Numbered from the stretch's first letter, positions 1-64,000 are shown. The stretch: DNA of 64,000 nt from Candidatus Aminicenantes bacterium (GCA_035403085.1 DAONEM010000008.1:3956-67955); one strand, 5' to 3'. Notes: generated by a model from the letters alone, not told the origin. Made by a program: numbers and translations.

Positions 1-306
1 ATGAACCAATACTACCGGCGCGGCTTGCAGCTCTCCACTGCGGACTCTTGGAAGCTGGCCAGGAAAAACGTGAAGAAGATGTTCCTCGTCGAAAAGATCG
101 CCGAAAGGGAGAAGATTCACGCCCAGGAGGCGGAGATTGAGGATTACATCGCTCAAGAGGCTCACCGTTACAATGTCCCCGCCGAAATGCTCAAGAGCTA
201 CCTCAAAGAGGAGCAGATCAACTCGATCGAGCACTCCGTCGCCAGGAGAAAAGTGTTGAAGTTCCTCGGGGAAAGTGCTAAAACGAAAGAAACATCCCAG
301 GGGTAA
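1..306 (+). CDS. tig: trigger factor, C-terminal fragment (5' end lies outside the window)
   Basis: The ORF runs off the left edge. Its charged helical C-terminal sequence resembles the trigger factor C-terminal arm. It sits directly upstream of clpP-clpX-lon, the canonical tig-clpPX-lon order. Confidence 0.7.
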
Positions 307-310
307 TCCC

Positions 311-928
311 ATGAACGAGAGGATTTTCAACCAGGTTCCCTACGTCATCGAACAAACGGGAAGGGGCGAACGGGTCTACGACATCTACTCCCGTCTGCTG
401 AAGGACAACATCATCTTCGTCGGGTCGGAGATCAGCGACGCCATGGCCAACATCATCGTCGCTCAGCTTCTCTTCTTGGACGCCGAAACACCCGACAAGG
501 ACGTCTACCTCTACATCAACAGCCCGGGCGGCTCTGTTACCGCCGGGTTGGCTATCTACGACACCATGCAGTTCATCAGAAACGACGTGTCGACGATCTG
601 TATCGGTCAGGCCGCCAGCATGGGCGCCGTTCTTCTTGCCGCTGGAACACCGGGGAAGCGCTATATCCTTCCCAACTCCCGGGTCATGCTCCATCAACCC
701 CTGGGGGGGACACAGGGCGTGGCGGCGGATGTGGAGATCTACACTCAAGAGCTTCTGAGAATCAAGGACACGCTCTTCAAGATCCTCCAGAAACACACCG
801 GCCAAAGCCTGGCGAAACTGAAGAAGGACGCTGACAGAGACCTCTTTCTGAATGCGCAAGAAGCGGTCAAGTACAGCGTCGTCGACCGGATACTGGAGAA
901 GAGGGATGAAGAACAGCCGAAACGATAA
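311..928 (+). CDS. clpP: ATP-dependent Clp protease proteolytic subunit ClpP
   Basis: Translation from ATG 311 ([16 protein letters not shown]...) has ClpP hallmarks: INSPGGSV, the GQAASMG catalytic Ser and the MLHQP His. The 275 start in the ORF track would overlap tig and adds non-homologous residues. Confidence 0.95.
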
Positions 929-2171
929 CGAGCCCCGTTGCTCTTTCTGCGGAAAGAAGCGGAACGAGGTGGGGCAGCTCATCATGGGCCCCGGGGTCTA
1001 CATCTGCGATGAGTGCACCCGAGCCGCCTATACCCTGACCAACCCGGCCTCCACTCTCGACACCGCCCCTGCCCCCGAGGCGGCCCGTAAAGAGATCACC
1101 GAGCTTCCGACCCCCTCGAAGATCAAGCTCTTTCTGGACGATTACGTCATCGGACAGGAGAGCGCGAAGAAGAGGATTGCCGTGGCGGTTTACAACCACT
1201 ACAAGAGAATCTTCTGCGCCGAGAAGAAGGACGATTCCGTTGAACTCTCCAAGAGCAACATCTTCCTGATCGGGCCCACCGGTTCGGGGAAGACCCTGAT
1301 CGCCCAGACCCTCGCCAGGCTTCTCAACGTTCCCTTCGCCATCGCCGACGCCACGGCTCTCACCGAGGCCGGCTACGTCGGTGAAGACGTGGAGAACATC
1401 CTCACTGCCTTGGTTCAGAACGCCAAGGGGGATGTGAAGAAGGCTGAGAAAGGGATCATCTACGTCGACGAAATCGACAAGATCGCCCGCAAGGGGGACA
1501 ACCCCTCCATCACCAGAGACGTCTCCGGTGAGGGAGTCCAGCAGGCCCTCCTGAAGATCATCGAAGGAACAGTCTCCAACATTCCTCCCCAAGGAGGGAG
1601 GAAGCACCCCCATCAGGAGTTCCTTAAGGTCGACACGACCAACATCCTCTTCATCGTCGGAGGGGCCTTCATCGGCCTCGACAAGATCGTCGCCCGAAGG
1701 CTCGGGAGCGCCACGGTGGGCTTCAACTCCTCCCACACCGTCGTCAACCGGGATGATATTGGGTACCTCTACTCCCTGCTCCAACCGGAAGACCTGATCC
1801 AGTTCGGGATGATCCCCGAGTTTGTCGGCCGAGTCCCCATCATGGCCACTCTCCACGACCTGAAGGAAGAGGAGATGGTGAAGATTCTCACGGAACCCAA
1901 GAACGCCATCATCAAGCAGTACCAGAAGCTCTTCCGGATGGAAAAGGTGGACCTCAAGTTCGAACGGGGCGCCCTCGCCTTCATCGCCAGGGAGGCTCTG
2001 AAGAGAAAGGTGGGCGCTCGGGGGTTGAGGGGGATCATCGAAGACGTGATGAACGACGTGATGTTTTATCTCCCTGACAGCCGCGGTTTGGAGAGCTTTA
2101 CCATTACCGAGGAGATGGTCAAAGAGAAGAAACGCCTATTCCAGGAGTTCAAGAAAGCCGCGGGGCTATGA
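906..2171 (+). CDS. clpX: ATP-dependent Clp protease ATP-binding subunit ClpX
   Basis: It has the N-terminal zinc ribbon CSFCGKK...CDEC, Walker A GPTGSGKT and Walker [10 protein letters not shown]. Start is taken at ATG 906 ([16 protein letters not shown]). Confidence 0.95.
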
Positions 2172-4549
2172 AGAACATACCCGAAAATTACCGTACCTTG
2201 CCTCTGATCCCCCTTCGGGAGATGGTGATCTTTCCGTCTACCCTGGTCCCCTTTCTCATCGGGCGTCATACCTCCCTCTCCGCACTGGACATGGCCCTCA
2301 CCAAGGACAAGGCCCTCTTCCTCACGGCCCAGCTCAACCCAACCGTCGACCTTCCCAAGCCGAAGGACATGTACACCGTCGGTGTGGAAGCCCGGGTCGT
2401 CCAAACCGCCCAATCCCAGGACAACAACGTCAAGGTTGTGGTCGAGGCGATCCGGCGGGCCCGAGTGGTCGAGTACGTCCGCTTCTACCCCTACTATGAG
2501 GTCTTGGTCAAAGAGCTTCCTCAGGTCTCCTACAACGCCGAGGATTTTCAGAAGCACTTCGCTCTGATGATGCAGCTCTTCAAGGAGTTTATGGCGCTTC
2601 CGACGGAGAGTTCCCTGGAGGCGATCATCCCGGCGGCGGTTGCCAGCGATCCTCAACGGATTGTCGACATCGTCTCCTCCCAGCTTCCCCTTCCTCTGAC
2701 GGATAAGCAGAACCTTCTGGAGATCATCAACCCTCTGGAGAGGGTCTTCCGACTTACCTCCCACCTGCGTGAGGAGATCAGAGCCAGGCGTGAGAGGAGG
2801 GAGAGCTCTCCCCTCTCGCGCAAAGAGGGGAAGAAAGGTCCCATCCCGAGCCCCGCGTCTCCCTTGCCGGAAGAGGAGGACATCGCCGATAACCCCGAGA
2901 TTGAGGCGCTTCGACAGAAGATTGAGAAGTCGGGGATGCCCGAGGCCGCCCGGGAGAAGGCCCTCAAAGAGTTGGAAAGGCTTGAGATGATGCCCCCTTC
3001 CGCCGCGGAGGCGACGGTTTCCAGGAGCTACGTGGACTGGATGGTGGCCCTCCCCTGGAAGACCAGGACCAAAGAGAGGAAAAACCTCAAAGAGGCCAGG
3101 CGGATTCTTGAGAGCGAACACTTCGGTTTGGAGAAGGTCAAGGAGAGAATCCTCGAGTTCTTGGCGGTCCGTCACCTCGTGAAGGTTCCCAAGAGCCCGA
3201 TTCTCTGCTTCGTGGGCCCTCCCGGCGTGGGAAAGAGCTCCCTGGCCCAGTCCATTGCCAAGGCCATGGGGAGGAAGTTCGTCCACCTCTCCCTGGGTGG
3301 CGTGAGGGATGAGGCCGAGATCAAGGGGCACCGGAGAACCTACATAGGCTCCTACCCCGGGCAGATCGTTCACCAGATCAAGAGGGCCGGGGCCCGAAAC
3401 CCCGTCTTCCTCCTGGACGAGGTGGACAAGATGACCTCCGATTTCCGAGGAGATCCCGCCGCGGCCCTCCTGGAAGTCCTCGACCCTGAGCAGAACAAGG
3501 AGTTCGTCGACCGGTATCTGGATGTTGAGTTCGACCTCTCCGATGTCTTCTTCATCACCACCGCCAACAACCTTCAACCCGTTCCGGCGGCTCTGGTGGA
3601 CCGTATGGAAGTGATCGAGATCCCCGGGTACACGGAGCTGGAGAAGCTGAAGATCGCCCAGAACTATCTGCTTAAGAAGCAGAAGGCCCTCAACGGCCTC
3701 AAGGAACAGCACTTGGAACTGCCTGAGGAGACCTTGGAGGAGATCATCCGCCGTTACACCAGGGAGAGCGGAGTTCGAAACCTGGAGAGGATGATCGGCA
3801 AGGTCTGCCGTCGAGTGGCCTTTCGGTTCGTCGAAAGCGGCAAGAAGGAGAACCTCCGGATCGAACGGGACGAGTTGAAAGAGTACCTGGGGGTTCCCAA
3901 ACATCGGCTTACTGCCAGGGAAGAGAAGGAAGAGGTGGGAGTCGTCACCGGCCTCGCCTGGACCGAGGTGGGTGGTGATCTGCTGACCTTCGAGGTGAGG
4001 CTGATCCCCGGAAAGGGGGAGCTCAGACTGACGGGAAGGCTCGGCGAGGTGATGCAGGAATCGGCGCAAACAGCCTTCTCCTATGTGAAGTCTCACCTCG
4101 GGGAGCTCAAGTACGACCTCTCCTTCCTCAAGGAGTACGATATCCACATTCATGTCCCCGAGGGAGCCGTTCCCAAGGAGGGACCCTCCGCGGGGGTGAC
4201 CATCGCCACCGCTCTCATCTCTTTGGTTCTGGGGTTGCCTGTCGGTAACAACCTGGCCATGACCGGGGAGATAACCCTCCGGGGAAGAGTGCTTCCCATC
4301 GGAGGGTTGAAGGAGAAGCTGGTCGCCGCCCACAGGGAACACGTGGAGACGGTCTTGATCCCCTTTGAGAATGAAGCGGAACTCAAGGAGGTCCCGGAGG
4401 AGATCACCAGGGACCTGAAGATTCAATTGGTAAAGTCCATGGACGAGGTCTTCCGCCTCGTCTTTCGCCAGGAGCTGAAGAAGGGGTCCCACCAGCTTCC
4501 GGCAGCCTATTCCTATCCCACCAGAGAAAAGATGAGTGATCAAAATTAA
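2168..4549 (+). CDS. lon: ATP-dependent protease Lon (LonA type)
   Basis: 793 aa with an N-terminal LON domain, Walker [10 protein letters not shown], and a protease domain with [10 protein letters not shown] (catalytic Ser) and GGLKEK (Lys). Its ATG overlaps the clpX stop in an ATGA. Confidence 0.95.
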
Positions 4550-5123
4550 CGAGTGTGTCCTGGCCCGGACCGCCTATGGGGTCGACGGTTTTCTCAAAGA
4601 CCGGTTAAAAAAAATCGTCTTCGCCGGACGTTCGAACGTGGGGAAGTCCTCCATGATCAACTCCCTGCTCAACCGCCGTTCCTTGGCCCAAGTGAGTTCC
4701 ACCCCCGGAAAGACCAGATCGGTGAACTACTACCTGATCAACGGCTCCTTCTACCTTGTCGACCTTCCCGGCTACGGCTTCGCCAAGGTGAGGGACGAGG
4801 AGAAGCAGAAGTGGTCGCTTTTGATGGAGGAGTTCTTTTCTCGGGAAAAATATGTTACCCTATTGGGTCTTCTTATCGATTCCCAAGTGGGGCCGACCCC
4901 GTTCGACGAAAACATGCTGGGTGCGGCCTCTTTGTACAAACTACCAACCCTGCTCATCGCAACCAAATGCGATAAATTGAATAACGACGAAAAAAAACAA
5001 AGATCCCGGAGATGGGAGGGGGAGACGGGGGTTCCCGTTCTGCCCTACTCTTCGAAATCCGGGGAAGGAAGGAGAGAACTGTGGCAAACCATCGAAAACA
5101 TACTGGAGGATCGGAACCCATGA
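4536..5123 (+). CDS. engB: ribosome biogenesis GTP-binding protein EngB/YsxC/YihA
   Basis: It has the G1 motif [10 protein letters not shown]3 DLPGYG and G4 TKCDK. The GTG start overlaps the end of lon. Confidence 0.88.
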
Positions 5124-6424
5124 TGAAAAACACCGTCGAAGAGATCGACGACCAAACTCTTCTGAAACTGGAGGAGCTTGAGAAGCGGACCCTTGTCCAG
5201 CTTCAGAAGGTCGCCAAAGAGATCGGAATCGGCGGCATCTCCTTCTTGAAGAAGCAGGAGATCATCTTCAAGATCCTCGAAGCCCAGGCCCGCGCCAAGG
5301 GGTACCTCTTCGCAGAAGGCGTTCTTGAGGTCCTTCCCGAAGGCTATGGCTTTCTCAGGTTTCCGGTTTACTCCTACCTGCCCAGCTCGGAAGACATCTA
5401 CGTCTCCCCCTCCCAGGTGAGAAAGTTCGACCTGCGGATGGGCGACACCGTCTCCGGTTGGATTCGCCCTCCCAAGGACAATGAGAAGTACTTCGCCCTG
5501 ATCCACCTGGATGCCATCAACTTCCTGCCCGTCGAGCAGGCCGTCCGGGTCCGTAGCGGCGTGCGCTTCGAGCAACTGACCCCCCTCCATCCCTTCGAGA
5601 AGATCAACCTGGAGACCTCCAAGGAGAACCTCTCGGCCAGGGTCATGGACCTCTTGACCCCGATCGGGAAGGGGCAGAGAGGGCTGATCGTCGCGGCCCC
5701 CAGGACGGGGAAGACCGTTCTTCTTCAGACGATCGCCAAATCCATCGAGATGAACCAGCCGGAGATGTACGTCATCGTCTTGCTCATCGACGAGAGGCCC
5801 GAGGAGGTGACGGACATGCAGAGGAACGTGAAGGGTGAGGTGGTCGCCTCTACCTTCGATGAGCCGCCGACGCGCCACGTCAAGGTCGCCGAGATGGTCA
5901 TCGACAAGGCCCGCCGTCTCGTCGAGCACGGCAAGGATGTGGTGATCCTCCTGGACAGCATCACCCGTCTGGCTAGAGCCTACAACTCGGTTATCCCGAC
6001 CTCCAAGCGGATCATGTCGGGAGGCTTGGACGCCAACGCCCTTCACAAGCCGAAGAAGTTCTTCGGAGCCGCTCGAAAGATCGAGAACGGGGGTAGCTTG
6101 ACGATCATGGCCACCGCCCTGATCGATACGGGCAGCCGGATGGACGAGGTCATCTTCGAGGAGTTCAAGGGGACGGGCAACATGGAGATCAACCTCGACA
6201 GACGCCTTGTCGACAAGAGGGTCTTCCCGGCGATCGATATCTTCAAGTCCGGCACCCGGAAAGAGGAGCTCCTCATCCCCGCCGAGGATCTCGGTCGGAT
6301 CTGGGTCTTGAGAAAGGTCCTCTCTCAGCTCAGCGAGCTGGAGGCCATGGAACTTCTCGTGGACAAGCTTGGTAAGACCAAGACGAACAAAGAGTTTCTC
6401 AACTCTATGTCCCGAGGGATCTAA
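5120..6424 (+). CDS. rho: transcription termination factor Rho
   Basis: It has the N-terminal Rho_N region ([10 protein letters not shown]), an RNA-binding domain, Walker A APPRTGKT and the C-terminal RecA-like ATPase. Start is at ATG 5120, overlapping the engB stop. The upstream 36 codons in the ORF track are non-homologous. Confidence 0.95.
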
Positions 6425-6429
6425 AGGAG

Positions 6430-7800
6430 ATGTCCTTTTTAATCCATGTTGTCGATGATGAGCCGATTATCCACGACATTCTGAGGAGGATCTTCAAGGA
6501 TGAAGAGTATACCCTGGAGTTCTCCACAAACTACGAAGAGGCGGTAGAGAAGCATAAACGGCGACGTTTCGACCTGGTCCTCCTGGATCTGATGATCCCT
6601 GGGACCTCTGGGCTGAAGATTCTCCGGGAGCTTAGGAAGAGCGACGAGGATGTGAAGGTCATCATCATGACCGCTTACGCCACCCTGGAGAGCGCCGTGG
6701 AAGCGGTCGAGCTTGGGAGCATAGATTACATCCACAAGCCCTTCGACAACAAGGAACTCCTCGAGATGGTCCGAAGCGCTCTCCGCTCGGATAACAAACG
6801 GGGGATAGAAGAGATAAAGGATTCCCTTCAGCAGGGGCAGGCCTTTCACAACATCGTCGGCGCCAGCGGCGCCATGCGCAGTGTTGTGGAGAAGATCAAG
6901 AAGGTCGCCAAAACCAACAGCACCGTTCTCATCGAAGGGGAGAGCGGCACCGGGAAAGAGCTGGCCGCTCGAGCGGTTCACATGGAGTCCCTGCGCAGTT
7001 CGGCTCCCTTCGTCGTCGCCTATTCGGCTCCAGACGAGTTGTTGGAAAGTAACCTCTTCGGCCACAAGAAGGGCTCTTTCACGGGCGCTACCGCCGACAA
7101 GACGGGACTCTTCGATGTGGCCCACGGAGGGACGATCTTCTTCGACGATGTGGCCACCGTCCCCATGAGCGTTCAGGCGAAACTCCTGAGGGTTATCCAG
7201 GAGAGGGAGTTCATCGTCGTTGGAGAGACCACCGTCAGAAAGGCCGATGTCAGAGTCATTGCGGCGACGAATCAGAACCTCAAGGAGATGGTCTCCGCGG
7301 GGACCTTTCGGGAGGACCTCTACTACCGGCTCAACGTTGTCAAGATTCTCCTTCCCCCCCTGAGGGAGAGGAAGGAGGATATTCCCCTCCTGGTGGAGCG
7401 GTTTATCGAGAAGTACAACTCCATCAACAACAAGAGCCTGAAGGGGATCACCGACGGGGCCCTGAAGATTCTCGAGAGCCTCTCCTGGCCTGGGAACGTG
7501 AGGGAGTTGGAGAACGTTGTCGAGAGCGGCCTGATCATGAGTGATGGGGAGAGAATCCGACCGGAGGATCTCCCGGTCGAGCTTGTCTATGGAGAGCCCA
7601 CGGCTCTTCCGAGCCTGCTGAAGGTGGACGGGACTCCCTTTAAAGACAAGGTGGACCTCTTCCAAAAGAGCCTCATCAGCGAGGCCCTCCGCCAGGCCGA
7701 CGGAGTCCAGAAGAGGGCCGCCGAACTCCTGATGATGAAGGCCACGACGCTGAACGAGATGATGAAGAGACTGGGGTTTATGGGCGATGGAAAAGATTAA
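6430..7800 (+). CDS. sigma54-dependent response regulator (NtrC family: receiver + AAA+ + Fis-type HTH)
   Basis: The receiver domain is VVDDEP...LVLLDLMIPG. The AAA+ domain has GESGTGKE and a GAFTGA-loop variant GSFTGA. The C-terminal HTH is QKRAAELLMMKATTLNEMMKRLG. No sensor kinase is adjacent. Confidence 0.9.
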   Translation: MSFLIHVVDDEPIIHDILRRIFKDEEYTLEFSTNYEEAVEKHKRRRFDLVLLDLMIPGTSGLKILRELRKSDEDVKVIIMTAYATLESAVEAVELGSIDYIHKPFDNKELLEMVRSALRSDNKRGIEEIKDSLQQGQAFHNIVGASGAMRSVVEKIKKVAKTNSTVLIEGESGTGKELAARAVHMESLRSSAPFVVAYSAPDELLESNLFGHKKGSFTGATADKTGLFDVAHGGTIFFDDVATVPMSVQAKLLRVIQEREFIVVGETTVRKADVRVIAATNQNLKEMVSAGTFREDLYYRLNVVKILLPPLRERKEDIPLLVERFIEKYNSINNKSLKGITDGALKILESLSWPGNVRELENVVESGLIMSDGERIRPEDLPVELVYGEPTALPSLLKVDGTPFKDKVDLFQKSLISEALRQADGVQKRAAELLMMKATTLNEMMKRLGFMGDGKD

Positions 7801-8533
7801 ACTGATAAAGCTTCTCACCGACCGGAGAGTCGATTCCCGGAGGAAGATCAAAGAGATGATCCTCGAAGGGGATGTGACGCTGAGGGGTGAGGTTCTTCGA
7901 GAACCAGCCCGGTTGATCGCTCCCGAGGAGATGGAACAGATCCGTTTTCGGGGACGCAGGCTTCCTCTCCCTCCTCCGACGGTTTACCTCCTCTTGAACA
8001 AGCCTAGGGGCTACCTGACAACGCTCAAGGATCCCCATGGCAGGCCGACGATCATGGACCTGCTTCCCAAGGAGGTCAAGAAGCTGAAGGTCTTCCCCGT
8101 GGGAAGGCTTGACCTTCAGAGCGACGGGCTGGTCCTGCTGACCAACGACGGTGACGCGGCGGATTGGATCCTCCGGGGGGGGTGGGAGAAGGTCTACTTC
8201 GTGAAAGTCTCGGGCTTTCCCGAGGAGAAGAGCCTCGAGTACCTCCGCAAGGGCGTGAAACTGGAGAGCGGCGTGGTGACCCAGCCTTGCAAGATCAGGC
8301 CCCTTCGCTCCGCTAAGACGAACGCCTGGTTCGAGGTGGTCCTTCGGGAAGGGAAGAAGAACCAGATCCGAGAGATGTTCGACAGGGTTCACCACTCTGT
8401 CCTCAAACTTCAGAGGGTTTCCATCGGCCCGCTCTTGCTGAAAGGGATTCCCCCGGGGGGCATTAGAATCGTCGACCCCGAGGCTTTTCAAAAGTTTCTA
8501 GCGAAAGAGAGGGCAGAGAAGGGGGAGAGTTGA
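7787..8533 (+). CDS. rluB: RsuA/RluB-family pseudouridine synthase with N-terminal S4 domain
   Basis: It has an S4-like N-terminus, the GRLDLQSDGLVLLTNDG catalytic-Asp motif and a KKNQIREM motif. It overlaps the regulator's 3' end by 14 nt. Confidence 0.85.
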   Translation: MEKIKLIKLLTDRRVDSRRKIKEMILEGDVTLRGEVLREPARLIAPEEMEQIRFRGRRLPLPPPTVYLLLNKPRGYLTTLKDPHGRPTIMDLLPKEVKKLKVFPVGRLDLQSDGLVLLTNDGDAADWILRGGWEKVYFVKVSGFPEEKSLEYLRKGVKLESGVVTQPCKIRPLRSAKTNAWFEVVLREGKKNQIREMFDRVHHSVLKLQRVSIGPLLLKGIPPGGIRIVDPEAFQKFLAKERAEKGES

Positions 8534-9948
8534 GGGGCGAAGAGACGGTTGCTTTCCAGTCCGGTGAGGAGAGGGGGTTCTTCGCGAACCACTACACCCT
8601 CGCGCCGGGGGAGGAGGTCGCCGTTCTCTGCCGTTTTGCCCAGGGTGGTGATGACGGCGAGTTGCTCTCACAGCTCTTCTGCGAAGGGTTTGTAAGCCGC
8701 CTGGCCGATCTGAGGGGGAAGCGGAGCCCGGAGCTTTTTCAGGATGTCTACGACTCCTTGATGCGCCAGATCTCCGATTTCCGCAAAGAGCGGATCCGGA
8801 AGAGAGGGGAATGGCAGGAGAACCCGGAGGGAGGACTCTTCTGGATTCACCGCAACCGGCGAAGAGTGGATATCGTCTTATGGCTAGGGGGAGCCGTCGA
8901 AGAGAGAGAGGGGGAGGAGTGGCGCGTCCTGGGACGGGGAGAGAAAGGGATGACCGTTCTTACGGAGATTCCCTTCAAGAGACCTCTTAGGTTGAAGGGC
9001 GGCGAAGAGGCCTCCTTTCCCATCTGGAACCTTCTTCCCCCTCATGGCCTAGGGAAACGACTCTTCGGTTCCCTCTCCTGGATCGCCGTCCTCCTCTTTC
9101 TCCTGGGAGCCGTCGTCTGTTGGATCGGGGCGAGGGACCTGGGAGAGGGGCTGAGGGAGAAGAAGGCCGCCCAGGAGTCTCTTCTGGAGAGGGGATCCCT
9201 TCCCTCCTTACCCTATGGTGGGACGGAGCTCTTCCGGAGGGAGTTCCCGGGCACCTTAGCCCTCTACCGGGAGGGTCTGTGGAACCTCGTTGCCGGCTCA
9301 GACAGAGTGGTTGTCTACAACAGACAGGGGAAGAAGAGGGAAGTGGTCGCTCTGGACGGGCCCTATGACGGGCTCTTTCCCTTCGGCCAGGGGATCGTTC
9401 TCTACCGAAAGGGGGAGAAGAGAATCGCCCTCTTCCGGCTGGAAGAGGCCGGGCCTCTCCCTTGGCTCGTCCTGACGGCCCTTTCGGAGGAACGAACCCA
9501 CTACCTTCCGGCGGCACTCTTCCCCTTGGAACCTCTACCCCAAGGAGGGGAAAGTGAGCTCCTCTTCCGCTCCCCCCAGGGAGTGCTTCGCCTCCACCCC
9601 CTGGAAACTCCCCTGAGGGTTGAACTGATGGTCGTCGACGACCCTGCGAAGGTCCTTCGAAACCTCTACTCCCCAGGTCTTCTCTCCTTCTCCGGGGAGA
9701 ATCTTGTCGTGGAAGGCGAAGAGAAGAGGCTTTACCCACTTCCTCCTCAGGGGGGAAAAGATCTGGTGGACGCGAAGAGAGGAGATGGAAGGCTCTATCT
9801 CTTCTACAAGCGGGAGATCCTCCTGCTCAAGGATGGGGGAACACCCGTGAAAACGGTCCTCCCCTTCCCGCTCAAACGGGTCCTGAAGGGAGAAAGGAGC
9901 TTCCTCCTTCAGGGGGACGACCTTCTCTGGAGGGAGTGGCATGGTTGA
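8530..9948 (+). CDS. hypothetical bitopic membrane protein (about 180-aa cytoplasmic domain, 1 TM, about 270-aa extracytoplasmic domain)
   Basis: A 472-codon ORF whose TTG start overlaps the rluB stop (TTGA). It has one hydrophobic helix around aa 179-201 (LSWIAVLLFLLGAVVCWIGA). I recognise no family motif, and the start codon is uncertain. Confidence 0.6.
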   Translation: MRGEETVAFQSGEERGFFANHYTLAPGEEVAVLCRFAQGGDDGELLSQLFCEGFVSRLADLRGKRSPELFQDVYDSLMRQISDFRKERIRKRGEWQENPEGGLFWIHRNRRRVDIVLWLGGAVEEREGEEWRVLGRGEKGMTVLTEIPFKRPLRLKGGEEASFPIWNLLPPHGLGKRLFGSLSWIAVLLFLLGAVVCWIGARDLGEGLREKKAAQESLLERGSLPSLPYGGTELFRREFPGTLALYREGLWNLVAGSDRVVVYNRQGKKREVVALDGPYDGLFPFGQGIVLYRKGEKRIALFRLEEAGPLPWLVLTALSEERTHYLPAALFPLEPLPQGGESELLFRSPQGVLRLHPLETPLRVELMVVDDPAKVLRNLYSPGLLSFSGENLVVEGEEKRLYPLPPQGGKDLVDAKRGDGRLYLFYKREILLLKDGGTPVKTVLPFPLKRVLKGERSFLLQGDDLLWREWHG

Positions 9949-11008
9949 GAGAGCCCTTATCAGACTCCTTCTCCTCCTTCTTCTCTCTCCCGCGCTTCTC
10001 TGCCAGCGGAGCCCTCTCTGCGAGGCTGAGCTACGGGCCTTGCCCCGACTCGTCCGGGTCTCCTCGTCCTTTACCGCCCTGCTCCGTCTGAAGACGACCC
10101 GGGGAGAGGTTGATCTCGAGAGGAAGAGAAGCGAAGAGGGGTGGGCCGTCCAGGGAGAGGGTGGTCTGCTCGTCCTTCCCAAGAAGCTCTTCCCCTTGAC
10201 GGACCTCTTTCTTCACCACAGGGAAGAGGCGGAGATGAGTCTCCTGGAAAGCCTTGCGGGGATGGTCTCCCCGGAAGAGGGGCGGAGTGGTTCGGTGAAG
10301 CTCTCCCTGGGGAACCTTCGGTGGGAGCTTGAAGTGGAGAGGAAGGAGACCCCCGCACCGCTTGAGAGCGGGAGCACCGAAAACATTCTCCTCCTCGGAG
10401 CCGTTCCCGAAGGGGAGAGCGAAAGTGCCGCGCCCAAGGGCCTTCTGATCCTCAGGCCAGAAGAGTTTACTAGCGGACCGGCCTCGGCCTGGGACAGTCG
10501 GGGACGCCTCCTCGGCTTTGTCGAGAAGGGACGCCTCCATAGGCTCCACCTTCCCGGCGGGAGGTTCCTCCAGGGGTACAGCAAGAGCGAATCGGCGAAG
10601 GAGCTCCTCGATTCCTGGCGAGAGGGGCGGTGGACCCAGGGAGTCACCGAATTGTCTGGTTACCTGAAAGAGACTGGGCTGGCAGGGAGGATGGAGGGGA
10701 AGAGGCTTAGAGCCCTACTCCTTAAGGAGATGGAGGACGAGAGTTCCCTCTCCTACCTTGTCAAGCGACGCCTTCCGGGAGTCCTTCTCCTCTTGGCCGG
10801 GGGGATTCTGATCCTGGTCGCCATCATGACTATGGCGAAGATACCCGGTAGGGGCTCTTTTCTGAGGATTCGCTTCAGGGCGAAAGAGCTCCCTTGTAGC
10901 GTCGATCCCCTCCCCGATAAAGAGAACCTTCCCGGGGAAGAGTCCGATACCGAGGGGGCTGAGAACCCCTTCAGGGAAGAAGAAAACCCAGAGGATCCCC
11001 TGCCTTGA
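9941..11008 (+). CDS. hypothetical exported protein with C-terminal TM anchor and acidic tail
   Basis: The ATG overlaps the upstream ORF by 8 nt. It has a signal-peptide-like N-terminus (LIRLLLLLLLSPALLC), a TM helix around aa 280-299 and a Glu/Pro-rich C-terminal tail. No family is recognised. Confidence 0.6.
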   Translation: MVERALIRLLLLLLLSPALLCQRSPLCEAELRALPRLVRVSSSFTALLRLKTTRGEVDLERKRSEEGWAVQGEGGLLVLPKKLFPLTDLFLHHREEAEMSLLESLAGMVSPEEGRSGSVKLSLGNLRWELEVERKETPAPLESGSTENILLLGAVPEGESESAAPKGLLILRPEEFTSGPASAWDSRGRLLGFVEKGRLHRLHLPGGRFLQGYSKSESAKELLDSWREGRWTQGVTELSGYLKETGLAGRMEGKRLRALLLKEMEDESSLSYLVKRRLPGVLLLLAGGILILVAIMTMAKIPGRGSFLRIRFRAKELPCSVDPLPDKENLPGEESDTEGAENPFREEENPEDPLP

Positions 11009-11420
11009 GCCGGTAGAACGAGGCCTTTCCCGAGGGAAGTTCGAGGACGTAGAGAGCGGGAACCTTCGGAAAGTAAGAGGGGCACTGCGATGTCTTGCAG
11101 GGGGGGACTCCCTGCTGAATCTCCACGATACGGCGGTCCGGCCCGATCCAGACCAAGTCCAAAGGAAGGTAGGTGTTCTTCATCCAGAAGGAGTGATAAT
11201 CCACTCTATCGAAGACAAAGAGCATTCCGTAATCGTCGGGAAGGGAACGACGGTACATGAGCCCTAGGGCCCTCTCCTGATCCGTGACGGCCAGCTCTAC
11301 CCGAAGGACCTTTCCGTTAGGGAGGGTCAGGGGGATGAAGATCTGCGAAGCCATGAGAGAGACGTTAGACAAGAGGAACAAAGCGAACAGGAATCGAGAG
11401 AACCTTCTTAAAACGGCCAT
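10971..11420 (-). CDS. DUF192 (COG1430) family protein with signal peptide
   Basis: The core ERALGLMYRRSLPDDYGMLFVF...FWMKNTYLPLDLVWI is typical of DUF192. The signal peptide is MAVLRRFSRFLFALFLLSNVSLMA. Confidence 0.8.
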   Translation of the reverse strand: MAVLRRFSRFLFALFLLSNVSLMASQIFIPLTLPNGKVLRVELAVTDQERALGLMYRRSLPDDYGMLFVFDRVDYHSFWMKNTYLPLDLVWIGPDRRIVEIQQGVPPCKTSQCPSYFPKVPALYVLELPSGKASFYRLKAGDPLGFLLP

Positions 11421-11970
11421 GAATTTTTTCCTCCAAACTCAGGTGTTGTGCCCCTCCCTGGGGGCCTACTGGGGCGACAAGAACGCCCCCTTCCGCCAGC
11501 TGATCCCTGAGAGCGGGGGGAACCCGCTCCGCCGGTGCTGCGGTGACAAGGATCCTCTGAAAAGGTGACATCTCCGGCCAACCGAGCCGCCCGTCACCGT
11601 GACGAAGGTGGACACCGGATATGAGGTTCAGGGCGCGGAGCCGGCTCTCCGCCTCCCTGTAGAGGGGCTCGAGGATCTCCAGGGAGAAGACCTCCATCTT
11701 CAGCCTTGCCAGGAGGGCGGTCTGGTAACCCGATCCGGTACCGATCTCCAGAACCCGGAGTCCCGCTTCAGGGCGGAGAAGACGGGTCATGAAGAGGACC
11801 ATGTAGGGCTGGGAGATAGACTGCCCGAAACGAATCGGCAAGGCCTCGTCCTCATAGGCTCGGAAACGAGAGGCGGGCTCTACAAAGAGCTCACGGGGAA
11901 GGGAGATCAAGGCGTCCACGAGTTCTCCGTCCTGGGGAAACTCTCGGTGAAGACTCTCTGCAAGCCGCAT
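11365..11970 (-). CDS. pcm: protein-L-isoaspartate O-methyltransferase
   Basis: It has the ISQPYMV motif and the SAM-binding LEIGTGSGYQTALLA. ATG 11970 gives a length comparable to E. coli Pcm. An in-frame GTG at 12045 is an alternative start. Confidence 0.88.
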   Translation of the reverse strand: MRLAESLHREFPQDGELVDALISLPRELFVEPASRFRAYEDEALPIRFGQSISQPYMVLFMTRLLRPEAGLRVLEIGTGSGYQTALLARLKMEVFSLEILEPLYREAESRLRALNLISGVHLRHGDGRLGWPEMSPFQRILVTAAPAERVPPALRDQLAEGGVLVAPVGPQGGAQHLSLEEKIHGRFKKVLSIPVRFVPLV

Positions 11971-12166
11971 TCGGGAGAAGAGGTAAGGGTCATCCACGGC
12001 GGTCACAGAGGAGGCGGCCACTACTCTCGGGGGACGTATACGCACCCTGGAAGGAGAAACCGATGGATATGTTCGAGAAAGATTTGAGGTTTATGGGGGG
12101 GATGGTTCGGGTTGACATCGGCTGAGGAACGTTCACTTTTGCCTCCCCGGAATTGAAAAGAAAAAA

Positions 12167-12240
12167 CGCCCCCGACGGGATTTGAACCCGTCTCGCCGCC
12201 GTGAAAGGGCGATGTCCTAACCGGGCTAGACGACAGGGGC
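12167..12240 (-). tRNA. tRNA-Glu (anticodon UUC)
   Basis: The reverse complement folds as a cloverleaf. The acceptor pairs GCCCCTG/CGGGGGC, the anticodon loop is CTTTCAC and the T-arm is ACGGGTTCAAATCCCGT. CCA is not encoded. Confidence 0.9.
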
Positions 12241-12243
12241 GTG

Positions 12244-12316
12244 TGAGTCGTGCAGGATTCGAACCTGCGACAGCCGCCTTAAAAGGGCGGTGCTCTGCCA
12301 ACTGAGCTAACGACCC
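12244..12316 (-). tRNA. tRNA-Lys (anticodon UUU)
   Basis: The reverse complement is GGGTCGTTAGCTCAGTTGGCAGAGCACCGCCCTTTTAAGGCGG...GGTTCGAATCCTGCACGACTCA. The anticodon loop is CTTTTAA. Confidence 0.9.
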
Positions 12317-12328
12317 GTCAACTGCTGT

Positions 12329-12357
12329 ATTATAGCAAGAAGCCGGTGTTTAGTCAA
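12329..12357 (-). promoter_or_regulatory. sigma70-type promoter for the tRNA-Lys/tRNA-Glu pair (TTGACT-17-TATAAT)
   Basis: On the minus strand, TTGACT lies at 12357-12352 and TATAAT at 12334-12329 with a 17-nt spacer. It ends 12 nt before the tRNA-Lys 5' end. Confidence 0.6.
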
Positions 12358-12363
12358 CGGCCC

Positions 12364-12996
12364 TTACTTGATCTCCTCAAACTTTTCGATGATCCAGCGA
12401 CCCATCTGACCGTTCTCGATGTTGTAGCGGCAGAGGATGACGTTGTAATCCTTGGCGCCGGTGGGGCCAACGATGTTGATGACAACGGTCTTCTCCTCTT
12501 TCTTGAGGGAGATGCCTTCGGGTTCGGTCTGCTCGCCCAAGGATTTTTTGATGACGACCTTGACGTTCTCGAGGTCATCCTTGGCCTTCTGAAGTCTCTG
12601 CTGAACCTCTTTGTACTGACCGATCATGGTCTCTCTGCTCTTCTCGGCCTCAGCGAGAGCCGCGGCATTCCCTTTCTTCGCCTTGGCGGCTTCGTAGGCG
12701 TCGTTCGAATCCAAGACCTTCGGCTTCAGCTCGTTGAGCTCTTTCTCAACATCCGCATAAGCCTGAGCAAAAGCGGTGTAATCGGAATCTATGGCCTTCT
12801 GCTCACCAACACTCTTGAGCTCCCATTTTGTAAAAACAAAGGAGACAGGCTCCACGGCCATAGAGGAGAGAGTATCGTTATCCTGCATCTGGACGGCACG
12901 GAAGTACCTATCCAGAAGGGACTTTTCAGGCTTGCTGCAGGAAACGGTAAAGATCACGGCCAGGATCAAAACACCAGCCAAGAGAAACTTTTTCAT
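12364..12996 (-). CDS. hypothetical lipoprotein
   Basis: It has a signal peptide with a lipobox-like FTVSC (MKKFLLAGVLILAVIFTVSC) and a charged coiled-coil-like middle region. Its ATG overlaps the gatA stop. Confidence 0.7.
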   Translation of the reverse strand: MKKFLLAGVLILAVIFTVSCSKPEKSLLDRYFRAVQMQDNDTLSSMAVEPVSFVFTKWELKSVGEQKAIDSDYTAFAQAYADVEKELNELKPKVLDSNDAYEAAKAKKGNAAALAEAEKSRETMIGQYKEVQQRLQKAKDDLENVKVVIKKSLGEQTEPEGISLKKEEKTVVINIVGPTGAKDYNVILCRYNIENGQMGRWIIEKFEEIK

Positions 12997-14486
12997 GGAA
13001 AAACCTCCTCGGATTGGTTATCTTTATTATGGACCGATTCAGGGGGTGCCGTAAAGGCCTCATCCCCAAGATTGAAACGTTTTTTTAAAGTTTCTTCCCC
13101 GCCCACGATTCCCTCGTAACGGGAGGCGAGACGGAGCATCCTCTCATCGTTGAGGTAGGGGGCGGCGATCTGGAACCCTATGGGGAGCCCCTGGACGCTC
13201 AAACAGAAGGGGAGGCTCAAGGCTGGGTATCCGGCCAGGGAGAGGGGAATGGTAAAGAAGTCGGAGTAGTACATCTTGACCGGGTCATGGCTCTTGGAAC
13301 CCAACGTGAAGGCTGTGTCAGGGGTGGATGGCAGGAGGAGGAAAGGGTATTTGGAGAAGAGGTCCCTGAGCTCTGCGGCGATCAGATTCCTGACCTGGAA
13401 AGCCTTGCCGTAATATTCGTCGTACTGGCCGGCCCCGAGTGAGAAGGTTCCCAAAAGGATCCGTCTTCTCACCTCGGGTCCGAAGCCCTTAGTGCGGGTT
13501 TCGTCGTAGAGCGCGTCTACGCTTGGGGCGGGGGAACGGAAGCCGTAGCGGATTCCGTCGAACCTGGCAAGGTTAGAGGAGGCTTCGCTCGAGGCGATCA
13601 CGTAGTAGACGTAGAGGGCATACTCCCAATGGGAGACTCTCACCTCTTCCAGAGGGTACCCCATCTCCTGAAAGACCTTCAGAAAGCGGGGGTACGCCTC
13701 TCGAATCTCCGGGTCGACTCCTTCGTCGGGAAGGGCTAGGTAGGCCAAGGCGGGAAGGTTCTTTGGGGTTTCGTCCCGGTCTGGCCGTAGGGGTTCCCTC
13801 AGGGAGGTGGAATCCAGGGGGTCGTATCCGGCGATGTTCTCGAAGAGGAGGGAGATGTCTTCAGGGTTACGCCCGAAGAGCCCGATCTGATCCAAGGAAG
13901 AGGCGAAGGCCACCAGTCCGTACCGGCTGATTCGGCCGTAGGTGGGTTTGAAGCCGTAGAGACCGCAGAAGGTGGCCGGCTGTCGGACAGATCCACCGGT
14001 ATCGGAACCGAGGGCCAGGGGGGTCTGGAAGGAGGCGACCGCAGCCGCGGAACCTCCTGAAGAGCCGCCGGGAACCCGGGAAAGGTCCCAGGGGTTGCGG
14101 GTGACGCCTAGGGCGGAGTTCTCTGTGGAGGAGCCCATGGCGAACTCGTCCATGTTCGTCTTCCCGGGGACCCAGCCTCCGTTCTGCTTCAGCCTTGCCA
14201 CGACCGTGGCATCGTAGGGGGCGACATAGTTCTCGAGGATCTTCGAGGCACAGGTCAGGGGCATACCGTGAGCCAGGATGTTGTCCTTCATGGCCACAGG
14301 AACCCCCTTCAAGGGGCCCTCGGCGAGGGGGGCAAGCTCTTTGTTCCTACTGAGGAAGGCGCCGATTTCTCCATCCAGGGAGGCAGTTCTTTCCCTCAGG
14401 GAGTGGAAGAGCTCTTGAGGAGAGAAGAGTCCCTTACGAAGACCCGAGACGATCTCCCGGGCGTTGAGCGAGCAGAGGGGGGTCAT
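12993..14486 (-). CDS. gatA: Asp-tRNA(Asn)/Glu-tRNA(Gln) amidotransferase subunit A
   Basis: It has the amidase signature GGSSGGSAAAVA and GSDTGGSVRQPA, at 497 aa. It overlaps the gatC stop. Confidence 0.95.
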   Translation of the reverse strand: MTPLCSLNAREIVSGLRKGLFSPQELFHSLRERTASLDGEIGAFLSRNKELAPLAEGPLKGVPVAMKDNILAHGMPLTCASKILENYVAPYDATVVARLKQNGGWVPGKTNMDEFAMGSSTENSALGVTRNPWDLSRVPGGSSGGSAAAVASFQTPLALGSDTGGSVRQPATFCGLYGFKPTYGRISRYGLVAFASSLDQIGLFGRNPEDISLLFENIAGYDPLDSTSLREPLRPDRDETPKNLPALAYLALPDEGVDPEIREAYPRFLKVFQEMGYPLEEVRVSHWEYALYVYYVIASSEASSNLARFDGIRYGFRSPAPSVDALYDETRTKGFGPEVRRRILLGTFSLGAGQYDEYYGKAFQVRNLIAAELRDLFSKYPFLLLPSTPDTAFTLGSKSHDPVKMYYSDFFTIPLSLAGYPALSLPFCLSVQGLPIGFQIAAPYLNDERMLRLASRYEGIVGGEETLKKRFNLGDEAFTAPPESVHNKDNQSEEVFP

Positions 14487-14755
14487 CGTTTGACCACCCG
14501 GGGAACGGCGCAGAGATTCTCCCGCGATTCCGGCATGGCGTTGCGGATCTCTGAGACCCCGGAGAAGGAGGTCGCCTCATCGGGACGGAGAGGGGTCATC
14601 CCTTTTAGAACCACCGGAACGTAGTCAGTACTCTCTTGGACCCGTTGGAGATGCTTGACCCACTCGACAATCTGAGAAAAATCGTCAAGAACCGGGTCTC
14701 CTTCGTTCGGAGTAAGGCGGCAGAGGCGGCATACCCTCTTTTCCTGCTCTCTCAT
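14483..14755 (-). CDS. gatC: Asp-tRNA(Asn)/Glu-tRNA(Gln) amidotransferase subunit C
   Basis: A 90-aa ORF directly upstream of and overlapping gatA. It has a GatC-like C-terminus (PLRPDE...). Confidence 0.85.
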   Translation of the reverse strand: MREQEKRVCRLCRLTPNEGDPVLDDFSQIVEWVKHLQRVQESTDYVPVVLKGMTPLRPDEATSFSGVSEIRNAMPESRENLCAVPRVVKR

Positions 14756-14761
14756 AGGAGG

Positions 14762-14790
14762 ATTATAAAGAAAGTGACGAGGAAAAGCAA
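14762..14790 (-). promoter_or_regulatory. sigma70-type promoter of gatCA (TTGCTT-17-TATAAT), -10 ends 6 nt before the ATG
   Basis: On the minus strand the reading is TTGCTT (14790-14785), 17 nt, TATAAT (14767-14762), CCTCCT, then ATG (14755). There is no Shine-Dalgarno sequence. Confidence 0.5.
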
Positions 14791-14815
14791 GCGGAACCAG
14801 GCTTGGGGGGGATAC

Positions 14816-14839
14816 GGGGAGGAGCCGAAGCCCCTCCCC
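14816..14839 (-). terminator. hairpin downstream of kbl (10-bp GC-rich stem, UUCG loop on the minus strand)
   Basis: The minus strand reads GGGGAGGGGC-TTCG-GCTCCTCCCC, starting 10 nt after the kbl stop. No clear U-tract follows. Confidence 0.45.
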
Positions 14840-14848
14840 GGAAGGGGG

Positions 14849-16024
14849 TCAGATAACCCCCAACTCCTTGCCCGTCTGGGTGAAGAGATCCAACGCAAAG
14901 TCCAGGTCTTTCTGGGAGTGGACGGCGGAGATCATGACACGGATCCGGGCCTTCCCTTTGGCGACGGTGGGAAAACCAATGGCTTGGGCGAAGATTCCTT
15001 TATCGAAGAGAGTCTTAGAGAACTTCTGGGCCAGAGAGGCTTCGCCAAGCATGACTGGGGTGATGGGGGTCTGTGAGTGGCCGATATCGAAGCCAACCTT
15101 CTTCATCCCCTCTTTGAAATACCGGGAGTTATCCCAAAGCTTCTTGACGAGATCGTCGGATTCGCTTAGATAATCGATGGCGGCGATGGTGGCGAGAACA
15201 TCGGCAGGGGTGACCGCCGAAGAGAAGAGGAAGGGACGGGCCTTCTGACGGAGGTAATCGGTCAGAACCGTGCTTCCTGATACGAAGCCTCCAACGACGC
15301 CGAAGGCCTTGGAAACGGTACCGACTTCGACGTCCACCTTTCCGTGAAGATGGAAGTGGTCGACGATTCCCCTTCCGCTTTCACCGAGGACTCCCTCTCC
15401 GTGCGCGTCGTCGACCATCAGGAGGGCGTCGTAGCGGGCGGCCAGCTCGGCCAATTCGGGCAAGGGGGCGATGTCTCCGTCCATGGAGAAAACGCCGTCG
15501 GTGATGATCAGGCGGCGACGACCCTCTTCCTTCTTCAGCTGCTCTTCGAGGTGGTTGGGGTCGCTGTGTTTGAAAATGACCCGCCGCGCCTTGGTGAGAC
15601 GGCATCCGTCGATGATGGAGGCATGGTTCAGCTCGTCGGTGAAGAGCACGTCTTCCGCGGAGGGGACGAGGGTGGGGATGGCAGCCAGGTTCGAGCAGAA
15701 GCCCGACTGGAAGGAGATCGTGGATTCCGATCTCTTGAAGGCGGCCATTTTTTTCTCCATTTCCAGGTGAATCTCCATGGTTCCGGCGATGGAACGGACC
15801 GCCGCCGGGCCCACTCCATACTTCTCGATTCCTTGGATGGCTCGCTTTTTCAGCTCAGGGTGGTCGGCGAATCCAAGGTAGTTGTTGACGCACATGTTCA
15901 GAACTTTCTTGCCGTTGACGATGGTCCAGCTGTTCTGGGCCGAGCCGATGGTCCGGATGGTGTTGAACAGACCGTCGTTCTTGAGAGCTTCTATCTCTTC
16001 TGTCAGAAAAGAGTATTTACTCAT
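14849..16024 (-). CDS. kbl: glycine C-acetyltransferase (2-amino-3-ketobutyrate CoA ligase)
   Basis: It is an alpha-oxoamine synthase family member with the PLP-Lys motif GTVSKAF. Start is at ATG 16024, preceded by AAGGAGGA. It is paired with tdh upstream. Confidence 0.9.
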
Positions 16025-16055
16025 TCTTGTATCCTCCTTAATTTTTTCGGTAAGG

Positions 16056-17096
16056 TCAGGAGAGAATGACCTTGCCGGCTTTCCCTTCTTCCATGAGCAG
16101 GAGTCCCTTTTCGATCTCCTCCATGGGGAAGTGGTGGGTGATGACGGGGGCAAGGTCGATCTTTCCGGTTTGGAGAAGACCGTCCATCCGGTACCAGGTG
16201 TCAAACATCTTGCGACCGTTGATCCCCTTGATGGTGATTCCCTTGAAGATGATCGCCTCGTTGAAATCGAGGGTCACATCGTTGTTGTAGATACCGAGAA
16301 GGACGAGGTTGCCGGCCTTCTTGATGACCTTCAGCCCATCCTTGAGGGCCGGTTGGGCGCCGGACATCTCGAGGATGTTGTCGACTCCCTCTCCACCGGT
16401 GAGGTCCATCACCTTCTCGACAAGATTCTCTTTGGCGGGGTTGATCAAGACATCGGCTCCCATCTTCCCGGCCATCTCACGACGGTAGTCGTTGATCTCC
16501 GAGACGAAGACCTTCGAGGCTCCGGCGGCTTTGGCGATTCCGGCCGCCATGGCTCCGATGGGCCCGGCTCCTGTGATGAGGACGCTTTTCGTGGGGATGT
16601 CACCTTCGAAAACCGTATGGACGGCGTTTCCGAAGGGGTCGTAGATGGCGAAGTACTCTTCGGGGATTCCGGGCTTAACCTTCCAAAGGTTGAGGGCGGG
16701 AACGACGACGTAGTCGGCGAAGGCCCCCGGCCCATCGACTCCGAGTATGACAACGTGTTCGCAAAGGTGGGCTTTTCCGGTTCGGCACATGGCGCACTGG
16801 TTACAGACAACATGCATCTCCGCTGTGACTAAATCGCCAACCTTGTAGGTATGAACGTTTCGGCCGGCTTCCACGATCTCTCCGTAGAATTCATGGCCCA
16901 GAATCACCGGCGTCTTGATTCGGTTCTGGGACCAGGCGTTCCACTGATAAATATGGAGATCGGTTCCACAGATGGCTCTCTTGTGGACCTTGATTAAGAC
17001 TTCATCGTCGTTCTTAATAGTTGGAACAGGGGCTTCTGTGACGGTTATGCCCCTCTCTTTGCTGGACTTTATGACGGCTCTCATTGTTTTGGCCAT
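16056..17096 (-). CDS. tdh: L-threonine 3-dehydrogenase
   Basis: It is a zinc-dependent medium-chain dehydrogenase with [10 protein letters not shown], Cys-rich structural zinc site [15 protein letters not shown] and NAD-binding GAGPIGAMA. It sits in the tdh-kbl gene order. Confidence 0.93.
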
Positions 17097-17119
17097 GGAT
17101 ACCTCCTTGCGGGTTTTGA

Positions 17120-17149
17120 ATCATAGTTCATCCCCCCGGATCTTGTCAA
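17120..17149 (-). promoter_or_regulatory. sigma70-type promoter of tdh-kbl (TTGACA-18-TATGAT)
   Basis: On the minus strand, TTGACA is at 17149-17144 and TATGAT at 17125-17120. A leader with AAGGAGG follows before ATG 17096. Confidence 0.55.
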
Positions 17150-17172
17150 GGTGACGGAGTGGGAACGCTTTA

Positions 17173-17202
17173 TTGACAAGGGGGGCGGCCATCCTTTATG
17201 AT
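17173..17202 (+). promoter_or_regulatory. sigma70-type promoter of the PilZ-domain gene (TTGACA-18-TATGAT), -10 ends 5 nt before the ATG
   Basis: TTGACA is at 17173-17178 and TATGAT at 17197-17202, followed by TAGGC and ATG 17208. There is no Shine-Dalgarno sequence. Confidence 0.55.
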
Positions 17203-17207
17203 TAGGC

Positions 17208-17969
17208 ATGATCTATGACATTGATTACGGTTTCCTGGAAAAGGCGGTGGAGGGGAACGACGCTCTGACGATGGTATGGGAGGAGGCCGGGAAGTCTCCT
17301 CAGCGGTATCGGAGCCGTTTCTTAGGGTGGGACGGCTCCCTCTCCTTCCTTGTCATCGACCAACCGACCCCCGAGGGGGAGAGCTTCAAGCCCCTTCTGC
17401 CGGAAGACAAGGTTACGGTCTTCTTTCAGGTCTCCGGTTTCCGGTTCCTCTTCCATACCCGGGTTTCCGGCAAGAGCGATTTTACGCTCAACGACAAGAT
17501 GGTCGTTTCGGCTATGAGGTTGGTCAAGCCCGCCCTGATCGAAGACGGGGAGAGGAGGAACCATTTTCGGGTTCCCGTCCCCCGGGAACGGCCTGTGACG
17601 CTCCGGTTCTTCATCTACAAGGAGGGGAGCAAAGAGCTTCTGGTGGACCGGGACCTTCCGGGGATTCGGCCCATCTCCTATGAACTTTCGGTGACCGACA
17701 TCTCCGGCGGAGGGCTCTCGGTGAAGGCCGAACGGAACGTCCCTCTCAAGCCCGGCGACAAGGTGCAGATGACCATCGTCATGCGCTACGACAACAACCA
17801 GATGTTGAAGATCGACGGCATCGTTCGGAACCGGCGGCGGGTCAGCGAAGGGGACATGGATGTCTGGGGAATCGAGTTTCTCGCGGAGAGGAACGTTGAG
17901 TTTCGTTACACCCTCACCCGGGTCAACCGGTATGTGATGGATCGACAAAGGGAGATGTTGAAATCATGA
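17208..17969 (+). CDS. PilZ domain protein (YcgR-like, c-di-GMP receptor)
   Basis: The c-di-GMP binding motifs are intact: RRNHFR (RxxxR) and DISGGGLS (D/NxSxxG). An N-terminal PilZN-like domain precedes them. Confidence 0.85.
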   Translation: MIYDIDYGFLEKAVEGNDALTMVWEEAGKSPQRYRSRFLGWDGSLSFLVIDQPTPEGESFKPLLPEDKVTVFFQVSGFRFLFHTRVSGKSDFTLNDKMVVSAMRLVKPALIEDGERRNHFRVPVPRERPVTLRFFIYKEGSKELLVDRDLPGIRPISYELSVTDISGGGLSVKAERNVPLKPGDKVQMTIVMRYDNNQMLKIDGIVRNRRRVSEGDMDVWGIEFLAERNVEFRYTLTRVNRYVMDRQREMLKS

Positions 17970-19441
17970 GAGAGAATCTGAAAGTTCGTTTCGCGCCGAG
18001 CCCGACCGGCTACCTCCACGTTGGGGGAGCCAGGACGGCCCTGTTCAACTGGCTCTACTGCCGGAAGAACAACGGCGTCTTCCTTCTAAGGATAGAGGAC
18101 ACAGACCTGCAAAGATCGACACCGGAGATGAGCAAGGTGATCCTGGACGCCATGAAGTGGCTTGGTCTGAATTGGGACGAAGGACCCTTTTACCAGACAG
18201 ACAGGATCGACATCTACAGGGACCATGTGGAGAAGCTGATCGAGCAGGGGCGGGCCTACCGGTGTTTCTGCACAGGTGAGGAACTCGACAAGGCCAGGGC
18301 CGCGGCGGAAGCCCGTGGCGAGAAGAGCTGGAAGTACGATCGACGGTGCCTCAACCTCTCCCAGGAGGAGCAGGAGCGCCGCCTGAAGGAGGGACACCCC
18401 TACGCGATCCGGTGTCTGGTGCCGACGGGGAAGGTCACCTATGAGGACCTTGTCCATGGGAAGATGGAGATTCAGAACGAGGCCATAGAGGATTTCGTCC
18501 TCTTCAAATCCGACGGGAGTCCTACCTACCACCTCTCGGTGGTGATCGACGACCACCTCATGGGGATCACGACGATTCTGCGGGGGGACGACCATATCTC
18601 GAATACCCCCAAGCAGATCCTCCTCTACAACGCCTTTGGTTGGACTCCGCCGAACTTCGGCCACCTCCCCCTGATCCTTGGCCCTGACCATCAGAAACTG
18701 AGCAAACGCCACGGGGTCACATCGGTTCTCAACTACAAGAGCCTCGGCTACCTTCCTCTGGCCCTGCTCAACTTCTTCGCCCGGCTCTCCTGGAATCCCG
18801 GAGACGATAAGCCCTTCTACTCCGTCGAGGAGCTTGTCTCCCGCTTCAACCTGAAGAAGATCTCCAAGAACAACCCCGTCTTCGATACCAAGAAGCTTGA
18901 CTTCATCAACTCCAAGATCATCTCCTCCATGGAGGAGGGGGAGCTCCTGGTTTGTCTGAGGGAGCTGGCCGAAGAGGTCGGTGGCGGCGACTGTCTGAAG
19001 AGCCCTGAGGCTCAGGAGAGGATCAAACCGGCCATCGAACTGCTCAAGAGCAGGATGAGGAACCTGAAGGAGTTTCTGGACCTTCTCGATGCCTATGTGA
19101 CCGACCGGCCCTTGGAGTATGACGCCGAGGGGGCCCGTACCCATTTCACTCCTTCCGGGGCGTCGCTGCTGAAGGCCTACCTGGAAGACCTGAAGGGGCT
19201 CGGACCGGAGGAATTCACCGCCACCGAGACCGAGAGGCTGCTGAGGAGTCGGGCCGAGGCCGAAGGAGTCGGGGCGGGGGTCATGATCCATGCCGTTCGT
19301 CTCGCCCTTACCGGGAAGACCGTCTCCCCAGGTCTTTTCGACGTTATCGTCTTCCTCGGCAGGGAGAGGGCTATGGCGAGGATCGAAAGGGCCCTCCTCT
19401 GGATTCATGAGACCACCGGCGCTCTCCCTGGCGGGTGTTGA
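17966..19441 (+). CDS. gltX: glutamate--tRNA ligase
   Basis: It has the class I HIGH motif (PSPTGYLHVGGART) and KMSKS (KLSKR). It overlaps the PilZ gene stop in an ATGA. Confidence 0.95.
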   Translation: MRENLKVRFAPSPTGYLHVGGARTALFNWLYCRKNNGVFLLRIEDTDLQRSTPEMSKVILDAMKWLGLNWDEGPFYQTDRIDIYRDHVEKLIEQGRAYRCFCTGEELDKARAAAEARGEKSWKYDRRCLNLSQEEQERRLKEGHPYAIRCLVPTGKVTYEDLVHGKMEIQNEAIEDFVLFKSDGSPTYHLSVVIDDHLMGITTILRGDDHISNTPKQILLYNAFGWTPPNFGHLPLILGPDHQKLSKRHGVTSVLNYKSLGYLPLALLNFFARLSWNPGDDKPFYSVEELVSRFNLKKISKNNPVFDTKKLDFINSKIISSMEEGELLVCLRELAEEVGGGDCLKSPEAQERIKPAIELLKSRMRNLKEFLDLLDAYVTDRPLEYDAEGARTHFTPSGASLLKAYLEDLKGLGPEEFTATETERLLRSRAEAEGVGAGVMIHAVRLALTGKTVSPGLFDVIVFLGRERAMARIERALLWIHETTGALPGGC

Positions 19442-20186
19442 CCCCTCCGGAGGGGCCGGACTCCTGCTGGATATCAAGATCTTTCAGAGCCGGGGACTCT
19501 ACGGGATGGGGGTCGCCACGGCCCTGACGGGGCAGAACTCCCGGGGGGTCTCCTTCAGCCGCCCCGTAGAGAGGGAGGAGTACCGCCGCGGTTTGGAGCT
19601 GCTCAGGGAGGACTTCTCTCTGGGGGGGGTGAAGATCGGTATGCTTCCCGACGCCGGGATCGTCGAAGAGACGGCTCGCTTTCTGGAATCCCTTCCCAGG
19701 TCGGTCTTCGTCGTCGTCGATCCGGTGATTCGTTCGGGAACCGGGTTCCCTCTCATGGAGGAGGGCGCCCTGCACCTCTTTCAAGAGAGGATTCTCCCCA
19801 GGGCGGACCTTCTCACGCCGAACCTTCCGGAGACGGAGATCCTTTCGGGTCTCTCCATCGGGGGGGAGCGGGAGCTCCTGAAGGGTGGACACGCTCTGGT
19901 CCGAAAAACGGGAGGGGCGGTTCTGGTGAAAGGGGGCCACGGTTGGGGAACGGATTATCTCTTCCAGGGGGACCGGGTGTGGCTCTTCCCGGGAAGGCTT
20001 CTCAAGAAGGATGCCCATGGGACAGGGTGTTACCTCTCCTCCCTCCTTCTTGCCCTCAGGCTGACGAGCCGGCGTTCCCTCCCCCTCCTTGTCGGGGAGG
20101 CCAAAGCCTGCCTGCGGGAGAGGATTCAGAAGAGCTTACCCTTGGGAAAGGGTGACAAACGGTACTTGGAGGTCAAGAATGGTTGA
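19407..20186 (+). CDS. thiD: hydroxymethylpyrimidine/phosphomethylpyrimidine kinase
   Basis: It has the N-terminal AGVDPSGGAGLLLDIK motif and the C-terminal HGTGC motif. Start is at ATG 19407, a 35-nt overlap with gltX. Confidence 0.85.
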   Translation: MRPPALSLAGVDPSGGAGLLLDIKIFQSRGLYGMGVATALTGQNSRGVSFSRPVEREEYRRGLELLREDFSLGGVKIGMLPDAGIVEETARFLESLPRSVFVVVDPVIRSGTGFPLMEEGALHLFQERILPRADLLTPNLPETEILSGLSIGGERELLKGGHALVRKTGGAVLVKGGHGWGTDYLFQGDRVWLFPGRLLKKDAHGTGCYLSSLLLALRLTSRRSLPLLVGEAKACLRERIQKSLPLGKGDKRYLEVKNG

Positions 20187-22503
20187 GATAGAGACGCAGC
20201 AACTTCAGGCCAAGGTTCCAGAGGAGTACCTCCCCTTCGAGGACACCTCGGAGCTCAAGCCTCTGGAGGGGATCATCGGGCAGGAGTCGGCTCTCAAGGC
20301 CCTGGAGTTCGGCCTTAGGATCAAGAGCAAAGGGTTCAACGTCTTCGTGGTGGGGAACCCCGGAACCGGGAGGACCTCGGCGGTCCAGAGTTACCTGAAG
20401 CGGTTGGCCCTCAAGGAAGAGAGGCCGGGGGACATCTCCTTCGTCCACAATTTCGACGATTCCTACAACCCTGGGGCCCTGAAGCTTCCGGCCGGCATGG
20501 GCAGAGAGTTCAACCGGAGAATGGAGAAGGTCTTGGAGCTGATGGAGCGGACCCTTCCCGGGGTTCTGGAGAAGGACCCCTATGCCTCCAAGGCCAGCGC
20601 CCTGGAGCAGGAGGCTAGAAGCCGGAAGGACGAGCTCCTCCTGGAGGTCAACCGGAAGGTTCAAAAGCTGGGTTTCTTGCTTCAGACCACGGAGCAAGGT
20701 TTTCTCCCCGTTCCCCTGAAGAGGGGGCAGAAGATGAAGGAGGAGGAGTACCAGAAGCTCCCGGAAGAGAAGAAGAAGGAGCTCATGGAGAAGAAGGCCC
20801 TGGTCGACGGGATTCTCGGGGAGACCTTCAAGATCTTGAACAAGGAGGACCTTCTCTTCGAAGAGGAGAGCCAAAGGCTCACTCAGGACACCCTCAAGGC
20901 GTTCCTGGAGGAAGTTTTTTCCGACCTCCGCTCTTTCTGCCAGGGGACGCCGGCTTTGGCCAAGCACCTTGAGCGCTTCGAGGAGGCCTTCCTGGAGAAC
21001 CACACCCTCTTCACCGGGCAAGAGGAGAAGGAGGGAGACGCCGACCACCGGCAGGAGCTCATCAACAACGCCTTTCTGAACGTCGTCGTGGACAACACCG
21101 AGGCCGTGGGTGCTCCGGTGATCAACGAGGACCACCCGACCTACACCAACCTGATCGGAAAGATCGAGAGGGAGGCGGAGATGGGGACGTTGATCACGGA
21201 TTTCTCCCTCATCAAGGCCGGCTCTCTCCTGAGGGCCGACGGCGGCTACCTCATCATCAACGCCGAGGAGATGCTGGTCAACTCTTACTCTTGGCAAGCC
21301 CTCAAGAGGGCCGTTCAATCGGGTTTCGTCCAGATAGAAGACCTGGAGAGCCACCTCGGGATGGCTACGGCCAAGGGGGTCAAACCCTCCTCCGTCCCCT
21401 TCCGCGTCAAGATCATCCTCGTGGGGACCCCGGCCACCTATGGGGCTCTCTTGGAGGTTGACAACGACTTCATGGAGCTCTTTAAGGTGAAGGCCGAGTT
21501 CGACACGGAGATGGAGCTGAACAGGAAAAACGTCTTGGAGTTCGCCCATTTCGTCTCCCTGATCGTCTCTAAAGAGGATCTCAAGCCCTTCACCAAGGGG
21601 GCCACAGCCGCCCTTGTCCGTTACTGCTCCCGCATCGCCGGGGATCAGAGCAAGGTGACCACCAACTTCGGCCTGGTCTCTGAGATCGTCAAAGAGGCTT
21701 GTTTCCATGCCTCCGGGACGAAGGTGACCGAGACGGATCTCCTGGTGACCCTCAAGCATAGACGGTCCAGGAACGACCTTACCGAGAACAAGGTCTTCGA
21801 AGCCATGGAGAAGAAGAAGTATCTGATCTCGACCCGGGGGAAGGAGAAGGGGGCCGTGAACGGCCTGACCGTCCTCTCCTTGGGGGACACGGAGTTCGGC
21901 CGTCCGGTGCGGATCACGGCGACCGTGGGGCTCGGGAAGGAGGGAATCCTGGACATAGAGAGGGAGGCGGACCTTTCGGGGCCTCTTCACACCAAGGGGA
22001 TTCTCATCCTCTCCGGCTTCTTCACCGAACGTTTCGCTCAGGAGACCCCTCTCTCCCTCAACGCCAAGGTCGTCTTCGAGCAAACCTACTCCGAGGTCGA
22101 CGGAGATTCGGCCTCCGCAGCGGAACTTCTCGCGATCCTCTCTTCTCTTACAGGATTCTCCCTCCGGCAGGACCTGGCCATTACCGGTTCCATCAACCAG
22201 AAGGGGGGAATCCAGGCGATCGGGGGGATCAACTCCAAGATTGAAGGGTTCTTCCGTCTCTGCAAGGCCCACGGCCTGACAGGGCGTCAAGGGGTCATCC
22301 TCCCCCTCTCCAACCTCTCGGAGCTCAACCTTCAGGAAGAGGTCATCCAGGCGGTGGAACGGAAGAGGTTTCACCTTTATGGGGTCGAGAAGATCGGCGA
22401 GGCTGCGGAGCTTCTCTTCGGCAGAACCTACGAGGAGATCGAGGCCAGGGTTCACAACCGGCTGAAAGAGCTCCACCGAAAACTGGACATCGAAGACCGA
22501 TAG
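20179..22503 (+). CDS. Lon-like protease with degenerate AAA+ module and long helical insertion (LonC/COG1067-like)
   Basis: The C-terminal S16 protease domain carries GDSASAAE (Ser) and INSKIEGF (Lys). The P-loop reads GNPGTGRTS, with Arg where Walker A Lys is expected. The Walker B position reads YLIINAEE. About 300 charged helical residues lie between the two. Confidence 0.85.
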   Translation: MVEIETQQLQAKVPEEYLPFEDTSELKPLEGIIGQESALKALEFGLRIKSKGFNVFVVGNPGTGRTSAVQSYLKRLALKEERPGDISFVHNFDDSYNPGALKLPAGMGREFNRRMEKVLELMERTLPGVLEKDPYASKASALEQEARSRKDELLLEVNRKVQKLGFLLQTTEQGFLPVPLKRGQKMKEEEYQKLPEEKKKELMEKKALVDGILGETFKILNKEDLLFEEESQRLTQDTLKAFLEEVFSDLRSFCQGTPALAKHLERFEEAFLENHTLFTGQEEKEGDADHRQELINNAFLNVVVDNTEAVGAPVINEDHPTYTNLIGKIEREAEMGTLITDFSLIKAGSLLRADGGYLIINAEEMLVNSYSWQALKRAVQSGFVQIEDLESHLGMATAKGVKPSSVPFRVKIILVGTPATYGALLEVDNDFMELFKVKAEFDTEMELNRKNVLEFAHFVSLIVSKEDLKPFTKGATAALVRYCSRIAGDQSKVTTNFGLVSEIVKEACFHASGTKVTETDLLVTLKHRRSRNDLTENKVFEAMEKKKYLISTRGKEKGAVNGLTVLSLGDTEFGRPVRITATVGLGKEGILDIEREADLSGPLHTKGILILSGFFTERFAQETPLSLNAKVVFEQTYSEVDGDSASAAELLAILSSLTGFSLRQDLAITGSINQKGGIQAIGGINSKIEGFFRLCKAHGLTGRQGVILPLSNLSELNLQEEVIQAVERKRFHLYGVEKIGEAAELLFGRTYEEIEARVHNRLKELHRKLDIEDR

Positions 22504-22565
22504 GAATCCTTTTCCCCCAGGGGGGAGGAATCTTCCTCTCCCCTTAACCCCCTCTTTTCATAAAA

Positions 22566-22590
22566 AGGCCTGGAAGAGGCCTCTCTGTTT
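22566..22590 (+). terminator. weak intrinsic terminator after the Lon-like gene
   Basis: A 6-bp stem AGGCCT/AGGCCT with a GGAAG loop (22566-22582) is followed by CTCTGTTTT. Confidence 0.35.
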
Positions 22591-22606
22591 TGGCACGCTC
22601 CTTGAA
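22591..22606 (+). promoter_or_regulatory. sigma54-type -24/-12 promoter upstream of flgD (TGGCACG-N4-TTGA)
   Basis: TGGCAC is at 22591-22596 and TTGA at 22602-22605. It matches the TGGCACG-N4-TTGC consensus except for the last C. Geometry leaves a leader of about 16 nt carrying AGGAGG before ATG 22633. Confidence 0.5.
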
Positions 22607-22632
22607 CTAGCTTTTATCACGTAGGAGGCGCC

Positions 22633-23340
22633 ATGATAGACGGAACAAACACTTATGATGTATACGCTTCGAAGACGTCGGGTTCCGGGTCCACTTCCAA
22701 TACGAAGGCCACCTCTTCTTCTTCGAGCAAGGAGTCCAACGGCTTTGCCTCCTTGGACGCCGAGGACTTCTTCAGCCTCTTGATCCAGAAGATGCAGAAC
22801 CAGGATCCCTTGGAACCTATGGATGACTCCGAGTTCATCTCCCAAATCACCCAGTTCACCACTCTCGAGCAGATGAGGGGCATCACCAGCGCCGTCGAGC
22901 TAATGGCCGCCGCTCAGGCCTCTTCCACGAACGCCCAGGCCGTCGACATGATCGGTAAATCCGTCGTCACCGAAGGGAACGTGATCAGTCTGACCGGTGA
23001 GGGGGGAACCAAGTTGAAGTACTCCCTTGGGGATAATACCACCGAGACGACCCTGACGATCTACGATCAGGACGGTGATGTGGTGATGACGAAGAAACTG
23101 GGAAGCCTTGGCTCGGGGGACCACTCCTACCAGTGGGATGGGAAAGATTCCAAGGGGAACGCCGTCGACACAGGGATCTACCGCTACGAGATCACCGCGA
23201 AGAAGGCGGATGCGGCGGTCGATGTCACAACCTACTCCATCTTTTCCATCGATGGGGTTGATTTCTCGGGCAGCTCGGTTCTTCTCAAGTCAGGGGAGAT
23301 CGAGATTCCCGTGAGCGAAGTCCAAGAGATATTCCAGTAA
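22633..23340 (+). CDS. flgD: flagellar hook assembly/capping protein FlgD
   Basis: It has the conserved FlgD N-terminal motif FFSLLIQKMQNQDPLEPMDDSEFISQITQFTTLEQ and a C-terminal FlgD Ig-like region. Confidence 0.9.
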   Translation: MIDGTNTYDVYASKTSGSGSTSNTKATSSSSSKESNGFASLDAEDFFSLLIQKMQNQDPLEPMDDSEFISQITQFTTLEQMRGITSAVELMAAAQASSTNAQAVDMIGKSVVTEGNVISLTGEGGTKLKYSLGDNTTETTLTIYDQDGDVVMTKKLGSLGSGDHSYQWDGKDSKGNAVDTGIYRYEITAKKADAAVDVTTYSIFSIDGVDFSGSSVLLKSGEIEIPVSEVQEIFQ

Positions 23341-23357
23341 CCTAGAGGAGGCCGACA

Positions 23358-24629
23358 ATGCTTACATCTTTCTACTCCGCTCTTTCCGGCTTAAGCGCCT
23401 ACGCTTCGGCTCTGAACGTTGTTGGTAACAACATCGCCAACATCAACACTTCGGGTTTCAAGGGTTCCTCCATCAACTTCTACGATCTTGTGACAAGGAC
23501 CTTCAACGGGGTTTCCGCCAGCGGATCGGGTAACCCTATGCAGATCGGCCTCGGTTCCTATCCGGCATCGGTCTCGGGAATCTTCAACCAGGGTAGCATT
23601 CAGGTCTCCCAGGAAGGGACGAACGTCGCCATCGAAGGCAACGGCTTCTTCATCGTCGGTAACAGCGACACAGAAAGGGTCTATACGAGGAACGGGGCCT
23701 TCTCCTTCAACCAAGAGGGATACCTGGTCGACCCGAGCGGCTACAGGGTGTACGGGTACACCCAGAAAGACCCGGCCACAGGAGCGATCATCCCCAGCGG
23801 TCAACTCCAGCCGATCTACATGGCCGCCAACTCCATCAGCGACCCGGCGGCGACGTCCTTCATGCAGGTCTACATGAACCTTGACAACACCACCGACGTG
23901 GGAGACACCTACAGCGCCTCCTCGGTGATCTACGACAGCAAGGGAGCCCAGCACACTCTGGATATCACCTACACCCACACCGGGGGAACGCCGGACAGCT
24001 GGAGCTATGAAGTGACCATCCCCGGGGAGGAGGTCGTGGGAGGAACCGCGGGAACCCCCTACTCCCTGGCGACGGGAACCATGACCTTCAACGACGATGG
24101 GACCCTTGCCACTCCTGCCGCTGACGTTGCGCTCAACATCCCCGCCTTCACGAACGGGGGAGGAGCCATGACCGTCAACTGGGATCTTTGGAGTGATGGA
24201 GGCGCCGCCACGGTGACCAGCTATCCCCTCGCCTCAGCCGTCTCCTACACGAACCAGAACGGGTACCCTCCGGGGAACCTCTCCTCGATCATCATCGACC
24301 AGCAAGGGATCATCCAAGGGGTCTTCTCCAACGGTCAAGTCGAAGATATCGCCCAGATCGCTCTGGCCAACTTCAACAACCCCAAGGGTCTCTTACGGAC
24401 CGGCCTCAACCACTTCTCCGAGACCCTCGCCTCCGGCGTTCCCGCCTACGGCTCCGCCAATACCGGGGGAAGAGGTTCCATCAACGGAGGCTCCCTGGAG
24501 GCTTCCAACGTCGATATGGCGACGGAGTTCGTGAACATGTTGCTCTTCGAAAGGGGCTACCAGGCAAACTCGCGAACAATCCGAACCTCCGACGAGATCA
24601 TTCAGGAGGCTCTGAGTATCAAGCGGTAA
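23358..24629 (+). CDS. flgE: flagellar hook protein FlgE
   Basis: It has the flagellar basal-body rod N-terminus (SALSGLSAYASALNVVGNNIANINTSGFK) and C-terminus (LEASNVDMATEFVNMLLFERGYQANSR). Confidence 0.9.
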   Translation: MLTSFYSALSGLSAYASALNVVGNNIANINTSGFKGSSINFYDLVTRTFNGVSASGSGNPMQIGLGSYPASVSGIFNQGSIQVSQEGTNVAIEGNGFFIVGNSDTERVYTRNGAFSFNQEGYLVDPSGYRVYGYTQKDPATGAIIPSGQLQPIYMAANSISDPAATSFMQVYMNLDNTTDVGDTYSASSVIYDSKGAQHTLDITYTHTGGTPDSWSYEVTIPGEEVVGGTAGTPYSLATGTMTFNDDGTLATPAADVALNIPAFTNGGGAMTVNWDLWSDGGAATVTSYPLASAVSYTNQNGYPPGNLSSIIIDQQGIIQGVFSNGQVEDIAQIALANFNNPKGLLRTGLNHFSETLASGVPAYGSANTGGRGSINGGSLEASNVDMATEFVNMLLFERGYQANSRTIRTSDEIIQEALSIKR

Positions 24630-24648
24630 GTGCCGAGAAGGTAGGAGA

Positions 24649-24684
24649 GATGAGAGGGGCCCTTATCTCAGGGCCTCTCTCATC
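24649..24684. terminator. bidirectional hairpin between convergent flgE and the aminotransferase gene
   Basis: A 14-bp stem GATGAGAGGGGCCC / GGGCCTCTCTCATC (one G-U pair) has an 8-nt loop. It spans the aminotransferase stop codon. Confidence 0.45.
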
Positions 24685-25829
24685 CTGGCGATTCCCTCTC
24701 TGAGGTTCTTTTCCGAGGCGGCGTAGGAGATTCGCAGAAAACCCGGGGTGCCGAAGGCCTCTCCGGGGACCAGGGAGACGAACCTTGTCTCCAGCAGGGC
24801 CTTGGCAAACTCTTCGGTAGAAGAGTACTTGCCCTTCAAGGCTTTTTCCACACAGGGGTAGAGGTAGAAGGCGCCGTGGGGTTTCGTCGTCTCCACTCCG
24901 GGGATCTCGTCGAGAAGTTGTAGGCAGATGTCTCTGCGCCGCTGGTACTCCCGCACCATGTCGTTGACCTCTTCCTTCTCCTCCTTCAAGGCCGTCACCG
25001 CGGCATACTGGGCCATGGAAGGGGGGTTTGAGGTGGAGTGTCCCTGGAGACGGTTCATGTACTTCACAATCTCCGCGGGGGCGAAGGTGAACCCGACCCG
25101 CCATCCTGTCATGGAGTAGGACTTGGAGAAAGACCCGGAGACGATCAGGCGGCTCTTGGCCTCGGGGAAGAGCTTGAGGGGGGACGGGAAGGTGTGGCCG
25201 TCGTAGAGCATCCTTCGGTAGCACTCGTCGAGAAGGATATAGAAGTTGTACTTCAGGGAGGCCTCAAGGAGTTTGACCAGCTCCTTCTCCTGCATGATGA
25301 CGCCGGTGGGGTTGGAGGGAACGTTCAGGATGAAGAGCTTCACCCCTTTCTTGATCTCCTCCTCGAAGAGGTCGTAACGAAGATCGAAGCTTCCCTTGTC
25401 CCAGTAGGGGACGAAGACGGGCTCTCCTCCAGCAAAGCGGATAATCTCCGGGTAGGAGACCCAGTAGGGGGTGGGGATAATGACCCTCTCTCCAGGTTCA
25501 ACCAGTGTCAGAGCGGCCAGGAAGATCGAGTACTTGCTTCCGGGGTGGACGATGATCTCCTTAGGGTCGAAGCGGTACCCTTGCTCTCTCTCGTAGGCGT
25601 CGATCAGGGCGTTTTTCAGCTCCGGGATTCCGGCGACCGGGGTGTACTTCGTCTTGTTCTCGTCGATCGCCCTCTTCCCGGCCTCTTTGATGTAGAGAGG
25701 GGTGGGGAAGTCGGGCTCACCGACGCTCAGGGAGATAACGTCGTTGCCCCGATCCTTCAGCTCTTTCGCCTTTTCGCTCAGGGATAACGTAACGGAGGGG
25801 TTCAGTAACTTCACACGTTGGGCTATCAT
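24663..25829 (-). CDS. aspartate/aromatic aminotransferase (class I PLP-dependent)
   Basis: It has the PLP-Lys motif SFSKSYSMTGWRVG and N-terminal LSVGEPDFPTP, at 388 aa. Confidence 0.88.
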   Translation of the reverse strand: MIAQRVKLLNPSVTLSLSEKAKELKDRGNDVISLSVGEPDFPTPLYIKEAGKRAIDENKTKYTPVAGIPELKNALIDAYEREQGYRFDPKEIIVHPGSKYSIFLAALTLVEPGERVIIPTPYWVSYPEIIRFAGGEPVFVPYWDKGSFDLRYDLFEEEIKKGVKLFILNVPSNPTGVIMQEKELVKLLEASLKYNFYILLDECYRRMLYDGHTFPSPLKLFPEAKSRLIVSGSFSKSYSMTGWRVGFTFAPAEIVKYMNRLQGHSTSNPPSMAQYAAVTALKEEKEEVNDMVREYQRRRDICLQLLDEIPGVETTKPHGAFYLYPCVEKALKGKYSSTEEFAKALLETRFVSLVPGEAFGTPGFLRISYAASEKNLREGIARMREALR

Positions 25830-25834
25830 GAATC

Positions 25835-25863
25835 ATTATAGCCAGGAGAAAAAGGGAAATCAA
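25835..25863 (-). promoter_or_regulatory. sigma70-type promoter of the aminotransferase gene (TTGATT-17-TATAAT), -10 ends 5 nt before the ATG
   Basis: On the minus strand the reading is TTGATT (25863-25858), 17 nt, TATAAT (25840-25835), GATTC, then ATG (25829). There is no Shine-Dalgarno sequence. Confidence 0.55.
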
Positions 25864-26016
25864 GGGGCGGAGACCCCCCTCTCCCGGAGACGATCTTCCC
25901 GTGTGGAGGGACCGGCTGGAGAGGGGTGACTCAAAAATGGCTGAGGAAGAAGGTTTCCCTTGACCCAGCCCCTGTTCTTGGTACCATAACGGATAAACAA
26001 CCGTTCAGGAGGGGAG

Positions 26017-29000
26017 ATGAAGAAGCGGATGGTCTTGGTGGCGGCGATCGTTTTCGTTGTTGTTATGGGAGTTGTGGCCACTCTTCTCTGGAGGGGGAGA
26101 GGGGCCTCTTCCAGGGTTCTGACCCCTCAAGTGGAGGGGGAGCTGATCTCCTTCCAGGGGGAGGGAAAGGAGGGACTCTCCATCCGCTTAGCCGCTTCAG
26201 GCGATGAAGCTACCCGTCGGTCGGTGCTCTACTTCGATTTTGGAAAAGACCTCAACCCCGAGGCCGCCAAGGGGCAGTGGATCATCAAGGATCTGCCGGT
26301 GAAGATCGACCCCCCGATTCAGGGGGAGTTTCTCTGGGAAAGCCCTTCCCGACTGGCCTTCCATCCCGAGGAGGATTGGCGCCCGGCGACTCTCTACAAG
26401 CTCGTGCTCCGCTCTCTCAAGACTCCCGCCGGGGTCGTCTCGGCGGAAGAGCCCTTCTTCTTCTCCACTCCGGAGTTTCAGATTCAGGAGGCCCGGGTTG
26501 TCTCCTCCTCTCTCGCCAACCGGAGCGCCGTGGTCCGCCTCTTCTTCACCTACCCCGTCACCCGGGATTCCGTGGAAAAGAGCCTGAGCTTCGAGGATGC
26601 GGAGACGGGAATGGCCCTCCCCTATACCCTTCAAGGGGGGGAGAGCGACAGGGAGGTGCTCGCCGAGCTCTCCTCCTTGCCGGAGCATGTGATGAGGAAA
26701 CGGTCCGCCCTCTTGGTGAAGGTCGCCCCAACCCTAGGGGCCAAGGAGGGGGGAGTCACCTTGAAGGAGGCCTTCAGCCGTCTTCTGAGCCTCCAGGAGG
26801 CGGAAGCCTTCAAGTTCGTCAAGCACGAGTTTTTGGAGGGAAGGGAGGGGTTCACCCTGGTCCTGCGGTTTTCTTCCCAGCTCTCCTCCGGAGATCCTTC
26901 CCAGTACGTCTCCCTGGCTCCGGACATTCGACCCTCGGTCCGTCGCTCCGGCGAGACCCTCCTCATCAGCGGGCCCTTTCGTTCCGGGGAGAGCTACAAG
27001 ATCACCCTTAAGCCGGGGCTCCTCTCCACCGACGGCAAGGAGCTGAAGGAGGGGACCACCTGGGAGGCCAAGGTCCCCGACTTTACCCCCTCTCTCCGGT
27101 TTCTTCAGAAGGGGCGTTACATCAACCGAAGCGGCTCTCCCTCTGTGAGGGTCGAGACCCTGAACGTCGAGAAGGCTAAGGTCATCGTCCGCCGGATCTA
27201 CCCCAACAACCTCGCCTTCTGGTACGGGAAGTACTACAAGAATCAGTGGCGTTACGACCGACAGGCCGACAACTACATCTCTTCGGTCATCTACGAGAAG
27301 GAGATCCGGATCCGGGCAGGGAAGAACCAACGGACCTTGACCAGGATGGGCCTGGAGGAACTGGTCGGGAAGAAGATGAAGGGAATCTTCGAGATCAAGA
27401 TCTTCGCCCAGGGAAACGAGTACGATGAGAGTCTGAGCGATATTCTCTGGTTGAACTTCACAGACCTTGGCCTCGTCTACAAGAAGTCCCGGAACGCCCT
27501 TACCCTTTGGGCCCTGGACCTGGCCACCCTTCGACCCCAGTCGGGAGTCAAGGTCGCCCTGGTCACCCTGAACAACCAGACTCCCGCCTCCGGCCAGACC
27601 GGATCCGACGGCTCCTTCACCTTCACGAACCTGAAGGATTTGGGGAAGGTCGGGGAGCTTCTTCTCGTTCAGGCCGAGAGGGGAGACGACTTAACCTACC
27701 TGGATGCCGACTTCGCACGGATCGAGACATCGGATTTCGATACCGGCGGAGATCCTTGTCCCGAGGGGGAGAGTTATCAGGCCTACCTCTACGGTGACAG
27801 AGACCTTTACCGTCCCGACGACACAGCCCACCTGGTGGCGGTGGTTCGTGACAAGTGGCTCAAGCCTCTGGCCGACAACATGCCTCTGACCCTGAAGGTC
27901 TACCGCCCCGACGGTCGCCTGAAAGGGGAGTACCCTGTCCACGGGGACGGACAGGGGACGGCGGAGTGGACCCTCACCTTCTACCCCTACGAGAAGACCG
28001 GTTCCTACAGGGCCAGGCTCTACCTCGGGAAGACCCCTGTGGGCGAGACGACTCTGAAGGTCGAAGAGTTCCTTCCCGAAAGAATCCGCGTGGACGCGAC
28101 TCTCGACAAGAGGGAGTACGGCGTCGGCGAAGACTCCAAGACCAAGGTGGGAGCCGACTATCTCTTCGGAGCCCCCGTCGCGGGTGGACGGTTCCGTCAG
28201 GAGGTGTTCCTCCTCTCGGCTCCGACCCTCTTTCCAGGGTTCTCCCGCTACCGTTTCGGAACCGAGATGGAAAAGCCTGAACAGATCAAACTCTTTGAAC
28301 AGGAAGGCACCCTCGACGAGAAGGGGCGGGGTGAGACGCGTTTCGTCCTCCCCTCCGGGGATTACGCCGGGAAGATGAACCTCAACGTCTACACGGAGGT
28401 CTTCGAAGGCGACAGCGGCAGGAGCGTGCGGCGGAAAGCGGAGGCCCTCTTCTCTCCCTACACCGAATATATCGGCCTGGAGGAGCCCATCGGCTACCTC
28501 TCCGAAGGGAAGAGGAGCGATATCAGAGGCGTCGTCCTGGACTCCCGGGGAAGCAGGAGGAACGGCGAGAGGCCCCTGCGCTACGCCCTCTTCCGGAGGC
28601 ACTACAGCTGGGTCTCCTATTACGATAACCAGAGCTGGAGCTACCAGTACAAGAGGGTCTTCTACGAAGAGATCGTCGACGAAGGCTCTTTGGTCAGCAG
28701 GAACGGGGATTTCCTCTACACCTTTGTCCCCGGTTGGGGAAGCTACCGTCTGAGGGTCTCAGACCCGACCGGAGGGGCCAAGAGCGACCTCCTTCTCTCG
28801 ACGTACTGGTGGGAGAGCGACGGGCAGGAGCAGAGAAACCTTCCTCCCGAAAGGCTCTCCCTGGTGTTGGACAAACCCAGAGCCAAGGTGGGGGAGAGCG
28901 TCAAGGTGGGATTCCGGGCTCCCTTCACGGGCAAGGCCCTCCTGACGGTGGAGGCGGACACCCTCCTCTCTTCCCAATGGGTGGACGTGAAACGGGGGGA

Positions 29001-31467
29001 GAACACCCTGGAATTGAAGGTTCAGGAGGGGATGTACCAACCCACGCTCTACCTCTCCCTCCTCCTGATCAAGAGCACCGGACCCGAGGATCCCTACCCC
29101 TCCCGCGCCTTCGGGACTCAGCCTCTCGCGGTGGAGCCCCATAAGAACAAAGTGGCTCTCTCCTTGGAGGTTCCCCAGCAGATCAAACCCGGAACGAAGC
29201 TGGCGGTGGCCCTCAAGTCTCCGGGTCTCTCTTCGGCTCAAGTGACCTTGGCGGCTGTGGACGAGGGGATTCTCCAGATCACCGGTTTCCCCTCCCCCTC
29301 CCCTCTGGACTTCTTCTTCCGGAAACGAAGGCTCGAGACCGACACCTTCGACATGTTCGGTATGCTTCTGCCGGACATTCCCAAAGGGAAGGGGAGGCGC
29401 AGCGGAGCCGGCTACGCCGAAAAGGCGGAAGGGAGGGTGACGCCGGTCGTGAAGAGGGTCAAGCCCGTGGCTCTCTGGTCCGGGCGGGTCAGACTCCAAG
29501 GGGGGGGCGCGCGGGTGGAGTTTTCCCTCCCCGAGTACCAGGGTAAGCTGAGGATAATGGCCGTCGCCGTTGCGGGGGAACGCTTCGGTCAGGCCGAGGG
29601 GTTTGTCACCGTTCGGGACGAAGTGACTCTGGAGTCTTCGGCTCCCAGGTTCCTTCTTGAGGGAGACCGCTTCGACCTTCCGGTGACCCTCTTCAACAAT
29701 ACCGACAAGGCGAAGGTCCTGAAGGTCGGCGCCGAGACCAGAAACATCTCCCTCTTGGGTGGAGGCGGGAAAGAGGTGACGGTTCCCGGGAAGGGGAACG
29801 TCCGGGTTACCCTCTCGCTACAGGCCGGTGCCGCATCTCCGGAGGGGGCGCACCTCAAGGTTTACGCGGTGGGCGGCAACATCAAGAGCTCTCAGACTCT
29901 GGACTTCCCCGTGGACGATCCGGCCCCTCTCGTGAAGGAACGGGAGATCATCAAGATCGAACCGGGTTCCCGCACCCTCTCCTGGAGCGGTGAGGGGTGG
30001 AAGGGAAAGGGCCCCCGGGTGACTCTCGGCCTCTCCCCCTTCGGCTTCATCCGGGAGATGAGCTTCGTCAAGAACCTTCTGGAGTACCCCTACGGTTGTC
30101 TTGAACAGACGACCTCCGCCTCCTTCCCCCTCCTCTACCTGAAAGAGATTCTCCAGATTACGGCACCGGAGGCCCTCAAGAAGGCAACCCTCCCCCAGCT
30201 TGTCCAGAAGGGGATCGAGAGGGTACTTTCGATGCAGACCGTGTCCGGAGGGTTCGCCTTCTGGCCCGGAGAGACCTACGAAAACCCCTGGGGAAGTTGT
30301 TACGCCCTCCACTTCCTGCTGGAGGCCTCGGAGGCTGGGTACAATGTTCCCGAGTACACCGTGGAGAACGCTCTTCGCTATCTGCAGGAGACGCTCCCCT
30401 ACAAGAAGGGGGAAGGATCTATCACCTCCCGGTTCGATCGGGGCGCCTACGCCATCTACCTGCTCAGCCGGAAGAAGAAAGTCGATGGGAGCACGATCCT
30501 CTCCTACCAGCAACGTTTTGAACCCCTCTTTTCGACCGAGGGGAGAGCCTTCATGGCGGCGGCTCTCTTCCGATCCGGTGACTTCCAGAGAGGGCGCGAG
30601 CTGATGAGAAGGGTCGAAGGGGCGGAGGGAAAGCCCAACGGGGAGAGTTTCTTCACCCCCCTTCGCCGTGACTCCCTGAGGCTCTTCTTGACCGAGGAGA
30701 TGGGCATGCCCGTGGACCTCTCCCTCCTCCAAAGGGTGGCCGGTGAGATCGTCAGCCAGGGGGAGGGTTTCTACACGACCCAGGAGATGGCCTGGGGGTT
30801 GTTGGCCTTGGGAAAGAGGCTCCGCAAAGAGGGGGCCTCCACGGAGTTGAAGGCGGATCTGAAAACCGCCGCCGGTCGGCTTCTCAAGAGTGTCTCCGGC
30901 CCCGGAGGCTCTCACGTGGTCTCCCCCGGGGAAACATCGGTGGAGGTGGTGAACAAGGGAGGCTCCCCCTTCACCCTCCTCTTGCTCAAGGAGGGACGGC
31001 GCTCGGGGGGAGAGGAGAAAGAAACCGAGCGGGGAGTCGCCGTGGAGAGGAGCTACTACACGATCGACGGGAGACCTCTGCTGACGGGTTCCGGCGAGCT
31101 CAGGGTTCGTCAGGGGTCGCTGGTGGTGGTGAAGCTCTCCGTACGCAGCACCGCCGGGGTTCCCTTCCGCCAAGTGGCTTTGGACGATCGGATCCCTGCA
31201 GGCTTCGAAATCGAGAACCCCAGGTTGGGCAAGGAGCACCCCCTCCCCTGGATAGGAGCGCCCACGCTGGAACCCCGTTTCATGGACATTCGTGACGACA
31301 GGCTCTCCCTCTTCTTCGACCTGGAGAAGAAAGAACTCTTCTTCTACTACGTTATCAGGGCCGTGAACCGGGGACGTTTCCGCCTGCCTCCCGCCAGGTG
31401 CGAGGTCATGTACGAACCGGAGAACTCCTCCCAGAGAGGAGGAGGCTGGGCGGAAGTGGAAGGTTGA
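26017..31467 (+). CDS. bacterial alpha-2-macroglobulin family protein with thioester motif
   Basis: It is 1816 aa. The thioester motif is CLEQ in YPYGCLEQTTSA (nt 30097-30108). The architecture is MG-domain-like, and the N-terminal hydrophobic helix MKKRMVLVAAIVFVVVMGVVATLLW has no lipobox Cys. Confidence 0.9.
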   Translation: MKKRMVLVAAIVFVVVMGVVATLLWRGRGASSRVLTPQVEGELISFQGEGKEGLSIRLAASGDEATRRSVLYFDFGKDLNPEAAKGQWIIKDLPVKIDPPIQGEFLWESPSRLAFHPEEDWRPATLYKLVLRSLKTPAGVVSAEEPFFFSTPEFQIQEARVVSSSLANRSAVVRLFFTYPVTRDSVEKSLSFEDAETGMALPYTLQGGESDREVLAELSSLPEHVMRKRSALLVKVAPTLGAKEGGVTLKEAFSRLLSLQEAEAFKFVKHEFLEGREGFTLVLRFSSQLSSGDPSQYVSLAPDIRPSVRRSGETLLISGPFRSGESYKITLKPGLLSTDGKELKEGTTWEAKVPDFTPSLRFLQKGRYINRSGSPSVRVETLNVEKAKVIVRRIYPNNLAFWYGKYYKNQWRYDRQADNYISSVIYEKEIRIRAGKNQRTLTRMGLEELVGKKMKGIFEIKIFAQGNEYDESLSDILWLNFTDLGLVYKKSRNALTLWALDLATLRPQSGVKVALVTLNNQTPASGQTGSDGSFTFTNLKDLGKVGELLLVQAERGDDLTYLDADFARIETSDFDTGGDPCPEGESYQAYLYGDRDLYRPDDTAHLVAVVRDKWLKPLADNMPLTLKVYRPDGRLKGEYPVHGDGQGTAEWTLTFYPYEKTGSYRARLYLGKTPVGETTLKVEEFLPERIRVDATLDKREYGVGEDSKTKVGADYLFGAPVAGGRFRQEVFLLSAPTLFPGFSRYRFGTEMEKPEQIKLFEQEGTLDEKGRGETRFVLPSGDYAGKMNLNVYTEVFEGDSGRSVRRKAEALFSPYTEYIGLEEPIGYLSEGKRSDIRGVVLDSRGSRRNGERPLRYALFRRHYSWVSYYDNQSWSYQYKRVFYEEIVDEGSLVSRNGDFLYTFVPGWGSYRLRVSDPTGGAKSDLLLSTYWWESDGQEQRNLPPERLSLVLDKPRAKVGESVKVGFRAPFTGKALLTVEADTLLSSQWVDVKRGENTLELKVQEGMYQPTLYLSLLLIKSTGPEDPYPSRAFGTQPLAVEPHKNKVALSLEVPQQIKPGTKLAVALKSPGLSSAQVTLAAVDEGILQITGFPSPSPLDFFFRKRRLETDTFDMFGMLLPDIPKGKGRRSGAGYAEKAEGRVTPVVKRVKPVALWSGRVRLQGGGARVEFSLPEYQGKLRIMAVAVAGERFGQAEGFVTVRDEVTLESSAPRFLLEGDRFDLPVTLFNNTDKAKVLKVGAETRNISLLGGGGKEVTVPGKGNVRVTLSLQAGAASPEGAHLKVYAVGGNIKSSQTLDFPVDDPAPLVKEREIIKIEPGSRTLSWSGEGWKGKGPRVTLGLSPFGFIREMSFVKNLLEYPYGCLEQTTSASFPLLYLKEILQITAPEALKKATLPQLVQKGIERVLSMQTVSGGFAFWPGETYENPWGSCYALHFLLEASEAGYNVPEYTVENALRYLQETLPYKKGEGSITSRFDRGAYAIYLLSRKKKVDGSTILSYQQRFEPLFSTEGRAFMAAALFRSGDFQRGRELMRRVEGAEGKPNGESFFTPLRRDSLRLFLTEEMGMPVDLSLLQRVAGEIVSQGEGFYTTQEMAWGLLALGKRLRKEGASTELKADLKTAAGRLLKSVSGPGGSHVVSPGETSVEVVNKGGSPFTLLLLKEGRRSGGEEKETERGVAVERSYYTIDGRPLLTGSGELRVRQGSLVVVKLSVRSTAGVPFRQVALDDRIPAGFEIENPRLGKEHPLPWIGAPTLEPRFMDIRDDRLSLFFDLEKKELFFYYVIRAVNRGRFRLPPARCEVMYEPENSSQRGGGWAEVEG

Positions 31468-31483
31468 ACAGGGAAAGCCGCTT

Positions 31484-31515
31484 GCAGTCCACCCGGGGGG
31501 GACCGGGTGGACTGC
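31484..31515. terminator. perfect 13-bp hairpin between convergent A2M and DUF853 genes
   Basis: GCAGTCCACCCGG-GGGGGA-CCGGGTGGACTGC. There is no U-tract on either strand. Confidence 0.45.
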
Positions 31516-31632
31516 TACCCCTCTACGAGCCCGAGGGCCGAAGCCTCTCCGCACCCCTCAGGCGTACCTCTCCCGAGATGAAGGGGAAGGGGATCCCTTC
31601 TCCTTAGGTTCTTCTCTTCGTCGAAGCCGGGG

Positions 31633-33132
31633 TTACTTCTTCCCCCCGAAGAGGGAGCCCAGGATGCTCCGGATAATGGTTCTTCCCATCTGAGAGCTTG
31701 CGGAACGGAGGGCGCTCTTGGCGACAGCCTCAATCATGGAATCTCCCCTCCTGGCAGGAGCGGCCGCCTTCTCCTGTTTGGCCTGAGCCGCCGCTTCCTT
31801 CGCCTTGGCCGCCTCCGCCTGTTCCTTGGCGGCGTTCTCGGCGGAGATGGCGATGCGCTTGTTGAGAAGTTCGTAGGCGGATTCCCGGTCGGTGACCTGG
31901 GAGTAGAGGGAGGCCAAGGGACTCATCCGGCTGATTCTCACCCGCTCTTCCGGAGGGATGGGACCGATCTGGGAGCGAGGCGGGAGGACCCAGGCCCTCT
32001 CCACGGGAATGGGCGTTCCCTTCGGATCGAGAAGGGAGATCAGGGCTTCCCCGACCTCCAACTCCGTGAGGGCCTTCTCGGCGTCCACGGCGGGGTTCTG
32101 GCGGAAGGTCTCCGCGGCGGCCCGGACTGCTTTCTGATCCTTGGGGGTGAAGGCTCTCAGGGCGTGCATGATCCGGTTCCCCAACTGACCGAGAATCACC
32201 TCCGGGATGTCCGCGGGGTTCTGGGTGATGAAGTAGACTCCAACGCCTTTGGAGCGGATCAAACGGACGACGAGCTCCACTTTTTCCAGGAGAACCGTGG
32301 GGGCGTCCCTGAAGAGGAGGTGAGCCTCATCGAAGCAGAGGATCAGCCGGGGTTTCTCGAGATCTCCAACCTCCGGGAGGTTCTCGTAGAGCTCTGAGAG
32401 AAGCCAGAGAAGGAAGGTGGCGTAAAGCCGCGGTCTCTGGATAAGCTCGTCTGCGGCCAGAACGTTGATTCTGCCGTACCCTCTCTCATCGTTCCCCATG
32501 AGGTCGGCGATACGGAGGACGGGTTCGCCGAAGAGAGCCTCTCCGTCTTGCTCTTCCAGTGTCAGAAGGGCCCTCTGAATAGAGGAGATGGAGACCGAGG
32601 AGACCAGGCCGTACTTCGTGGAGATCGCCTTCACGTTCTCCTGGGCGAACTGGAGGACCGCCCTAAGGTCCTTGAGGTCGAGGATGAGGAGGCCCTCGTC
32701 ATCGGCCATCTTGAAGAGAATCGAGAGGACTCCGCTCTGGATGTCGTTCAGATCGAAGAGGCGGCTGAGAAGGAGGGGCCCCATGTCGGAGACCGTCGTC
32801 CTCAGAGGGAGACCCGTCTTGGCGAAGATGTCCCAGAAGAGAAGGGGGTACCCTTCGAAGGGGTGGTCCGTCACCTTCAACAGGTTGAGCCGGGAGGCGA
32901 TCTTCGGCGTCGCCGTCCCTGGAACAGCCAGTCCCGAGAGATCTCCCTTGATGTCGGGCAGGAAGACCGGGACTCCCAAACGGCTGAAGTTCTCGGCGAG
33001 CCCCTGAAGGGTGACCGTCTTCCCGGTCCCCGTGGCTCCGGTGATCAGGCCGTGGCGGTTTCCCATCTTGGGATGGAAGAGAATCGGATTTTCGTTCTGG
33101 GCGATGAGGAAGGGGGAGACAGGTTGGTTCAT
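31633..33132 (-). CDS. DUF853/YjgR-family HerA-FtsK-like P-loop ATPase
   Basis: It has Walker A GATGTGKT, Walker B LILCFDEAH and a low-complexity Ala/Lys/Glu-rich C-terminal segment typical of YjgR-like proteins. ATG 33132 is preceded by GGAGG. The TTG at 33144 in the ORF track is less likely. Confidence 0.82.
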   Translation of the reverse strand: MNQPVSPFLIAQNENPILFHPKMGNRHGLITGATGTGKTVTLQGLAENFSRLGVPVFLPDIKGDLSGLAVPGTATPKIASRLNLLKVTDHPFEGYPLLFWDIFAKTGLPLRTTVSDMGPLLLSRLFDLNDIQSGVLSILFKMADDEGLLILDLKDLRAVLQFAQENVKAISTKYGLVSSVSISSIQRALLTLEEQDGEALFGEPVLRIADLMGNDERGYGRINVLAADELIQRPRLYATFLLWLLSELYENLPEVGDLEKPRLILCFDEAHLLFRDAPTVLLEKVELVVRLIRSKGVGVYFITQNPADIPEVILGQLGNRIMHALRAFTPKDQKAVRAAAETFRQNPAVDAEKALTELEVGEALISLLDPKGTPIPVERAWVLPPRSQIGPIPPEERVRISRMSPLASLYSQVTDRESAYELLNKRIAISAENAAKEQAEAAKAKEAAAQAKQEKAAAPARRGDSMIEAVAKSALRSASSQMGRTIIRSILGSLFGGKK

Positions 33133-33159
33133 AGTGACCTCCAAGGGGGTTCTCTTGTT

Positions 33160-33188
33160 ATTAAAATGGAGAGGAGGGAAGATGTCAA
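33160..33188 (-). promoter_or_regulatory. sigma70-type promoter of the DUF853 gene (TTGACA-17-TTTAAT)
   Basis: On the minus strand, TTGACA is at 33188-33183 and TTTAAT at 33165-33160. A leader with GGAGG follows. Confidence 0.55.
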
Positions 33189-33195
33189 GAGAGAA

Positions 33196-33223
33196 AGAGC
33201 CTGCCAGTCTCCGGGCAGGCTCT
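33196..33223 (-). terminator. intrinsic-terminator-like hairpin after the radical SAM gene
   Basis: A 10-bp perfect stem AGAGCCTGCC/GGCAGGCTCT has an 8-nt loop. On the minus strand it begins 6 nt after the stop and is followed by TTCTCTCTT. Confidence 0.5.
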
Positions 33224-33228
33224 CTTCT

Positions 33229-34236
33229 TCAGGAGCCCTCTTCGGTCTTTTTGCTGAGGGCGCGACGGACCCTGGCGGGAATCTCCCCCCAGACATAGCT
33301 CAAGGGGGAAGCCGTGTAGAGGGAGTGCTGGATGGCGCAGGCGATCCCGCACCCGTTTTGGCAGGGCTTCCGCTTGTTCCATTGCCAAAGGTCTTTCAGT
33401 CCGATCCGGTCGAAGGGGATCTCTGTCCTTAGTACCGAACAGGGCCAGAAGAGACCCGACCCGGAGACGAAGAAGATCTTATAGCCGGAGACGCAGCTCC
33501 ATTCAGGTTCGTGTCCTTGTAAGCGGCTTCGGTAGTGGTTGAGTACCGCCGTTGTTCCGTGGACCTTGCACCCTCTCCTCTTGAGTTCAAGCTGAAGTTC
33601 GATCAGCTCCAGAGTCTTTAGCCTCTCGCCTTCGGGGACCCTGAAGGCGCCCGCATCGTCGGCGTGGATGGGCCGGAGCTCCGTCGGGAAGCCCAAGGCC
33701 AGACCCTGCTTTAAGACATCGCCGATCTGGTCCAGGGTGTCCGCGCAGATCACCCCGGAGAGGTGGGTCTTGATGGGGCTCCCCCTCAGCAGCTTCAACG
33801 CCGGCATCTGGAGTTTCAGGGCCTTCTTCGTGACATCCGAGGGGGTGATCCGGTCTGTGGAGACCTGGAGGGCGTCGAGCCCGGCCTCTTCGATCCCCTT
33901 CAGAAGCTTGGGGTTCAGGAGGAGGGCGTTTGTGGACATGCTCACAGTGAGCCCCTTCCCCTTCGCGTAGGCGACCACTTCGACGATGTCCGGGTGTAGC
34001 AGGGGCTCCCCTCCGGCGAGGGCGACCTTAGTGACGCCCAGGGCGGAGATCTTGTCGATCCGCTGCTTCAGGTCGTCGAAAGAGGGGTGAGGCACGGAGT
34101 TGTCGTTCTCGCCGCAGTAGCTGCAGGAGAGGTTGCAACGGTCTGTAACGTAGAGTCCGGCGTGCATCGGACGTTTATCGTAGCCACGGGCCAGGGCGGC
34201 GAGCCAAGGGATCTCGTGGTGGCGTGAACCCCTCAT
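33229..34236 (-). CDS. radical SAM protein (MoaA/PqqE-like core with C-terminal Cys cluster)
   Basis: It has CNLSCSYC (CxxxCxxC) near the N-terminus and GGEPLL. C-terminal cysteines (WPCS...KPCQNGCGIAC) suggest an auxiliary-cluster or SPASM/twitch-like region. Start is at ATG 34236, overlapping the upstream stop in an ATGA. The longer ORF-track N-terminus is Pro/Arg-rich read-through. Confidence 0.85.
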   Translation of the reverse strand: MRGSRHHEIPWLAALARGYDKRPMHAGLYVTDRCNLSCSYCGENDNSVPHPSFDDLKQRIDKISALGVTKVALAGGEPLLHPDIVEVVAYAKGKGLTVSMSTNALLLNPKLLKGIEEAGLDALQVSTDRITPSDVTKKALKLQMPALKLLRGSPIKTHLSGVICADTLDQIGDVLKQGLALGFPTELRPIHADDAGAFRVPEGERLKTLELIELQLELKRRGCKVHGTTAVLNHYRSRLQGHEPEWSCVSGYKIFFVSGSGLFWPCSVLRTEIPFDRIGLKDLWQWNKRKPCQNGCGIACAIQHSLYTASPLSYVWGEIPARVRRALSKKTEEGS

Positions 34237-35522
34237 GGGGCAACCTTTCGGAGCCTGGTGAAGATGCTGAACATGATTCCTCCTCCTTTGATCATCAGGG
34301 AAAGCAGGGCGTAGAGGGCTATGCAGGCGAAGCCTAAGAGGGGCTTGCCCACGAGGACGAAGGGGGCGAAGGTCCACAGGTAGGTGTTGCGTCGCCCAGC
34401 GAAGACCCGTAAGGCCCGGGCGAAGGGTCCGCTGTCGTCGAACTGAAGGTGAAACACTCTCCGGTAAGCGGCTGTGAGGACCATGTCGAGGACGTTGGCG
34501 GCGAGGATGGTTCCCAGGGAGATCAGGGGTAGGGTGACTCTGCCCCCTGCCGAGAGATGCCAGGCCAGTGCCAGGTACCATCCGTTCTCGTAGACCTTGT
34601 CGAGGTGGTGTTCCCATTCCCCTAGGGGGGAGAAGTGGAGTTTGACACGGGCCTGTTTTCCGTCCAGTCCGTCGAGGACTCCGACGATGAGGGCCAGGAC
34701 CAGGCCGGAAGCAAGGAACCCTGCGGCGAAGAGGCCGAGGGCGGCGAAGGCCGCGAGGTTGTTGAGAACCGTGAGCTGGTTGGGGGTGATCGACCACTCA
34801 CAGATTTGCGATATGAGCGCGTTCTCGATGGGGCGGTGGATGTACCAGGCCGGCCAATCGAGGACAAGCTTTTGGGAAGAGCTGATCAAAATGCTCTTTG
34901 CGGCGGGGTTGTCTTCCGGCCCCTTCACCGGGAAGAAGAGAAAGGGGACATGGGCGCGCATATCGGGTTTGTAGTTGGGGAGGGTCGAGAGGTCGAGAAG
35001 GAGATTCGGCTCGTCTCCCACGGCTTTGACAGCCTCTTGGGCGAGAGAGAGGGGGGAGGGGAGAGCGAATCCGGCGAGGCGGGAGAGGGAAATTCTTGCG
35101 ACTCCCGCAAAGAGGTAGGGACGTCCGGAAAGGGTGATCGACGGGAGGCCTGCCCGGGAAGGGACACACTCCTGAGGAATGAAGCAGAGACGTTCGCCCC
35201 CTTGGGAGAGGAGAGCCGGTAGCCGTGAGTCGACGAGGGCCGATCCGTCCAGAAGGAGAACCTGCGGGGTGCCGTCGGCGGGCAAGAGAGAGGGATCGAT
35301 TCTTCTCCCCTCGTCGAGAGGAGAGACCGTGAAGGGGATGTTGAACTTCTTCAGCTCCGAGAGGATTCCTTCGGGGACCTCCCCTTTGGGGCAGAGAACC
35401 GTTATTCCGGAGACACCCTCGTAGTAGAGGGTACGAAGGGAGCGCTCCAAGACGGTCACACCGGCGATTCTCACGAAACTCTCTGCAGAGGCCAGGACGA
35501 ACGCCCTCGTCGGAGTGGTCAT
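34233..35522 (-). CDS. fusion protein: degenerate nucleotidyltransferase-like N-domain + CDP-alcohol phosphotransferase-family membrane domain
   Basis: The C-terminal polytopic domain carries DGLDGKQAR (D-x2-DG-x2-AR, nt 34647-34673). The N-terminal roughly 200 aa resemble the NTP-transferase fold start (AFVLASAE..RIAGVTVLERSL) but lack the GxGxR loop. Start is at ATG 35522 (MTTPTRAF). Confidence 0.7.
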   Translation of the reverse strand: MTTPTRAFVLASAESFVRIAGVTVLERSLRTLYYEGVSGITVLCPKGEVPEGILSELKKFNIPFTVSPLDEGRRIDPSLLPADGTPQVLLLDGSALVDSRLPALLSQGGERLCFIPQECVPSRAGLPSITLSGRPYLFAGVARISLSRLAGFALPSPLSLAQEAVKAVGDEPNLLLDLSTLPNYKPDMRAHVPFLFFPVKGPEDNPAAKSILISSSQKLVLDWPAWYIHRPIENALISQICEWSITPNQLTVLNNLAAFAALGLFAAGFLASGLVLALIVGVLDGLDGKQARVKLHFSPLGEWEHHLDKVYENGWYLALAWHLSAGGRVTLPLISLGTILAANVLDMVLTAAYRRVFHLQFDDSGPFARALRVFAGRRNTYLWTFAPFVLVGKPLLGFACIALYALLSLMIKGGGIMFSIFTRLRKVAP

Positions 35523-37036
35523 AGGGACTCCTTTCTTCTGGGAGAAACCAGAGAGGTAAACTTCTGCAGGAGGGCCTTGTCCTCTGCGGCGGTGCCGAAG
35601 AGGTGGAGCAGGAGGATGTACCCTACCAGGAAAGCGGCCAGGGCCACCGCGTCGGAAACCCTGGGAGGAAGGGCCCAGACGAGCTCTTTCAAGAGGAAGG
35701 CGGCGGCACCGGAGAGGGCCGCGGCGAAGAGTGCCCGAAGGTGGTACCGGGTGAAGGGGTGCATCCGGTAGAAGAGGCGGACCATGACGAGCCTGAGAAG
35801 GTTCATCACGGTGTAGGCGGCCAGGGTCGCACAGGCGGCTCCGGTCATTCCGTAACGGGGGACCAGGAAGAGGCCGAGTCCGGCGGAAACGGCGATCCCG
35901 GCCACGGTGTTGAGCAGGTTGAAGGCGGGCCTCTCGATGAGGATGAAGAGCTCCGAGACCCCCAGGACTGTGTTGATAAGAACGGCTATGGTCAGGAGCG
36001 TGAGGGGAAGGGCTCCCGAAGAGAACCCCTTTCCAAAGACGGCCATGATGAGTTGGGACCCGAAGGTCGCCAAGCCCAGGAGGGCGAGGTCGATGATCAG
36101 GATCCAGCGGGTGACCGTCCTGAAGTGGGCGAGAAGCTCCTTGGATTCTGACCTGGCTTCGGCGGCCGCGATCACCGGGATGGTGATGGGGTCGAAACTC
36201 TGGCGGACCTTCTTGAAGGTGAAGGCGGCGTTCTGGGCGAGTCCGTAGACACCGACCGAGGCTGGCGCCGCGAAACGGCTCAGGAGGAGGAGGTCGATCC
36301 TCTGCAGGAAGAGGTTCAGAAGGTCGTAGACACCGATGAAGGCGGAAAACCGCGTGAACTCTCGACGGCCTTCCTTCGCCGCCAGAAGCCTGAAGACCCG
36401 ACGGGGCGAGTAGAGCCTGGTGAAGAGGATCCCCGCGGCGGTTGTCCCCGCCGCGGTCGCCAGAAGAAAGGCCCAGGCGATACCTTTGATCCCCGGGAGA
36501 AAGGGGCGGAGGAGAAGGGCGAGGAGGAAGAGAGCCGCCGGTTCGATGCCGCTCTTGACGGCGATCTCGTGCTTCATGACCCGGACGGCCCGGGCCCCGT
36601 GGACCAGGACGGCCGTGAGGGTCCAGAAGAGGATTCCCGGAGCCATCACCCTGAGGGGAAGAACCAGGTCTGGACGGTGGAGAAGGGAACAAAGGAGGGG
36701 AACCGAGAGCTCCAAGGCTCCGACGAGGAGAAGGGAGCAGAACGCCGTCACTGCGAGGGCTTGGGCGATGGAACGGTAAGCCCCCTCCTCGTCGCCGGTG
36801 GCGCGGAAGCGGGCGACAAAGGTCAAAACGCCCCTATCGAACCCTAAGAGGCCGAGTTTTGAGGCGATGTCGAGGCTGGATTGACAGAGAACGAAGACGC
36901 CGGTGATCGCTGCGCCGTAGGCCCTGGCGAGCCAGACATAGAAGAGAACGTTGACACTTTTGATGAGAATTCCTGCGAAGTTTGTGAGCGCACCCCGTGC
37001 GATGTCGCGTGTATCCGCCTTGAGGTTGTTGGTCAA
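35519..37036 (-). CDS. MOP-superfamily (Wzx/MurJ-like) polysaccharide/lipid-linked oligosaccharide flippase
   Basis: It is a polytopic protein of about 500 aa with the composition and repeat of polysaccharide biosynthesis/flippase proteins. The proposed TTG start at 37036 is preceded by GGAGG. The start is uncertain. The ORF-track N-terminus overlaps the lpxC promoter region. Confidence 0.7.
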   Translation of the reverse strand: MTNNLKADTRDIARGALTNFAGILIKSVNVLFYVWLARAYGAAITGVFVLCQSSLDIASKLGLLGFDRGVLTFVARFRATGDEEGAYRSIAQALAVTAFCSLLLVGALELSVPLLCSLLHRPDLVLPLRVMAPGILFWTLTAVLVHGARAVRVMKHEIAVKSGIEPAALFLLALLLRPFLPGIKGIAWAFLLATAAGTTAAGILFTRLYSPRRVFRLLAAKEGRREFTRFSAFIGVYDLLNLFLQRIDLLLLSRFAAPASVGVYGLAQNAAFTFKKVRQSFDPITIPVIAAAEARSESKELLAHFRTVTRWILIIDLALLGLATFGSQLIMAVFGKGFSSGALPLTLLTIAVLINTVLGVSELFILIERPAFNLLNTVAGIAVSAGLGLFLVPRYGMTGAACATLAAYTVMNLLRLVMVRLFYRMHPFTRYHLRALFAAALSGAAAFLLKELVWALPPRVSDAVALAAFLVGYILLLHLFGTAAEDKALLQKFTSLVSPRRKESL

Positions 37037-37165
37037 AAAACCTCCGAAGCCGATGTGCGACGGCTGCCTTGAAAGGGGCAAGCAGAAGAGAGCCCTCTCT
37101 CCGGGGCGATTAGAAAGAAAATATCGGGTCGTCTCATTATGGACAATTTCGTGGCGCGGATCTTC

Positions 37166-37194
37166 ATTAAAGCCGACTAGAGAGAAAAAGTCAA
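37166..37194 (-). promoter_or_regulatory. sigma70-type promoter of the flippase operon (TTGACT-17-TTTAAT)
   Basis: On the minus strand, TTGACT is at 37194-37189 and TTTAAT at 37171-37166. Its -35 lies 4 nt from the -35 of the divergent lpxC promoter. Confidence 0.5.
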
Positions 37195-37198
37195 GGAG

Positions 37199-37228
37199 TT
37201 GACCCCTTCCCGGCAGGGAAGGTATGAT
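37199..37228 (+). promoter_or_regulatory. sigma70-type promoter of lpxC (TTGACC-18-TATGAT), -10 ends 5 nt before the ATG
   Basis: TTGACC is at 37199-37204 and TATGAT at 37223-37228, followed by CTGAT and ATG 37234. There is no Shine-Dalgarno sequence. Confidence 0.55.
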
Positions 37229-37233
37229 CTGAT

Positions 37234-38091
37234 ATGATGAAGACAAGGGAGTTAAAAAGGACCCTGGAGTTTGAAGGAATCGGGGTCCATTCGGGGAAGG
37301 GAGTCCGTTGTCGGCTTCTTCCCGACACATCCTTCCGGGGCGTCCGCTTCCTTCTTCCCGGAGGCCCACCCCGCCTGGCCGATCCTTTCACGGCCTCGAC
37401 GCCCAACTCTACGGTCTTGGAGTGGAAGGGGGAGAGAGTGGCTACGGTGGAGCACCTTCTGGCGGTTCTCCACCTCCTTCGGTACCGGAGGGTGATGGTC
37501 GAAGTTCAGGGGGGAGAACTCCCTATCCTTGACGGGAGCGCCCTCCCCTACTTCGAGGCCCTGTCGGATCCCGCCGTTTTCTCCCCCGGGGAAGAGGAGG
37601 ACTCAGGTCCTTTTCCTTCGCCCCTACGGGTTCAAGAGGGAGAGGGATGGGCCGAATACTCACCGGGCGGTCCCTTTCGCGTGGAATACGGGATCCGCTT
37701 CCCCCACCCCGCTATCGGAGAGCTCACTTGGCGTGGAGAGATCAACGAGGAGACCTTCGGAAGGGAGATCGCCCCGGCCAGAACCTTCGGCTTCCTGAAG
37801 CAGGCGCAAGAGCTGAGAAAGAGGGGGCTGGCCTTGGGGGCCTCCCTGGAGAACACCATCGTCCTGGACGATCAGGGGCCTCTCTCCCCTCTTCGCTTCC
37901 CTGACGAATACGTGCGGCACAAGGTTTTAGACCTTCTGGGAGACCTCTTCTACCTCGGCGGCGGGCTTACGGGAGTGTGGCGGGTGTTTCGGGGGGGACA
38001 CTCGCTTCATCTGGCGTTGGTGAGAGGACTTCTGGCTCTTCCTTCGGGGCCTCTTGCGTCAGGGGCTCCTCCCTCTCAGGGGGGGGCTTAA
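37234..38091 (+). CDS. lpxC: UDP-3-O-acyl-N-acetylglucosamine deacetylase
   Basis: It has the N-terminal LKRTLEFEGIGVHSG, TVEHLLA, HKVLDLLGDL and FRGGHSL motifs of LpxC, at 285 aa. Confidence 0.9.
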   Translation: MMKTRELKRTLEFEGIGVHSGKGVRCRLLPDTSFRGVRFLLPGGPPRLADPFTASTPNSTVLEWKGERVATVEHLLAVLHLLRYRRVMVEVQGGELPILDGSALPYFEALSDPAVFSPGEEEDSGPFPSPLRVQEGEGWAEYSPGGPFRVEYGIRFPHPAIGELTWRGEINEETFGREIAPARTFGFLKQAQELRKRGLALGASLENTIVLDDQGPLSPLRFPDEYVRHKVLDLLGDLFYLGGGLTGVWRVFRGGHSLHLALVRGLLALPSGPLASGAPPSQGGA

Positions 38092-38785
38092 GCCCTCGGT
38101 GCCTGAGGATGGAGAGGATCCTGCGACGCTTGAAGGCGACGAACCCCCTCTGAGCGCGGGGAGAGTACTTCAAGGGGTTGGGAAGGATCGCGGCCAGAGA
38201 GGCGGCCTGTTCGAGGGAGAGAGAGGAAGCGGAGACTCCGAAGTGACGCCTCGCCGCAGCCTCGGCCCCGAAGATTCCCTCACCCCACTCCACGGAGTTG
38301 AGGTAAAGCTCGAGAATCCTCTTCTTCGTGAGCGTCTTCTCCATCTTCAGGGCGATGGGGACCTCCGCCGCCTTCCGGAAGAGACTCTTCTTCGGCGAGA
38401 GGTAGAGGTTCTTCGCCAGCTGCTGGGTCAGCGTGGAGGCTCCTCTAACCATACGGCCCCTCTTCAGGTCCTTTTCGAGGGAGAGGCGGATCTCGACCCA
38501 ATCCAGGCCTTCGTGGCTGAAAAACCGGTCGTCTTCGCTGGCTAGAACGGCCCTGATGAGGGAGGGGGAGATCCTGGAGATGCTCTTCCACCTCCGGTCG
38601 ACACGGTAGGGCTTTCCCTCCTTGAGCCTTTGGCTCTTACGGTACTCGATGAAGGCCGTGGTCTTCGGGTTCTCCTTGGCCAAGCGGGCCGTGTCGGGGA
38701 GGAGGACAAACCAGAAGAGAAGGGCTCCCAGGACGAGGAGGAGAAGGCAGAGGAAGAACTTGGGTAAGAGGCGGCGTTTTTTCAT
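37967..38785 (-). CDS. mtgA: monofunctional biosynthetic peptidoglycan transglycosylase
   Basis: It has the GT51 motifs ASEDDRFFSHEGLDW and GASTLTQQLAKN, plus an N-terminal TM anchor. A Pro/Glu-rich C-terminal tail overlaps the lpxC 3' end. Confidence 0.9.
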   Translation of the reverse strand: MKKRRLLPKFFLCLLLLVLGALLFWFVLLPDTARLAKENPKTTAFIEYRKSQRLKEGKPYRVDRRWKSISRISPSLIRAVLASEDDRFFSHEGLDWVEIRLSLEKDLKRGRMVRGASTLTQQLAKNLYLSPKKSLFRKAAEVPIALKMEKTLTKKRILELYLNSVEWGEGIFGAEAAARRHFGVSASSLSLEQAASLAAILPNPLKYSPRAQRGFVAFKRRRILSILRHRGLKPPPEREEPLTQEAPKEEPEVLSPTPDEASVPPETPATLP

Positions 38786-39900
38786 GGTTGTTCCTTTCTT
38801 TCAGGGGGTAAAGGTCTCTTTCTGAAGAGCTTCTCCCTCTCCAGAAGGGGAAAATCTATGAGAAACTGAGGGGTGAAGACTCCCCGGTCCATCCCCTCCT
38901 TGATCTCCCGGTAGCTCCAGAACCTTCCCTCCGTGATCTCCTGGGGATCCGTTTTCAAGGGGAGGCCATCGTAGAGGGCGGTATAGGAGATGACCCATTC
39001 GCTTTCTCTCTCTTCCCTTCGGATGTTAAGGGCGAAGGGGGCGAAAGAGGGCGGTTCCCAACCCAACTCTTCGAGGCACTCCCTCTTGAGAGCCTCTTCG
39101 GGCTTCTCCCCGAAGAGGATATGGCCGCTTACCGAGGTTTCCCAGAGACCCGGCGCGGTCTCCTTGTTCGGGGAGCGTTTCTGCAGGTAGAGGTCTCCGT
39201 CTCGAGAGAAGAGGTGCAGTCTCACGACCGGGTGGAGAAGGGAGGGATCGCCATGGCAGAGGGAGCGGGGGGCCTTGCCGAGGAGACGTCCCTCGTCGTT
39301 GACGATGGGGAGTTGCTCTTCTCTCTCCAGGAGACGCCATCGTCTCGCGGCGATAATCCTCCGCCCCAGGAGGGTGGCCAGGGTCGCCCCCAGGAGGAGA
39401 AGGGGAAGAAGGGTTGTGGAGACGAAGGCCCAGACCCTTCTGGAGAGGAAGAGGGCGGCGTAGAGCGTGAGGAGGGAGTGGAGAAAGAAGAGGAAGAAGA
39501 GGGGGCGGGAGAGTCTCTTGAGGGAACCTTCGGGGAGCCAAGGCGCATACCTTTTCATGGACCCCGATAGGAGAGGCCAGGGGGTGTAGGCCTCCAGGAA
39601 GAGGAGCCCGGACATGATGAAGCCGAAAAGGGCTGGCTTGACAAGGAAAAAGCGGCTGTCCCGGAGGAAGAGTGAGAGAAGGCCCAAGAGCATGACCAGG
39701 AGAGTGTCCGCAAGGATCCAGAGATCGGTCTTCCTCTGCTTGATCCAGGTCCAGAGGAACTCCCCGCCCCCCGTGACAAGGGCCATGATGACGGCGGGGG
39801 TCTCCCCCCAAAGCTCCTCGACGAGGATGTAGGCGAGAAGGGGAAGAAGCGAGAGGAGAAGGAAGAGGTTCCAGGAGGTGTGCCTCTTCTCTCCTTCCAT
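38782..39900 (-). CDS. fusion: polytopic membrane domain (YciB/IspZ-like?) + IDI-like Nudix hydrolase domain
   Basis: The N-terminal roughly 190 aa contain 5-6 hydrophobic helices. The C-terminal part has the Nudix box GHILFGEKPEEALKRECLEELG within an IPP-isomerase-like context (PGLWETSVSGH). Its stop overlaps the mtgA ATG in an ATGA. Confidence 0.8.
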   Translation of the reverse strand: MEGEKRHTSWNLFLLLSLLPLLAYILVEELWGETPAVIMALVTGGGEFLWTWIKQRKTDLWILADTLLVMLLGLLSLFLRDSRFFLVKPALFGFIMSGLLFLEAYTPWPLLSGSMKRYAPWLPEGSLKRLSRPLFFLFFLHSLLTLYAALFLSRRVWAFVSTTLLPLLLLGATLATLLGRRIIAARRWRLLEREEQLPIVNDEGRLLGKAPRSLCHGDPSLLHPVVRLHLFSRDGDLYLQKRSPNKETAPGLWETSVSGHILFGEKPEEALKRECLEELGWEPPSFAPFALNIRREERESEWVISYTALYDGLPLKTDPQEITEGRFWSYREIKEGMDRGVFTPQFLIDFPLLEREKLFRKRPLPPERKEQP

Positions 39901-39902
39901 GG

Positions 39903-40787
39903 TCAGCGGGAAAAGGAGGCTCGGAGGAAGAAGGAGATGTCCGCGGAGGTGTCGAAAGGAGGGAGGTCTTCGATGATTCCCGCCTCCAGACGACGGGAGA
40001 GAGGGATGGAGAGAGAGACCGCCCGGGCCGCGTGTCTGCGGTCACCGACCCGGTAGGGGGAACTACGGCTCAGGATGGAGAGCCTGATCCGGGAGAGGGA
40101 GAGGCGAAGCTCGTCCTGGGAGAAGGTTGAGTTCAGAGGCTCTTGCTCGGGGATCCAACCGGGACGGGGGAAGAGGGCGCGGTGGTGGTAGAGTTCCAGG
40201 GAGAGGTTCCTGGTGATCTGCCAGGCGGCGGAGCCGCCCCAGACGAGGAAGGGGTTGCGGGGGGAGAGTCCTGCGGTGGCCACCAGGGGAAGCCCCAGGG
40301 AGAAGCGAAGGTCCAGAGAGAGGGGACCCTTGCCGTAGACTCTTCTGGAAAGGCCCAGGATCAGGGGGCCGCTTTGAACGGAGGGGGAGAGATGGGAGAA
40401 GCCGTCGCCGAGTCTGTAGTTGACTCTGTTCTTGGGGTAGAGGTCACGCCGGGCTTCGGGGTAGCTGAAGAGGGAGTGGAACCCTTCGACCAGAGAATCC
40501 AGGTAACCTCCTGAGACGAAGCTGAACGTGACAGCCCCTTCGAAGGTCCAATCTTTGTCCAGTCCGCGTCGGTAGAGGAGGGTATGGGAGAAAAGCTCCA
40601 TGTCGTTGACGGAGTCGTGGGCGAAGTCGAGGGCGTAGAGGTTGGCGTGGGTGTACTCCAGGGAGAGCGACCACCTGCGGGCTCCCAAGGGGGCGCCTGC
40701 CGTAAAAGGGAAACGGGCCAGGGAGTCCACCGGAGGGAAGAGGGTCTGGGTGGCTTGGCACGGGAGGGGGAGGAGAAGAAGGAACAA
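39903..40787 (-). CDS. hypothetical exported/outer-membrane-like protein
   Basis: It has a hydrophobic N-terminus (FLLLLPLPCQA) and alternating beta-strand-like sequence. The ORF-track N-terminus is a translation of tRNA-Leu, so I propose the TTG at 40787 as the start. This start is uncertain. The gene ends 2 nt before the Nudix-fusion start. Confidence 0.5.
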   Translation of the reverse strand: MFLLLLPLPCQATQTLFPPVDSLARFPFTAGAPLGARRWSLSLEYTHANLYALDFAHDSVNDMELFSHTLLYRRGLDKDWTFEGAVTFSFVSGGYLDSLVEGFHSLFSYPEARRDLYPKNRVNYRLGDGFSHLSPSVQSGPLILGLSRRVYGKGPLSLDLRFSLGLPLVATAGLSPRNPFLVWGGSAAWQITRNLSLELYHHRALFPRPGWIPEQEPLNSTFSQDELRLSLSRIRLSILSRSSPYRVGDRRHAARAVSLSIPLSRRLEAGIIEDLPPFDTSADISFFLRASFSR

Positions 40788-40792
40788 GAGGA

Positions 40793-40880
<88 letters not shown>

Positions 40881-40942
40881 CTGAAAAACAGGGTTAAACA
40901 TAGCACCCACCCCGGTCTTTGTCAACGGAGGCCTTGGGGGGG

Positions 40943-41881
40943 TCAGCCGAGGAACTTCTGCAGGTAGTCGTAGATTCCCTTGCTGTCCAAACCGTAGTGG
41001 GCCATGAGCTGGGAGGACTTGCCGGAGACGCCGAAAACGTTCTCCAGGCCGATCCTTCCGATCTGAACAGGGTGGCGTTCGGAGAGAAACTCGGCGACCG
41101 CCGAAGCGAAACCGCCGGCTTTCTGGTGCTCTTCGGCCACAACGATTCGAGGGTAGCGGGAGGCGGCGCTCAAGAGAAACTCTTCGTCCAGGGGCTTCAC
41201 CGTGGCGCAGTCGGCGACAGCCACAGACTTTCCGATCTTTTCGAGCTCTCTGGCCGCCGTGAGGGCCTCGGAGACCTCCTTGCCCGTCGCCAGGACCAGA
41301 GTGTCCCTGCCCTCTTTCAGCAGTTCGTAGCGTCCGAGGGCGAAACGGTATCCGCTCTCATGGATGACCGGGAACTCTTCTCTGGAGAGGCGGACGTAGA
41401 AGGGCCCCCTCTCTTTATGGACGGTTCGGATGACCTCCTCGGTTTGGCGGCTGTCGGAAGGAACGATGACCCGCATGTTGGGAAGGACACGCATGAGGGC
41501 GACATCTTCGTTGCTCTGATGGGTGGCTCCATCCTCGCCGACGGTGATTCCTCCGTGGGTGGCGACGATCTTGACGTTCGCCTGGTTGTAGCAGATGCTT
41601 TGACGAACCTGGTCCCAGGCCCGTCCAGTCGCGAAGACGGCGAAAGTGGAGGCGAAGACCGTCCGGTCGCAGAGCGCGAGGCCGGCGGCCATGCCCATGA
41701 GGTTCTGCTCAGAGATTCCTGTGTTGAAGAAGCGTTCAGGGAAACGCTCCTGGAAGAGAATCGTACGGGTGGAGGAGGAGAGATCGGCGTCGACCACAAC
41801 CAGGCGCGGGTCCTCTTCCCCCAAAGAGATCAAGGTGCGGGCGTAAGCATCCCGCAAACTTTCCAAGGGGGTGGATGCCAT
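40943..41881 (-). CDS. transketolase-family protein, C-terminal (pyrimidine-binding + C-terminal domain) subunit
   Basis: It is 312 aa. FNTGISEQNLMGMAAGLA and THGGITVGEDGATHQ are typical of the C-terminal subunit of split transketolase. No N-terminal subunit gene is adjacent. Confidence 0.85.
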   Translation of the reverse strand: MASTPLESLRDAYARTLISLGEEDPRLVVVDADLSSSTRTILFQERFPERFFNTGISEQNLMGMAAGLALCDRTVFASTFAVFATGRAWDQVRQSICYNQANVKIVATHGGITVGEDGATHQSNEDVALMRVLPNMRVIVPSDSRQTEEVIRTVHKERGPFYVRLSREEFPVIHESGYRFALGRYELLKEGRDTLVLATGKEVSEALTAARELEKIGKSVAVADCATVKPLDEEFLLSAASRYPRIVVAEEHQKAGGFASAVAEFLSERHPVQIGRIGLENVFGVSGKSSQLMAHYGLDSKGIYDYLQKFLG

Positions 41882-41917
41882 GAAGTTAACCTCGTCTAAA
41901 GCCCCAGGAGAGAGCCT

Positions 41918-42874
41918 CTACTCCTCGGGAAGAAAGTCGTTTTCCAGAATGTAATCCATGGGGTTGATAGGCTTGTTGTTTACCAGCACCTCGTAGTGAA
42001 GATGGGGCGCCGTAGACTTGCCGGTACTCCCCACCAGGCCGATGGACTGGCCCCGAGTCACCCGGGCTCCGGGTTTGACCAGACAGGATTTGAGATGGGC
42101 GTAGAGAGTCTTGGTTCCGTTGTTATGAAGGACGATTATATAGTTGCCGTAATCTTTTCTGAAGGTCGATTGGATGACCAGACCGTCTGCCGTGACGATG
42201 ACCCGGTTACCGGTCTGCGTGGCGATGTCGATCCCCGCATGGAACTCCCTGCTCCCCGTGAAGGGGTCTTTGCGCCAGCTGTAGTTGGAGGTGATGATCC
42301 CTTTGGTAGGCCAGATCGAGGGAGAGGAGGCCAGAGTCTTCTCCTGTTCCCGGAAGAACTTGTAAAGGAAGTCCAGGTTCTTCTCGATGCCGGCGGCTTT
42401 GCTCTTCAAAGAGCTGATCTTCCCGGGGACGGAGACCTCTTTCGGGGAGACCGCGGGGGCCAAGGTGTTGCGGGGGATGGTGACGCCCAACCCTGTGGGG
42501 TTGATCGATGAACCGCCCGATCCAACCTCTTTCAAGGCCATGGGGGACTCAAGGCCGGCGATGATGTTCAGCTTCCGTTTATAGTTTTCGAAACGTTGAA
42601 GCTGACCCTGAAGATCCTTCATGCCGCCTTCCAGAAGAGCGATTTTCTGAGCCTGGCTCTTGTTTTCGACCTCGTACTTCTTGGCGAAGAAGGCCTTCCT
42701 TTTCACGCTCGCGTAGTCCACAAGGACAAAGAGAAGAAGAAAGAGCATCACGCCGCTCACGGTCAGGATGATCTGAATGTTCTTCTTGGAAAGGGCGAGG
42801 GTCGTATACTTTCCCCTCACTCCACGGGGCATGAGAATAACGGTGAAAAAACTGTCCCTCTTCTGATCCATCAA
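41918..42874 (-). CDS. M23 family metallopeptidase (LytM/NlpD-like) with N-terminal TM and coiled coil
   Basis: It has the HAGIDIA (HxxxD) and HLHYEV (HxH) zinc-binding motifs and an N-terminal membrane anchor. Confidence 0.9.
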   Translation of the reverse strand: MMDQKRDSFFTVILMPRGVRGKYTTLALSKKNIQIILTVSGVMLFLLLFVLVDYASVKRKAFFAKKYEVENKSQAQKIALLEGGMKDLQGQLQRFENYKRKLNIIAGLESPMALKEVGSGGSSINPTGLGVTIPRNTLAPAVSPKEVSVPGKISSLKSKAAGIEKNLDFLYKFFREQEKTLASSPSIWPTKGIITSNYSWRKDPFTGSREFHAGIDIATQTGNRVIVTADGLVIQSTFRKDYGNYIIVLHNNGTKTLYAHLKSCLVKPGARVTRGQSIGLVGSTGKSTAPHLHYEVLVNNKPINPMDYILENDFLPEE

Positions 42875-42921
42875 CGATCTCCTCGTTGGGGGGATTGGGT
42901 AAAACCTATCATGTCGGAAAT

Positions 42922-42950
42922 ATATTAGACAAGTGAATAGAGCTTGTCAA
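42922..42950 (-). promoter_or_regulatory. sigma70-type promoter of the M23 peptidase gene (TTGACA-17-TAATAT)
   Basis: On the minus strand, TTGACA is at 42950-42945 and TAATAT at 42927-42922. A leader of about 47 nt with GAGGAG follows. Confidence 0.5.
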
Positions 42951-42975
42951 GAGTTGGTGAAATTTTTTCCTTTTT

Positions 42976-43004
42976 TTGTAAGGTCTTGACGGAAGGGGTA
43001 GAAT
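42976..43004 (+). promoter_or_regulatory. candidate sigma70 promoter of patB-like gene (TTGTAA-17-TAGAAT)
   Basis: TTGTAA is at 42976-42981 and TAGAAT at 42999-43004. The leader carries GGAGGTG before ATG 43032. Confidence 0.4.
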
Positions 43005-43031
43005 CCATTGTTGTCTCCTTGGAGGTGAAAG

Positions 43032-44201
43032 ATGAACGAGTTTGATCGACCCCGCTCCCGCAAGGGAACGGCCTCGGTGAAATGGGATTTTCTCGAGAAA
43101 AACTGCGGAGGAAGCGATCTTCTTCCCCTTTGGGTGGCGGACATGGACTTCCCCTCCCCTCCGGAAGTAGTAGAGGCCCTCACGAAGAGAGCGGAAGAGG
43201 GAATCTACGGCTACACCGACCATAGCGCCGACTACTTTTCCGCCCTGGAGGAGTGGAATCGGAAGCGACACGGATGGCGGTGCGACCCCTCCTGGGTCGT
43301 CTCGGTCCCCGGTGTCGTACCCGCTCTCAACATGGCGGTGAGGGCTTTTACGAAACCGGGAGACAAGGTTCTGGTCCAACGGCCGGTCTACTACCCCTTC
43401 ATGAACTCGATCGAACTGAACGGGGCCCGGGTGATCAACAGCCCTCTCGTCCTTCGGGACAGACGTTACAGGATGGACCCGAAAGACCTTGAAGAGAAAC
43501 TCTCCGATCCCCGTTGTCGGATGATGATCCTCTGCAGCCCTCACAACCCGGTCGGCAGGGTTTGGCAAGAGGGTGAGCTCAGGCTCGTCGCCGACCTCTG
43601 CCGGGAGAAGGGGGTGATTCTGGTGAGCGACGAGATCCACTCGGACCTCGTCTTCCCGGGGTTCCGCCACCGTCCCCTCCTGTCGATCGACCCCTCCTAT
43701 TCGTCCTTCACGCTCCTCTGTACCTCCCCCTCGAAGAGTTTCAACCTCGCCGGGTTGCAGTGCGCCAACATGATCGTTCCGGACCCAATACTAAGGAGGG
43801 GGATTCTGGAAGAGAGGGAGCGCCTCGGACTCTTCCTCCCCAACTTCTTTGGGGGTGTCGCCCTGGAGGCGGCCTACCGTTACGGGGAGCCTTGGCTTGA
43901 GAGGCTCATGACCTATCTCAAGGGGAACCTTGACCTTCTCACGCGTTTCCTGGGCGATAGGCTTCCCGAAGCCATCCTCACGGAGCCCGAGGGGACCTAT
44001 CTGGCTTGGGTGGATCTGAGAGGCGTGGAGAGGGATTGGCCTCGGGCGGAGAAGATTCTCCTGGAGAGGGCCAAGGTTGCCTACGATCCGGGGGTCCTCT
44101 TCGGCCCCGAAGGGGAAGGGTATATCCGTATCAACCTGGCTTGTCCTAGATCCTTACTCCAAGAGGCTTTGGAGAGGACGGCCCAGGCTTTCGGGAGGTG
44201 A
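43032..44201 (+). CDS. MalY/PatB-family PLP-dependent C-S lyase (cystathionine beta-lyase-like aminotransferase)
   Basis: The N-terminus DRPRSRKGTASVKWD...LPLWVADMDFPSP is characteristic of MalY/PatB. The PLP-Lys region is SPSKSFNLAG. Confidence 0.85.
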   Translation: MNEFDRPRSRKGTASVKWDFLEKNCGGSDLLPLWVADMDFPSPPEVVEALTKRAEEGIYGYTDHSADYFSALEEWNRKRHGWRCDPSWVVSVPGVVPALNMAVRAFTKPGDKVLVQRPVYYPFMNSIELNGARVINSPLVLRDRRYRMDPKDLEEKLSDPRCRMMILCSPHNPVGRVWQEGELRLVADLCREKGVILVSDEIHSDLVFPGFRHRPLLSIDPSYSSFTLLCTSPSKSFNLAGLQCANMIVPDPILRRGILEERERLGLFLPNFFGGVALEAAYRYGEPWLERLMTYLKGNLDLLTRFLGDRLPEAILTEPEGTYLAWVDLRGVERDWPRAEKILLERAKVAYDPGVLFGPEGEGYIRINLACPRSLLQEALERTAQAFGR

Positions 44202-44212
44202 GGAGAAGGGCG

Positions 44213-44241
44213 TTGACAAAGCCCCTCTTTTCGCATAAAAT
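44213..44241 (+). promoter_or_regulatory. sigma70-type promoter of tRNA-Leu(CAA) (TTGACA-17-TAAAAT)
   Basis: TTGACA is at 44213-44218 and TAAAAT at 44236-44241, 15 nt before the tRNA 5' end. Confidence 0.55.
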
Positions 44242-44256
44242 TCATAAACGGAATGT

Positions 44257-44341
44257 GCCGAAGTGGTGGAATTGGCAGACGCGTCGGACTCAAAATCCGA
44301 AGAGGGTTTCCCTCGTGTGGGTTCAAGTCCCACCTTCGGCA
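44257..44341 (+). tRNA. tRNA-Leu (anticodon CAA)
   Basis: GCCGAAGTGGTGGAATTGGCAGACGCGTCGGACTCAAAATCCGA...variable arm...GGTTCAAGTCCCACCTTCGGCA. The acceptor pairs GCCGAAG/CTTCGGC. Confidence 0.88.
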
Positions 44342-44438
44342 CACCTTTCCTATATGCTTGTCGGCAAGCCCCTTTCGGCTTTGTTTGACCGGATTGAAGA
44401 AACATGTTAATTTAGCGATATTCTACGGGAGGTAGTCC

Positions 44439-45989
44439 ATGTCCATAGAGAAGAAACTACTCGACCTGAAGACGAAGAAAGAGCAAGGACTTCAGGGGGG
44501 TGGTGAGAAGAGGATACAGAAGCAGCATGAGCAGGGGAAGCTTACGGCTCGTGAGAGGATCGCTCGGATCGTTGACCCCGGTAGTTTCGAAGAGCTCGAT
44601 CTCTTCGTCACCCACCGTTGCCAAGATTTCGAAATGGCCAAGAACCAGCCGCTTACCGACGGCGTTGTCACCGGATACGGGACCATCAACGGCCGGTTGG
44701 TGTTCCTCTACGCTCAGGATTTCACAATCTTCGGCGGATCCCTCTCCAAGAGCCACGCGGAGAAGATCGTGAAAGTCATGGAGATGGCCGCCAAGGCAGG
44801 CGCCCCTCTCATCGGAGTGAACGACTCGGGTGGGGCGAGGATTCAGGAAGGAGTCGACGCTTTGGCCGGATACGCGGATATTTTCCTCCGCAACGTCCTC
44901 TACTCCGGCGTCATCCCCCAGATCTCCCTGATCGTGGGACCCTGCGCCGGTGGCGCGGTCTACTCCCCCGCCATCACAGACTATGTGATGATGGTGGACA
45001 AGAGCTCCTACATGTTCTTGACCGGGCCCAAGGTCGTCAAGCAGGTTACCTCTGAGGACGTTACCACCGAGCAGCTCGGCGGAGCCACCGTTCATGCCAC
45101 CAAGAGCGGCGTGGCCCACCTTGTTTACGCCAGCGAAGACGATGCCGTCGTCGGACTGAAGAAGCTCCTCTCTTTCTTCCCCCAGAACAACGGGGAGAAA
45201 CCCCCGGTCTTGCCCTGCCAGGATCCGGCCGAGAGGTTTGAGGAGAAGCTCAACGCCATCGTCCCCGACAACCCCAACAAGCCCTACGACATGAAGGAGA
45301 TTATCTCGCTTCTGGTCGACAACGGGGACTTCTTCGAGATTCAGCCGATGTTCGCCCCCAACATCCTCGTCGGTTTCGCCAGGTTCAACGGGAAGAGCGT
45401 GGGGATCATCGCCAACCAGCCCAAGGTCATGGCCGGTGTTCTGGACAACAACGCCTCTATCAAGAGCGCCCGGTTCGTCCGTTTCTGCGATGCCTTTAAC
45501 ATTCCCCTGTTGATCCTGGAGGATGTCCCCGGCTTCATGCCCGGGACCGGTCAGGAGTACGGCGGGATCATCCGCAACGGCGCCAAACTTCTTTACGCCT
45601 TCGCGGAGGCTACTGTTCCCAAGGTCACCGTGATCGTCCGCAAATCCTATGGCGGAGCCTACTGCGTCATGAACTCCAAGCACATCCGGGGAGACCTTGT
45701 CTTTGCCTGGCCCTCCGCCGAGATCGCCGTCATGGGTCCCGACGGCGCCGTAGAGATCATCTACAGCCAGGAGCTCAAGGACGCCGAAAACAAACCGGCC
45801 AAGAAGGAAGAGCTCAAGAAACTCTACGAAGACCTCTTCGCCAACCCCTACACGGCGGCGCGCAAAGGCTACGTTGATGATGTCATCGAGCCTGCCAACA
45901 CGCGTTTGCGCCTCGTGAAGGCCTTCGAGATGCTCGCCGGCAAGAGAGACTCCAACCCCCCGAAGAAGCACGGGAACATACCTCTCTAA
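44439..45989 (+). CDS. acyl-CoA carboxyltransferase (methylmalonyl-CoA decarboxylase alpha / propionyl-CoA carboxylase beta family)
   Basis: It is 516 aa with typical carboxyltransferase sequence ([44 protein letters not shown]). Confidence 0.93.
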
Positions 45990-46002
45990 GGGACGGCAAG
46001 GA

Positions 46003-46332
46003 ATGCAGAGTATCGTAGGAATCGCGCTTCTGGCCGTATTTGCGGCGTTGGTTATCTATGTTCTCATCTTTCGGCGACCCCCCAAGGAAGAAGGAGCGGA
46101 GGACCCTGTCCTGACTCCCTCTCTGGATTCCCTCCCCTTGACAAGGGAAGAGGATCCCCCGGTGGAGCCGGAGATTCTGGCCGTGATCACCGCGGTGATC
46201 GAAGCCGAGACACTGCTTTCTCCGGTTCTCGAAGAGGGCCGGATGACCTTTGATTCCCAGAAATCTCAGAGGGGTTGGTCGGATACCTCCCGGTTGGCCC
46301 TCAGACCCTTCGAAGGAGAGGTGAGAAGATGA
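46003..46332 (+). CDS. OadG/MmdD-like small membrane subunit of Na+-transporting decarboxylase
   Basis: It is 109 aa with an N-terminal TM helix and an EILAVITAVIEAE motif typical of OadG-family subunits. It lies between the carboxyltransferase and the biotin carrier. Confidence 0.6.
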   Translation: MQSIVGIALLAVFAALVIYVLIFRRPPKEEGAEDPVLTPSLDSLPLTREEDPPVEPEILAVITAVIEAETLLSPVLEEGRMTFDSQKSQRGWSDTSRLALRPFEGEVRR

Positions 46333-46835
46333 GAGAGTATACCGTTACAATCAACGAGAAAGATTACAAGGCTAAGGTGGCGGAGATCAACGCCGACCAG
46401 GCCGTGATCGTGATAGATGGTAAAGAGTATAAGGTTGGGTTGAAGGAGATCGGCCGCAAGAAAGACCTCCTTTCCGGAGCCCATCAGAGGGTTGAGTCGG
46501 CGCAGGCCCCTGCGGCCTCTCCCGCCGCCCCCGTGAAGTCTTTGAGCGTGGTCTCCGAGCCCTCCCTTCCGACCCAGAGAGTGGAGAAGGTCGGCGGCGG
46601 AGACGGGGCGATCGGCTCCCCCCTGCCGGGTCTGATCATCGATGTCCTCGTGAAGGAAGGGGACGCGGTGAAGGCCGGCCAGAACGTTGTCATCATGGAA
46701 GCCATGAAGATGGAAAACCAGATTCAGTCGCCTTTTGATGGTAAAGTCGCCCGAATCCACGTTCAGAAAGGGAAGAACGTGGTAGAGGGGGATGTCCTCA
46801 TCGAGATTGCCCGGCCTCCCCTGACGACACTTTAA
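46329..46835 (+). CDS. biotin carboxyl carrier protein (decarboxylase gamma / 1.3S-type subunit)
   Basis: The C-terminal biotinyl domain has the EAMKMEN motif. Start is at ATG 46329, overlapping the upstream stop in an ATGA. Confidence 0.85.
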   Translation: MREYTVTINEKDYKAKVAEINADQAVIVIDGKEYKVGLKEIGRKKDLLSGAHQRVESAQAPAASPAAPVKSLSVVSEPSLPTQRVEKVGGGDGAIGSPLPGLIIDVLVKEGDAVKAGQNVVIMEAMKMENQIQSPFDGKVARIHVQKGKNVVEGDVLIEIARPPLTTL

Positions 46836-46864
46836 AAAAAAGCGGGGAGAACCGGTTTGGTTCG

Positions 46865-46887
46865 GGTTCCGGGGAGCGCCCGGAACC
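46865..46887 (+). terminator. hairpin after the biotin-carrier gene
   Basis: A 9-bp perfect stem GGTTCCGGG/CCCGGAACC has a GAGCG loop. It lies 30 nt after the stop, and no strong U-tract follows. Confidence 0.35.
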
Positions 46888-46914
46888 TCTTCGACATAGA
46901 CCGGGAGGTGGAAG

Positions 46915-47835
46915 ATGGAAAAAATGATTTCCGCAATCCCCAACTTTTGTGAAGGAAGGAACACCGCCGTCATTGATGAGGTTACCGCGGCACTCCGGCG
47001 GGTGGACCATCTCTTCGTCTTGGACGTATCCGCCGATCGACTCCGTAACCGAACCGTTTTCTCTCTCATCGGGCCTCAAAGGGCCATCCTGGAGGCAGGA
47101 AGGCTTCTCTACGGGCTTGCCAGAGAAAAGATCGACATGAGGAAACACCGTGGGGACTACCCCCGGTTGGGTGCCCTGGATGTCTTCCCCATCGTTCCTG
47201 TCCAAGAATCGACGATCCAGGAGGCCGCCAAACTCGCCGAAGAGCTCGGCCGACTTGTGGCCAAAGAGTTCGATGTTCCGGTTTATCTCTTCGGAGAGGC
47301 TGCGCGTTCGCCGCTCCGCAGGGAGGTGGACGCCATCAGGGAAGGGGAGTACGAGGGTCTGGCGCGTAAGCTTCTGGATCCGCAGAACAAACCGGACTAT
47401 GGCCCGGACACCTTCGACCCCACCTTCGGGGCGACCATCATCGGAGCCCGCTTCCCCCTGATAACCTTCATGGCTTTCTTCGATACAAAGGATGAAGAGG
47501 CCGTCGCCGCTATAGCCAAATCGGTTGCCTACGCACACGGAGGGCTCAGCCAGGTAAGGACCTACTACGGAATGGTTCCCGAGCGGGGTGAGGCCCAGGT
47601 GACGGTGAAGATCGCCAACTATACGGCGACCCCCCTCTACCGTGTGGTCGAGTTGATGAAGGTTGAGGCACGCCGCTTCGGCGTGAGGCTGAAAGGGGTA
47701 GACCTGATCGGTTTGACTCCTCAGTCGGTTCTCGTGGAGGCGGCTCAGTACTACCTCTCTTTGCGCGACTTCACCCCGGACAAACTCCTTGAGACGAGCC
47801 TGAAGAAGCATCTGCCTAAAGAGAGAAACCTATAA
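46915..47835 (+). CDS. glutamate formimidoyltransferase (FtcD N-terminal-type)
   Basis: The N-terminus AIPNFCEGRN...VLDVSADRLRNRTVFSLIG matches the formiminotransferase domain, at 306 aa. Confidence 0.82.
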   Translation: MEKMISAIPNFCEGRNTAVIDEVTAALRRVDHLFVLDVSADRLRNRTVFSLIGPQRAILEAGRLLYGLAREKIDMRKHRGDYPRLGALDVFPIVPVQESTIQEAAKLAEELGRLVAKEFDVPVYLFGEAARSPLRREVDAIREGEYEGLARKLLDPQNKPDYGPDTFDPTFGATIIGARFPLITFMAFFDTKDEEAVAAIAKSVAYAHGGLSQVRTYYGMVPERGEAQVTVKIANYTATPLYRVVELMKVEARRFGVRLKGVDLIGLTPQSVLVEAAQYYLSLRDFTPDKLLETSLKKHLPKERNL

Positions 47836-47951
47836 CCTGCGGCGGAAAGAGCGGAGGGGATTTAACAAGAGCCCCTTCAGACGGGAGGCCCGAAGAGGCG
47901 CAACCAAGCTCTTGGGGAATCTCCGGATAAAAGAAAAAGGAAGGTGTTGTC

Positions 47952-48347
47952 ATGAAAAAGATCGACCACGTAGGGGTAGCGGTTCCTTCCCTTGCCGAGG
48001 CGAAACCCTTTTACGCAGAGGGTCTCGGCCTCAAACTCCTCGCAGAGGAGGAGGTGGCGGAACAGAGAGTGAGGGTAGCCATGTTCCAGTGTGGCGAGAG
48101 CCGTATCGAGCTTCTGGAGCCGACCTCCCCGGAGAGTCCCATCGCCAAGTTTTTGGAGAAGAAGGGTTCCGGGATCCACCACATCGCCGTCGAAGTGAAA
48201 GACGTTGAGGCTGAGCTCAACGCCCTGCAAGCCCAAGGCGTCAAACTCATCGATACAGTCGCCCGAATCGGCGCCGGCGGCCATAAGATCGCCTTCGTGC
48301 ACCCCAAGTCCACCTCCGGCGTTCTGCTGGAGCTGACCCAGAAATAA
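47952..48347 (+). CDS. mce: methylmalonyl-CoA epimerase (VOC/glyoxalase family)
   Basis: It is 131 aa. KIDHVGVAV..., IELLEP and GIHHIAVEV are typical of methylmalonyl-CoA epimerase. Confidence 0.88.
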   Translation: MKKIDHVGVAVPSLAEAKPFYAEGLGLKLLAEEEVAEQRVRVAMFQCGESRIELLEPTSPESPIAKFLEKKGSGIHHIAVEVKDVEAELNALQAQGVKLIDTVARIGAGGHKIAFVHPKSTSGVLLELTQK

Positions 48348-48356
48348 TCAACAGGC

Positions 48357-49244
48357 GTGGCCGGGAAGGGCCTTTCCGGCCATGCTTCGTACTTCACTGT
48401 GAAACCTTTCTATATCCGGATTCCCGAGGGGTCTTCCTTGAGGCTCCAGGAGGCCGTAGCCAGATACCTCCGCTGGGACGCCGAGAGGGCGAGAGAGAGG
48501 GTTCTTGCGGGTGGGGTCTGGTCGGGAAAGAAGAGACTCCTTGACCCGTCGGCGCCGGTGGCGGGATCGCTCCTCACCGTTTACCCCGACGGGAAGAAGA
48601 GGTCTCTCTATACCCCCTTAGATCCTGAATGGATTCTCTACAGGGACGACTCCCTTCTCGTTGTCTACAAACCTCCCAACTGGGCCGTACATCCGACGCC
48701 TATCGAGAAGGGGTCTCTCCTGACCGCCCTCCGCGAGGCTTTTCCTGAGGAGAGCCTCTTCCCCGGGAACCGGATCGACCTTGAGGCCCACGGACTCGTC
48801 TTCTTCCCCCGCTCCCGCAAGGGTGCCGAACTCTTCAACCGGCTGATCCGGGAGCGGAAGATTGAGAAGTTCTACCTGGCGCTCACGCCGCACATGGGAA
48901 ACCCACCGGGGAGCCTCCGCTTCACGAATCCCTTGGAGGGAAAGGAGGCAGAGACGCGGGGCCGTTATCTGGGCGAGACCGCACAAGGTTCTCTCTTCGA
49001 AGTCAAGATAGGGACAGGCCGCTTCCATCAGATCCGGAAGCACTTCGCCCTGAACCTCTCCCCTCTCCTGGGAGAGAAAAAGTACGGCGGCGGCGCCCCT
49101 TCCGGTGGAGAGTTGGCTCTTCTCTGTTACCGGTACCGATGGAGCTACCCCGGTTCCGAAGAGGTTCAGGATGTCTCTTTTATTCCGCCCCGGTTAAAGG
49201 AGTGGAAAGCTCTCTTAACGAGGGGAGAAGGGGATTCGGAGTGA
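48357..49244 (+). CDS. RluA-family pseudouridine synthase (divergent)
   Basis: It has LLVVYKPPNWAVHP, a catalytic-Asp region GNRIDLEAHGLVFF and RFHQIRKHF. The start is GTG. Confidence 0.72.
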   Translation: MAGKGLSGHASYFTVKPFYIRIPEGSSLRLQEAVARYLRWDAERARERVLAGGVWSGKKRLLDPSAPVAGSLLTVYPDGKKRSLYTPLDPEWILYRDDSLLVVYKPPNWAVHPTPIEKGSLLTALREAFPEESLFPGNRIDLEAHGLVFFPRSRKGAELFNRLIRERKIEKFYLALTPHMGNPPGSLRFTNPLEGKEAETRGRYLGETAQGSLFEVKIGTGRFHQIRKHFALNLSPLLGEKKYGGGAPSGGELALLCYRYRWSYPGSEEVQDVSFIPPRLKEWKALLTRGEGDSE

Positions 49245-49313
49245 GCCTGTCTCCCCGTCGGTAACTCGAACCGGAGCAGGGCGAACGTCGGCTGTAATTC
49301 CTTCCCCCTTTTT

Positions 49314-49372
49314 TAAAAAGGAGTGTCCGTTGTATTCGTTGCATTCCCTCCGCTCTAAAAGGGGAGTGTTCC
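49314..49372 (+). repeat. bipartite intergenic repeat, copy A (23-nt core TAAAAAGGAGTGTCCGTTGTATT + second half-site AAAAGGGGAGTGTTCC)
   Basis: The 23-mer at 49314-49336 is identical to 58227-58249. A second GGAGTGT(C/T)C unit lies exactly 43 nt downstream in both loci. Confidence 0.8.
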
Positions 49373-49490
49373 TGGGAATTCGTTTTCATTAAAGGGCAAA
49401 GGTCCTTCTCCCAAGGTGAGGGGGAAGGAGCAGACGAAAGCCGAGGCCTTCCTCCTATCCGTTCCTGGGAAAAGTGAGGTAGAATACCCC

Positions 49491-50183
49491 ATGAGACGTT
49501 TGATCCTCTTCGATATAGACTGTACGCTCCTGAAGGCCGGCGGAGCCGGGCGGCGGGCCATGAGAAAGGCGTTGGCCGAACACCTTGGCGATGGTGAGTA
49601 CATCGACAGGGTGAAGTACGACGGCAAGACCGACCCCTTGATCGTTCGGGAGAGCCACGAGGCCTCTCTGACGAAAGAACCCCTCTCTCAGGAGCTACAG
49701 GAGAGAATCCTGAGCGCCTATCTCCTTTACCTTGAGGAGAACCTGAGGAGCGAAACCGGCGCTACCCTCATGCCCGGAATCCTTCCCCTCCTCGAGTCTC
49801 TCCGCCGGGAGAGGGAGGTGACACTGGGACTTCTGACCGGGAACATGGAGAGGGGGGGAAGGCTTAAACTTGGCCTCTTCCACCTCAACGGCTTCTTTCC
49901 CTTCGGCGCCTTCGGGAGCGACCATTGGAACCGGAACCTCCTCCTCCCCATCGCCTGGGAGAGGGCCGAGAGGTCGACGGGGCACTCCTTCTCCCCGCGG
50001 GAGACCGTGATCGTCGGGGACTCAATCCACGATGTGGCCTGCGTTAAACCCTACGGTGCCAAGGTTCTCGCCGTGGCGACGGGGAGCACTCCTTCCGGCG
50101 CCTTGTTGGCGGGAGACCCGGATGGGCTGATGGAGAGCCTGGAGATGACCGATAAAGCAGTGGAGGTGCTTTTAACGCTATGA
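49491..50183 (+). CDS. HAD-superfamily hydrolase (phosphoglycolate phosphatase-like)
   Basis: Motif I is LFDIDCTLL (DxDxT). The distal motif is VGDSIHD. Start is at ATG 49491. Confidence 0.8.
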   Translation: MRRLILFDIDCTLLKAGGAGRRAMRKALAEHLGDGEYIDRVKYDGKTDPLIVRESHEASLTKEPLSQELQERILSAYLLYLEENLRSETGATLMPGILPLLESLRREREVTLGLLTGNMERGGRLKLGLFHLNGFFPFGAFGSDHWNRNLLLPIAWERAERSTGHSFSPRETVIVGDSIHDVACVKPYGAKVLAVATGSTPSGALLAGDPDGLMESLEMTDKAVEVLLTL

Positions 50184-51163
50184 GCGGGAGCGATAGCAGG
50201 CCCCTCCTTTCTGGGGAAAACGCCAGGAAGGAGTACATCCGGAGAATCAACCTGGTCTTGGACTACATAGAGGGCCATCTGGACGGCGACCTCTCCCTCA
50301 CCAAGCTGGCCTCGGTGGCCGCTTTTTCCCCCTTTCATTTCCACAGGCTCTTCGCCCTCTTCATCGGGGAACCTCTGAACCGGTACATCGGGAGAATCCG
50401 CCTGGAGAGGGCCGCCAATCGTCTCACCTGTGACGCTGAAACGAGCGTTACCTCCGTAGCCTTGAACTGCGGTTATTCAGGCTCTTCGGCCTTCGCCAGG
50501 GCTTTCAAGGCTCACTTCGGTGTCTCTCCCAGGGAGTGGAGGGCCCGCAAGATCGGTATAGGGGAAAGCAAGTGGTGCCAACGGAAAGGCAATATCTGGC
50601 AAGAACCTCAAGGAAAGGTTGTCTATAATTACTCCAGTAAATTGATCGAATGGAGGATCACCATGACCAACCTTTCGGAAACAAAGATCACCGTCGAGAA
50701 CCTGGAGCCCATGGAAGTCGCCTACATCCGGCATATCGGCCCCTACAAGGGGGACGAAGCGCTCTTCCGAGAGCTCTTCTCCAAACTCATGAGGTGGGCG
50801 GGGACCAGAGGCCTCATCCACTTCCCGCAGACCCTCATGCTCGCCGTCTACCACGATGATCCCGATCTCACCGACGAGAACGCCTTGAGGCTCAGCTGTT
50901 GCATTACCGTTCCCGCCGGGACCGAGGGGGGCGGCGAGATCGGTACCATGAAGCTTCCCGGAGGACTCTACGCGGTCGGTCACTTCGACATTGCTTCCGA
51001 GCAGTTCGGGGAGGCCTGGAAGGGGCTCTGCTCCCTATGGCTCCCCCAGAGCGGGTACCAGGTCGACGACAGGCTCAGCTTTGAGATCTACAGGAACGAC
51101 CCCGACCAACACCCCCAACACCACCACATCGTCGATATTTGCATGCCTGTCAGGCCTCTCTGA
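50180..51163 (+). CDS. AraC-family transcriptional regulator with C-terminal GyrI-like effector-binding domain
   Basis: It has the AraC double HTH (LTKLASVAAFSPFHFHRLF...GYSGSSAFARAFKAHFGVSPREWR) and a GyrI-like domain (MEVAYIRHIGPYKG...). It overlaps the HAD stop in an ATGA. Confidence 0.85.
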   Translation: MSGSDSRPLLSGENARKEYIRRINLVLDYIEGHLDGDLSLTKLASVAAFSPFHFHRLFALFIGEPLNRYIGRIRLERAANRLTCDAETSVTSVALNCGYSGSSAFARAFKAHFGVSPREWRARKIGIGESKWCQRKGNIWQEPQGKVVYNYSSKLIEWRITMTNLSETKITVENLEPMEVAYIRHIGPYKGDEALFRELFSKLMRWAGTRGLIHFPQTLMLAVYHDDPDLTDENALRLSCCITVPAGTEGGGEIGTMKLPGGLYAVGHFDIASEQFGEAWKGLCSLWLPQSGYQVDDRLSFEIYRNDPDQHPQHHHIVDICMPVRPL

Positions 51164-51167
51164 AGGG

Positions 51168-51947
51168 TTAAGACCTCCAAAGGTTGGAGAGGACCTTCAC
51201 CATCAGGAGGGTGAGCCCCAGGAGAAAGATCGGTCGGATGACCCTGCTTCCCCGGGAAACGACGAGACGAGCGCCCAGGAGGTTCCCCCCGATTCCGAAG
51301 AAGAGGGCGGGAACCCCCAGGGCTAAAACCACCTTCCCGTGGAGAAGGAAGGTGGCTAGGGCGGCGATGTTGGAGGCCAGGTTGACGACTTTGGTGTTCC
51401 CGTTGGCCTTGACCAAGTCGTACTTGAGCCCCAGGATGTAGAAGACCAGGAGGAAGCTTCCTGTTCCTGGGCCGAAGAAACCGTCATAGAAGCCGAAGAA
51501 GCCGCCACCCAGGCAGGAGAGAAGGAGGCGGCGGCTCCGGGGAAGTTCCGATGAGCGGTCGTCTCCTCCAAGACCCTTGTTCAGAAGGGTGAAGAGGGCG
51601 ATGACTGGGACGAGGATGGCCAGAAGGTAGTTGAGAAAACGGGGGTTGAGGAGGAGAACCGTCCTGGTACCGGCCCAAGAGCCCAGAAGCGCGGAGAGCC
51701 CTCCCGTCAAGGCGACTGGGAGCTCCATCATCTTGTGGGTGTGGTAGCGCCAAGTGGCGAAGAGGGTTCCGAAGCAGGAGGAGAGTTTGTTGGTCCCCAA
51801 GGCGAAGTGGGGGGGGACACCGGCCGCTAGGTAGGCAGGAAGAGAGAGGAGCCCCCCTCCTCCGGCGATAGAGTCGATGACGCCGGCGAGGAAGATGGCG
51901 GGAAGAACGATGAGATAACTCTGCAGGGAGGGAACAAAGTTCTCCAT
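51168..51947 (-). CDS. TauE/SafE (TSUP) family sulfite/anion exporter
   Basis: It is a 259-aa polytopic protein with the internal duplication and Gly-rich helices typical of the TSUP family. Confidence 0.8.
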   Translation of the reverse strand: MENFVPSLQSYLIVLPAIFLAGVIDSIAGGGGLLSLPAYLAAGVPPHFALGTNKLSSCFGTLFATWRYHTHKMMELPVALTGGLSALLGSWAGTRTVLLLNPRFLNYLLAILVPVIALFTLLNKGLGGDDRSSELPRSRRLLLSCLGGGFFGFYDGFFGPGTGSFLLVFYILGLKYDLVKANGNTKVVNLASNIAALATFLLHGKVVLALGVPALFFGIGGNLLGARLVVSRGSRVIRPIFLLGLTLLMVKVLSNLWRS

Positions 51948-51953
51948 GAAGGG

Positions 51954-51981
51954 AGAGTATCATCGGTGAAGAAGAAGTCAA
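51954..51981 (-). promoter_or_regulatory. candidate sigma70 promoter of the TauE-family gene (TTGACT-16-TACTCT), -10 ends 6 nt before the ATG
   Basis: On the minus strand the reading is TTGACT (51981-51976), 16 nt, TACTCT (51959-51954), CCCTTC, then ATG (51947). Confidence 0.35.
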
Positions 51982-51991
51982 GAGAGGTTAC

Positions 51992-52020
51992 TTGATCTTT
52001 TAACTATGGGTAAATATACT
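51992..52020 (+). promoter_or_regulatory. candidate sigma70 promoter of the TetR-efflux operon (TTGATC-17-TATACT) flanked by a 9-nt inverted repeat
   Basis: TTGATC is at 51992-51997 and TATACT at 52015-52020. The inverted repeat TTACTTGAT (51988-51996) / ATCAAGTGA (52035-52043) brackets it. Confidence 0.4.
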
Positions 52021-52058
52021 ATACCAATGATTAAATCAAGTGACCGAGGGTACGAACG

Positions 52059-52661
52059 ATGAAAGAGGCCATTCGAATCTACATCTTGGAAAAAGCGAAG
52101 CAACTCTTTATCAAACAGGGGTACCGCCAGAGCACAATGGCTGAGATCGCCGAAGCCTCGGGGGTCTCAAAGCCAACCCTTTACCGGTATTTCGCCGGGA
52201 AGGAGGATCTGATTCGAAGTGTGGCCGAGGAGCTGGAAGCCTTCCTGGGAAGGGAAGTCTTCTCGATTCTCGAGCGGAAGGCCCCCTTCAAGGAGAAGTT
52301 TCAGGCCTTCATCGAAAGGACCTTCGCCTTGATCATGGAGAACCGCGAACTCTACCGTTTGGCCGCCCTAGAGTACTGGAGCGGGGGAAAGATCTTCCAC
52401 GAGAAGGAGGCCTTCATCGAAGAGTTTTCCCAGGCCAAGAAGGTGAGGTACGATAAGGTCAGGGCCTTCGTCCGGGAAGGGCAGAAGGAGGGCGTTCTCC
52501 GGGAGGAGTTGAGCGATACCCTCATGACCTTCATGATCATGGCGGTCTTTACGGAGTTTTTTCACCTGGTGGTTCTTCTGACGCCTGCTTCGGGGTTTCG
52601 TCCGGAAGAGGTTGGGCGGCAGGTCTATTCGGCCCTCGAAGAGGGACTCTTCAGGAGGTAA
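52059..52661 (+). CDS. TetR/AcrR family transcriptional regulator
   Basis: It has the N-terminal TetR HTH (GYRQSTMAEIAEASGVSKPTLYRYF), at 200 aa. It heads an efflux operon. Confidence 0.85.
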   Translation: MKEAIRIYILEKAKQLFIKQGYRQSTMAEIAEASGVSKPTLYRYFAGKEDLIRSVAEELEAFLGREVFSILERKAPFKEKFQAFIERTFALIMENRELYRLAALEYWSGGKIFHEKEAFIEEFSQAKKVRYDKVRAFVREGQKEGVLREELSDTLMTFMIMAVFTEFFHLVVLLTPASGFRPEEVGRQVYSALEEGLFRR

Positions 52662-52663
52662 CA

Positions 52664-53980
52664 ATGGTCCGCACCACGATTCTTCTCCTCGCACTCCTTC
52701 TTTCCCTTCCCCTCCTCTGCCAAGAACCCATGAATCTGGCCCAGGCTCTGGAAATGGCGATGAAAGGGAACCCCGAACTCCTCCAGGAGAGGGCGAGGAG
52801 AGAACAGGCGACGGGGTTCAAGGCGGCCGCGTTTTCGGCCTTCCTTCCTACGGTGGACGCCACCCTCTCCGATGTCGTCAAGAAGAAGGTGATGGAGGTG
52901 GAGTTCCCCTCTCTCGTCCCAGGGGAACCCCCCCAGAGGATGAAGATCGACTTTACCCGCAAGTACCAGTTTACCCTTCAGGCAGTTCAGCCCCTCTTCA
53001 CGGGGGGGAGGGTTCTCAGCGCCTGGAAAAGCGCCGGGGAGGCGGAAAAGATCGCCAAATTGATGGTCCAGTCCAAGCAGGATGAGATCAGGGCCAGAAC
53101 AAAGGCGGCCTTCTACGGTGTCATCCTGGCCCGTAAGAGCCTCGACGTCGTCGACAGGGCGCTTCAGAACGCGGAAAACGTCGACAGAATCGTGAAGGAA
53201 CGTCTCAAAGAGGGAACCATCAAGAGGCTTGACCTTCTTAGGGCGGAGAATAGGGTGGATGAGCTGAAGGGGGAGAGGGTCCGAGGGGAGGCGAGAATCG
53301 TGGAGGCTGAGAACCTCCTCAAGACGCTCCTGGGCATGGGGATCGACCAGAAGGTTCTCCTCTCCGGGGAGCTTCCCGATTCTCACCCGCCTCTGAGCCG
53401 GGAGGGGCTTACGAGGGCCTTCAGGCAGGGGAACCCCCTCCTGGAGACGCTCTCTTCCAGGCTTAGGATAGGGGATCTGAAGGTCAAGCAGGCCCGGGCC
53501 TCCCTCTTTCCTACCCTCTCCCTGGTGGGGCAGTACAATTACCAGGGGGATGGGATGAAAGACTTTTCCCAGTGGTACAACTACTATACGATCAGCCTCA
53601 ACCTCTCCTTCACTCTCTTCAAGGGGGGATCCCGGCTGGCGGAAGGGAGGATCGCCAAAGCCGAAAGGGATGAGGTCCGCTCCGCCGTCGCCGCCCTCAG
53701 GGATTCCCTGGAGAGTGAACTGGAGAACTGCTGGAAACGGTGGTTGGCCGAGAAGAGTCGGGTGGAGTACACCAAGGCTCAGCATCAACGCTCCCAGGAG
53801 GAGTTTCGGTTGGCCGAACTCTCTTACCGGGAGGGAATGCTCACCTACACAGACCTGGAGCTCTCCCAAGTCGCCCTGGCGGAAACTGAACTTCGTTATC
53901 TGCAGAGCCTCTACGAGTGGGCGACGGCGACTTATTCTTTAGAAACCCTCACGGGAAGCGAGTTTCCCGAACATGGCTGA
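52664..53980 (+). CDS. TolC-family outer membrane efflux protein
   Basis: It has a signal peptide, two OEP repeats and long helical segments, at 438 aa. It sits in an operon with MFP and RND genes. Confidence 0.85.
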   Translation: MVRTTILLLALLLSLPLLCQEPMNLAQALEMAMKGNPELLQERARREQATGFKAAAFSAFLPTVDATLSDVVKKKVMEVEFPSLVPGEPPQRMKIDFTRKYQFTLQAVQPLFTGGRVLSAWKSAGEAEKIAKLMVQSKQDEIRARTKAAFYGVILARKSLDVVDRALQNAENVDRIVKERLKEGTIKRLDLLRAENRVDELKGERVRGEARIVEAENLLKTLLGMGIDQKVLLSGELPDSHPPLSREGLTRAFRQGNPLLETLSSRLRIGDLKVKQARASLFPTLSLVGQYNYQGDGMKDFSQWYNYYTISLNLSFTLFKGGSRLAEGRIAKAERDEVRSAVAALRDSLESELENCWKRWLAEKSRVEYTKAQHQRSQEEFRLAELSYREGMLTYTDLELSQVALAETELRYLQSLYEWATATYSLETLTGSEFPEHG

Positions 53981-53990
53981 GGAGGCGACA

Positions 53991-55073
53991 ATGAAATCTT
54001 TTACAAGGAGGGCCACCCCTCTCTGGTTGTTTCTCTCTTTTCTCGTTTGCTTCGGATGCGCTCAGAAGAGTACTCCCCGAGCGAAGAGCTCTTCCGGCGT
54101 CGTCGCCTTTCAGGTCAGGAGTCGGCCCGTTCTTGAGGGGGCGATCACCGAATACTTCCGCTACGCGGGGCGGCTCCGTTCCGCGGAGCTCTTGGTCGTT
54201 CAGCCCGAGGTTCCCGGTCGGATTAAACGCCTTCTCCGAGAGGTTGGCGACCGGGTTAGAGAGGGAGATCTCCTCCTGGAGCTGGAGAGCACGACCATCG
54301 AAGCCCAGAGGAACCAAGCCAAGGCGCTCATGGAAATCGGCAAGGCCTCATGGGAAGACAGCGAGAAGAACTGGAAGAGGAGCGAAGCCCTCTACCGGAG
54401 CCAAGGGGTCTCCGAGACGGAGAGGGAGAAGGCCTCCTTACAGAGGGAGAGCTCTTTGAGACAGTACGAGCAGAGTCAGGCGGCCTTCAGGGCGGCCGAG
54501 TACGCCTTGGCCCAGACAAAGGTAAGAGCCCCCTTCGCGGGGAAGATCACCTTGAAGAGTTGTGAGGAGGGGGAGTACTTCTCGCCGGGGGCCAAGTCCG
54601 AAGGGGTCTACACCTTGGAGAGAGACGATCGGATCTTCGTGGATGTCGATGTCCCCTCCACGGACTCTCCCCTCATAGAGAAAGGGGCCTCGGTGGAGGT
54701 GGAGTCTTCGTCCGGGTGGCTAGCCGGGAAGGTGATCTCCAAGGGAGAACGGGCCGACCCTCTCTCCTCTTCCTTCCCGGTGAGGGCCGTGGTGGACAAC
54801 CCCAAGGGGTGGCTTAAACCCGGCTCCGTTGCCGGCATGAAGGTTCACTACCGAGGACGCGAGAAGACCCTGGTCGTCCCTCTCTCCGCGTTGTCCGAGG
54901 GGGACACCCTCTTCGTGAAAGAGGGGAACACCGTTCGGGAGAGGAAGGTTACGGTGGGGTTGCGGAATCCCGAGTGGGTCGAGATTCTCAAGGGCCTGAA
55001 GGTTGGGGAAAGGGCTGTGGTGGAAGGCAATTTCGGCCTCTATGAGGGGGCCTTGGTCGAGGAGATCCAATGA
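53991..55073 (+). CDS. efflux RND transporter periplasmic adaptor subunit (MFP, lipoprotein)
   Basis: It has the lipobox LVCFGC plus HlyD-like lipoyl and beta-barrel motifs. ATG 53991 has GAGGAGG 5 nt upstream. ATG 53973 is an alternative. Confidence 0.85.
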   Translation: MKSFTRRATPLWLFLSFLVCFGCAQKSTPRAKSSSGVVAFQVRSRPVLEGAITEYFRYAGRLRSAELLVVQPEVPGRIKRLLREVGDRVREGDLLLELESTTIEAQRNQAKALMEIGKASWEDSEKNWKRSEALYRSQGVSETEREKASLQRESSLRQYEQSQAAFRAAEYALAQTKVRAPFAGKITLKSCEEGEYFSPGAKSEGVYTLERDDRIFVDVDVPSTDSPLIEKGASVEVESSSGWLAGKVISKGERADPLSSSFPVRAVVDNPKGWLKPGSVAGMKVHYRGREKTLVVPLSALSEGDTLFVKEGNTVRERKVTVGLRNPEWVEILKGLKVGERAVVEGNFGLYEGALVEEIQ

Positions 55074-58000
55074 GTCTGGCCTCATTCTCTGTTCGCAAGA
55101 AAGTCACCGTCACCATGTTCACCCTCATCATCCTCCTCATGGGGGTGATCTCCTTCTCCAAGCTGGGCCTTGACCTGATGCCGGACATCGATTACCCGAC
55201 CATCAGCGTCGTGACCACCTATACCGGGGCCTCTCCCGAAGACATTGAGGAGATGATCACCAAACCGATGGAGGGGTGGGTAGGAACCGTCTCAAACGTG
55301 AAGAAGGTTCAATCCTTCTCCAAAGAGGGAATCTCCCTGATCAACATCGAGTTTGAATGGGGGACGAACCTGGACTTCGCCGCGCAGGATGTCAGGGAGA
55401 CGATCTCCCAATACGAGCGGTATCTCCCCGAAGAGGCGGAGAAACCGACGGTCATCAAGTTCAACCTCTCCCAGATCCCCGTGCTCATGTACGGCGTGAG
55501 CGGGAAACGCTCTCTCTTCGACGTGAAGAACATCACCGAGGACAAGATCGCCGAGCGACTGGAGCGGCTCGACGGTGTGGCCCAGGTGATGGTTGTCAGC
55601 TCCGAGGTTCGGGAGATTCAGGTTCGTCTTGACGGCGACCGGGTGAAGAGCCTCTCCCTGTCGCCGGACGCCGTTCTGGCCAGCCTCAGCGCGGAGAACC
55701 TCAACCAACCGGCCGGATACTTCACCCAGGGGCATCAGGAGTATATCCTCAGGACCACCGGGGAGTTTAAAGACCTGGAGACGATCCGGAGAATCTCTGT
55801 GGGGACCACACCGGAGGGGCGGATCGTTCGGCTTGGCGAGATCGCGACCGTTGTGGACGGATTGAAGGAGAGCCGGACCAACGCGAAAATGTCCGGTGAG
55901 AAAGCGGTCTTCTTCATCGTCTCCAAGAGCAGTGGAGCCAACATCGTCAAGGTTGCGGACCGGGTGAAGGGGACTCTGGAGAAGATGAAGGGAGACCTTC
56001 CCTCCGACATCACCCTCCACCTGGGAATGGATATGTCCGAACCCGTCACCAACACGGCCGCCGGAACCACCAGCGACGTGATCTTCGGCGGGCTCATGGT
56101 GGTCGTCGTGATCTTTCTCTTCCTCTCCAACTGGCGGCCGACCCTCACGATCTCCATCTCCATCCCCCTCTCCATCATCGCCACCTTCATCTCTTTCTAT
56201 GTGGCCGGGTACACCCTGAACCTGATCACCCTGGTCGGTCTGGGGTTGGGAGTCGGTATGTTGGTGGACAACTCGGTCGTGGTCATCGAGAATATCTTCC
56301 GCAGGGTTGAAGAGGAGGATGAGGACGTGGAGACGGCCTCGGCTAAGGGGACCGAGGAGGTGGGGATGGCCATATCCGCATCAACCTTCACCACCATAGG
56401 AGTCTTCTTCCCCATGCTCTTCACCTCGGGGATCGTGGGAAAGTTCGCCCAGGCCCTTGCCCTCTCCGTAAGCTTCGCCCTCCTCTCCTCCCTCCTGGTG
56501 GCCTTGACCATCGTTCCCATGCTTACTTCGGTGATCTTTCGGGGAATGGGAAGGGAGTCCATCGCCGCCAAAGGTTCCAAGGAGAGGGGTTTTGACAGGT
56601 ACAGGAGGCTCTACAAGAGGCTTCTGGAGGGAGCGCTCCGTAAACGGAAGACAGTCTTAACCGTGGTGGTTCTTCTCTTCCTTCTCTCCTTTGTGGCCAT
56701 GGCTTTTCTGGGGACGGAGTTCATGCCCACCTCCGACAACAGCACTGTCCTTCTGAAGCTCAAGCTTCCCATCGGGACCCCCCTGGCCGTGACCGAGAGA
56801 ATCGCCGGAGAGATCGACAAGAGGCTTATGGCGCGAAAAGAGGTCCTCTCCATCGGGACCATCGTCGGTGTGGACGAGAACGACCAGAACGGGAGTAGCA
56901 CGGAGACGAACCCCCGGGGGACCCACGAGGCGATCTTCTGGATCAGGCTGGTTCCCAAGAGTGAAAGGGCCCTCTCGGGCACCGATGTTATCGACGAAGT
57001 CAAGCGGTCGGTCCCGCCCTACCGGGGAAGTACCTTGGAGACGGTGGATTTCAGCCAGTCCCTCACAGGGGGGTCCTCCTTTCCTGTGGATGTCCGGGTC
57101 TATGGAAAGGATTTGGGAATGCTGAAGAATATCTCCGACAGGGTTTCCCAAGTTATGGCCTCCGTTTCCGGTTTTACGGATATCCATTCGAGTCTGATCA
57201 CGGGCAAAAAAGAGGTGCATATCGAGATCGACCGGGAGAAGGCCTACCGGTTTGGGCTCAACGTCACCTCCATCGCCTCGGCTGTTCACACCTACACCAT
57301 CGGAAAGACCTACACCCGGTACAAGGAGAAGGGTGAAGAGTACGACATCCGGGTTCTCATGGACGAGAAGGACAGGAAGAGAATCGAAGATATCCGGCTC
57401 CTCCCCATACCTACCCCCACGGGAAAGAGGGTCTACTTGAAAGACGTGGCCTCTCTGGAGGTCGGCACGGGCCCCCTGGAAATCGAACGTCAGAATCAGG
57501 TAAGGAAAGTCTCCGTTCTGGCCAACGTCAAGGGGCGGGACATGGGGTCTACCGTGGAGGAGCTGAAGGCGAAGCTGGCCCTCTTGGAAAAGAACCTCCC
57601 CTCCGGGTATTTCATCGAGTACGCGGGGCAGTATGAGGACATGACTTCGGGCTTTCAGGATCTTTTCCTCGCCTTCCTGATCGCCGTGACCCTGGTCTAC
57701 ATGATCATGGCCTCCCAGTTTGAGCACCTGCTCCATCCCCTGGTGATCATGTTCACGGTTCCCATGGCCTTCATAGGTGTGATCGCCGCCCTGGCAGCGG
57801 CGGGAAGCCCCGTCAACGTCATCGTCTTCATGGGGCTCATCATCTTGGCGGGAGTGGCGGTCAACAACGGGATCGTCATGATCGATTACATCAACCAGAA
57901 GCGCAAGGCCGGGGAGGATGCCTACCAGGCGGTTGTAGAGGGAGCGGTCACTAGGTTGAGGCCGATTCTCATCACCTCTTTCACGACGGTGATCGGGATG

Positions 58001-58168
58001 GTCCCCATGGTCTTCTCCAAGGGTGAGGGGGCCGAAATGCGCCAGCCTATCGGGCTGACCATCGTCGGAGGGCTGACGGCGGCGACGCTCTTGACCCTCT
58101 TCGTCATCCCCATCATCTACTCCTACTTCAACAAGATCAAGCCTCCCCCCCGGGAAGAGGCGAGGTAG
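55070..58168 (+). CDS. RND efflux permease (AcrB/HAE1-like)
   Basis: It is 1032 aa with the 12-TM architecture, two large periplasmic loops and conserved TM4 (GLGVGMLVDNSVVVIENI) and TM10 regions. It overlaps the MFP stop in an ATGA. Confidence 0.93.
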   Translation: MSLASFSVRKKVTVTMFTLIILLMGVISFSKLGLDLMPDIDYPTISVVTTYTGASPEDIEEMITKPMEGWVGTVSNVKKVQSFSKEGISLINIEFEWGTNLDFAAQDVRETISQYERYLPEEAEKPTVIKFNLSQIPVLMYGVSGKRSLFDVKNITEDKIAERLERLDGVAQVMVVSSEVREIQVRLDGDRVKSLSLSPDAVLASLSAENLNQPAGYFTQGHQEYILRTTGEFKDLETIRRISVGTTPEGRIVRLGEIATVVDGLKESRTNAKMSGEKAVFFIVSKSSGANIVKVADRVKGTLEKMKGDLPSDITLHLGMDMSEPVTNTAAGTTSDVIFGGLMVVVVIFLFLSNWRPTLTISISIPLSIIATFISFYVAGYTLNLITLVGLGLGVGMLVDNSVVVIENIFRRVEEEDEDVETASAKGTEEVGMAISASTFTTIGVFFPMLFTSGIVGKFAQALALSVSFALLSSLLVALTIVPMLTSVIFRGMGRESIAAKGSKERGFDRYRRLYKRLLEGALRKRKTVLTVVVLLFLLSFVAMAFLGTEFMPTSDNSTVLLKLKLPIGTPLAVTERIAGEIDKRLMARKEVLSIGTIVGVDENDQNGSSTETNPRGTHEAIFWIRLVPKSERALSGTDVIDEVKRSVPPYRGSTLETVDFSQSLTGGSSFPVDVRVYGKDLGMLKNISDRVSQVMASVSGFTDIHSSLITGKKEVHIEIDREKAYRFGLNVTSIASAVHTYTIGKTYTRYKEKGEEYDIRVLMDEKDRKRIEDIRLLPIPTPTGKRVYLKDVASLEVGTGPLEIERQNQVRKVSVLANVKGRDMGSTVEELKAKLALLEKNLPSGYFIEYAGQYEDMTSGFQDLFLAFLIAVTLVYMIMASQFEHLLHPLVIMFTVPMAFIGVIAALAAAGSPVNVIVFMGLIILAGVAVNNGIVMIDYINQKRKAGEDAYQAVVEGAVTRLRPILITSFTTVIGMVPMVFSKGEGAEMRQPIGLTIVGGLTAATLLTLFVIPIIYSYFNKIKPPPREEAR

Positions 58169-58226
58169 AGGAGGCGCTCTTCCCATCGGCGGCGGCTATC
58201 TCAGGGGTGGCGGATTCTGTTCATTC

Positions 58227-58287
58227 TAAAAAGGAGTGTCCGTTGTATTTGCTCCATCTCCCGGATCCCCAAAAGGGAGTGTCCGTT
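58227..58287 (+). repeat. bipartite intergenic repeat, copy B (23-nt core TAAAAAGGAGTGTCCGTTGTATT + second half-site AAAAGGGAGTGTCCGTT)
   Basis: The 23-mer at 58227-58249 is identical to 49314-49336. The second unit is at 58271-58287. The 43-nt offset between AGTGT cores matches copy A. Confidence 0.8.
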
Positions 58288-58326
58288 CTCTCTCGTCCCC
58301 TTTCTCGGGGCGGGGGAGCCTCCTTT

Positions 58327-58355
58327 TTGACAGGAGTTCGAGGGCAGATTATAAT
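58327..58355 (+). promoter_or_regulatory. perfect-consensus sigma70 promoter upstream of feoA (TTGACA-17-TATAAT)
   Basis: TTGACA is at 58327-58332 and TATAAT at 58350-58355. The -10 ends 12 nt before ATG 58368, and no Shine-Dalgarno sequence lies between. Confidence 0.6.
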
Positions 58356-58367
58356 AACTCAATACCT

Positions 58368-58610
58368 ATGACCCTAAGCGATGCGCGGTTCGAAAAAATC
58401 TACCGTATCGTCTCCCTGAACGGAGGCGCCAACATGGCTCAGCGGTTGTCCGCCATGGGGCTCTACCCCGGCGCCAGAGTCGCCTTGGCCTCAAGGGCGC
58501 CCCTCTGTGGACCACTGTTGATCAAGAACATCGAAAACAATGTTCAGGTCGCGCTGGGCACCGGCGTTGTCGAGAAGATCGAGGTTGTCGAGGTGGAAGA
58601 CGGGGAATGA
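58368..58610 (+). CDS. feoA: ferrous iron transport protein A (FeoA)
   Basis: An 80-aa SH3-like FeoA (YRIVSLNGG...RLSAMGLYPGARV...). It lies directly upstream of feoB and overlaps it in an ATGA. The ORF-track N-terminal extension covers the promoter and repeat region. Confidence 0.85.
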   Translation: MTLSDARFEKIYRIVSLNGGANMAQRLSAMGLYPGARVALASRAPLCGPLLIKNIENNVQVALGTGVVEKIEVVEVEDGE

Positions 58611-60520
58611 AGACCATCGTCTTGGTCGGTCAACCCAACTGTGGAAAGAGCGCCCTTTTCAACGCTATCGCCGGATACAAGGCTAATTCCTCGAACTTCC
58701 CCGGAACGACGGTCCAGATTCTTCGCTCCCAGGTGATCTACCGGGGGGAGACCTTCGACCTGGTCGATCTTCCCGGTACCTACTCCCTGACTCCTTTCGA
58801 CAAGGCCGAAGAGGTCACCTTCGACTTTCTCCTCACCGGGGAGTACGACCTTATCCTCAACGTTCTGGACGCTTCCAGGCTCAACCGCTCCCTTGAACTC
58901 GCTCTCGAGCTCCAGGCGTTGGAGAAGCCGACGATTCTTGTCTTGAACATGATGGACGAAGCGGAGAAGAAGGGGATGACCATCGATTCCGCGGCTCTTG
59001 GCGAGTTCCTCGGCATGTCGGCTTTCCCCACTACCGCCCTCTCCGGGAAGGGGGTGGAAGATGTTCTTAAGGCGGCCCTCGGGCAACTGGAGAACCCCTC
59101 TCCGGTTCGTCCTCTCCCCTTCCCGCCGAGACTGGAGAGCTTCTTGGCGGAGTTGACCCCTTTCGTCGGTGCCGGGAGGGTCAACTCCCGTTTCTTGGCT
59201 CTCAAGGCCTTGGAGGGAGGGGAAATGGAGAAGAAGATTCCCGTCTCTCCGGGCTTCCATGCAAAGGCCGAAGAGCTCTCGGGAAAGGTGAGGGAGTTCT
59301 GGGACAAGAGCCTACAGGAGGTGCTCTTCGCGGAGAGGCACCACCTCTCCATGGAGCTTTCCGAGAAGGCCTGCCGAATCGTCCGCCGTCAAGGAAGGCA
59401 CCTTTCCGAAAGGGTGGATGCCCTCTTCTGCCACCCCCTCTTTGGTTACCTTCTCTTCGTTGTGGTCTTCCTCTTGATGCTGGCCCTGGTCTTTCGGATC
59501 GGGAACCTTCTGGAAACCCTCTCCCTGGCGCCGTTGAACGAGTTGGCCCTCTGGGTGGGGAACCTTCCCATCGCCCCATGGCTCCACCGGCTGGCCGATG
59601 GTATCGTGGCCGGGACCGTGGGCGCCGTCGGGATCATCGTCCCCTATATGGTCCCCCTCCTCCTGATGATGGCCATTCTGGAAGATTCCGGCTACCTGGC
59701 CCGTTCCGCCTTCCTCTTCGACAGCCTCATGCACAAGATGGGGCTTCACGGGAAATCTCTCCCCCCCCTTCTCATGGCCTTTGGATGCAATGTCCCGGCT
59801 CTCTCGGCCACAAGAATCTTGGAGAGCCCTCGGGATCGCCTTCTGACAGCGCTTCTGATTCCCTTTATCCCCTGTTCGGCGAGGACCATCGTCATCTCCG
59901 CTCTGGTCTACGCTTTCTTGGGGACAGGGTGGGCCTTCTTCGTTTACGGCGTCACCATGATTACGGTCTTCTTCCTGAGCCTTCTGCTCTCTTCGCTGGT
60001 GAAGTACCCTGCTCCGGGGTTGATCATGGAGATTCCCGCCTTCAGAGTGCCTTCGCCGAAGAACGTCCTCATCAAGGCCTGGTTTCAGCTCAAACCTTTC
60101 CTCGTCTACGCGATTCCCCTGTTGGTCTTAGGGAGCATCGCCGTCGAGTATGTTCAATTTTTCGGTCTGGAACGCCTTCTGAACGCTCTTGTGAGGCCTG
60201 TTACCTACCTTTTGGATCTTCCCGAGGCGACGGGCTTTACCCTGGTTTTTGGCTTCTTCCGAAAGGAGCTGGCCCTCTTGATGCTTGGTCAGTCCCTCGG
60301 CGTTTCCCCCGACCGGATCGCCGGAGTGCTCTCCTCGGCTCAACTTATCACCTTCGCGCTCTTCACAACCCTCTATATACCCTGTCTCTCGACGTTTCTC
60401 ATTCTCCGCAAAGAGTTCAACCTTAAGACCGCCTGGATCTCCATCGGCTTGAACGTTGCGGTTTCCCTCGGGGTGACCCTCTCGATCGTCTCTCTCCTTC
60501 GCCTCACGGGTCTTCTCTAA
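58607..60520 (+). CDS. feoB: ferrous iron transport protein B (FeoB)
   Basis: It has the N-terminal G domain (GQPNCGKSALFN, DLPGTYS, NMMD) followed by the polytopic FeoB membrane domain, at 637 aa. Confidence 0.95.
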   Translation: MKTIVLVGQPNCGKSALFNAIAGYKANSSNFPGTTVQILRSQVIYRGETFDLVDLPGTYSLTPFDKAEEVTFDFLLTGEYDLILNVLDASRLNRSLELALELQALEKPTILVLNMMDEAEKKGMTIDSAALGEFLGMSAFPTTALSGKGVEDVLKAALGQLENPSPVRPLPFPPRLESFLAELTPFVGAGRVNSRFLALKALEGGEMEKKIPVSPGFHAKAEELSGKVREFWDKSLQEVLFAERHHLSMELSEKACRIVRRQGRHLSERVDALFCHPLFGYLLFVVVFLLMLALVFRIGNLLETLSLAPLNELALWVGNLPIAPWLHRLADGIVAGTVGAVGIIVPYMVPLLLMMAILEDSGYLARSAFLFDSLMHKMGLHGKSLPPLLMAFGCNVPALSATRILESPRDRLLTALLIPFIPCSARTIVISALVYAFLGTGWAFFVYGVTMITVFFLSLLLSSLVKYPAPGLIMEIPAFRVPSPKNVLIKAWFQLKPFLVYAIPLLVLGSIAVEYVQFFGLERLLNALVRPVTYLLDLPEATGFTLVFGFFRKELALLMLGQSLGVSPDRIAGVLSSAQLITFALFTTLYIPCLSTFLILRKEFNLKTAWISIGLNVAVSLGVTLSIVSLLRLTGLL

Positions 60521-60587
60521 GAGAGTCCGCTCCCCCTGGACGGCGAGGCGGAGAGCCCTCCCTCCGAACCCCCTTTTCCTCTTCCTC

Positions 60588-60616
60588 TTGACCTTGCTTT
60601 CCTTCCCCCTTACAAT
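60588..60616 (+). promoter_or_regulatory. sigma70-type promoter of the 299-aa hypothetical gene (TTGACC-17-TACAAT)
   Basis: TTGACC is at 60588-60593 and TACAAT at 60611-60616. GGAGG lies 5 nt before ATG 60638. Confidence 0.5.
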
Positions 60617-60637
60617 AGAAAGAGACCGGAGGCGGAT

Positions 60638-61537
60638 ATGTCGGAAATGAAAGAGCTGGACAAACTGGAAATCTTAGATCTGGCCACGTTGGACAGCTTC
60701 TATTTAGAGCCACTGTACGAGAAAATCCTCAAGGAACTCCACCTGGAGATCGCTTACGACCGCCAGCTCTACCTTATCTCCCCCGGTTTGACCGTCCTCT
60801 CGCCCGAGAAGGTTCCCCAGGAGGTCGAAGAGTTCCTCTCCCGAAAGAACGATTTCCTCGAATACTTGAAGAAGCTGATCCTTCGAAACCTCTTAGAGTA
60901 CTCCTTTATCGTTGAGGCTCACAGCTACTTCATCGAGCAGAACGGGAACACCCTGATCGCACGGCTCCGGGAGAAGGATGCCGCAAAGATGAAGTACGAG
61001 GTGAAGTTTTACACCCACTCCCCCGACGAGATCCTCGACCACTACCAAGACAAGATCTACATAGGCAGGGACTTTCTCTTCCTCGACACCCTTCGTCGCC
61101 CCCGCTACGGGATCGAAGACCATCTTGCTTCGATTCCCTTCGAAATCCGGCGGTTGAGGGAGAAGTACATCGAGAAGATCCGCTTCCCCGGGCCGGAGAC
61201 GGAAGAGTATCTCAAAGAGCTTGAAGCCTTGGGGGAGGAGTTTACCCACCTTGCCGCCGACACGCTCAGGGCTCTCCCTCCCTCCTTCCAGATAGACCGA
61301 GCCGAAAGCTTGGATAATCTCCAGCTTCTCTCCACGAAGTTGAGAGAGGTCAAGCACTACCTCTTAGAGATCAAAGAGGAGCTGAAAGAGTACATCGAGA
61401 TTCTCCGGCGGAACGAAGAGAAGGACTTCGTCCGCTACGCGGTTAAGTGCAAGAAGGACCTGGTCAACCTGATCATCCTCTTGAACGTGAAATTCCTTGG
61501 CCCCGTGGTCGAGGAGATCACTCACCGCAAACCCTGA
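60638..61537 (+). CDS. hypothetical cytoplasmic protein (helical, Glu/Lys/Leu-rich)
   Basis: A 299-codon ORF with its own promoter and Shine-Dalgarno sequence. It has no TM segment or signal peptide, and I recognise no family motif. Confidence 0.6.
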   Translation: MSEMKELDKLEILDLATLDSFYLEPLYEKILKELHLEIAYDRQLYLISPGLTVLSPEKVPQEVEEFLSRKNDFLEYLKKLILRNLLEYSFIVEAHSYFIEQNGNTLIARLREKDAAKMKYEVKFYTHSPDEILDHYQDKIYIGRDFLFLDTLRRPRYGIEDHLASIPFEIRRLREKYIEKIRFPGPETEEYLKELEALGEEFTHLAADTLRALPPSFQIDRAESLDNLQLLSTKLREVKHYLLEIKEELKEYIEILRRNEEKDFVRYAVKCKKDLVNLIILLNVKFLGPVVEEITHRKP

Positions 61538-61551
61538 AGGGACCAGGCTCG

Positions 61552-61580
61552 TTGACTTTTCTCCTCTAGACCGATAAAAT
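61552..61580 (+). promoter_or_regulatory. sigma70-type promoter of the helicase gene (TTGACT-17-TAAAAT)
   Basis: TTGACT is at 61552-61557 and TAAAAT at 61575-61580. The leader carries AGGAGAGAG before ATG 61626. Confidence 0.5.
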
Positions 61581-61625
61581 GGAGTTCTTCCACACGGGGC
61601 GACGCCCCTCTCAGGAGAGAGCCAC

Positions 61626-63482
61626 ATGGAATCGGTCAAAGAGTTACTCGTTCAATTAAACCCCAGACAAAGGGAGGCGGTCACCTATTTCGACGGCCCT
61701 CTCTTGATAAGCGCCGGCGCCGGTTCGGGGAAAACCAGGGTGATCACCTTCAAGATTGCCTATATGATCCGCGAGATGGGGCTTCAGCCGGAAGAGGTGC
61801 TGGCTCTCACGTTTACCAACAAAGCCGCCCACGAGATGAAGGAGAGGGTTCAGGCCTTGACGGGGGTGGAAGGGAGCAGGCTTTGGATCTCCACGTTTCA
61901 CTCCTTCGGCCTCAGGCTCCTGAAGACCCATCTTTCCAACGGGAAGTCTCTGAGCGTTTTGGACAGAGAAGATCAGAAGGCCCTTCTGAAAGAGATCGCC
62001 GCCTCGATGAAGCTGAAATTGGATTCTGACGAGCTGAAAAAGGTCGTCGCCGAGATTTCCGGAACCAAGAGGAAGGGGATTCTCATCCAAGTCCGGGCGA
62101 TGCTCATCAACTATATGGACTCCCGGTATATCGACCTCTACCTCCGTTACCAGAAGGAGTTGGAGAAACGGCAAGCCGTTGACTTTGAAGATCTCATCGC
62201 CAGGCCGACTCAGATGCTGAAGAAGGACGAGGAGCTCCGTAAGAGGGTGGCGGCTCAGTTCGGCTATGTCCTAGTGGACGAGTTTCAGGATACCTCGCCG
62301 GAACAGTATAAACTTCTGAGACAGATCACCCGGGAGAAAGACCTCTGCGTTGTCGGCGATGAGGATCAGAGCATCTACTCCTGGAGAGGGGCCGACCGGG
62401 AGATTTTCAAGCTCTTTCGGGATGACAACGAAGGGTGCAAGGTGATCGCCTTAGAGGAGAACTACCGTTCTTCGAAGATGATTATTCAAGGCGCCAGCGC
62501 CGTTATCAACGGGAACAGCGAGAGGATCGAGAAGAACCTCTTCACCAGAAACCCTGAAGGGGACCCGATTCTTCTCTACAAGGCGGCCGATAAGGAGAAG
62601 GAGGCGGAGTTTATCGCCTCGACCATCCGGAACAACACGGGGGCGCGGGACTTCTTTCCCGTTGGCGTCCTTTACAGGATCAACAGCCGTTCCAGGGCCC
62701 TGGAAGACGCCCTTAACGAAGCGGGTGTCAAATACAAGATCGTGGGAAGCCTCCGCTTTTACGAGAGGAAGGAGGTCAAAGATTTGGCCGCCTACCTCAA
62801 GCTGGCTTACTTTCCCGACGACGATCCCTCCTTCCTGAGGGCTATCTCTTTTCCCCCCCGGGGGATCGGGGAGAAAACCCTCGAGAAGGTGAAGGAGATG
62901 GCCCTCTCCTGGGGGATTCCCTACCTCGAAGCGGCCAGGAAGGCAGAGCGGGAGGGAGTGGTCAAGGCGGGTCTCTTTAGGGAGTTTCTCTCGATCTTGG
63001 ACGAAACAGCCCGGGACCTTGACAAGAAACCACTGGATCAGGTTCTCAAAAGGGTCGTGGAACGGACGGATTTTCGTCGTTTCTTAACCCGGAAGGAAGA
63101 GGATGTTCTCGAGGGACGTTGGGAAAACGTAGAGGAGCTCCTGGAGATTGCCTCCCGCTTTCCCGGAGAGGGGACCGAATTTCTCTCCCAGCTGACCCTG
63201 CGGGAAGGAACGGAGGAGCTCCGTGACGAAGCCTCGGTCGTCCTCATGACCATTCACGCCGCCAAGGGGCTTGAATTTAACACGGTAATCCTGGCCGGAG
63301 TCGAGGAAGGAAGTCTACCCCATATGTTTGCCAAGGAGAGCCTGGAGGGTCTGGAAGAGGAACGCAGACTCTTCTACGTGGCGATGACCAGGGCGAAGCG
63401 TCGGCTCTTCCTCACCTCTTGTCGGGAATGGTCCCGCTTTGTGGACGAAATTCCCCTTCCCTACCGTCGGTTTCTCAGGTGA
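61626..63482 (+). CDS. UvrD/PcrA/Rep-family ATP-dependent DNA helicase (compact, 618 aa)
   Basis: It has the SF1 motifs LNPRQREAV, GAGSGKT, VDEFQDTS, NYRS, TIHAAKGLEF and YVAMTRA. It is shorter than typical PcrA/UvrD. Confidence 0.9.
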   Translation: MESVKELLVQLNPRQREAVTYFDGPLLISAGAGSGKTRVITFKIAYMIREMGLQPEEVLALTFTNKAAHEMKERVQALTGVEGSRLWISTFHSFGLRLLKTHLSNGKSLSVLDREDQKALLKEIAASMKLKLDSDELKKVVAEISGTKRKGILIQVRAMLINYMDSRYIDLYLRYQKELEKRQAVDFEDLIARPTQMLKKDEELRKRVAAQFGYVLVDEFQDTSPEQYKLLRQITREKDLCVVGDEDQSIYSWRGADREIFKLFRDDNEGCKVIALEENYRSSKMIIQGASAVINGNSERIEKNLFTRNPEGDPILLYKAADKEKEAEFIASTIRNNTGARDFFPVGVLYRINSRSRALEDALNEAGVKYKIVGSLRFYERKEVKDLAAYLKLAYFPDDDPSFLRAISFPPRGIGEKTLEKVKEMALSWGIPYLEAARKAEREGVVKAGLFREFLSILDETARDLDKKPLDQVLKRVVERTDFRRFLTRKEEDVLEGRWENVEELLEIASRFPGEGTEFLSQLTLREGTEELRDEASVVLMTIHAAKGLEFNTVILAGVEEGSLPHMFAKESLEGLEEERRLFYVAMTRAKRRLFLTSCREWSRFVDEIPLPYRRFLR

Positions 63483-63486
63483 TGCG

Positions 63487-64000
63487 ATGACAAATTGGAA
63501 GATCGGTCTTACCGGGCCCTTGGCCTCAGGCAAGGGAGAAGTCGTCAGGCTCTTGGAGGAGAGGGGCTTCAAGTATATCTCCCTCTCCGATATGGTCCGT
63601 GAAGCAGTCAAAGAAGCGGGGCTGGTGGAGAGTAGAGAGACCCTTCAAAATACGGGGAACCGCCTCCGGAGAGAGGGAGGGGCGGGGGTCTTGGGCGCCC
63701 GGGTGAGGGCGAGGGTTCAGGAGGAGCCTGACCGTCCCTGGGTTATCGACGGAATCAGGAACCCTGCGGAGGTAGTGGAGCTCAGAGTGCTGAAAGGGTT
63801 TGTCCTTTTGGCGGTCACCGCTCCTAGAGAGCTCTTGGTCGAGAGGGTTTTGCGCCGCTCCAGATCTTCGGATCCAAAGTCTGAAGAGGAGATTGTCCGA
63901 CGTCTCGACAGGGATTGGGGAATAGGAGAACCTCCCGAAGGGCAGCAAGTGGGACCGACAGTCGCCGAGGCCGACCACACCATCGAGAACATCTCCTCTC
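63487..64000 (+). CDS. P-loop nucleotide kinase-like protein (dephospho-CoA kinase-like/UPF0200-like), 3' end outside the window
   Basis: Translation from ATG 63487 gives MTNWKIGLTGPLASGKGEVVRLLEERGFKYISLSDMVRE...VIDGIRNPAEV...RSSDPKSEEE, open to the window edge. It is not in the ORF track because no stop is reached. Confidence 0.7.
   Translation, partial: MTNWKIGLTGPLASGKGEVVRLLEERGFKYISLSDMVREAVKEAGLVESRETLQNTGNRLRREGGAGVLGARVRARVQEEPDRPWVIDGIRNPAEVVELRVLKGFVLLAVTAPRELLVERVLRRSRSSDPKSEEEIVRRLDRDWGIGEPPEGQQVGPTVAEADHTIENISS

Follow-up and report, generated by a model that had tools for sequence, protein, structure and literature searches.

Inositol lipids are considered rare in bacteria. 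In the bacterial PIP synthase route (PgsA1, BT_1523), and in a proposed CDP-inositol route of the Bacteroides vulgatus type (PMC9246714), a class I CDP-alcohol phosphotransferase adds the inositol-phosphate head group; neither route includes a radical SAM enzyme or a MOP flippase. The enzymes for several reported bacterial inositol-phospho-sphingolipids are unknown, as for the phosphohexose sphingolipid of Novosphingobium acidiphilum, which has neither of the two known clusters (PMC9246714). IPCT-DIPPS of Archaeoglobus fulgidus (4MND; NF041135), which makes a soluble osmolyte, has a cytosolic NT fold followed by a six-helix CDP-alcohol phosphotransferase, and AF2299 (4O6M/4O6N), which binds CDP-glycerol, has an N-terminal cytidylyltransferase-like domain and does not process lipids (PMC4634129). 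No radical SAM or flippase partner has been described for AF2299. Radical SAM remodelling of lipid head groups has precedents in Cds (calditol synthase) and HpnJ, where a polar head group is remodelled into or around a cyclitol (PMC13459092); in these cases the enzymes act on hexose head groups carried by archaeal tetraethers or by hopanoids.

Here we describe a three-gene minus-strand operon in the window, the 64-kb stretch of Candidatus Aminicenantes DNA that was analysed, encoding a MOP flippase, a CDP-alcohol phosphotransferase with an NT-like domain (B) and a radical SAM enzyme (Table 1). We regard it as an evenly balanced proposition that genes of this type form a conserved but uncharacterised module by which an envelope lipid of the inositol-phosphate type is made, tailored by radical chemistry and flipped, with the window operon, on the same evenly balanced reading, as a minimal form of this head-group module.

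Table 1. Features of the operon and its surroundings, in window coordinates.
Feature	Coordinates	Strand	Description
Terminator-like hairpin	33195..33222	minus	10-bp G+C-rich stem, 8-nt loop, T-rich tail
Radical SAM gene	33229..34236	minus	335 aa, soluble, PF04055
Protein B gene	34233..35522	minus	429 aa, NT-like domain + class I CDP-alcohol phosphotransferase
Flippase gene	35519..37036	minus	505 aa, TTG start, MOP/PST family
Candidate operon promoter TTGACT-17-TTTAAT	37166..37194	minus	read from sequence; not called by scan
lpxC promoter-like site TTGACC-18-TATGAT	37199..37228	plus	called by consensus scan
lpxC	37234-38091	plus	237.7 bits, back-to-back with the three-gene operon

The preliminary description had the three genes coupled by ATGA overlaps, and both overlaps are present (35522-35519 between flippase and B, 34236-34233 between B and the radical SAM gene), with ORFs as described. 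The 4-nt flippase-to-B overlap recurs in a sister genome 89% identical to the window (L089) and at two other loci (L001, L087). The start codon of B has a GGAG 6 nt upstream. TTG 37036 is the most likely start codon of the flippase, giving 505 aa, since a GGAGG at 37045-37041 precedes this codon, homologues are 504-507 aa long and an independent gene call in L089 picks the same TTG. The 10-bp hairpin (arms AGAGCCTGCC / GGCAGGCTCT) separates the radical SAM stop codon from the next gene and is followed on the minus strand by TTCTCTCTT. The hairpin had been placed at 33196-33223 and is shifted by one base to 33195-33222; the 71-nt region has an RNA fold energy of -31.9 kcal/mol (z = -1.9), and a consensus terminator scan did not call it. 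A horizontal-transfer island was rejected, as the three genes (G+C 0.61-0.63) and those flanking them have the same base composition.

Protein B matches PF01066 (CDP-OH_P_transf) at 24.6 bits (cut-off 22); its N-terminal 200 residues have no Pfam match, and the NT fold there is visible only in the structure model and the profile alignment. The AF2 model (pLDDT 90.9) shows six TM helices without a C-terminal extension, the architecture of enzymes with soluble acceptors such as inositol phosphate (PMC4634129). Its top Foldseek match is 4MND (E 2.4e-13, TM 0.61/0.64), with AF2299 and PIP synthases also found, and profile alignment gave 56 bits for 4MND over the full length, 50 bits for AF2299 over the TM domain and about 22 bits for PIP synthases. 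For AF2299, normalisation to B gives a TM-score of 0.60-0.61 and normalisation to AF2299 itself one of 0.73-0.77, and the LGLTLRER of its N-domain aligns to the G(I/V)(S/T)LLER of B. The only NCBIfam models matched, IPCT/DIPPS, archaetidylinositol-phosphate synthase and PIP synthase, all describe transfer to inositol phosphate. The likeness to IPCT/DIPPS that had been proposed thus ranks first in Foldseek, the PDB profile search and NCBIfam. B has the NF041135-type architecture, an NT fold followed by a six-TM phosphotransferase fold, as judged from the AF2 model and Foldseek, and scores 47.5 bits against this model (cut-off 580), with only residues 198-410 aligning.

In the NT domain of B, the profile alignment reveals that eight residues are deleted at the GxGTRL loop (AGLGTRLG in 4MND), a loop absent in 30 of 30 aligned homologues, and the GD aspartate of 4MND aligns to a serine in the window protein. 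Because both the GxGTR(L/M) loop and the GD aspartate of active cytidylyltransferases are missing, the NT-like domain (about residues 1-200) is predicted to be catalytically dead and unable to make the CDP donor. An active IPCT domain was rejected on these grounds, and the NT-like::CDP-alcohol phosphotransferase fusion of the preliminary description stands as a fold but not as a source of CDP donor. The phosphotransferase motif of B reads D284xxD287G288xxA291R292-x8-G301xxE304xxxD308xxxE312. Compared with the class I signature D1xxD2GxxAR...GxxxD3xxxD4, the part D284xxD287G288xxA291R292-x8-G301 is exact, D3 is replaced by an invariant glutamate at G+3 (E304, a one-residue shift), D4 corresponds to D308, and E312 adds a further acidic residue; 4MND likewise has a third acidic residue one helical turn past D4. 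Conservation was read from an alignment of 30 homologues, in which the GRRN arginines R377 and R378 of the TM4-TM5 region are also invariant. The motif appears to be a conserved D/E variant that keeps its acidic character, and we assume that it is active.

The radical SAM enzyme, whose family we refer to by the working name rSAM2 clade, matches PF04055 at 71.1 bits (cut-off 29.5) and has the CX3CX2C motif of the superfamily at C34/C38/C41, all invariant. Five conserved auxiliary cysteines, C248-x12-G-x4-C266 (C248-x17-C266) and C292-x3-C296-x3-C300, suggest a twitch/SPASM-like enzyme; there is no match to PF13186 (SPASM), and the profile alignment with SkfB extends as far as residue 274. No NCBIfam equivalog cut-off was reached, the best score being 76.5 bits for MoaA (cut-off 284), followed by Tes (61.7, cut-off 450), viperin (60.6, cut-off 180), PqqE (58.1, cut-off 381) and the BlsE model TIGR04466 (42, cut-off 400), with the MoaA, viperin and BlsE models aligning to roughly residues 24-137, PqqE to 23-179 and Tes to 24-174. 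The AF2 model (pLDDT 89.3) is closest in Foldseek to BlsE (7VOB, cytosylglucuronate decarboxylase; TM 0.68/0.69), a small enzyme that acts on a nucleoside sugar and is the best full-length fold match, at 19% identity and with sequence profiles aligning over core residues 37-135 only. Other fold neighbours include DesII, viperin, MoaA and AbmM, which have sugar or nucleotide substrates, and peptide maturases. Its invariant residues include many arginines, lysines and histidines. The enzyme matches no characterised family. For all three proteins the domain assignments made earlier hold up.

Relatives of B occur in at least 403 GTDB species. Synteny was counted over 80 sampled GTDB loci, mostly from Verrucomicrobiota MAGs and exclusive of the window's species, with gene content assigned by tblastn using reference proteins. 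A related radical SAM gene is found at 45 of these 80 loci, within 500 bp of B at 42; a MOP flippase is nearby at 32, together with the radical SAM gene at 23. Like the gene structure, folds and motif states, synteny across phyla is directly observed: the module recurs in at least five bacterial phyla, the trio being present in Myxococcota, a Deltaproteobacteria MAG, Verrucomicrobiota, Acidobacteriota and Nitrospirota, and the pair of B and radical SAM genes also in Gammaproteobacteria. The co-conservation that the preliminary description had set as a test of its reading is thus found. A metagenome scan for closer relatives gave 9 loci only, with no new arrangement.

An IPCT-like NTP_transf_3 gene (IPCT half of NF041135, 100-109 bits) is near B at 52/80 loci and an inositol-phosphate synthase (MIPS) gene at 22/80; at 38 of 48 long loci one or the other lies within 10 kb. 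Gene orders include MIPS>IPCT>B in Aerophobetes, IPCT>B in Chloroflexi and short CDP-alcohol PT<B>MIPS>IPCT in Sphingomonadales, where B stands without an adjacent radical SAM gene. Two close relatives of the window trio have the orders OEP-MlaC-MMPL-rSAM-hypothetical-sulfatase-flippase-B-B'-short CDP-alcohol PT (L087) and IPCT-MMPL-rSAM-flippase-B-short CDP-alcohol PT-MIPS-IPCT-MIPS (L086). The set of MIPS, NTP-transferase, CDP-alcohol phosphotransferase and HAD hydrolase of the proposed Bacteroides vulgatus-type route is also present in Verrucomicrobiota and L086 B clusters. Compared with the PIP synthase route, B is a separate, longer paralogue, usually beside a short PIPS-like enzyme, and scores 22-29 bits with PIPS profiles. 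In soil Verrucomicrobiota, B lies in clusters with Spt-like, GNAT, KdsR-like and fatty-acid-hydroxylase genes. The 64-kb window has no MIPS gene, IPCT-like gene or second CDP-alcohol phosphotransferase gene, and in the window's B clade the Myxococcota members and the locus L003 likewise have neither MIPS nor IPCT within 10 kb. The absence of an inositol-phosphate synthase noted before is therefore true of the window but not of the family, in which the MIPS link typical of IPCT/DIPPS is seen at the 22 loci above and both genes occur in L086. The inositol assignment for the window organism consequently rests on relatives and on similarity. An alpha-oxoamine synthase at 14849-16204 was rejected as Spt, since it passes the BioF/Kbl-family cut-off and adjoins a Zn-dehydrogenase, and is taken as half of a Kbl-Tdh pair.

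On the reading that we favour, B would act at the cytoplasmic face of the inner membrane as a DIPPS/AF2299-like six-helix phosphotransferase, joining a CDP-activated partner and an alcohol by a phosphodiester, with the NT domain serving only as a scaffold. Homology suggests myo-inositol phosphate as the likeliest polar partner, or else a closely related cyclitol or polyol phosphate. The CDP donor would have to come from another enzyme, which in many relatives could be a separate IPCT-like protein that draws on the product of inositol-phosphate synthase. Tailoring of the cyclitol or polyol would fall to the soluble twitch/SPASM-like radical SAM enzyme. It would act before transfer, on the precursor in its CDP-linked or phosphorylated form, or after transfer, on the head group already bound to lipid, as Cds and HpnJ do with other lipids. 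The translationally coupled flippase would then carry the lipid-linked product to the outer leaflet, from which, in relatives, MMPL/MlaC/OEP or MacB-type systems may ferry it to the outer membrane. More tentatively, and at somewhat less than an even chance, the radical SAM enzyme converts CDP-inositol or inositol phosphate to a modified cyclitol that the DIPPS-like B installs on a membrane lipid, which would constitute a new head-group route. If so, the cyclitol might be oxidised, epimerised, deoxygenated or ring-contracted, and undescribed outer-membrane cyclitol-phospholipids or cyclitol-sphingolipids would be carried by Aminicenantes, Myxococcota and very abundant soil Verrucomicrobiota (Udaeobacter, Chthoniobacterales). 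Cds and HpnJ serve here as analogies only. In line with the earlier statement that such a gene set is found in no characterised pathway, none of the equivalog cut-offs was reached, a full-text literature search found no description of the module, and a 2026 review of lipid radical SAM enzymes holds nothing similar.

The flippase matches Polysacc_synt (PF01943, 44.7 bits, cut-off 28.2) and Polysacc_synt_3 (PF13440, 44.5 bits, cut-off 23) and has about 12 hydrophobic segments by hydropathy, in keeping with the ~12-14 TM helices of PST-family MOP flippases; it is far under the cut-offs of specific equivalogs (WzxC-type PRK10459, 34.6 bits against 273; TuaB, 32.4 bits against 580). MOP flippases (Wzx, MurJ, TacF) usually handle lipid-linked precursors, not bulk phospholipids. 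This fits a possible but rather unlikely alternative, in which the flipped phospho-polyol lipid is a periplasmic donor whose phospho-alcohol group is passed to LPS, glycans or proteins, as EptA, LtaS and OpgB do from PE/PG. The alkaline-phosphatase-superfamily 'sulfatase' encoded between the radical SAM gene and the flippase in L087, with weak LtaS and YejM matches, would suit such a role, as would the position of the operon beside lpxC and mtgA in the window and L089. However, there is no EptA/LtaS/OpgB-type transferase gene in or near the window operon, lpxC adjoins B at none of the 80 GTDB loci, and the MMPL, MlaC and MacB-type partners in relatives suggest that the lipid itself is exported.

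The lpxC adjacency is of narrow distribution: it was seen at none of the 80 GTDB loci and, among the other metagenomic relatives examined, only in the window's own contig (L091) and in L089. Co-regulation with lipid A synthesis, as had been suggested, was rejected as a general feature because lpxC adjoins the operon only in near-identical genomes; the conserved lpx linkage expected of the lipid A (Raetz) pathway regulon is absent, and the lpxC link is genus-level only. The 4-nt gap between the divergent -35 elements, TTGACT and TTGACC, is present as claimed. The operon promoter held in part: TTGACT-17-TTTAAT is found at 37194-37166, but its -10 lacks the key A at position 2, for which reason the consensus scan missed it, the lpxC-side site being the sole call (0.3 expected in shuffles). 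It is a weak candidate promoter, judged from its sequence. In L089, both of its hexamers are unchanged with a different spacer, and the hexamers of the lpxC-side site, which is a neighbour of the module and not a conserved part of it, are also conserved. The candidate promoter lies ~130 nt upstream of the flippase start, giving a leader of about 130 nt; a riboswitch or structured leader was rejected there (no Rfam match at E <= 1; fold z = 0.07).

Whether the radical SAM enzyme acts on the head group or on the chains was also considered. It is quite unlikely, in our estimate, that B makes an ordinary phospholipid head group while the radical SAM enzyme works on the hydrocarbon chains in the manner of Tes, Mss and Grs, through C-C coupling, methylation or cyclisation. 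The radical SAM core weakly matches Tes, at the score given above, and GDGT-MAS, and the Acidobacteriota, to which Aminicenantes are now assigned, are known for unusual membrane-spanning lipids. Chains are moreover the target of most known lipid radical SAM enzymes (PMC13459092). Against this, the Tes and GDGT-MAS matches are confined to the common core, with TM-scores of 0.47-0.48 versus 0.68 for BlsE, the 335-aa protein has no hydrophobic segments by hydropathy, and its gene is paired with that of a head-group enzyme, not with fatty-acid or ether-lipid genes. With sugar- and nucleotide-modifying enzymes and peptide maturases among its structural neighbours, the earlier analogy with radical chemistry on lipid tails finds no support.

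Either partner of B may be the lipid-linked one, because the TM domain of B resembles two archaeal enzymes confined to soluble substrates, AfDIPPS and AF2299, the nearest characterised ones (PMC4634129); on enzymological grounds a soluble product is thus also conceivable. At some loci, moreover, the arrangement is MIPS>IPCT>B only (L061). It is nevertheless very improbable that B is a di-myo-inositol-phosphate-type synthase for a cytoplasmic or exported compatible solute, with the 'flippase' as solute exporter: translational coupling ties B to a PST-family flippase, its gene clusters contain lipid-export genes (MMPL, MlaC, OEP and MacB-type) and, in Verrucomicrobiota, also genes for sphingolipid synthesis and glycosyltransferases, and mesophilic soil bacteria abound in members of its family, while DIP is known as a solute from hyperthermophiles. 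Barely credible is a peptide (RiPP) maturase or antiviral viperin-like enzyme unrelated to both neighbours, as fold and profile matches do include SkfB, CteB, SuiB and PqqE and PADLOC pVip models match residues 28-132, but the pVip and viperin matches cover the generic core only (anti-phage defence was rejected on this basis), the flippase and B match no PADLOC system, no precursor-peptide ORF was found in the ORF listing (min_aa 80) or on reading the sequence, and a related radical SAM gene lies so often within 500 bp of B.

Under our preferred reading of a tailored inositol-phosphate-type lipid, the radical SAM enzyme would extend the short list of head-group-remodelling radical SAM enzymes by a new reaction. 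The B family is also a concrete candidate for the missing steps towards inositol-phospho-sphingolipids, since its genes lie beside MIPS/IPCT in Sphingomonadales and inside Spt-like/KdsR-like clusters in Verrucomicrobiota. Cultured carriers of B include Sandarakinorhabdus glacialis, Novosphingobium aquae and Novosphingobium sp. MW5.

The genes for the MOP/PST flippase, the CDP-alcohol phosphotransferase with a nucleotidyltransferase (NT)-like N-domain (B) and the radical SAM enzyme (rSAM) form a compact operon divergent from lpxC. As the preliminary description had it, the flippase-B and B-radical SAM junctions are both ATGA overlaps of a stop with the next start, and the last gene is followed by a 10-bp hairpin. 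The hairpin is G+C-rich and precedes a T-rich run. A GGAG lies 6 nt 5´ of the B start. The flippase almost certainly starts at a TTG behind GGAGG, giving a 505-aa product; homologues are 504-507 aa long, and an independent gene call in a sister genome uses the same codon. The promoter proposed for the operon, TTGACT-17-TTTAAT, is present, with 4 nt between its -35 and that of a divergent TTGACC-18-TATGAT site. The consensus scan did not call the proposed -10, which has no A as its second base. The divergent -35 hexamers make up a perfect palindrome (GTCAA-ggag-TTGAC), which could equally well be a site for a dimeric regulator. Additionally, the TATGAT ends 5 nt ahead of the lpxC ATG, implying an lpxC mRNA with little or no leader. 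The G+C content of the trio is that of its surroundings, and the remainder of the window is ordinary chromosomal content. Proteins that share 90% clusters with those of the window carry the name Candidatus Aminicenantes bacterium.

Features of the operon and of the other genes discussed, in window coordinates
Feature	Position	Strand	Evidence or remark
Trio (three genes)	33229-37036	-	ORFs and domain matches
Flippase, MOP/PST, first gene	start (TTG) at 37036	-	Polysacc_synt 44.7 bits, Polysacc_synt_3 44.5 bits, both over cut-off
B, second gene, 429 aa		-	CDP-OH_P_transf 24.6 bits, cut-off 22 (weak, above threshold)
Radical SAM protein, third gene, 335 aa		-	PF04055, 71.1 bits
Hairpin	33195-33222		
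TTGACT-17-TTTAAT	37194-37166		
-35 palindrome	37190-37203		
lpxC-side promoter-like site and lpxC start codon region	37199-37237		
lpxC	starts at 37234	divergent from trio	237.7 bits
lpxC/mtgA overlap, 125 nt	37967-38091		low-complexity C-terminal tails
YciB/IspA-NUDIX fusion	38782-39900	-	YciB/IspA residues 15-170, NUDIX 223-335
1816-aa protein	26017-31467	+	alpha-2-macroglobulin-like by eye
HerA-like ATPase	31633-33144	-	HerA_C 700 bits
Acyltransferase-dehydrogenase pair	14849-17096	-	TIGR01825 568.6 bits, above cut-off

B matched only three NCBIfam families, IPCT/DIPPS (cytidylyltransferase and phosphotransferase; 47.5 bits, residues 198-410), archaetidylinositol-phosphate synthase and PIP synthase, all far under the equivalog cut-offs and all of which transfer to inositol phosphate. 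A confident AlphaFold model made with 30 homologues (pLDDT 90.9, pTM 0.86) comprises an alpha/beta N-domain and then six long helices, with nothing beyond TM6. The top match of this model in the PDB by Foldseek was A. fulgidus IPCT-DIPPS 4MND (E 2.4e-13), followed by AF2299 and PIP synthases, while the N-domain matched sugar-phosphate nucleotidyl-transferases. The family profile aligned to 4MND over the full length (56 bits) and to the AF2299 TM domain (50 bits), with only ~22 bits for PIP synthases. In the 4MND alignment, 8 residues are missing from the N-domain precisely at the IPCT GxGTRL nucleotide-binding loop, which was absent from 30/30 aligned B homologues, and the GD aspartate is unconserved in the family (serine in the window protein). 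The N-domain has the NT fold in the model, but with these two changes it cannot act as a cytidylyltransferase. G21, E26, R27, R30, D98 and R100 are invariant or nearly so, and the domain is thus still under selection; it may serve in scaffolding or ligand binding. The phosphotransferase signature reads D284xxD287G288xxA291R292-x8-G301. The invariant E304, D308 and E312 that follow align to D, D, D of DIPPS and AF2299, a conservative motif variant that we assume to be active. According to Clarke et al. (PMC4634129), CDP-alcohol phosphotransferases with six TM helices take soluble acceptors, inositol phosphate among them; AF2299 and AfDIPPS have cytidylyltransferase-like N-domains and do not process lipids; and the phosphate group of inositol phosphate is held by paired arginines. 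B keeps invariant R372, R377 and R378 near TM5.

The radical SAM enzyme carries a CX3CX2C motif (C34/C38/C41) and conserved auxiliary cysteines (C248-x17-C266, C292-x3-C296-x3-C300) in a twitch/SPASM-like pattern, with no match in a PF13186 search and no hydrophobic segment. It approached no NCBIfam equivalog; the MoaA, viperin, Tes, PqqE and BlsE models match its common core alone. The best full-length match to its structural model (pLDDT 89.3) is BlsE (TM 0.68/0.69), followed by SkfB, CteB, SuiB, PqqE, MoaA, anSME, DesII, GDGT-MAS, viperin and AbmM. It resembles none of the lipid-modifying radical SAM enzymes listed in a 2026 review (PMC13459092): Tes, Mss, Gms, GrsA/B, Gmm, Cds, HpnH/J/P/R, Jaw5 and the ladderane enzymes. 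In a distance tree it falls within rSAM2, an uncharacterised clade. The enzyme probably belongs to the twitch/SPASM subgroup of the superfamily and is outside every characterised family.

Full-length B homologues are numerous: the first search gave scores for 314 proteins, and tblastn confirmed at least 403 GTDB species loci. Using tblastn with reference proteins on 80 B loci from the GTDB scan, we found a related radical SAM gene near B in 45 (at most 500 bp away in 42), a MOP flippase in 32 and both in 23. An IPCT-like NTP_transf_3 gene was near B in 52 of the 80, inositol-1-phosphate synthase (MIPS) in 22 and MMPL in 10; stand-alone NTP_transf_3 proteins scored 100-109 bits against the IPCT half of NF041135. 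The three genes are a genuine functional unit, conserved across phyla, and not an accessory to lipid A synthesis: lpxC was near B in 0/80 loci, which speaks against the suggested co-regulation with that pathway as a general feature.

Gene orders include MIPS>IPCT>B in Aerophobetes, IPCT>B in Chloroflexi, (hypothetical)-flippase-B-MMPL-rSAM in Myxococcota and rSAM-flippase-B in the Deltaproteobacteria MAG L003, while Sphingomonadales have short CDP-alcohol PT<B>MIPS>IPCT and no radical SAM gene. A large Verrucomicrobiota cluster combines OEP-MFP-FtsX-ABC, flippase, SDR, IPCT, rSAM1<B>rSAM2, GNAT, short CDP-alcohol PT and MIPS with a Spt/Kbl/BioF-family alpha-oxoamine synthase, a fatty-acid hydroxylase, an SDR scoring 157 bits on the 3-ketodihydrosphingosine reductase model, and GT-C, GT2 and GT4 glycosyltransferases. 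In a distance tree, the window B groups with L089, L087, L090, L003 and Myxococcota, in a clade sister to the alphaproteobacterial MIPS-linked clade. The nearest locus, L089 (B 89% identical), has the window arrangement, mtgA-lpxC<>flippase-B-rSAM, with an intergenic region 94% identical. Locus L087 (flippase 71%, radical SAM 72%, B 57%) reads OEP-MlaC-MMPL-rSAM-hypothetical-sulfatase-flippase-B-B'-short CDP-alcohol PT, and L086 (radical SAM 64%) reads IPCT-MMPL-rSAM-flippase-B-short CDP-alcohol PT-MIPS-IPCT-MIPS. L089, L001 and L087 share the 4-nt overlap between flippase and B. Within the 64-kb window, tblastn with reference proteins found neither MIPS nor an IPCT-like gene, and no CDP-alcohol phosphotransferase besides B.

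As a general statement, a three-step model is the most economical, and we hold it with middling confidence. B would join an inositol-phosphate-type polyol by phosphodiester at the cytoplasmic membrane face, its CDP-activated partner being supplied by another enzyme. The radical SAM enzyme would tailor the cyclitol or polyol, acting on the CDP-linked or phosphorylated precursor ahead of transfer or on the lipid-bound head group following it. The flippase would translocate the lipid-linked product, which in relatives would then reach the outer membrane through dedicated MMPL/MlaC/OEP or MacB-type systems. Candidate lipid partners are diacylglycerol, ceramide or an existing inositol lipid. More tentatively, the trio may encode radical-tailored cyclitol-phosphate envelope lipids that form a class of their own, new to science. 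An unlikely alternative is a flipped donor lipid serving periplasmic phospho-polyol decoration. Less probable still is that the radical chemistry takes place on lipid tails, and we consider a soluble DIP-like solute very improbable. That the radical SAM protein is an unrelated RiPP maturase or viperin-like enzyme is hardly credible, PADLOC viperin models covering residues 28-132 only.

Returning to the three-step model, B would resemble AF2299 or the DIPPS half of IPCT-DIPPS in function, yet both its score and its cytidylyltransferase features place it outside IPCT/DIPPS. The trio belongs, as a variant, among the CDP-alcohol-phosphotransferase head-group pathways. A dead-NT CDP-alcohol phosphotransferase accompanied by both a radical SAM partner and a MOP flippase is undescribed in NCBIfam, the same 2026 review and the full-text literature searched.

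Several related loci merit separate mention. Superclusters of ~17-20 kb in Chthoniobacterales and Udaeobacter (L083, L017-L082; e.g. L083 1-17965) contain MIPS, IPCT, two or three CDP-alcohol phosphotransferases, two radical SAM paralogues, an Spt-like alpha-oxoamine synthase, a 378-aa GNAT, a KdsR-like SDR, a fatty-acid hydroxylase, GT-C, GT2 and GT4 glycosyltransferases and a MacB-type exporter with two OEPs, and resemble a pathway by which these very abundant soil bacteria would make glycosylated inositol-phospho-sphingolipids. The compact short CDP-alcohol PT<B>MIPS>IPCT cluster, sometimes followed by Wzi (L025-L027, L037, L049, L051, L054, L074, L084), is alphaproteobacterial and mostly from Sphingomonadales, with cultured Sandarakinorhabdus and Novosphingobium strains among the carriers; Novosphingobium aquae and Sandarakinorhabdus glacialis have B, MIPS and IPCT but lack the radical SAM gene. 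For the phosphohexose sphingolipid that is reported from Novosphingobium acidiphilum (PMC9246714) and is so far unexplained, this cluster is a candidate source. In Myxococcota-type clusters, an uncharacterised ~355-aa protein (L001 5392-6465, L008, L010, L094-L097) with only a weak PF17187 match recurs immediately upstream of the flippase or B; it is absent from the window.

Elsewhere in the window, the convergent lpxC and mtgA (monofunctional transglycosylase) ORFs overlap, and an identical 125-nt overlap was called in L089 (genes at 686-1504 and 1380-2237). An intracellular septation protein A fused to a C-terminal NUDIX hydrolase domain follows mtgA directly, the two overlapping by 4 nt. 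The operon is flanked on its terminator side by the 1816-aa protein and by the HerA-like ATPase, for which weak PADLOC HerA and mad8 matches were obtained and no partner defence genes were seen. The BioF/Kbl-family acyltransferase was considered as a serine palmitoyltransferase and rejected on its TIGR01825 match and Zn-dependent dehydrogenase partner; most simply, the two are a Kbl-Tdh threonine-degradation pair.
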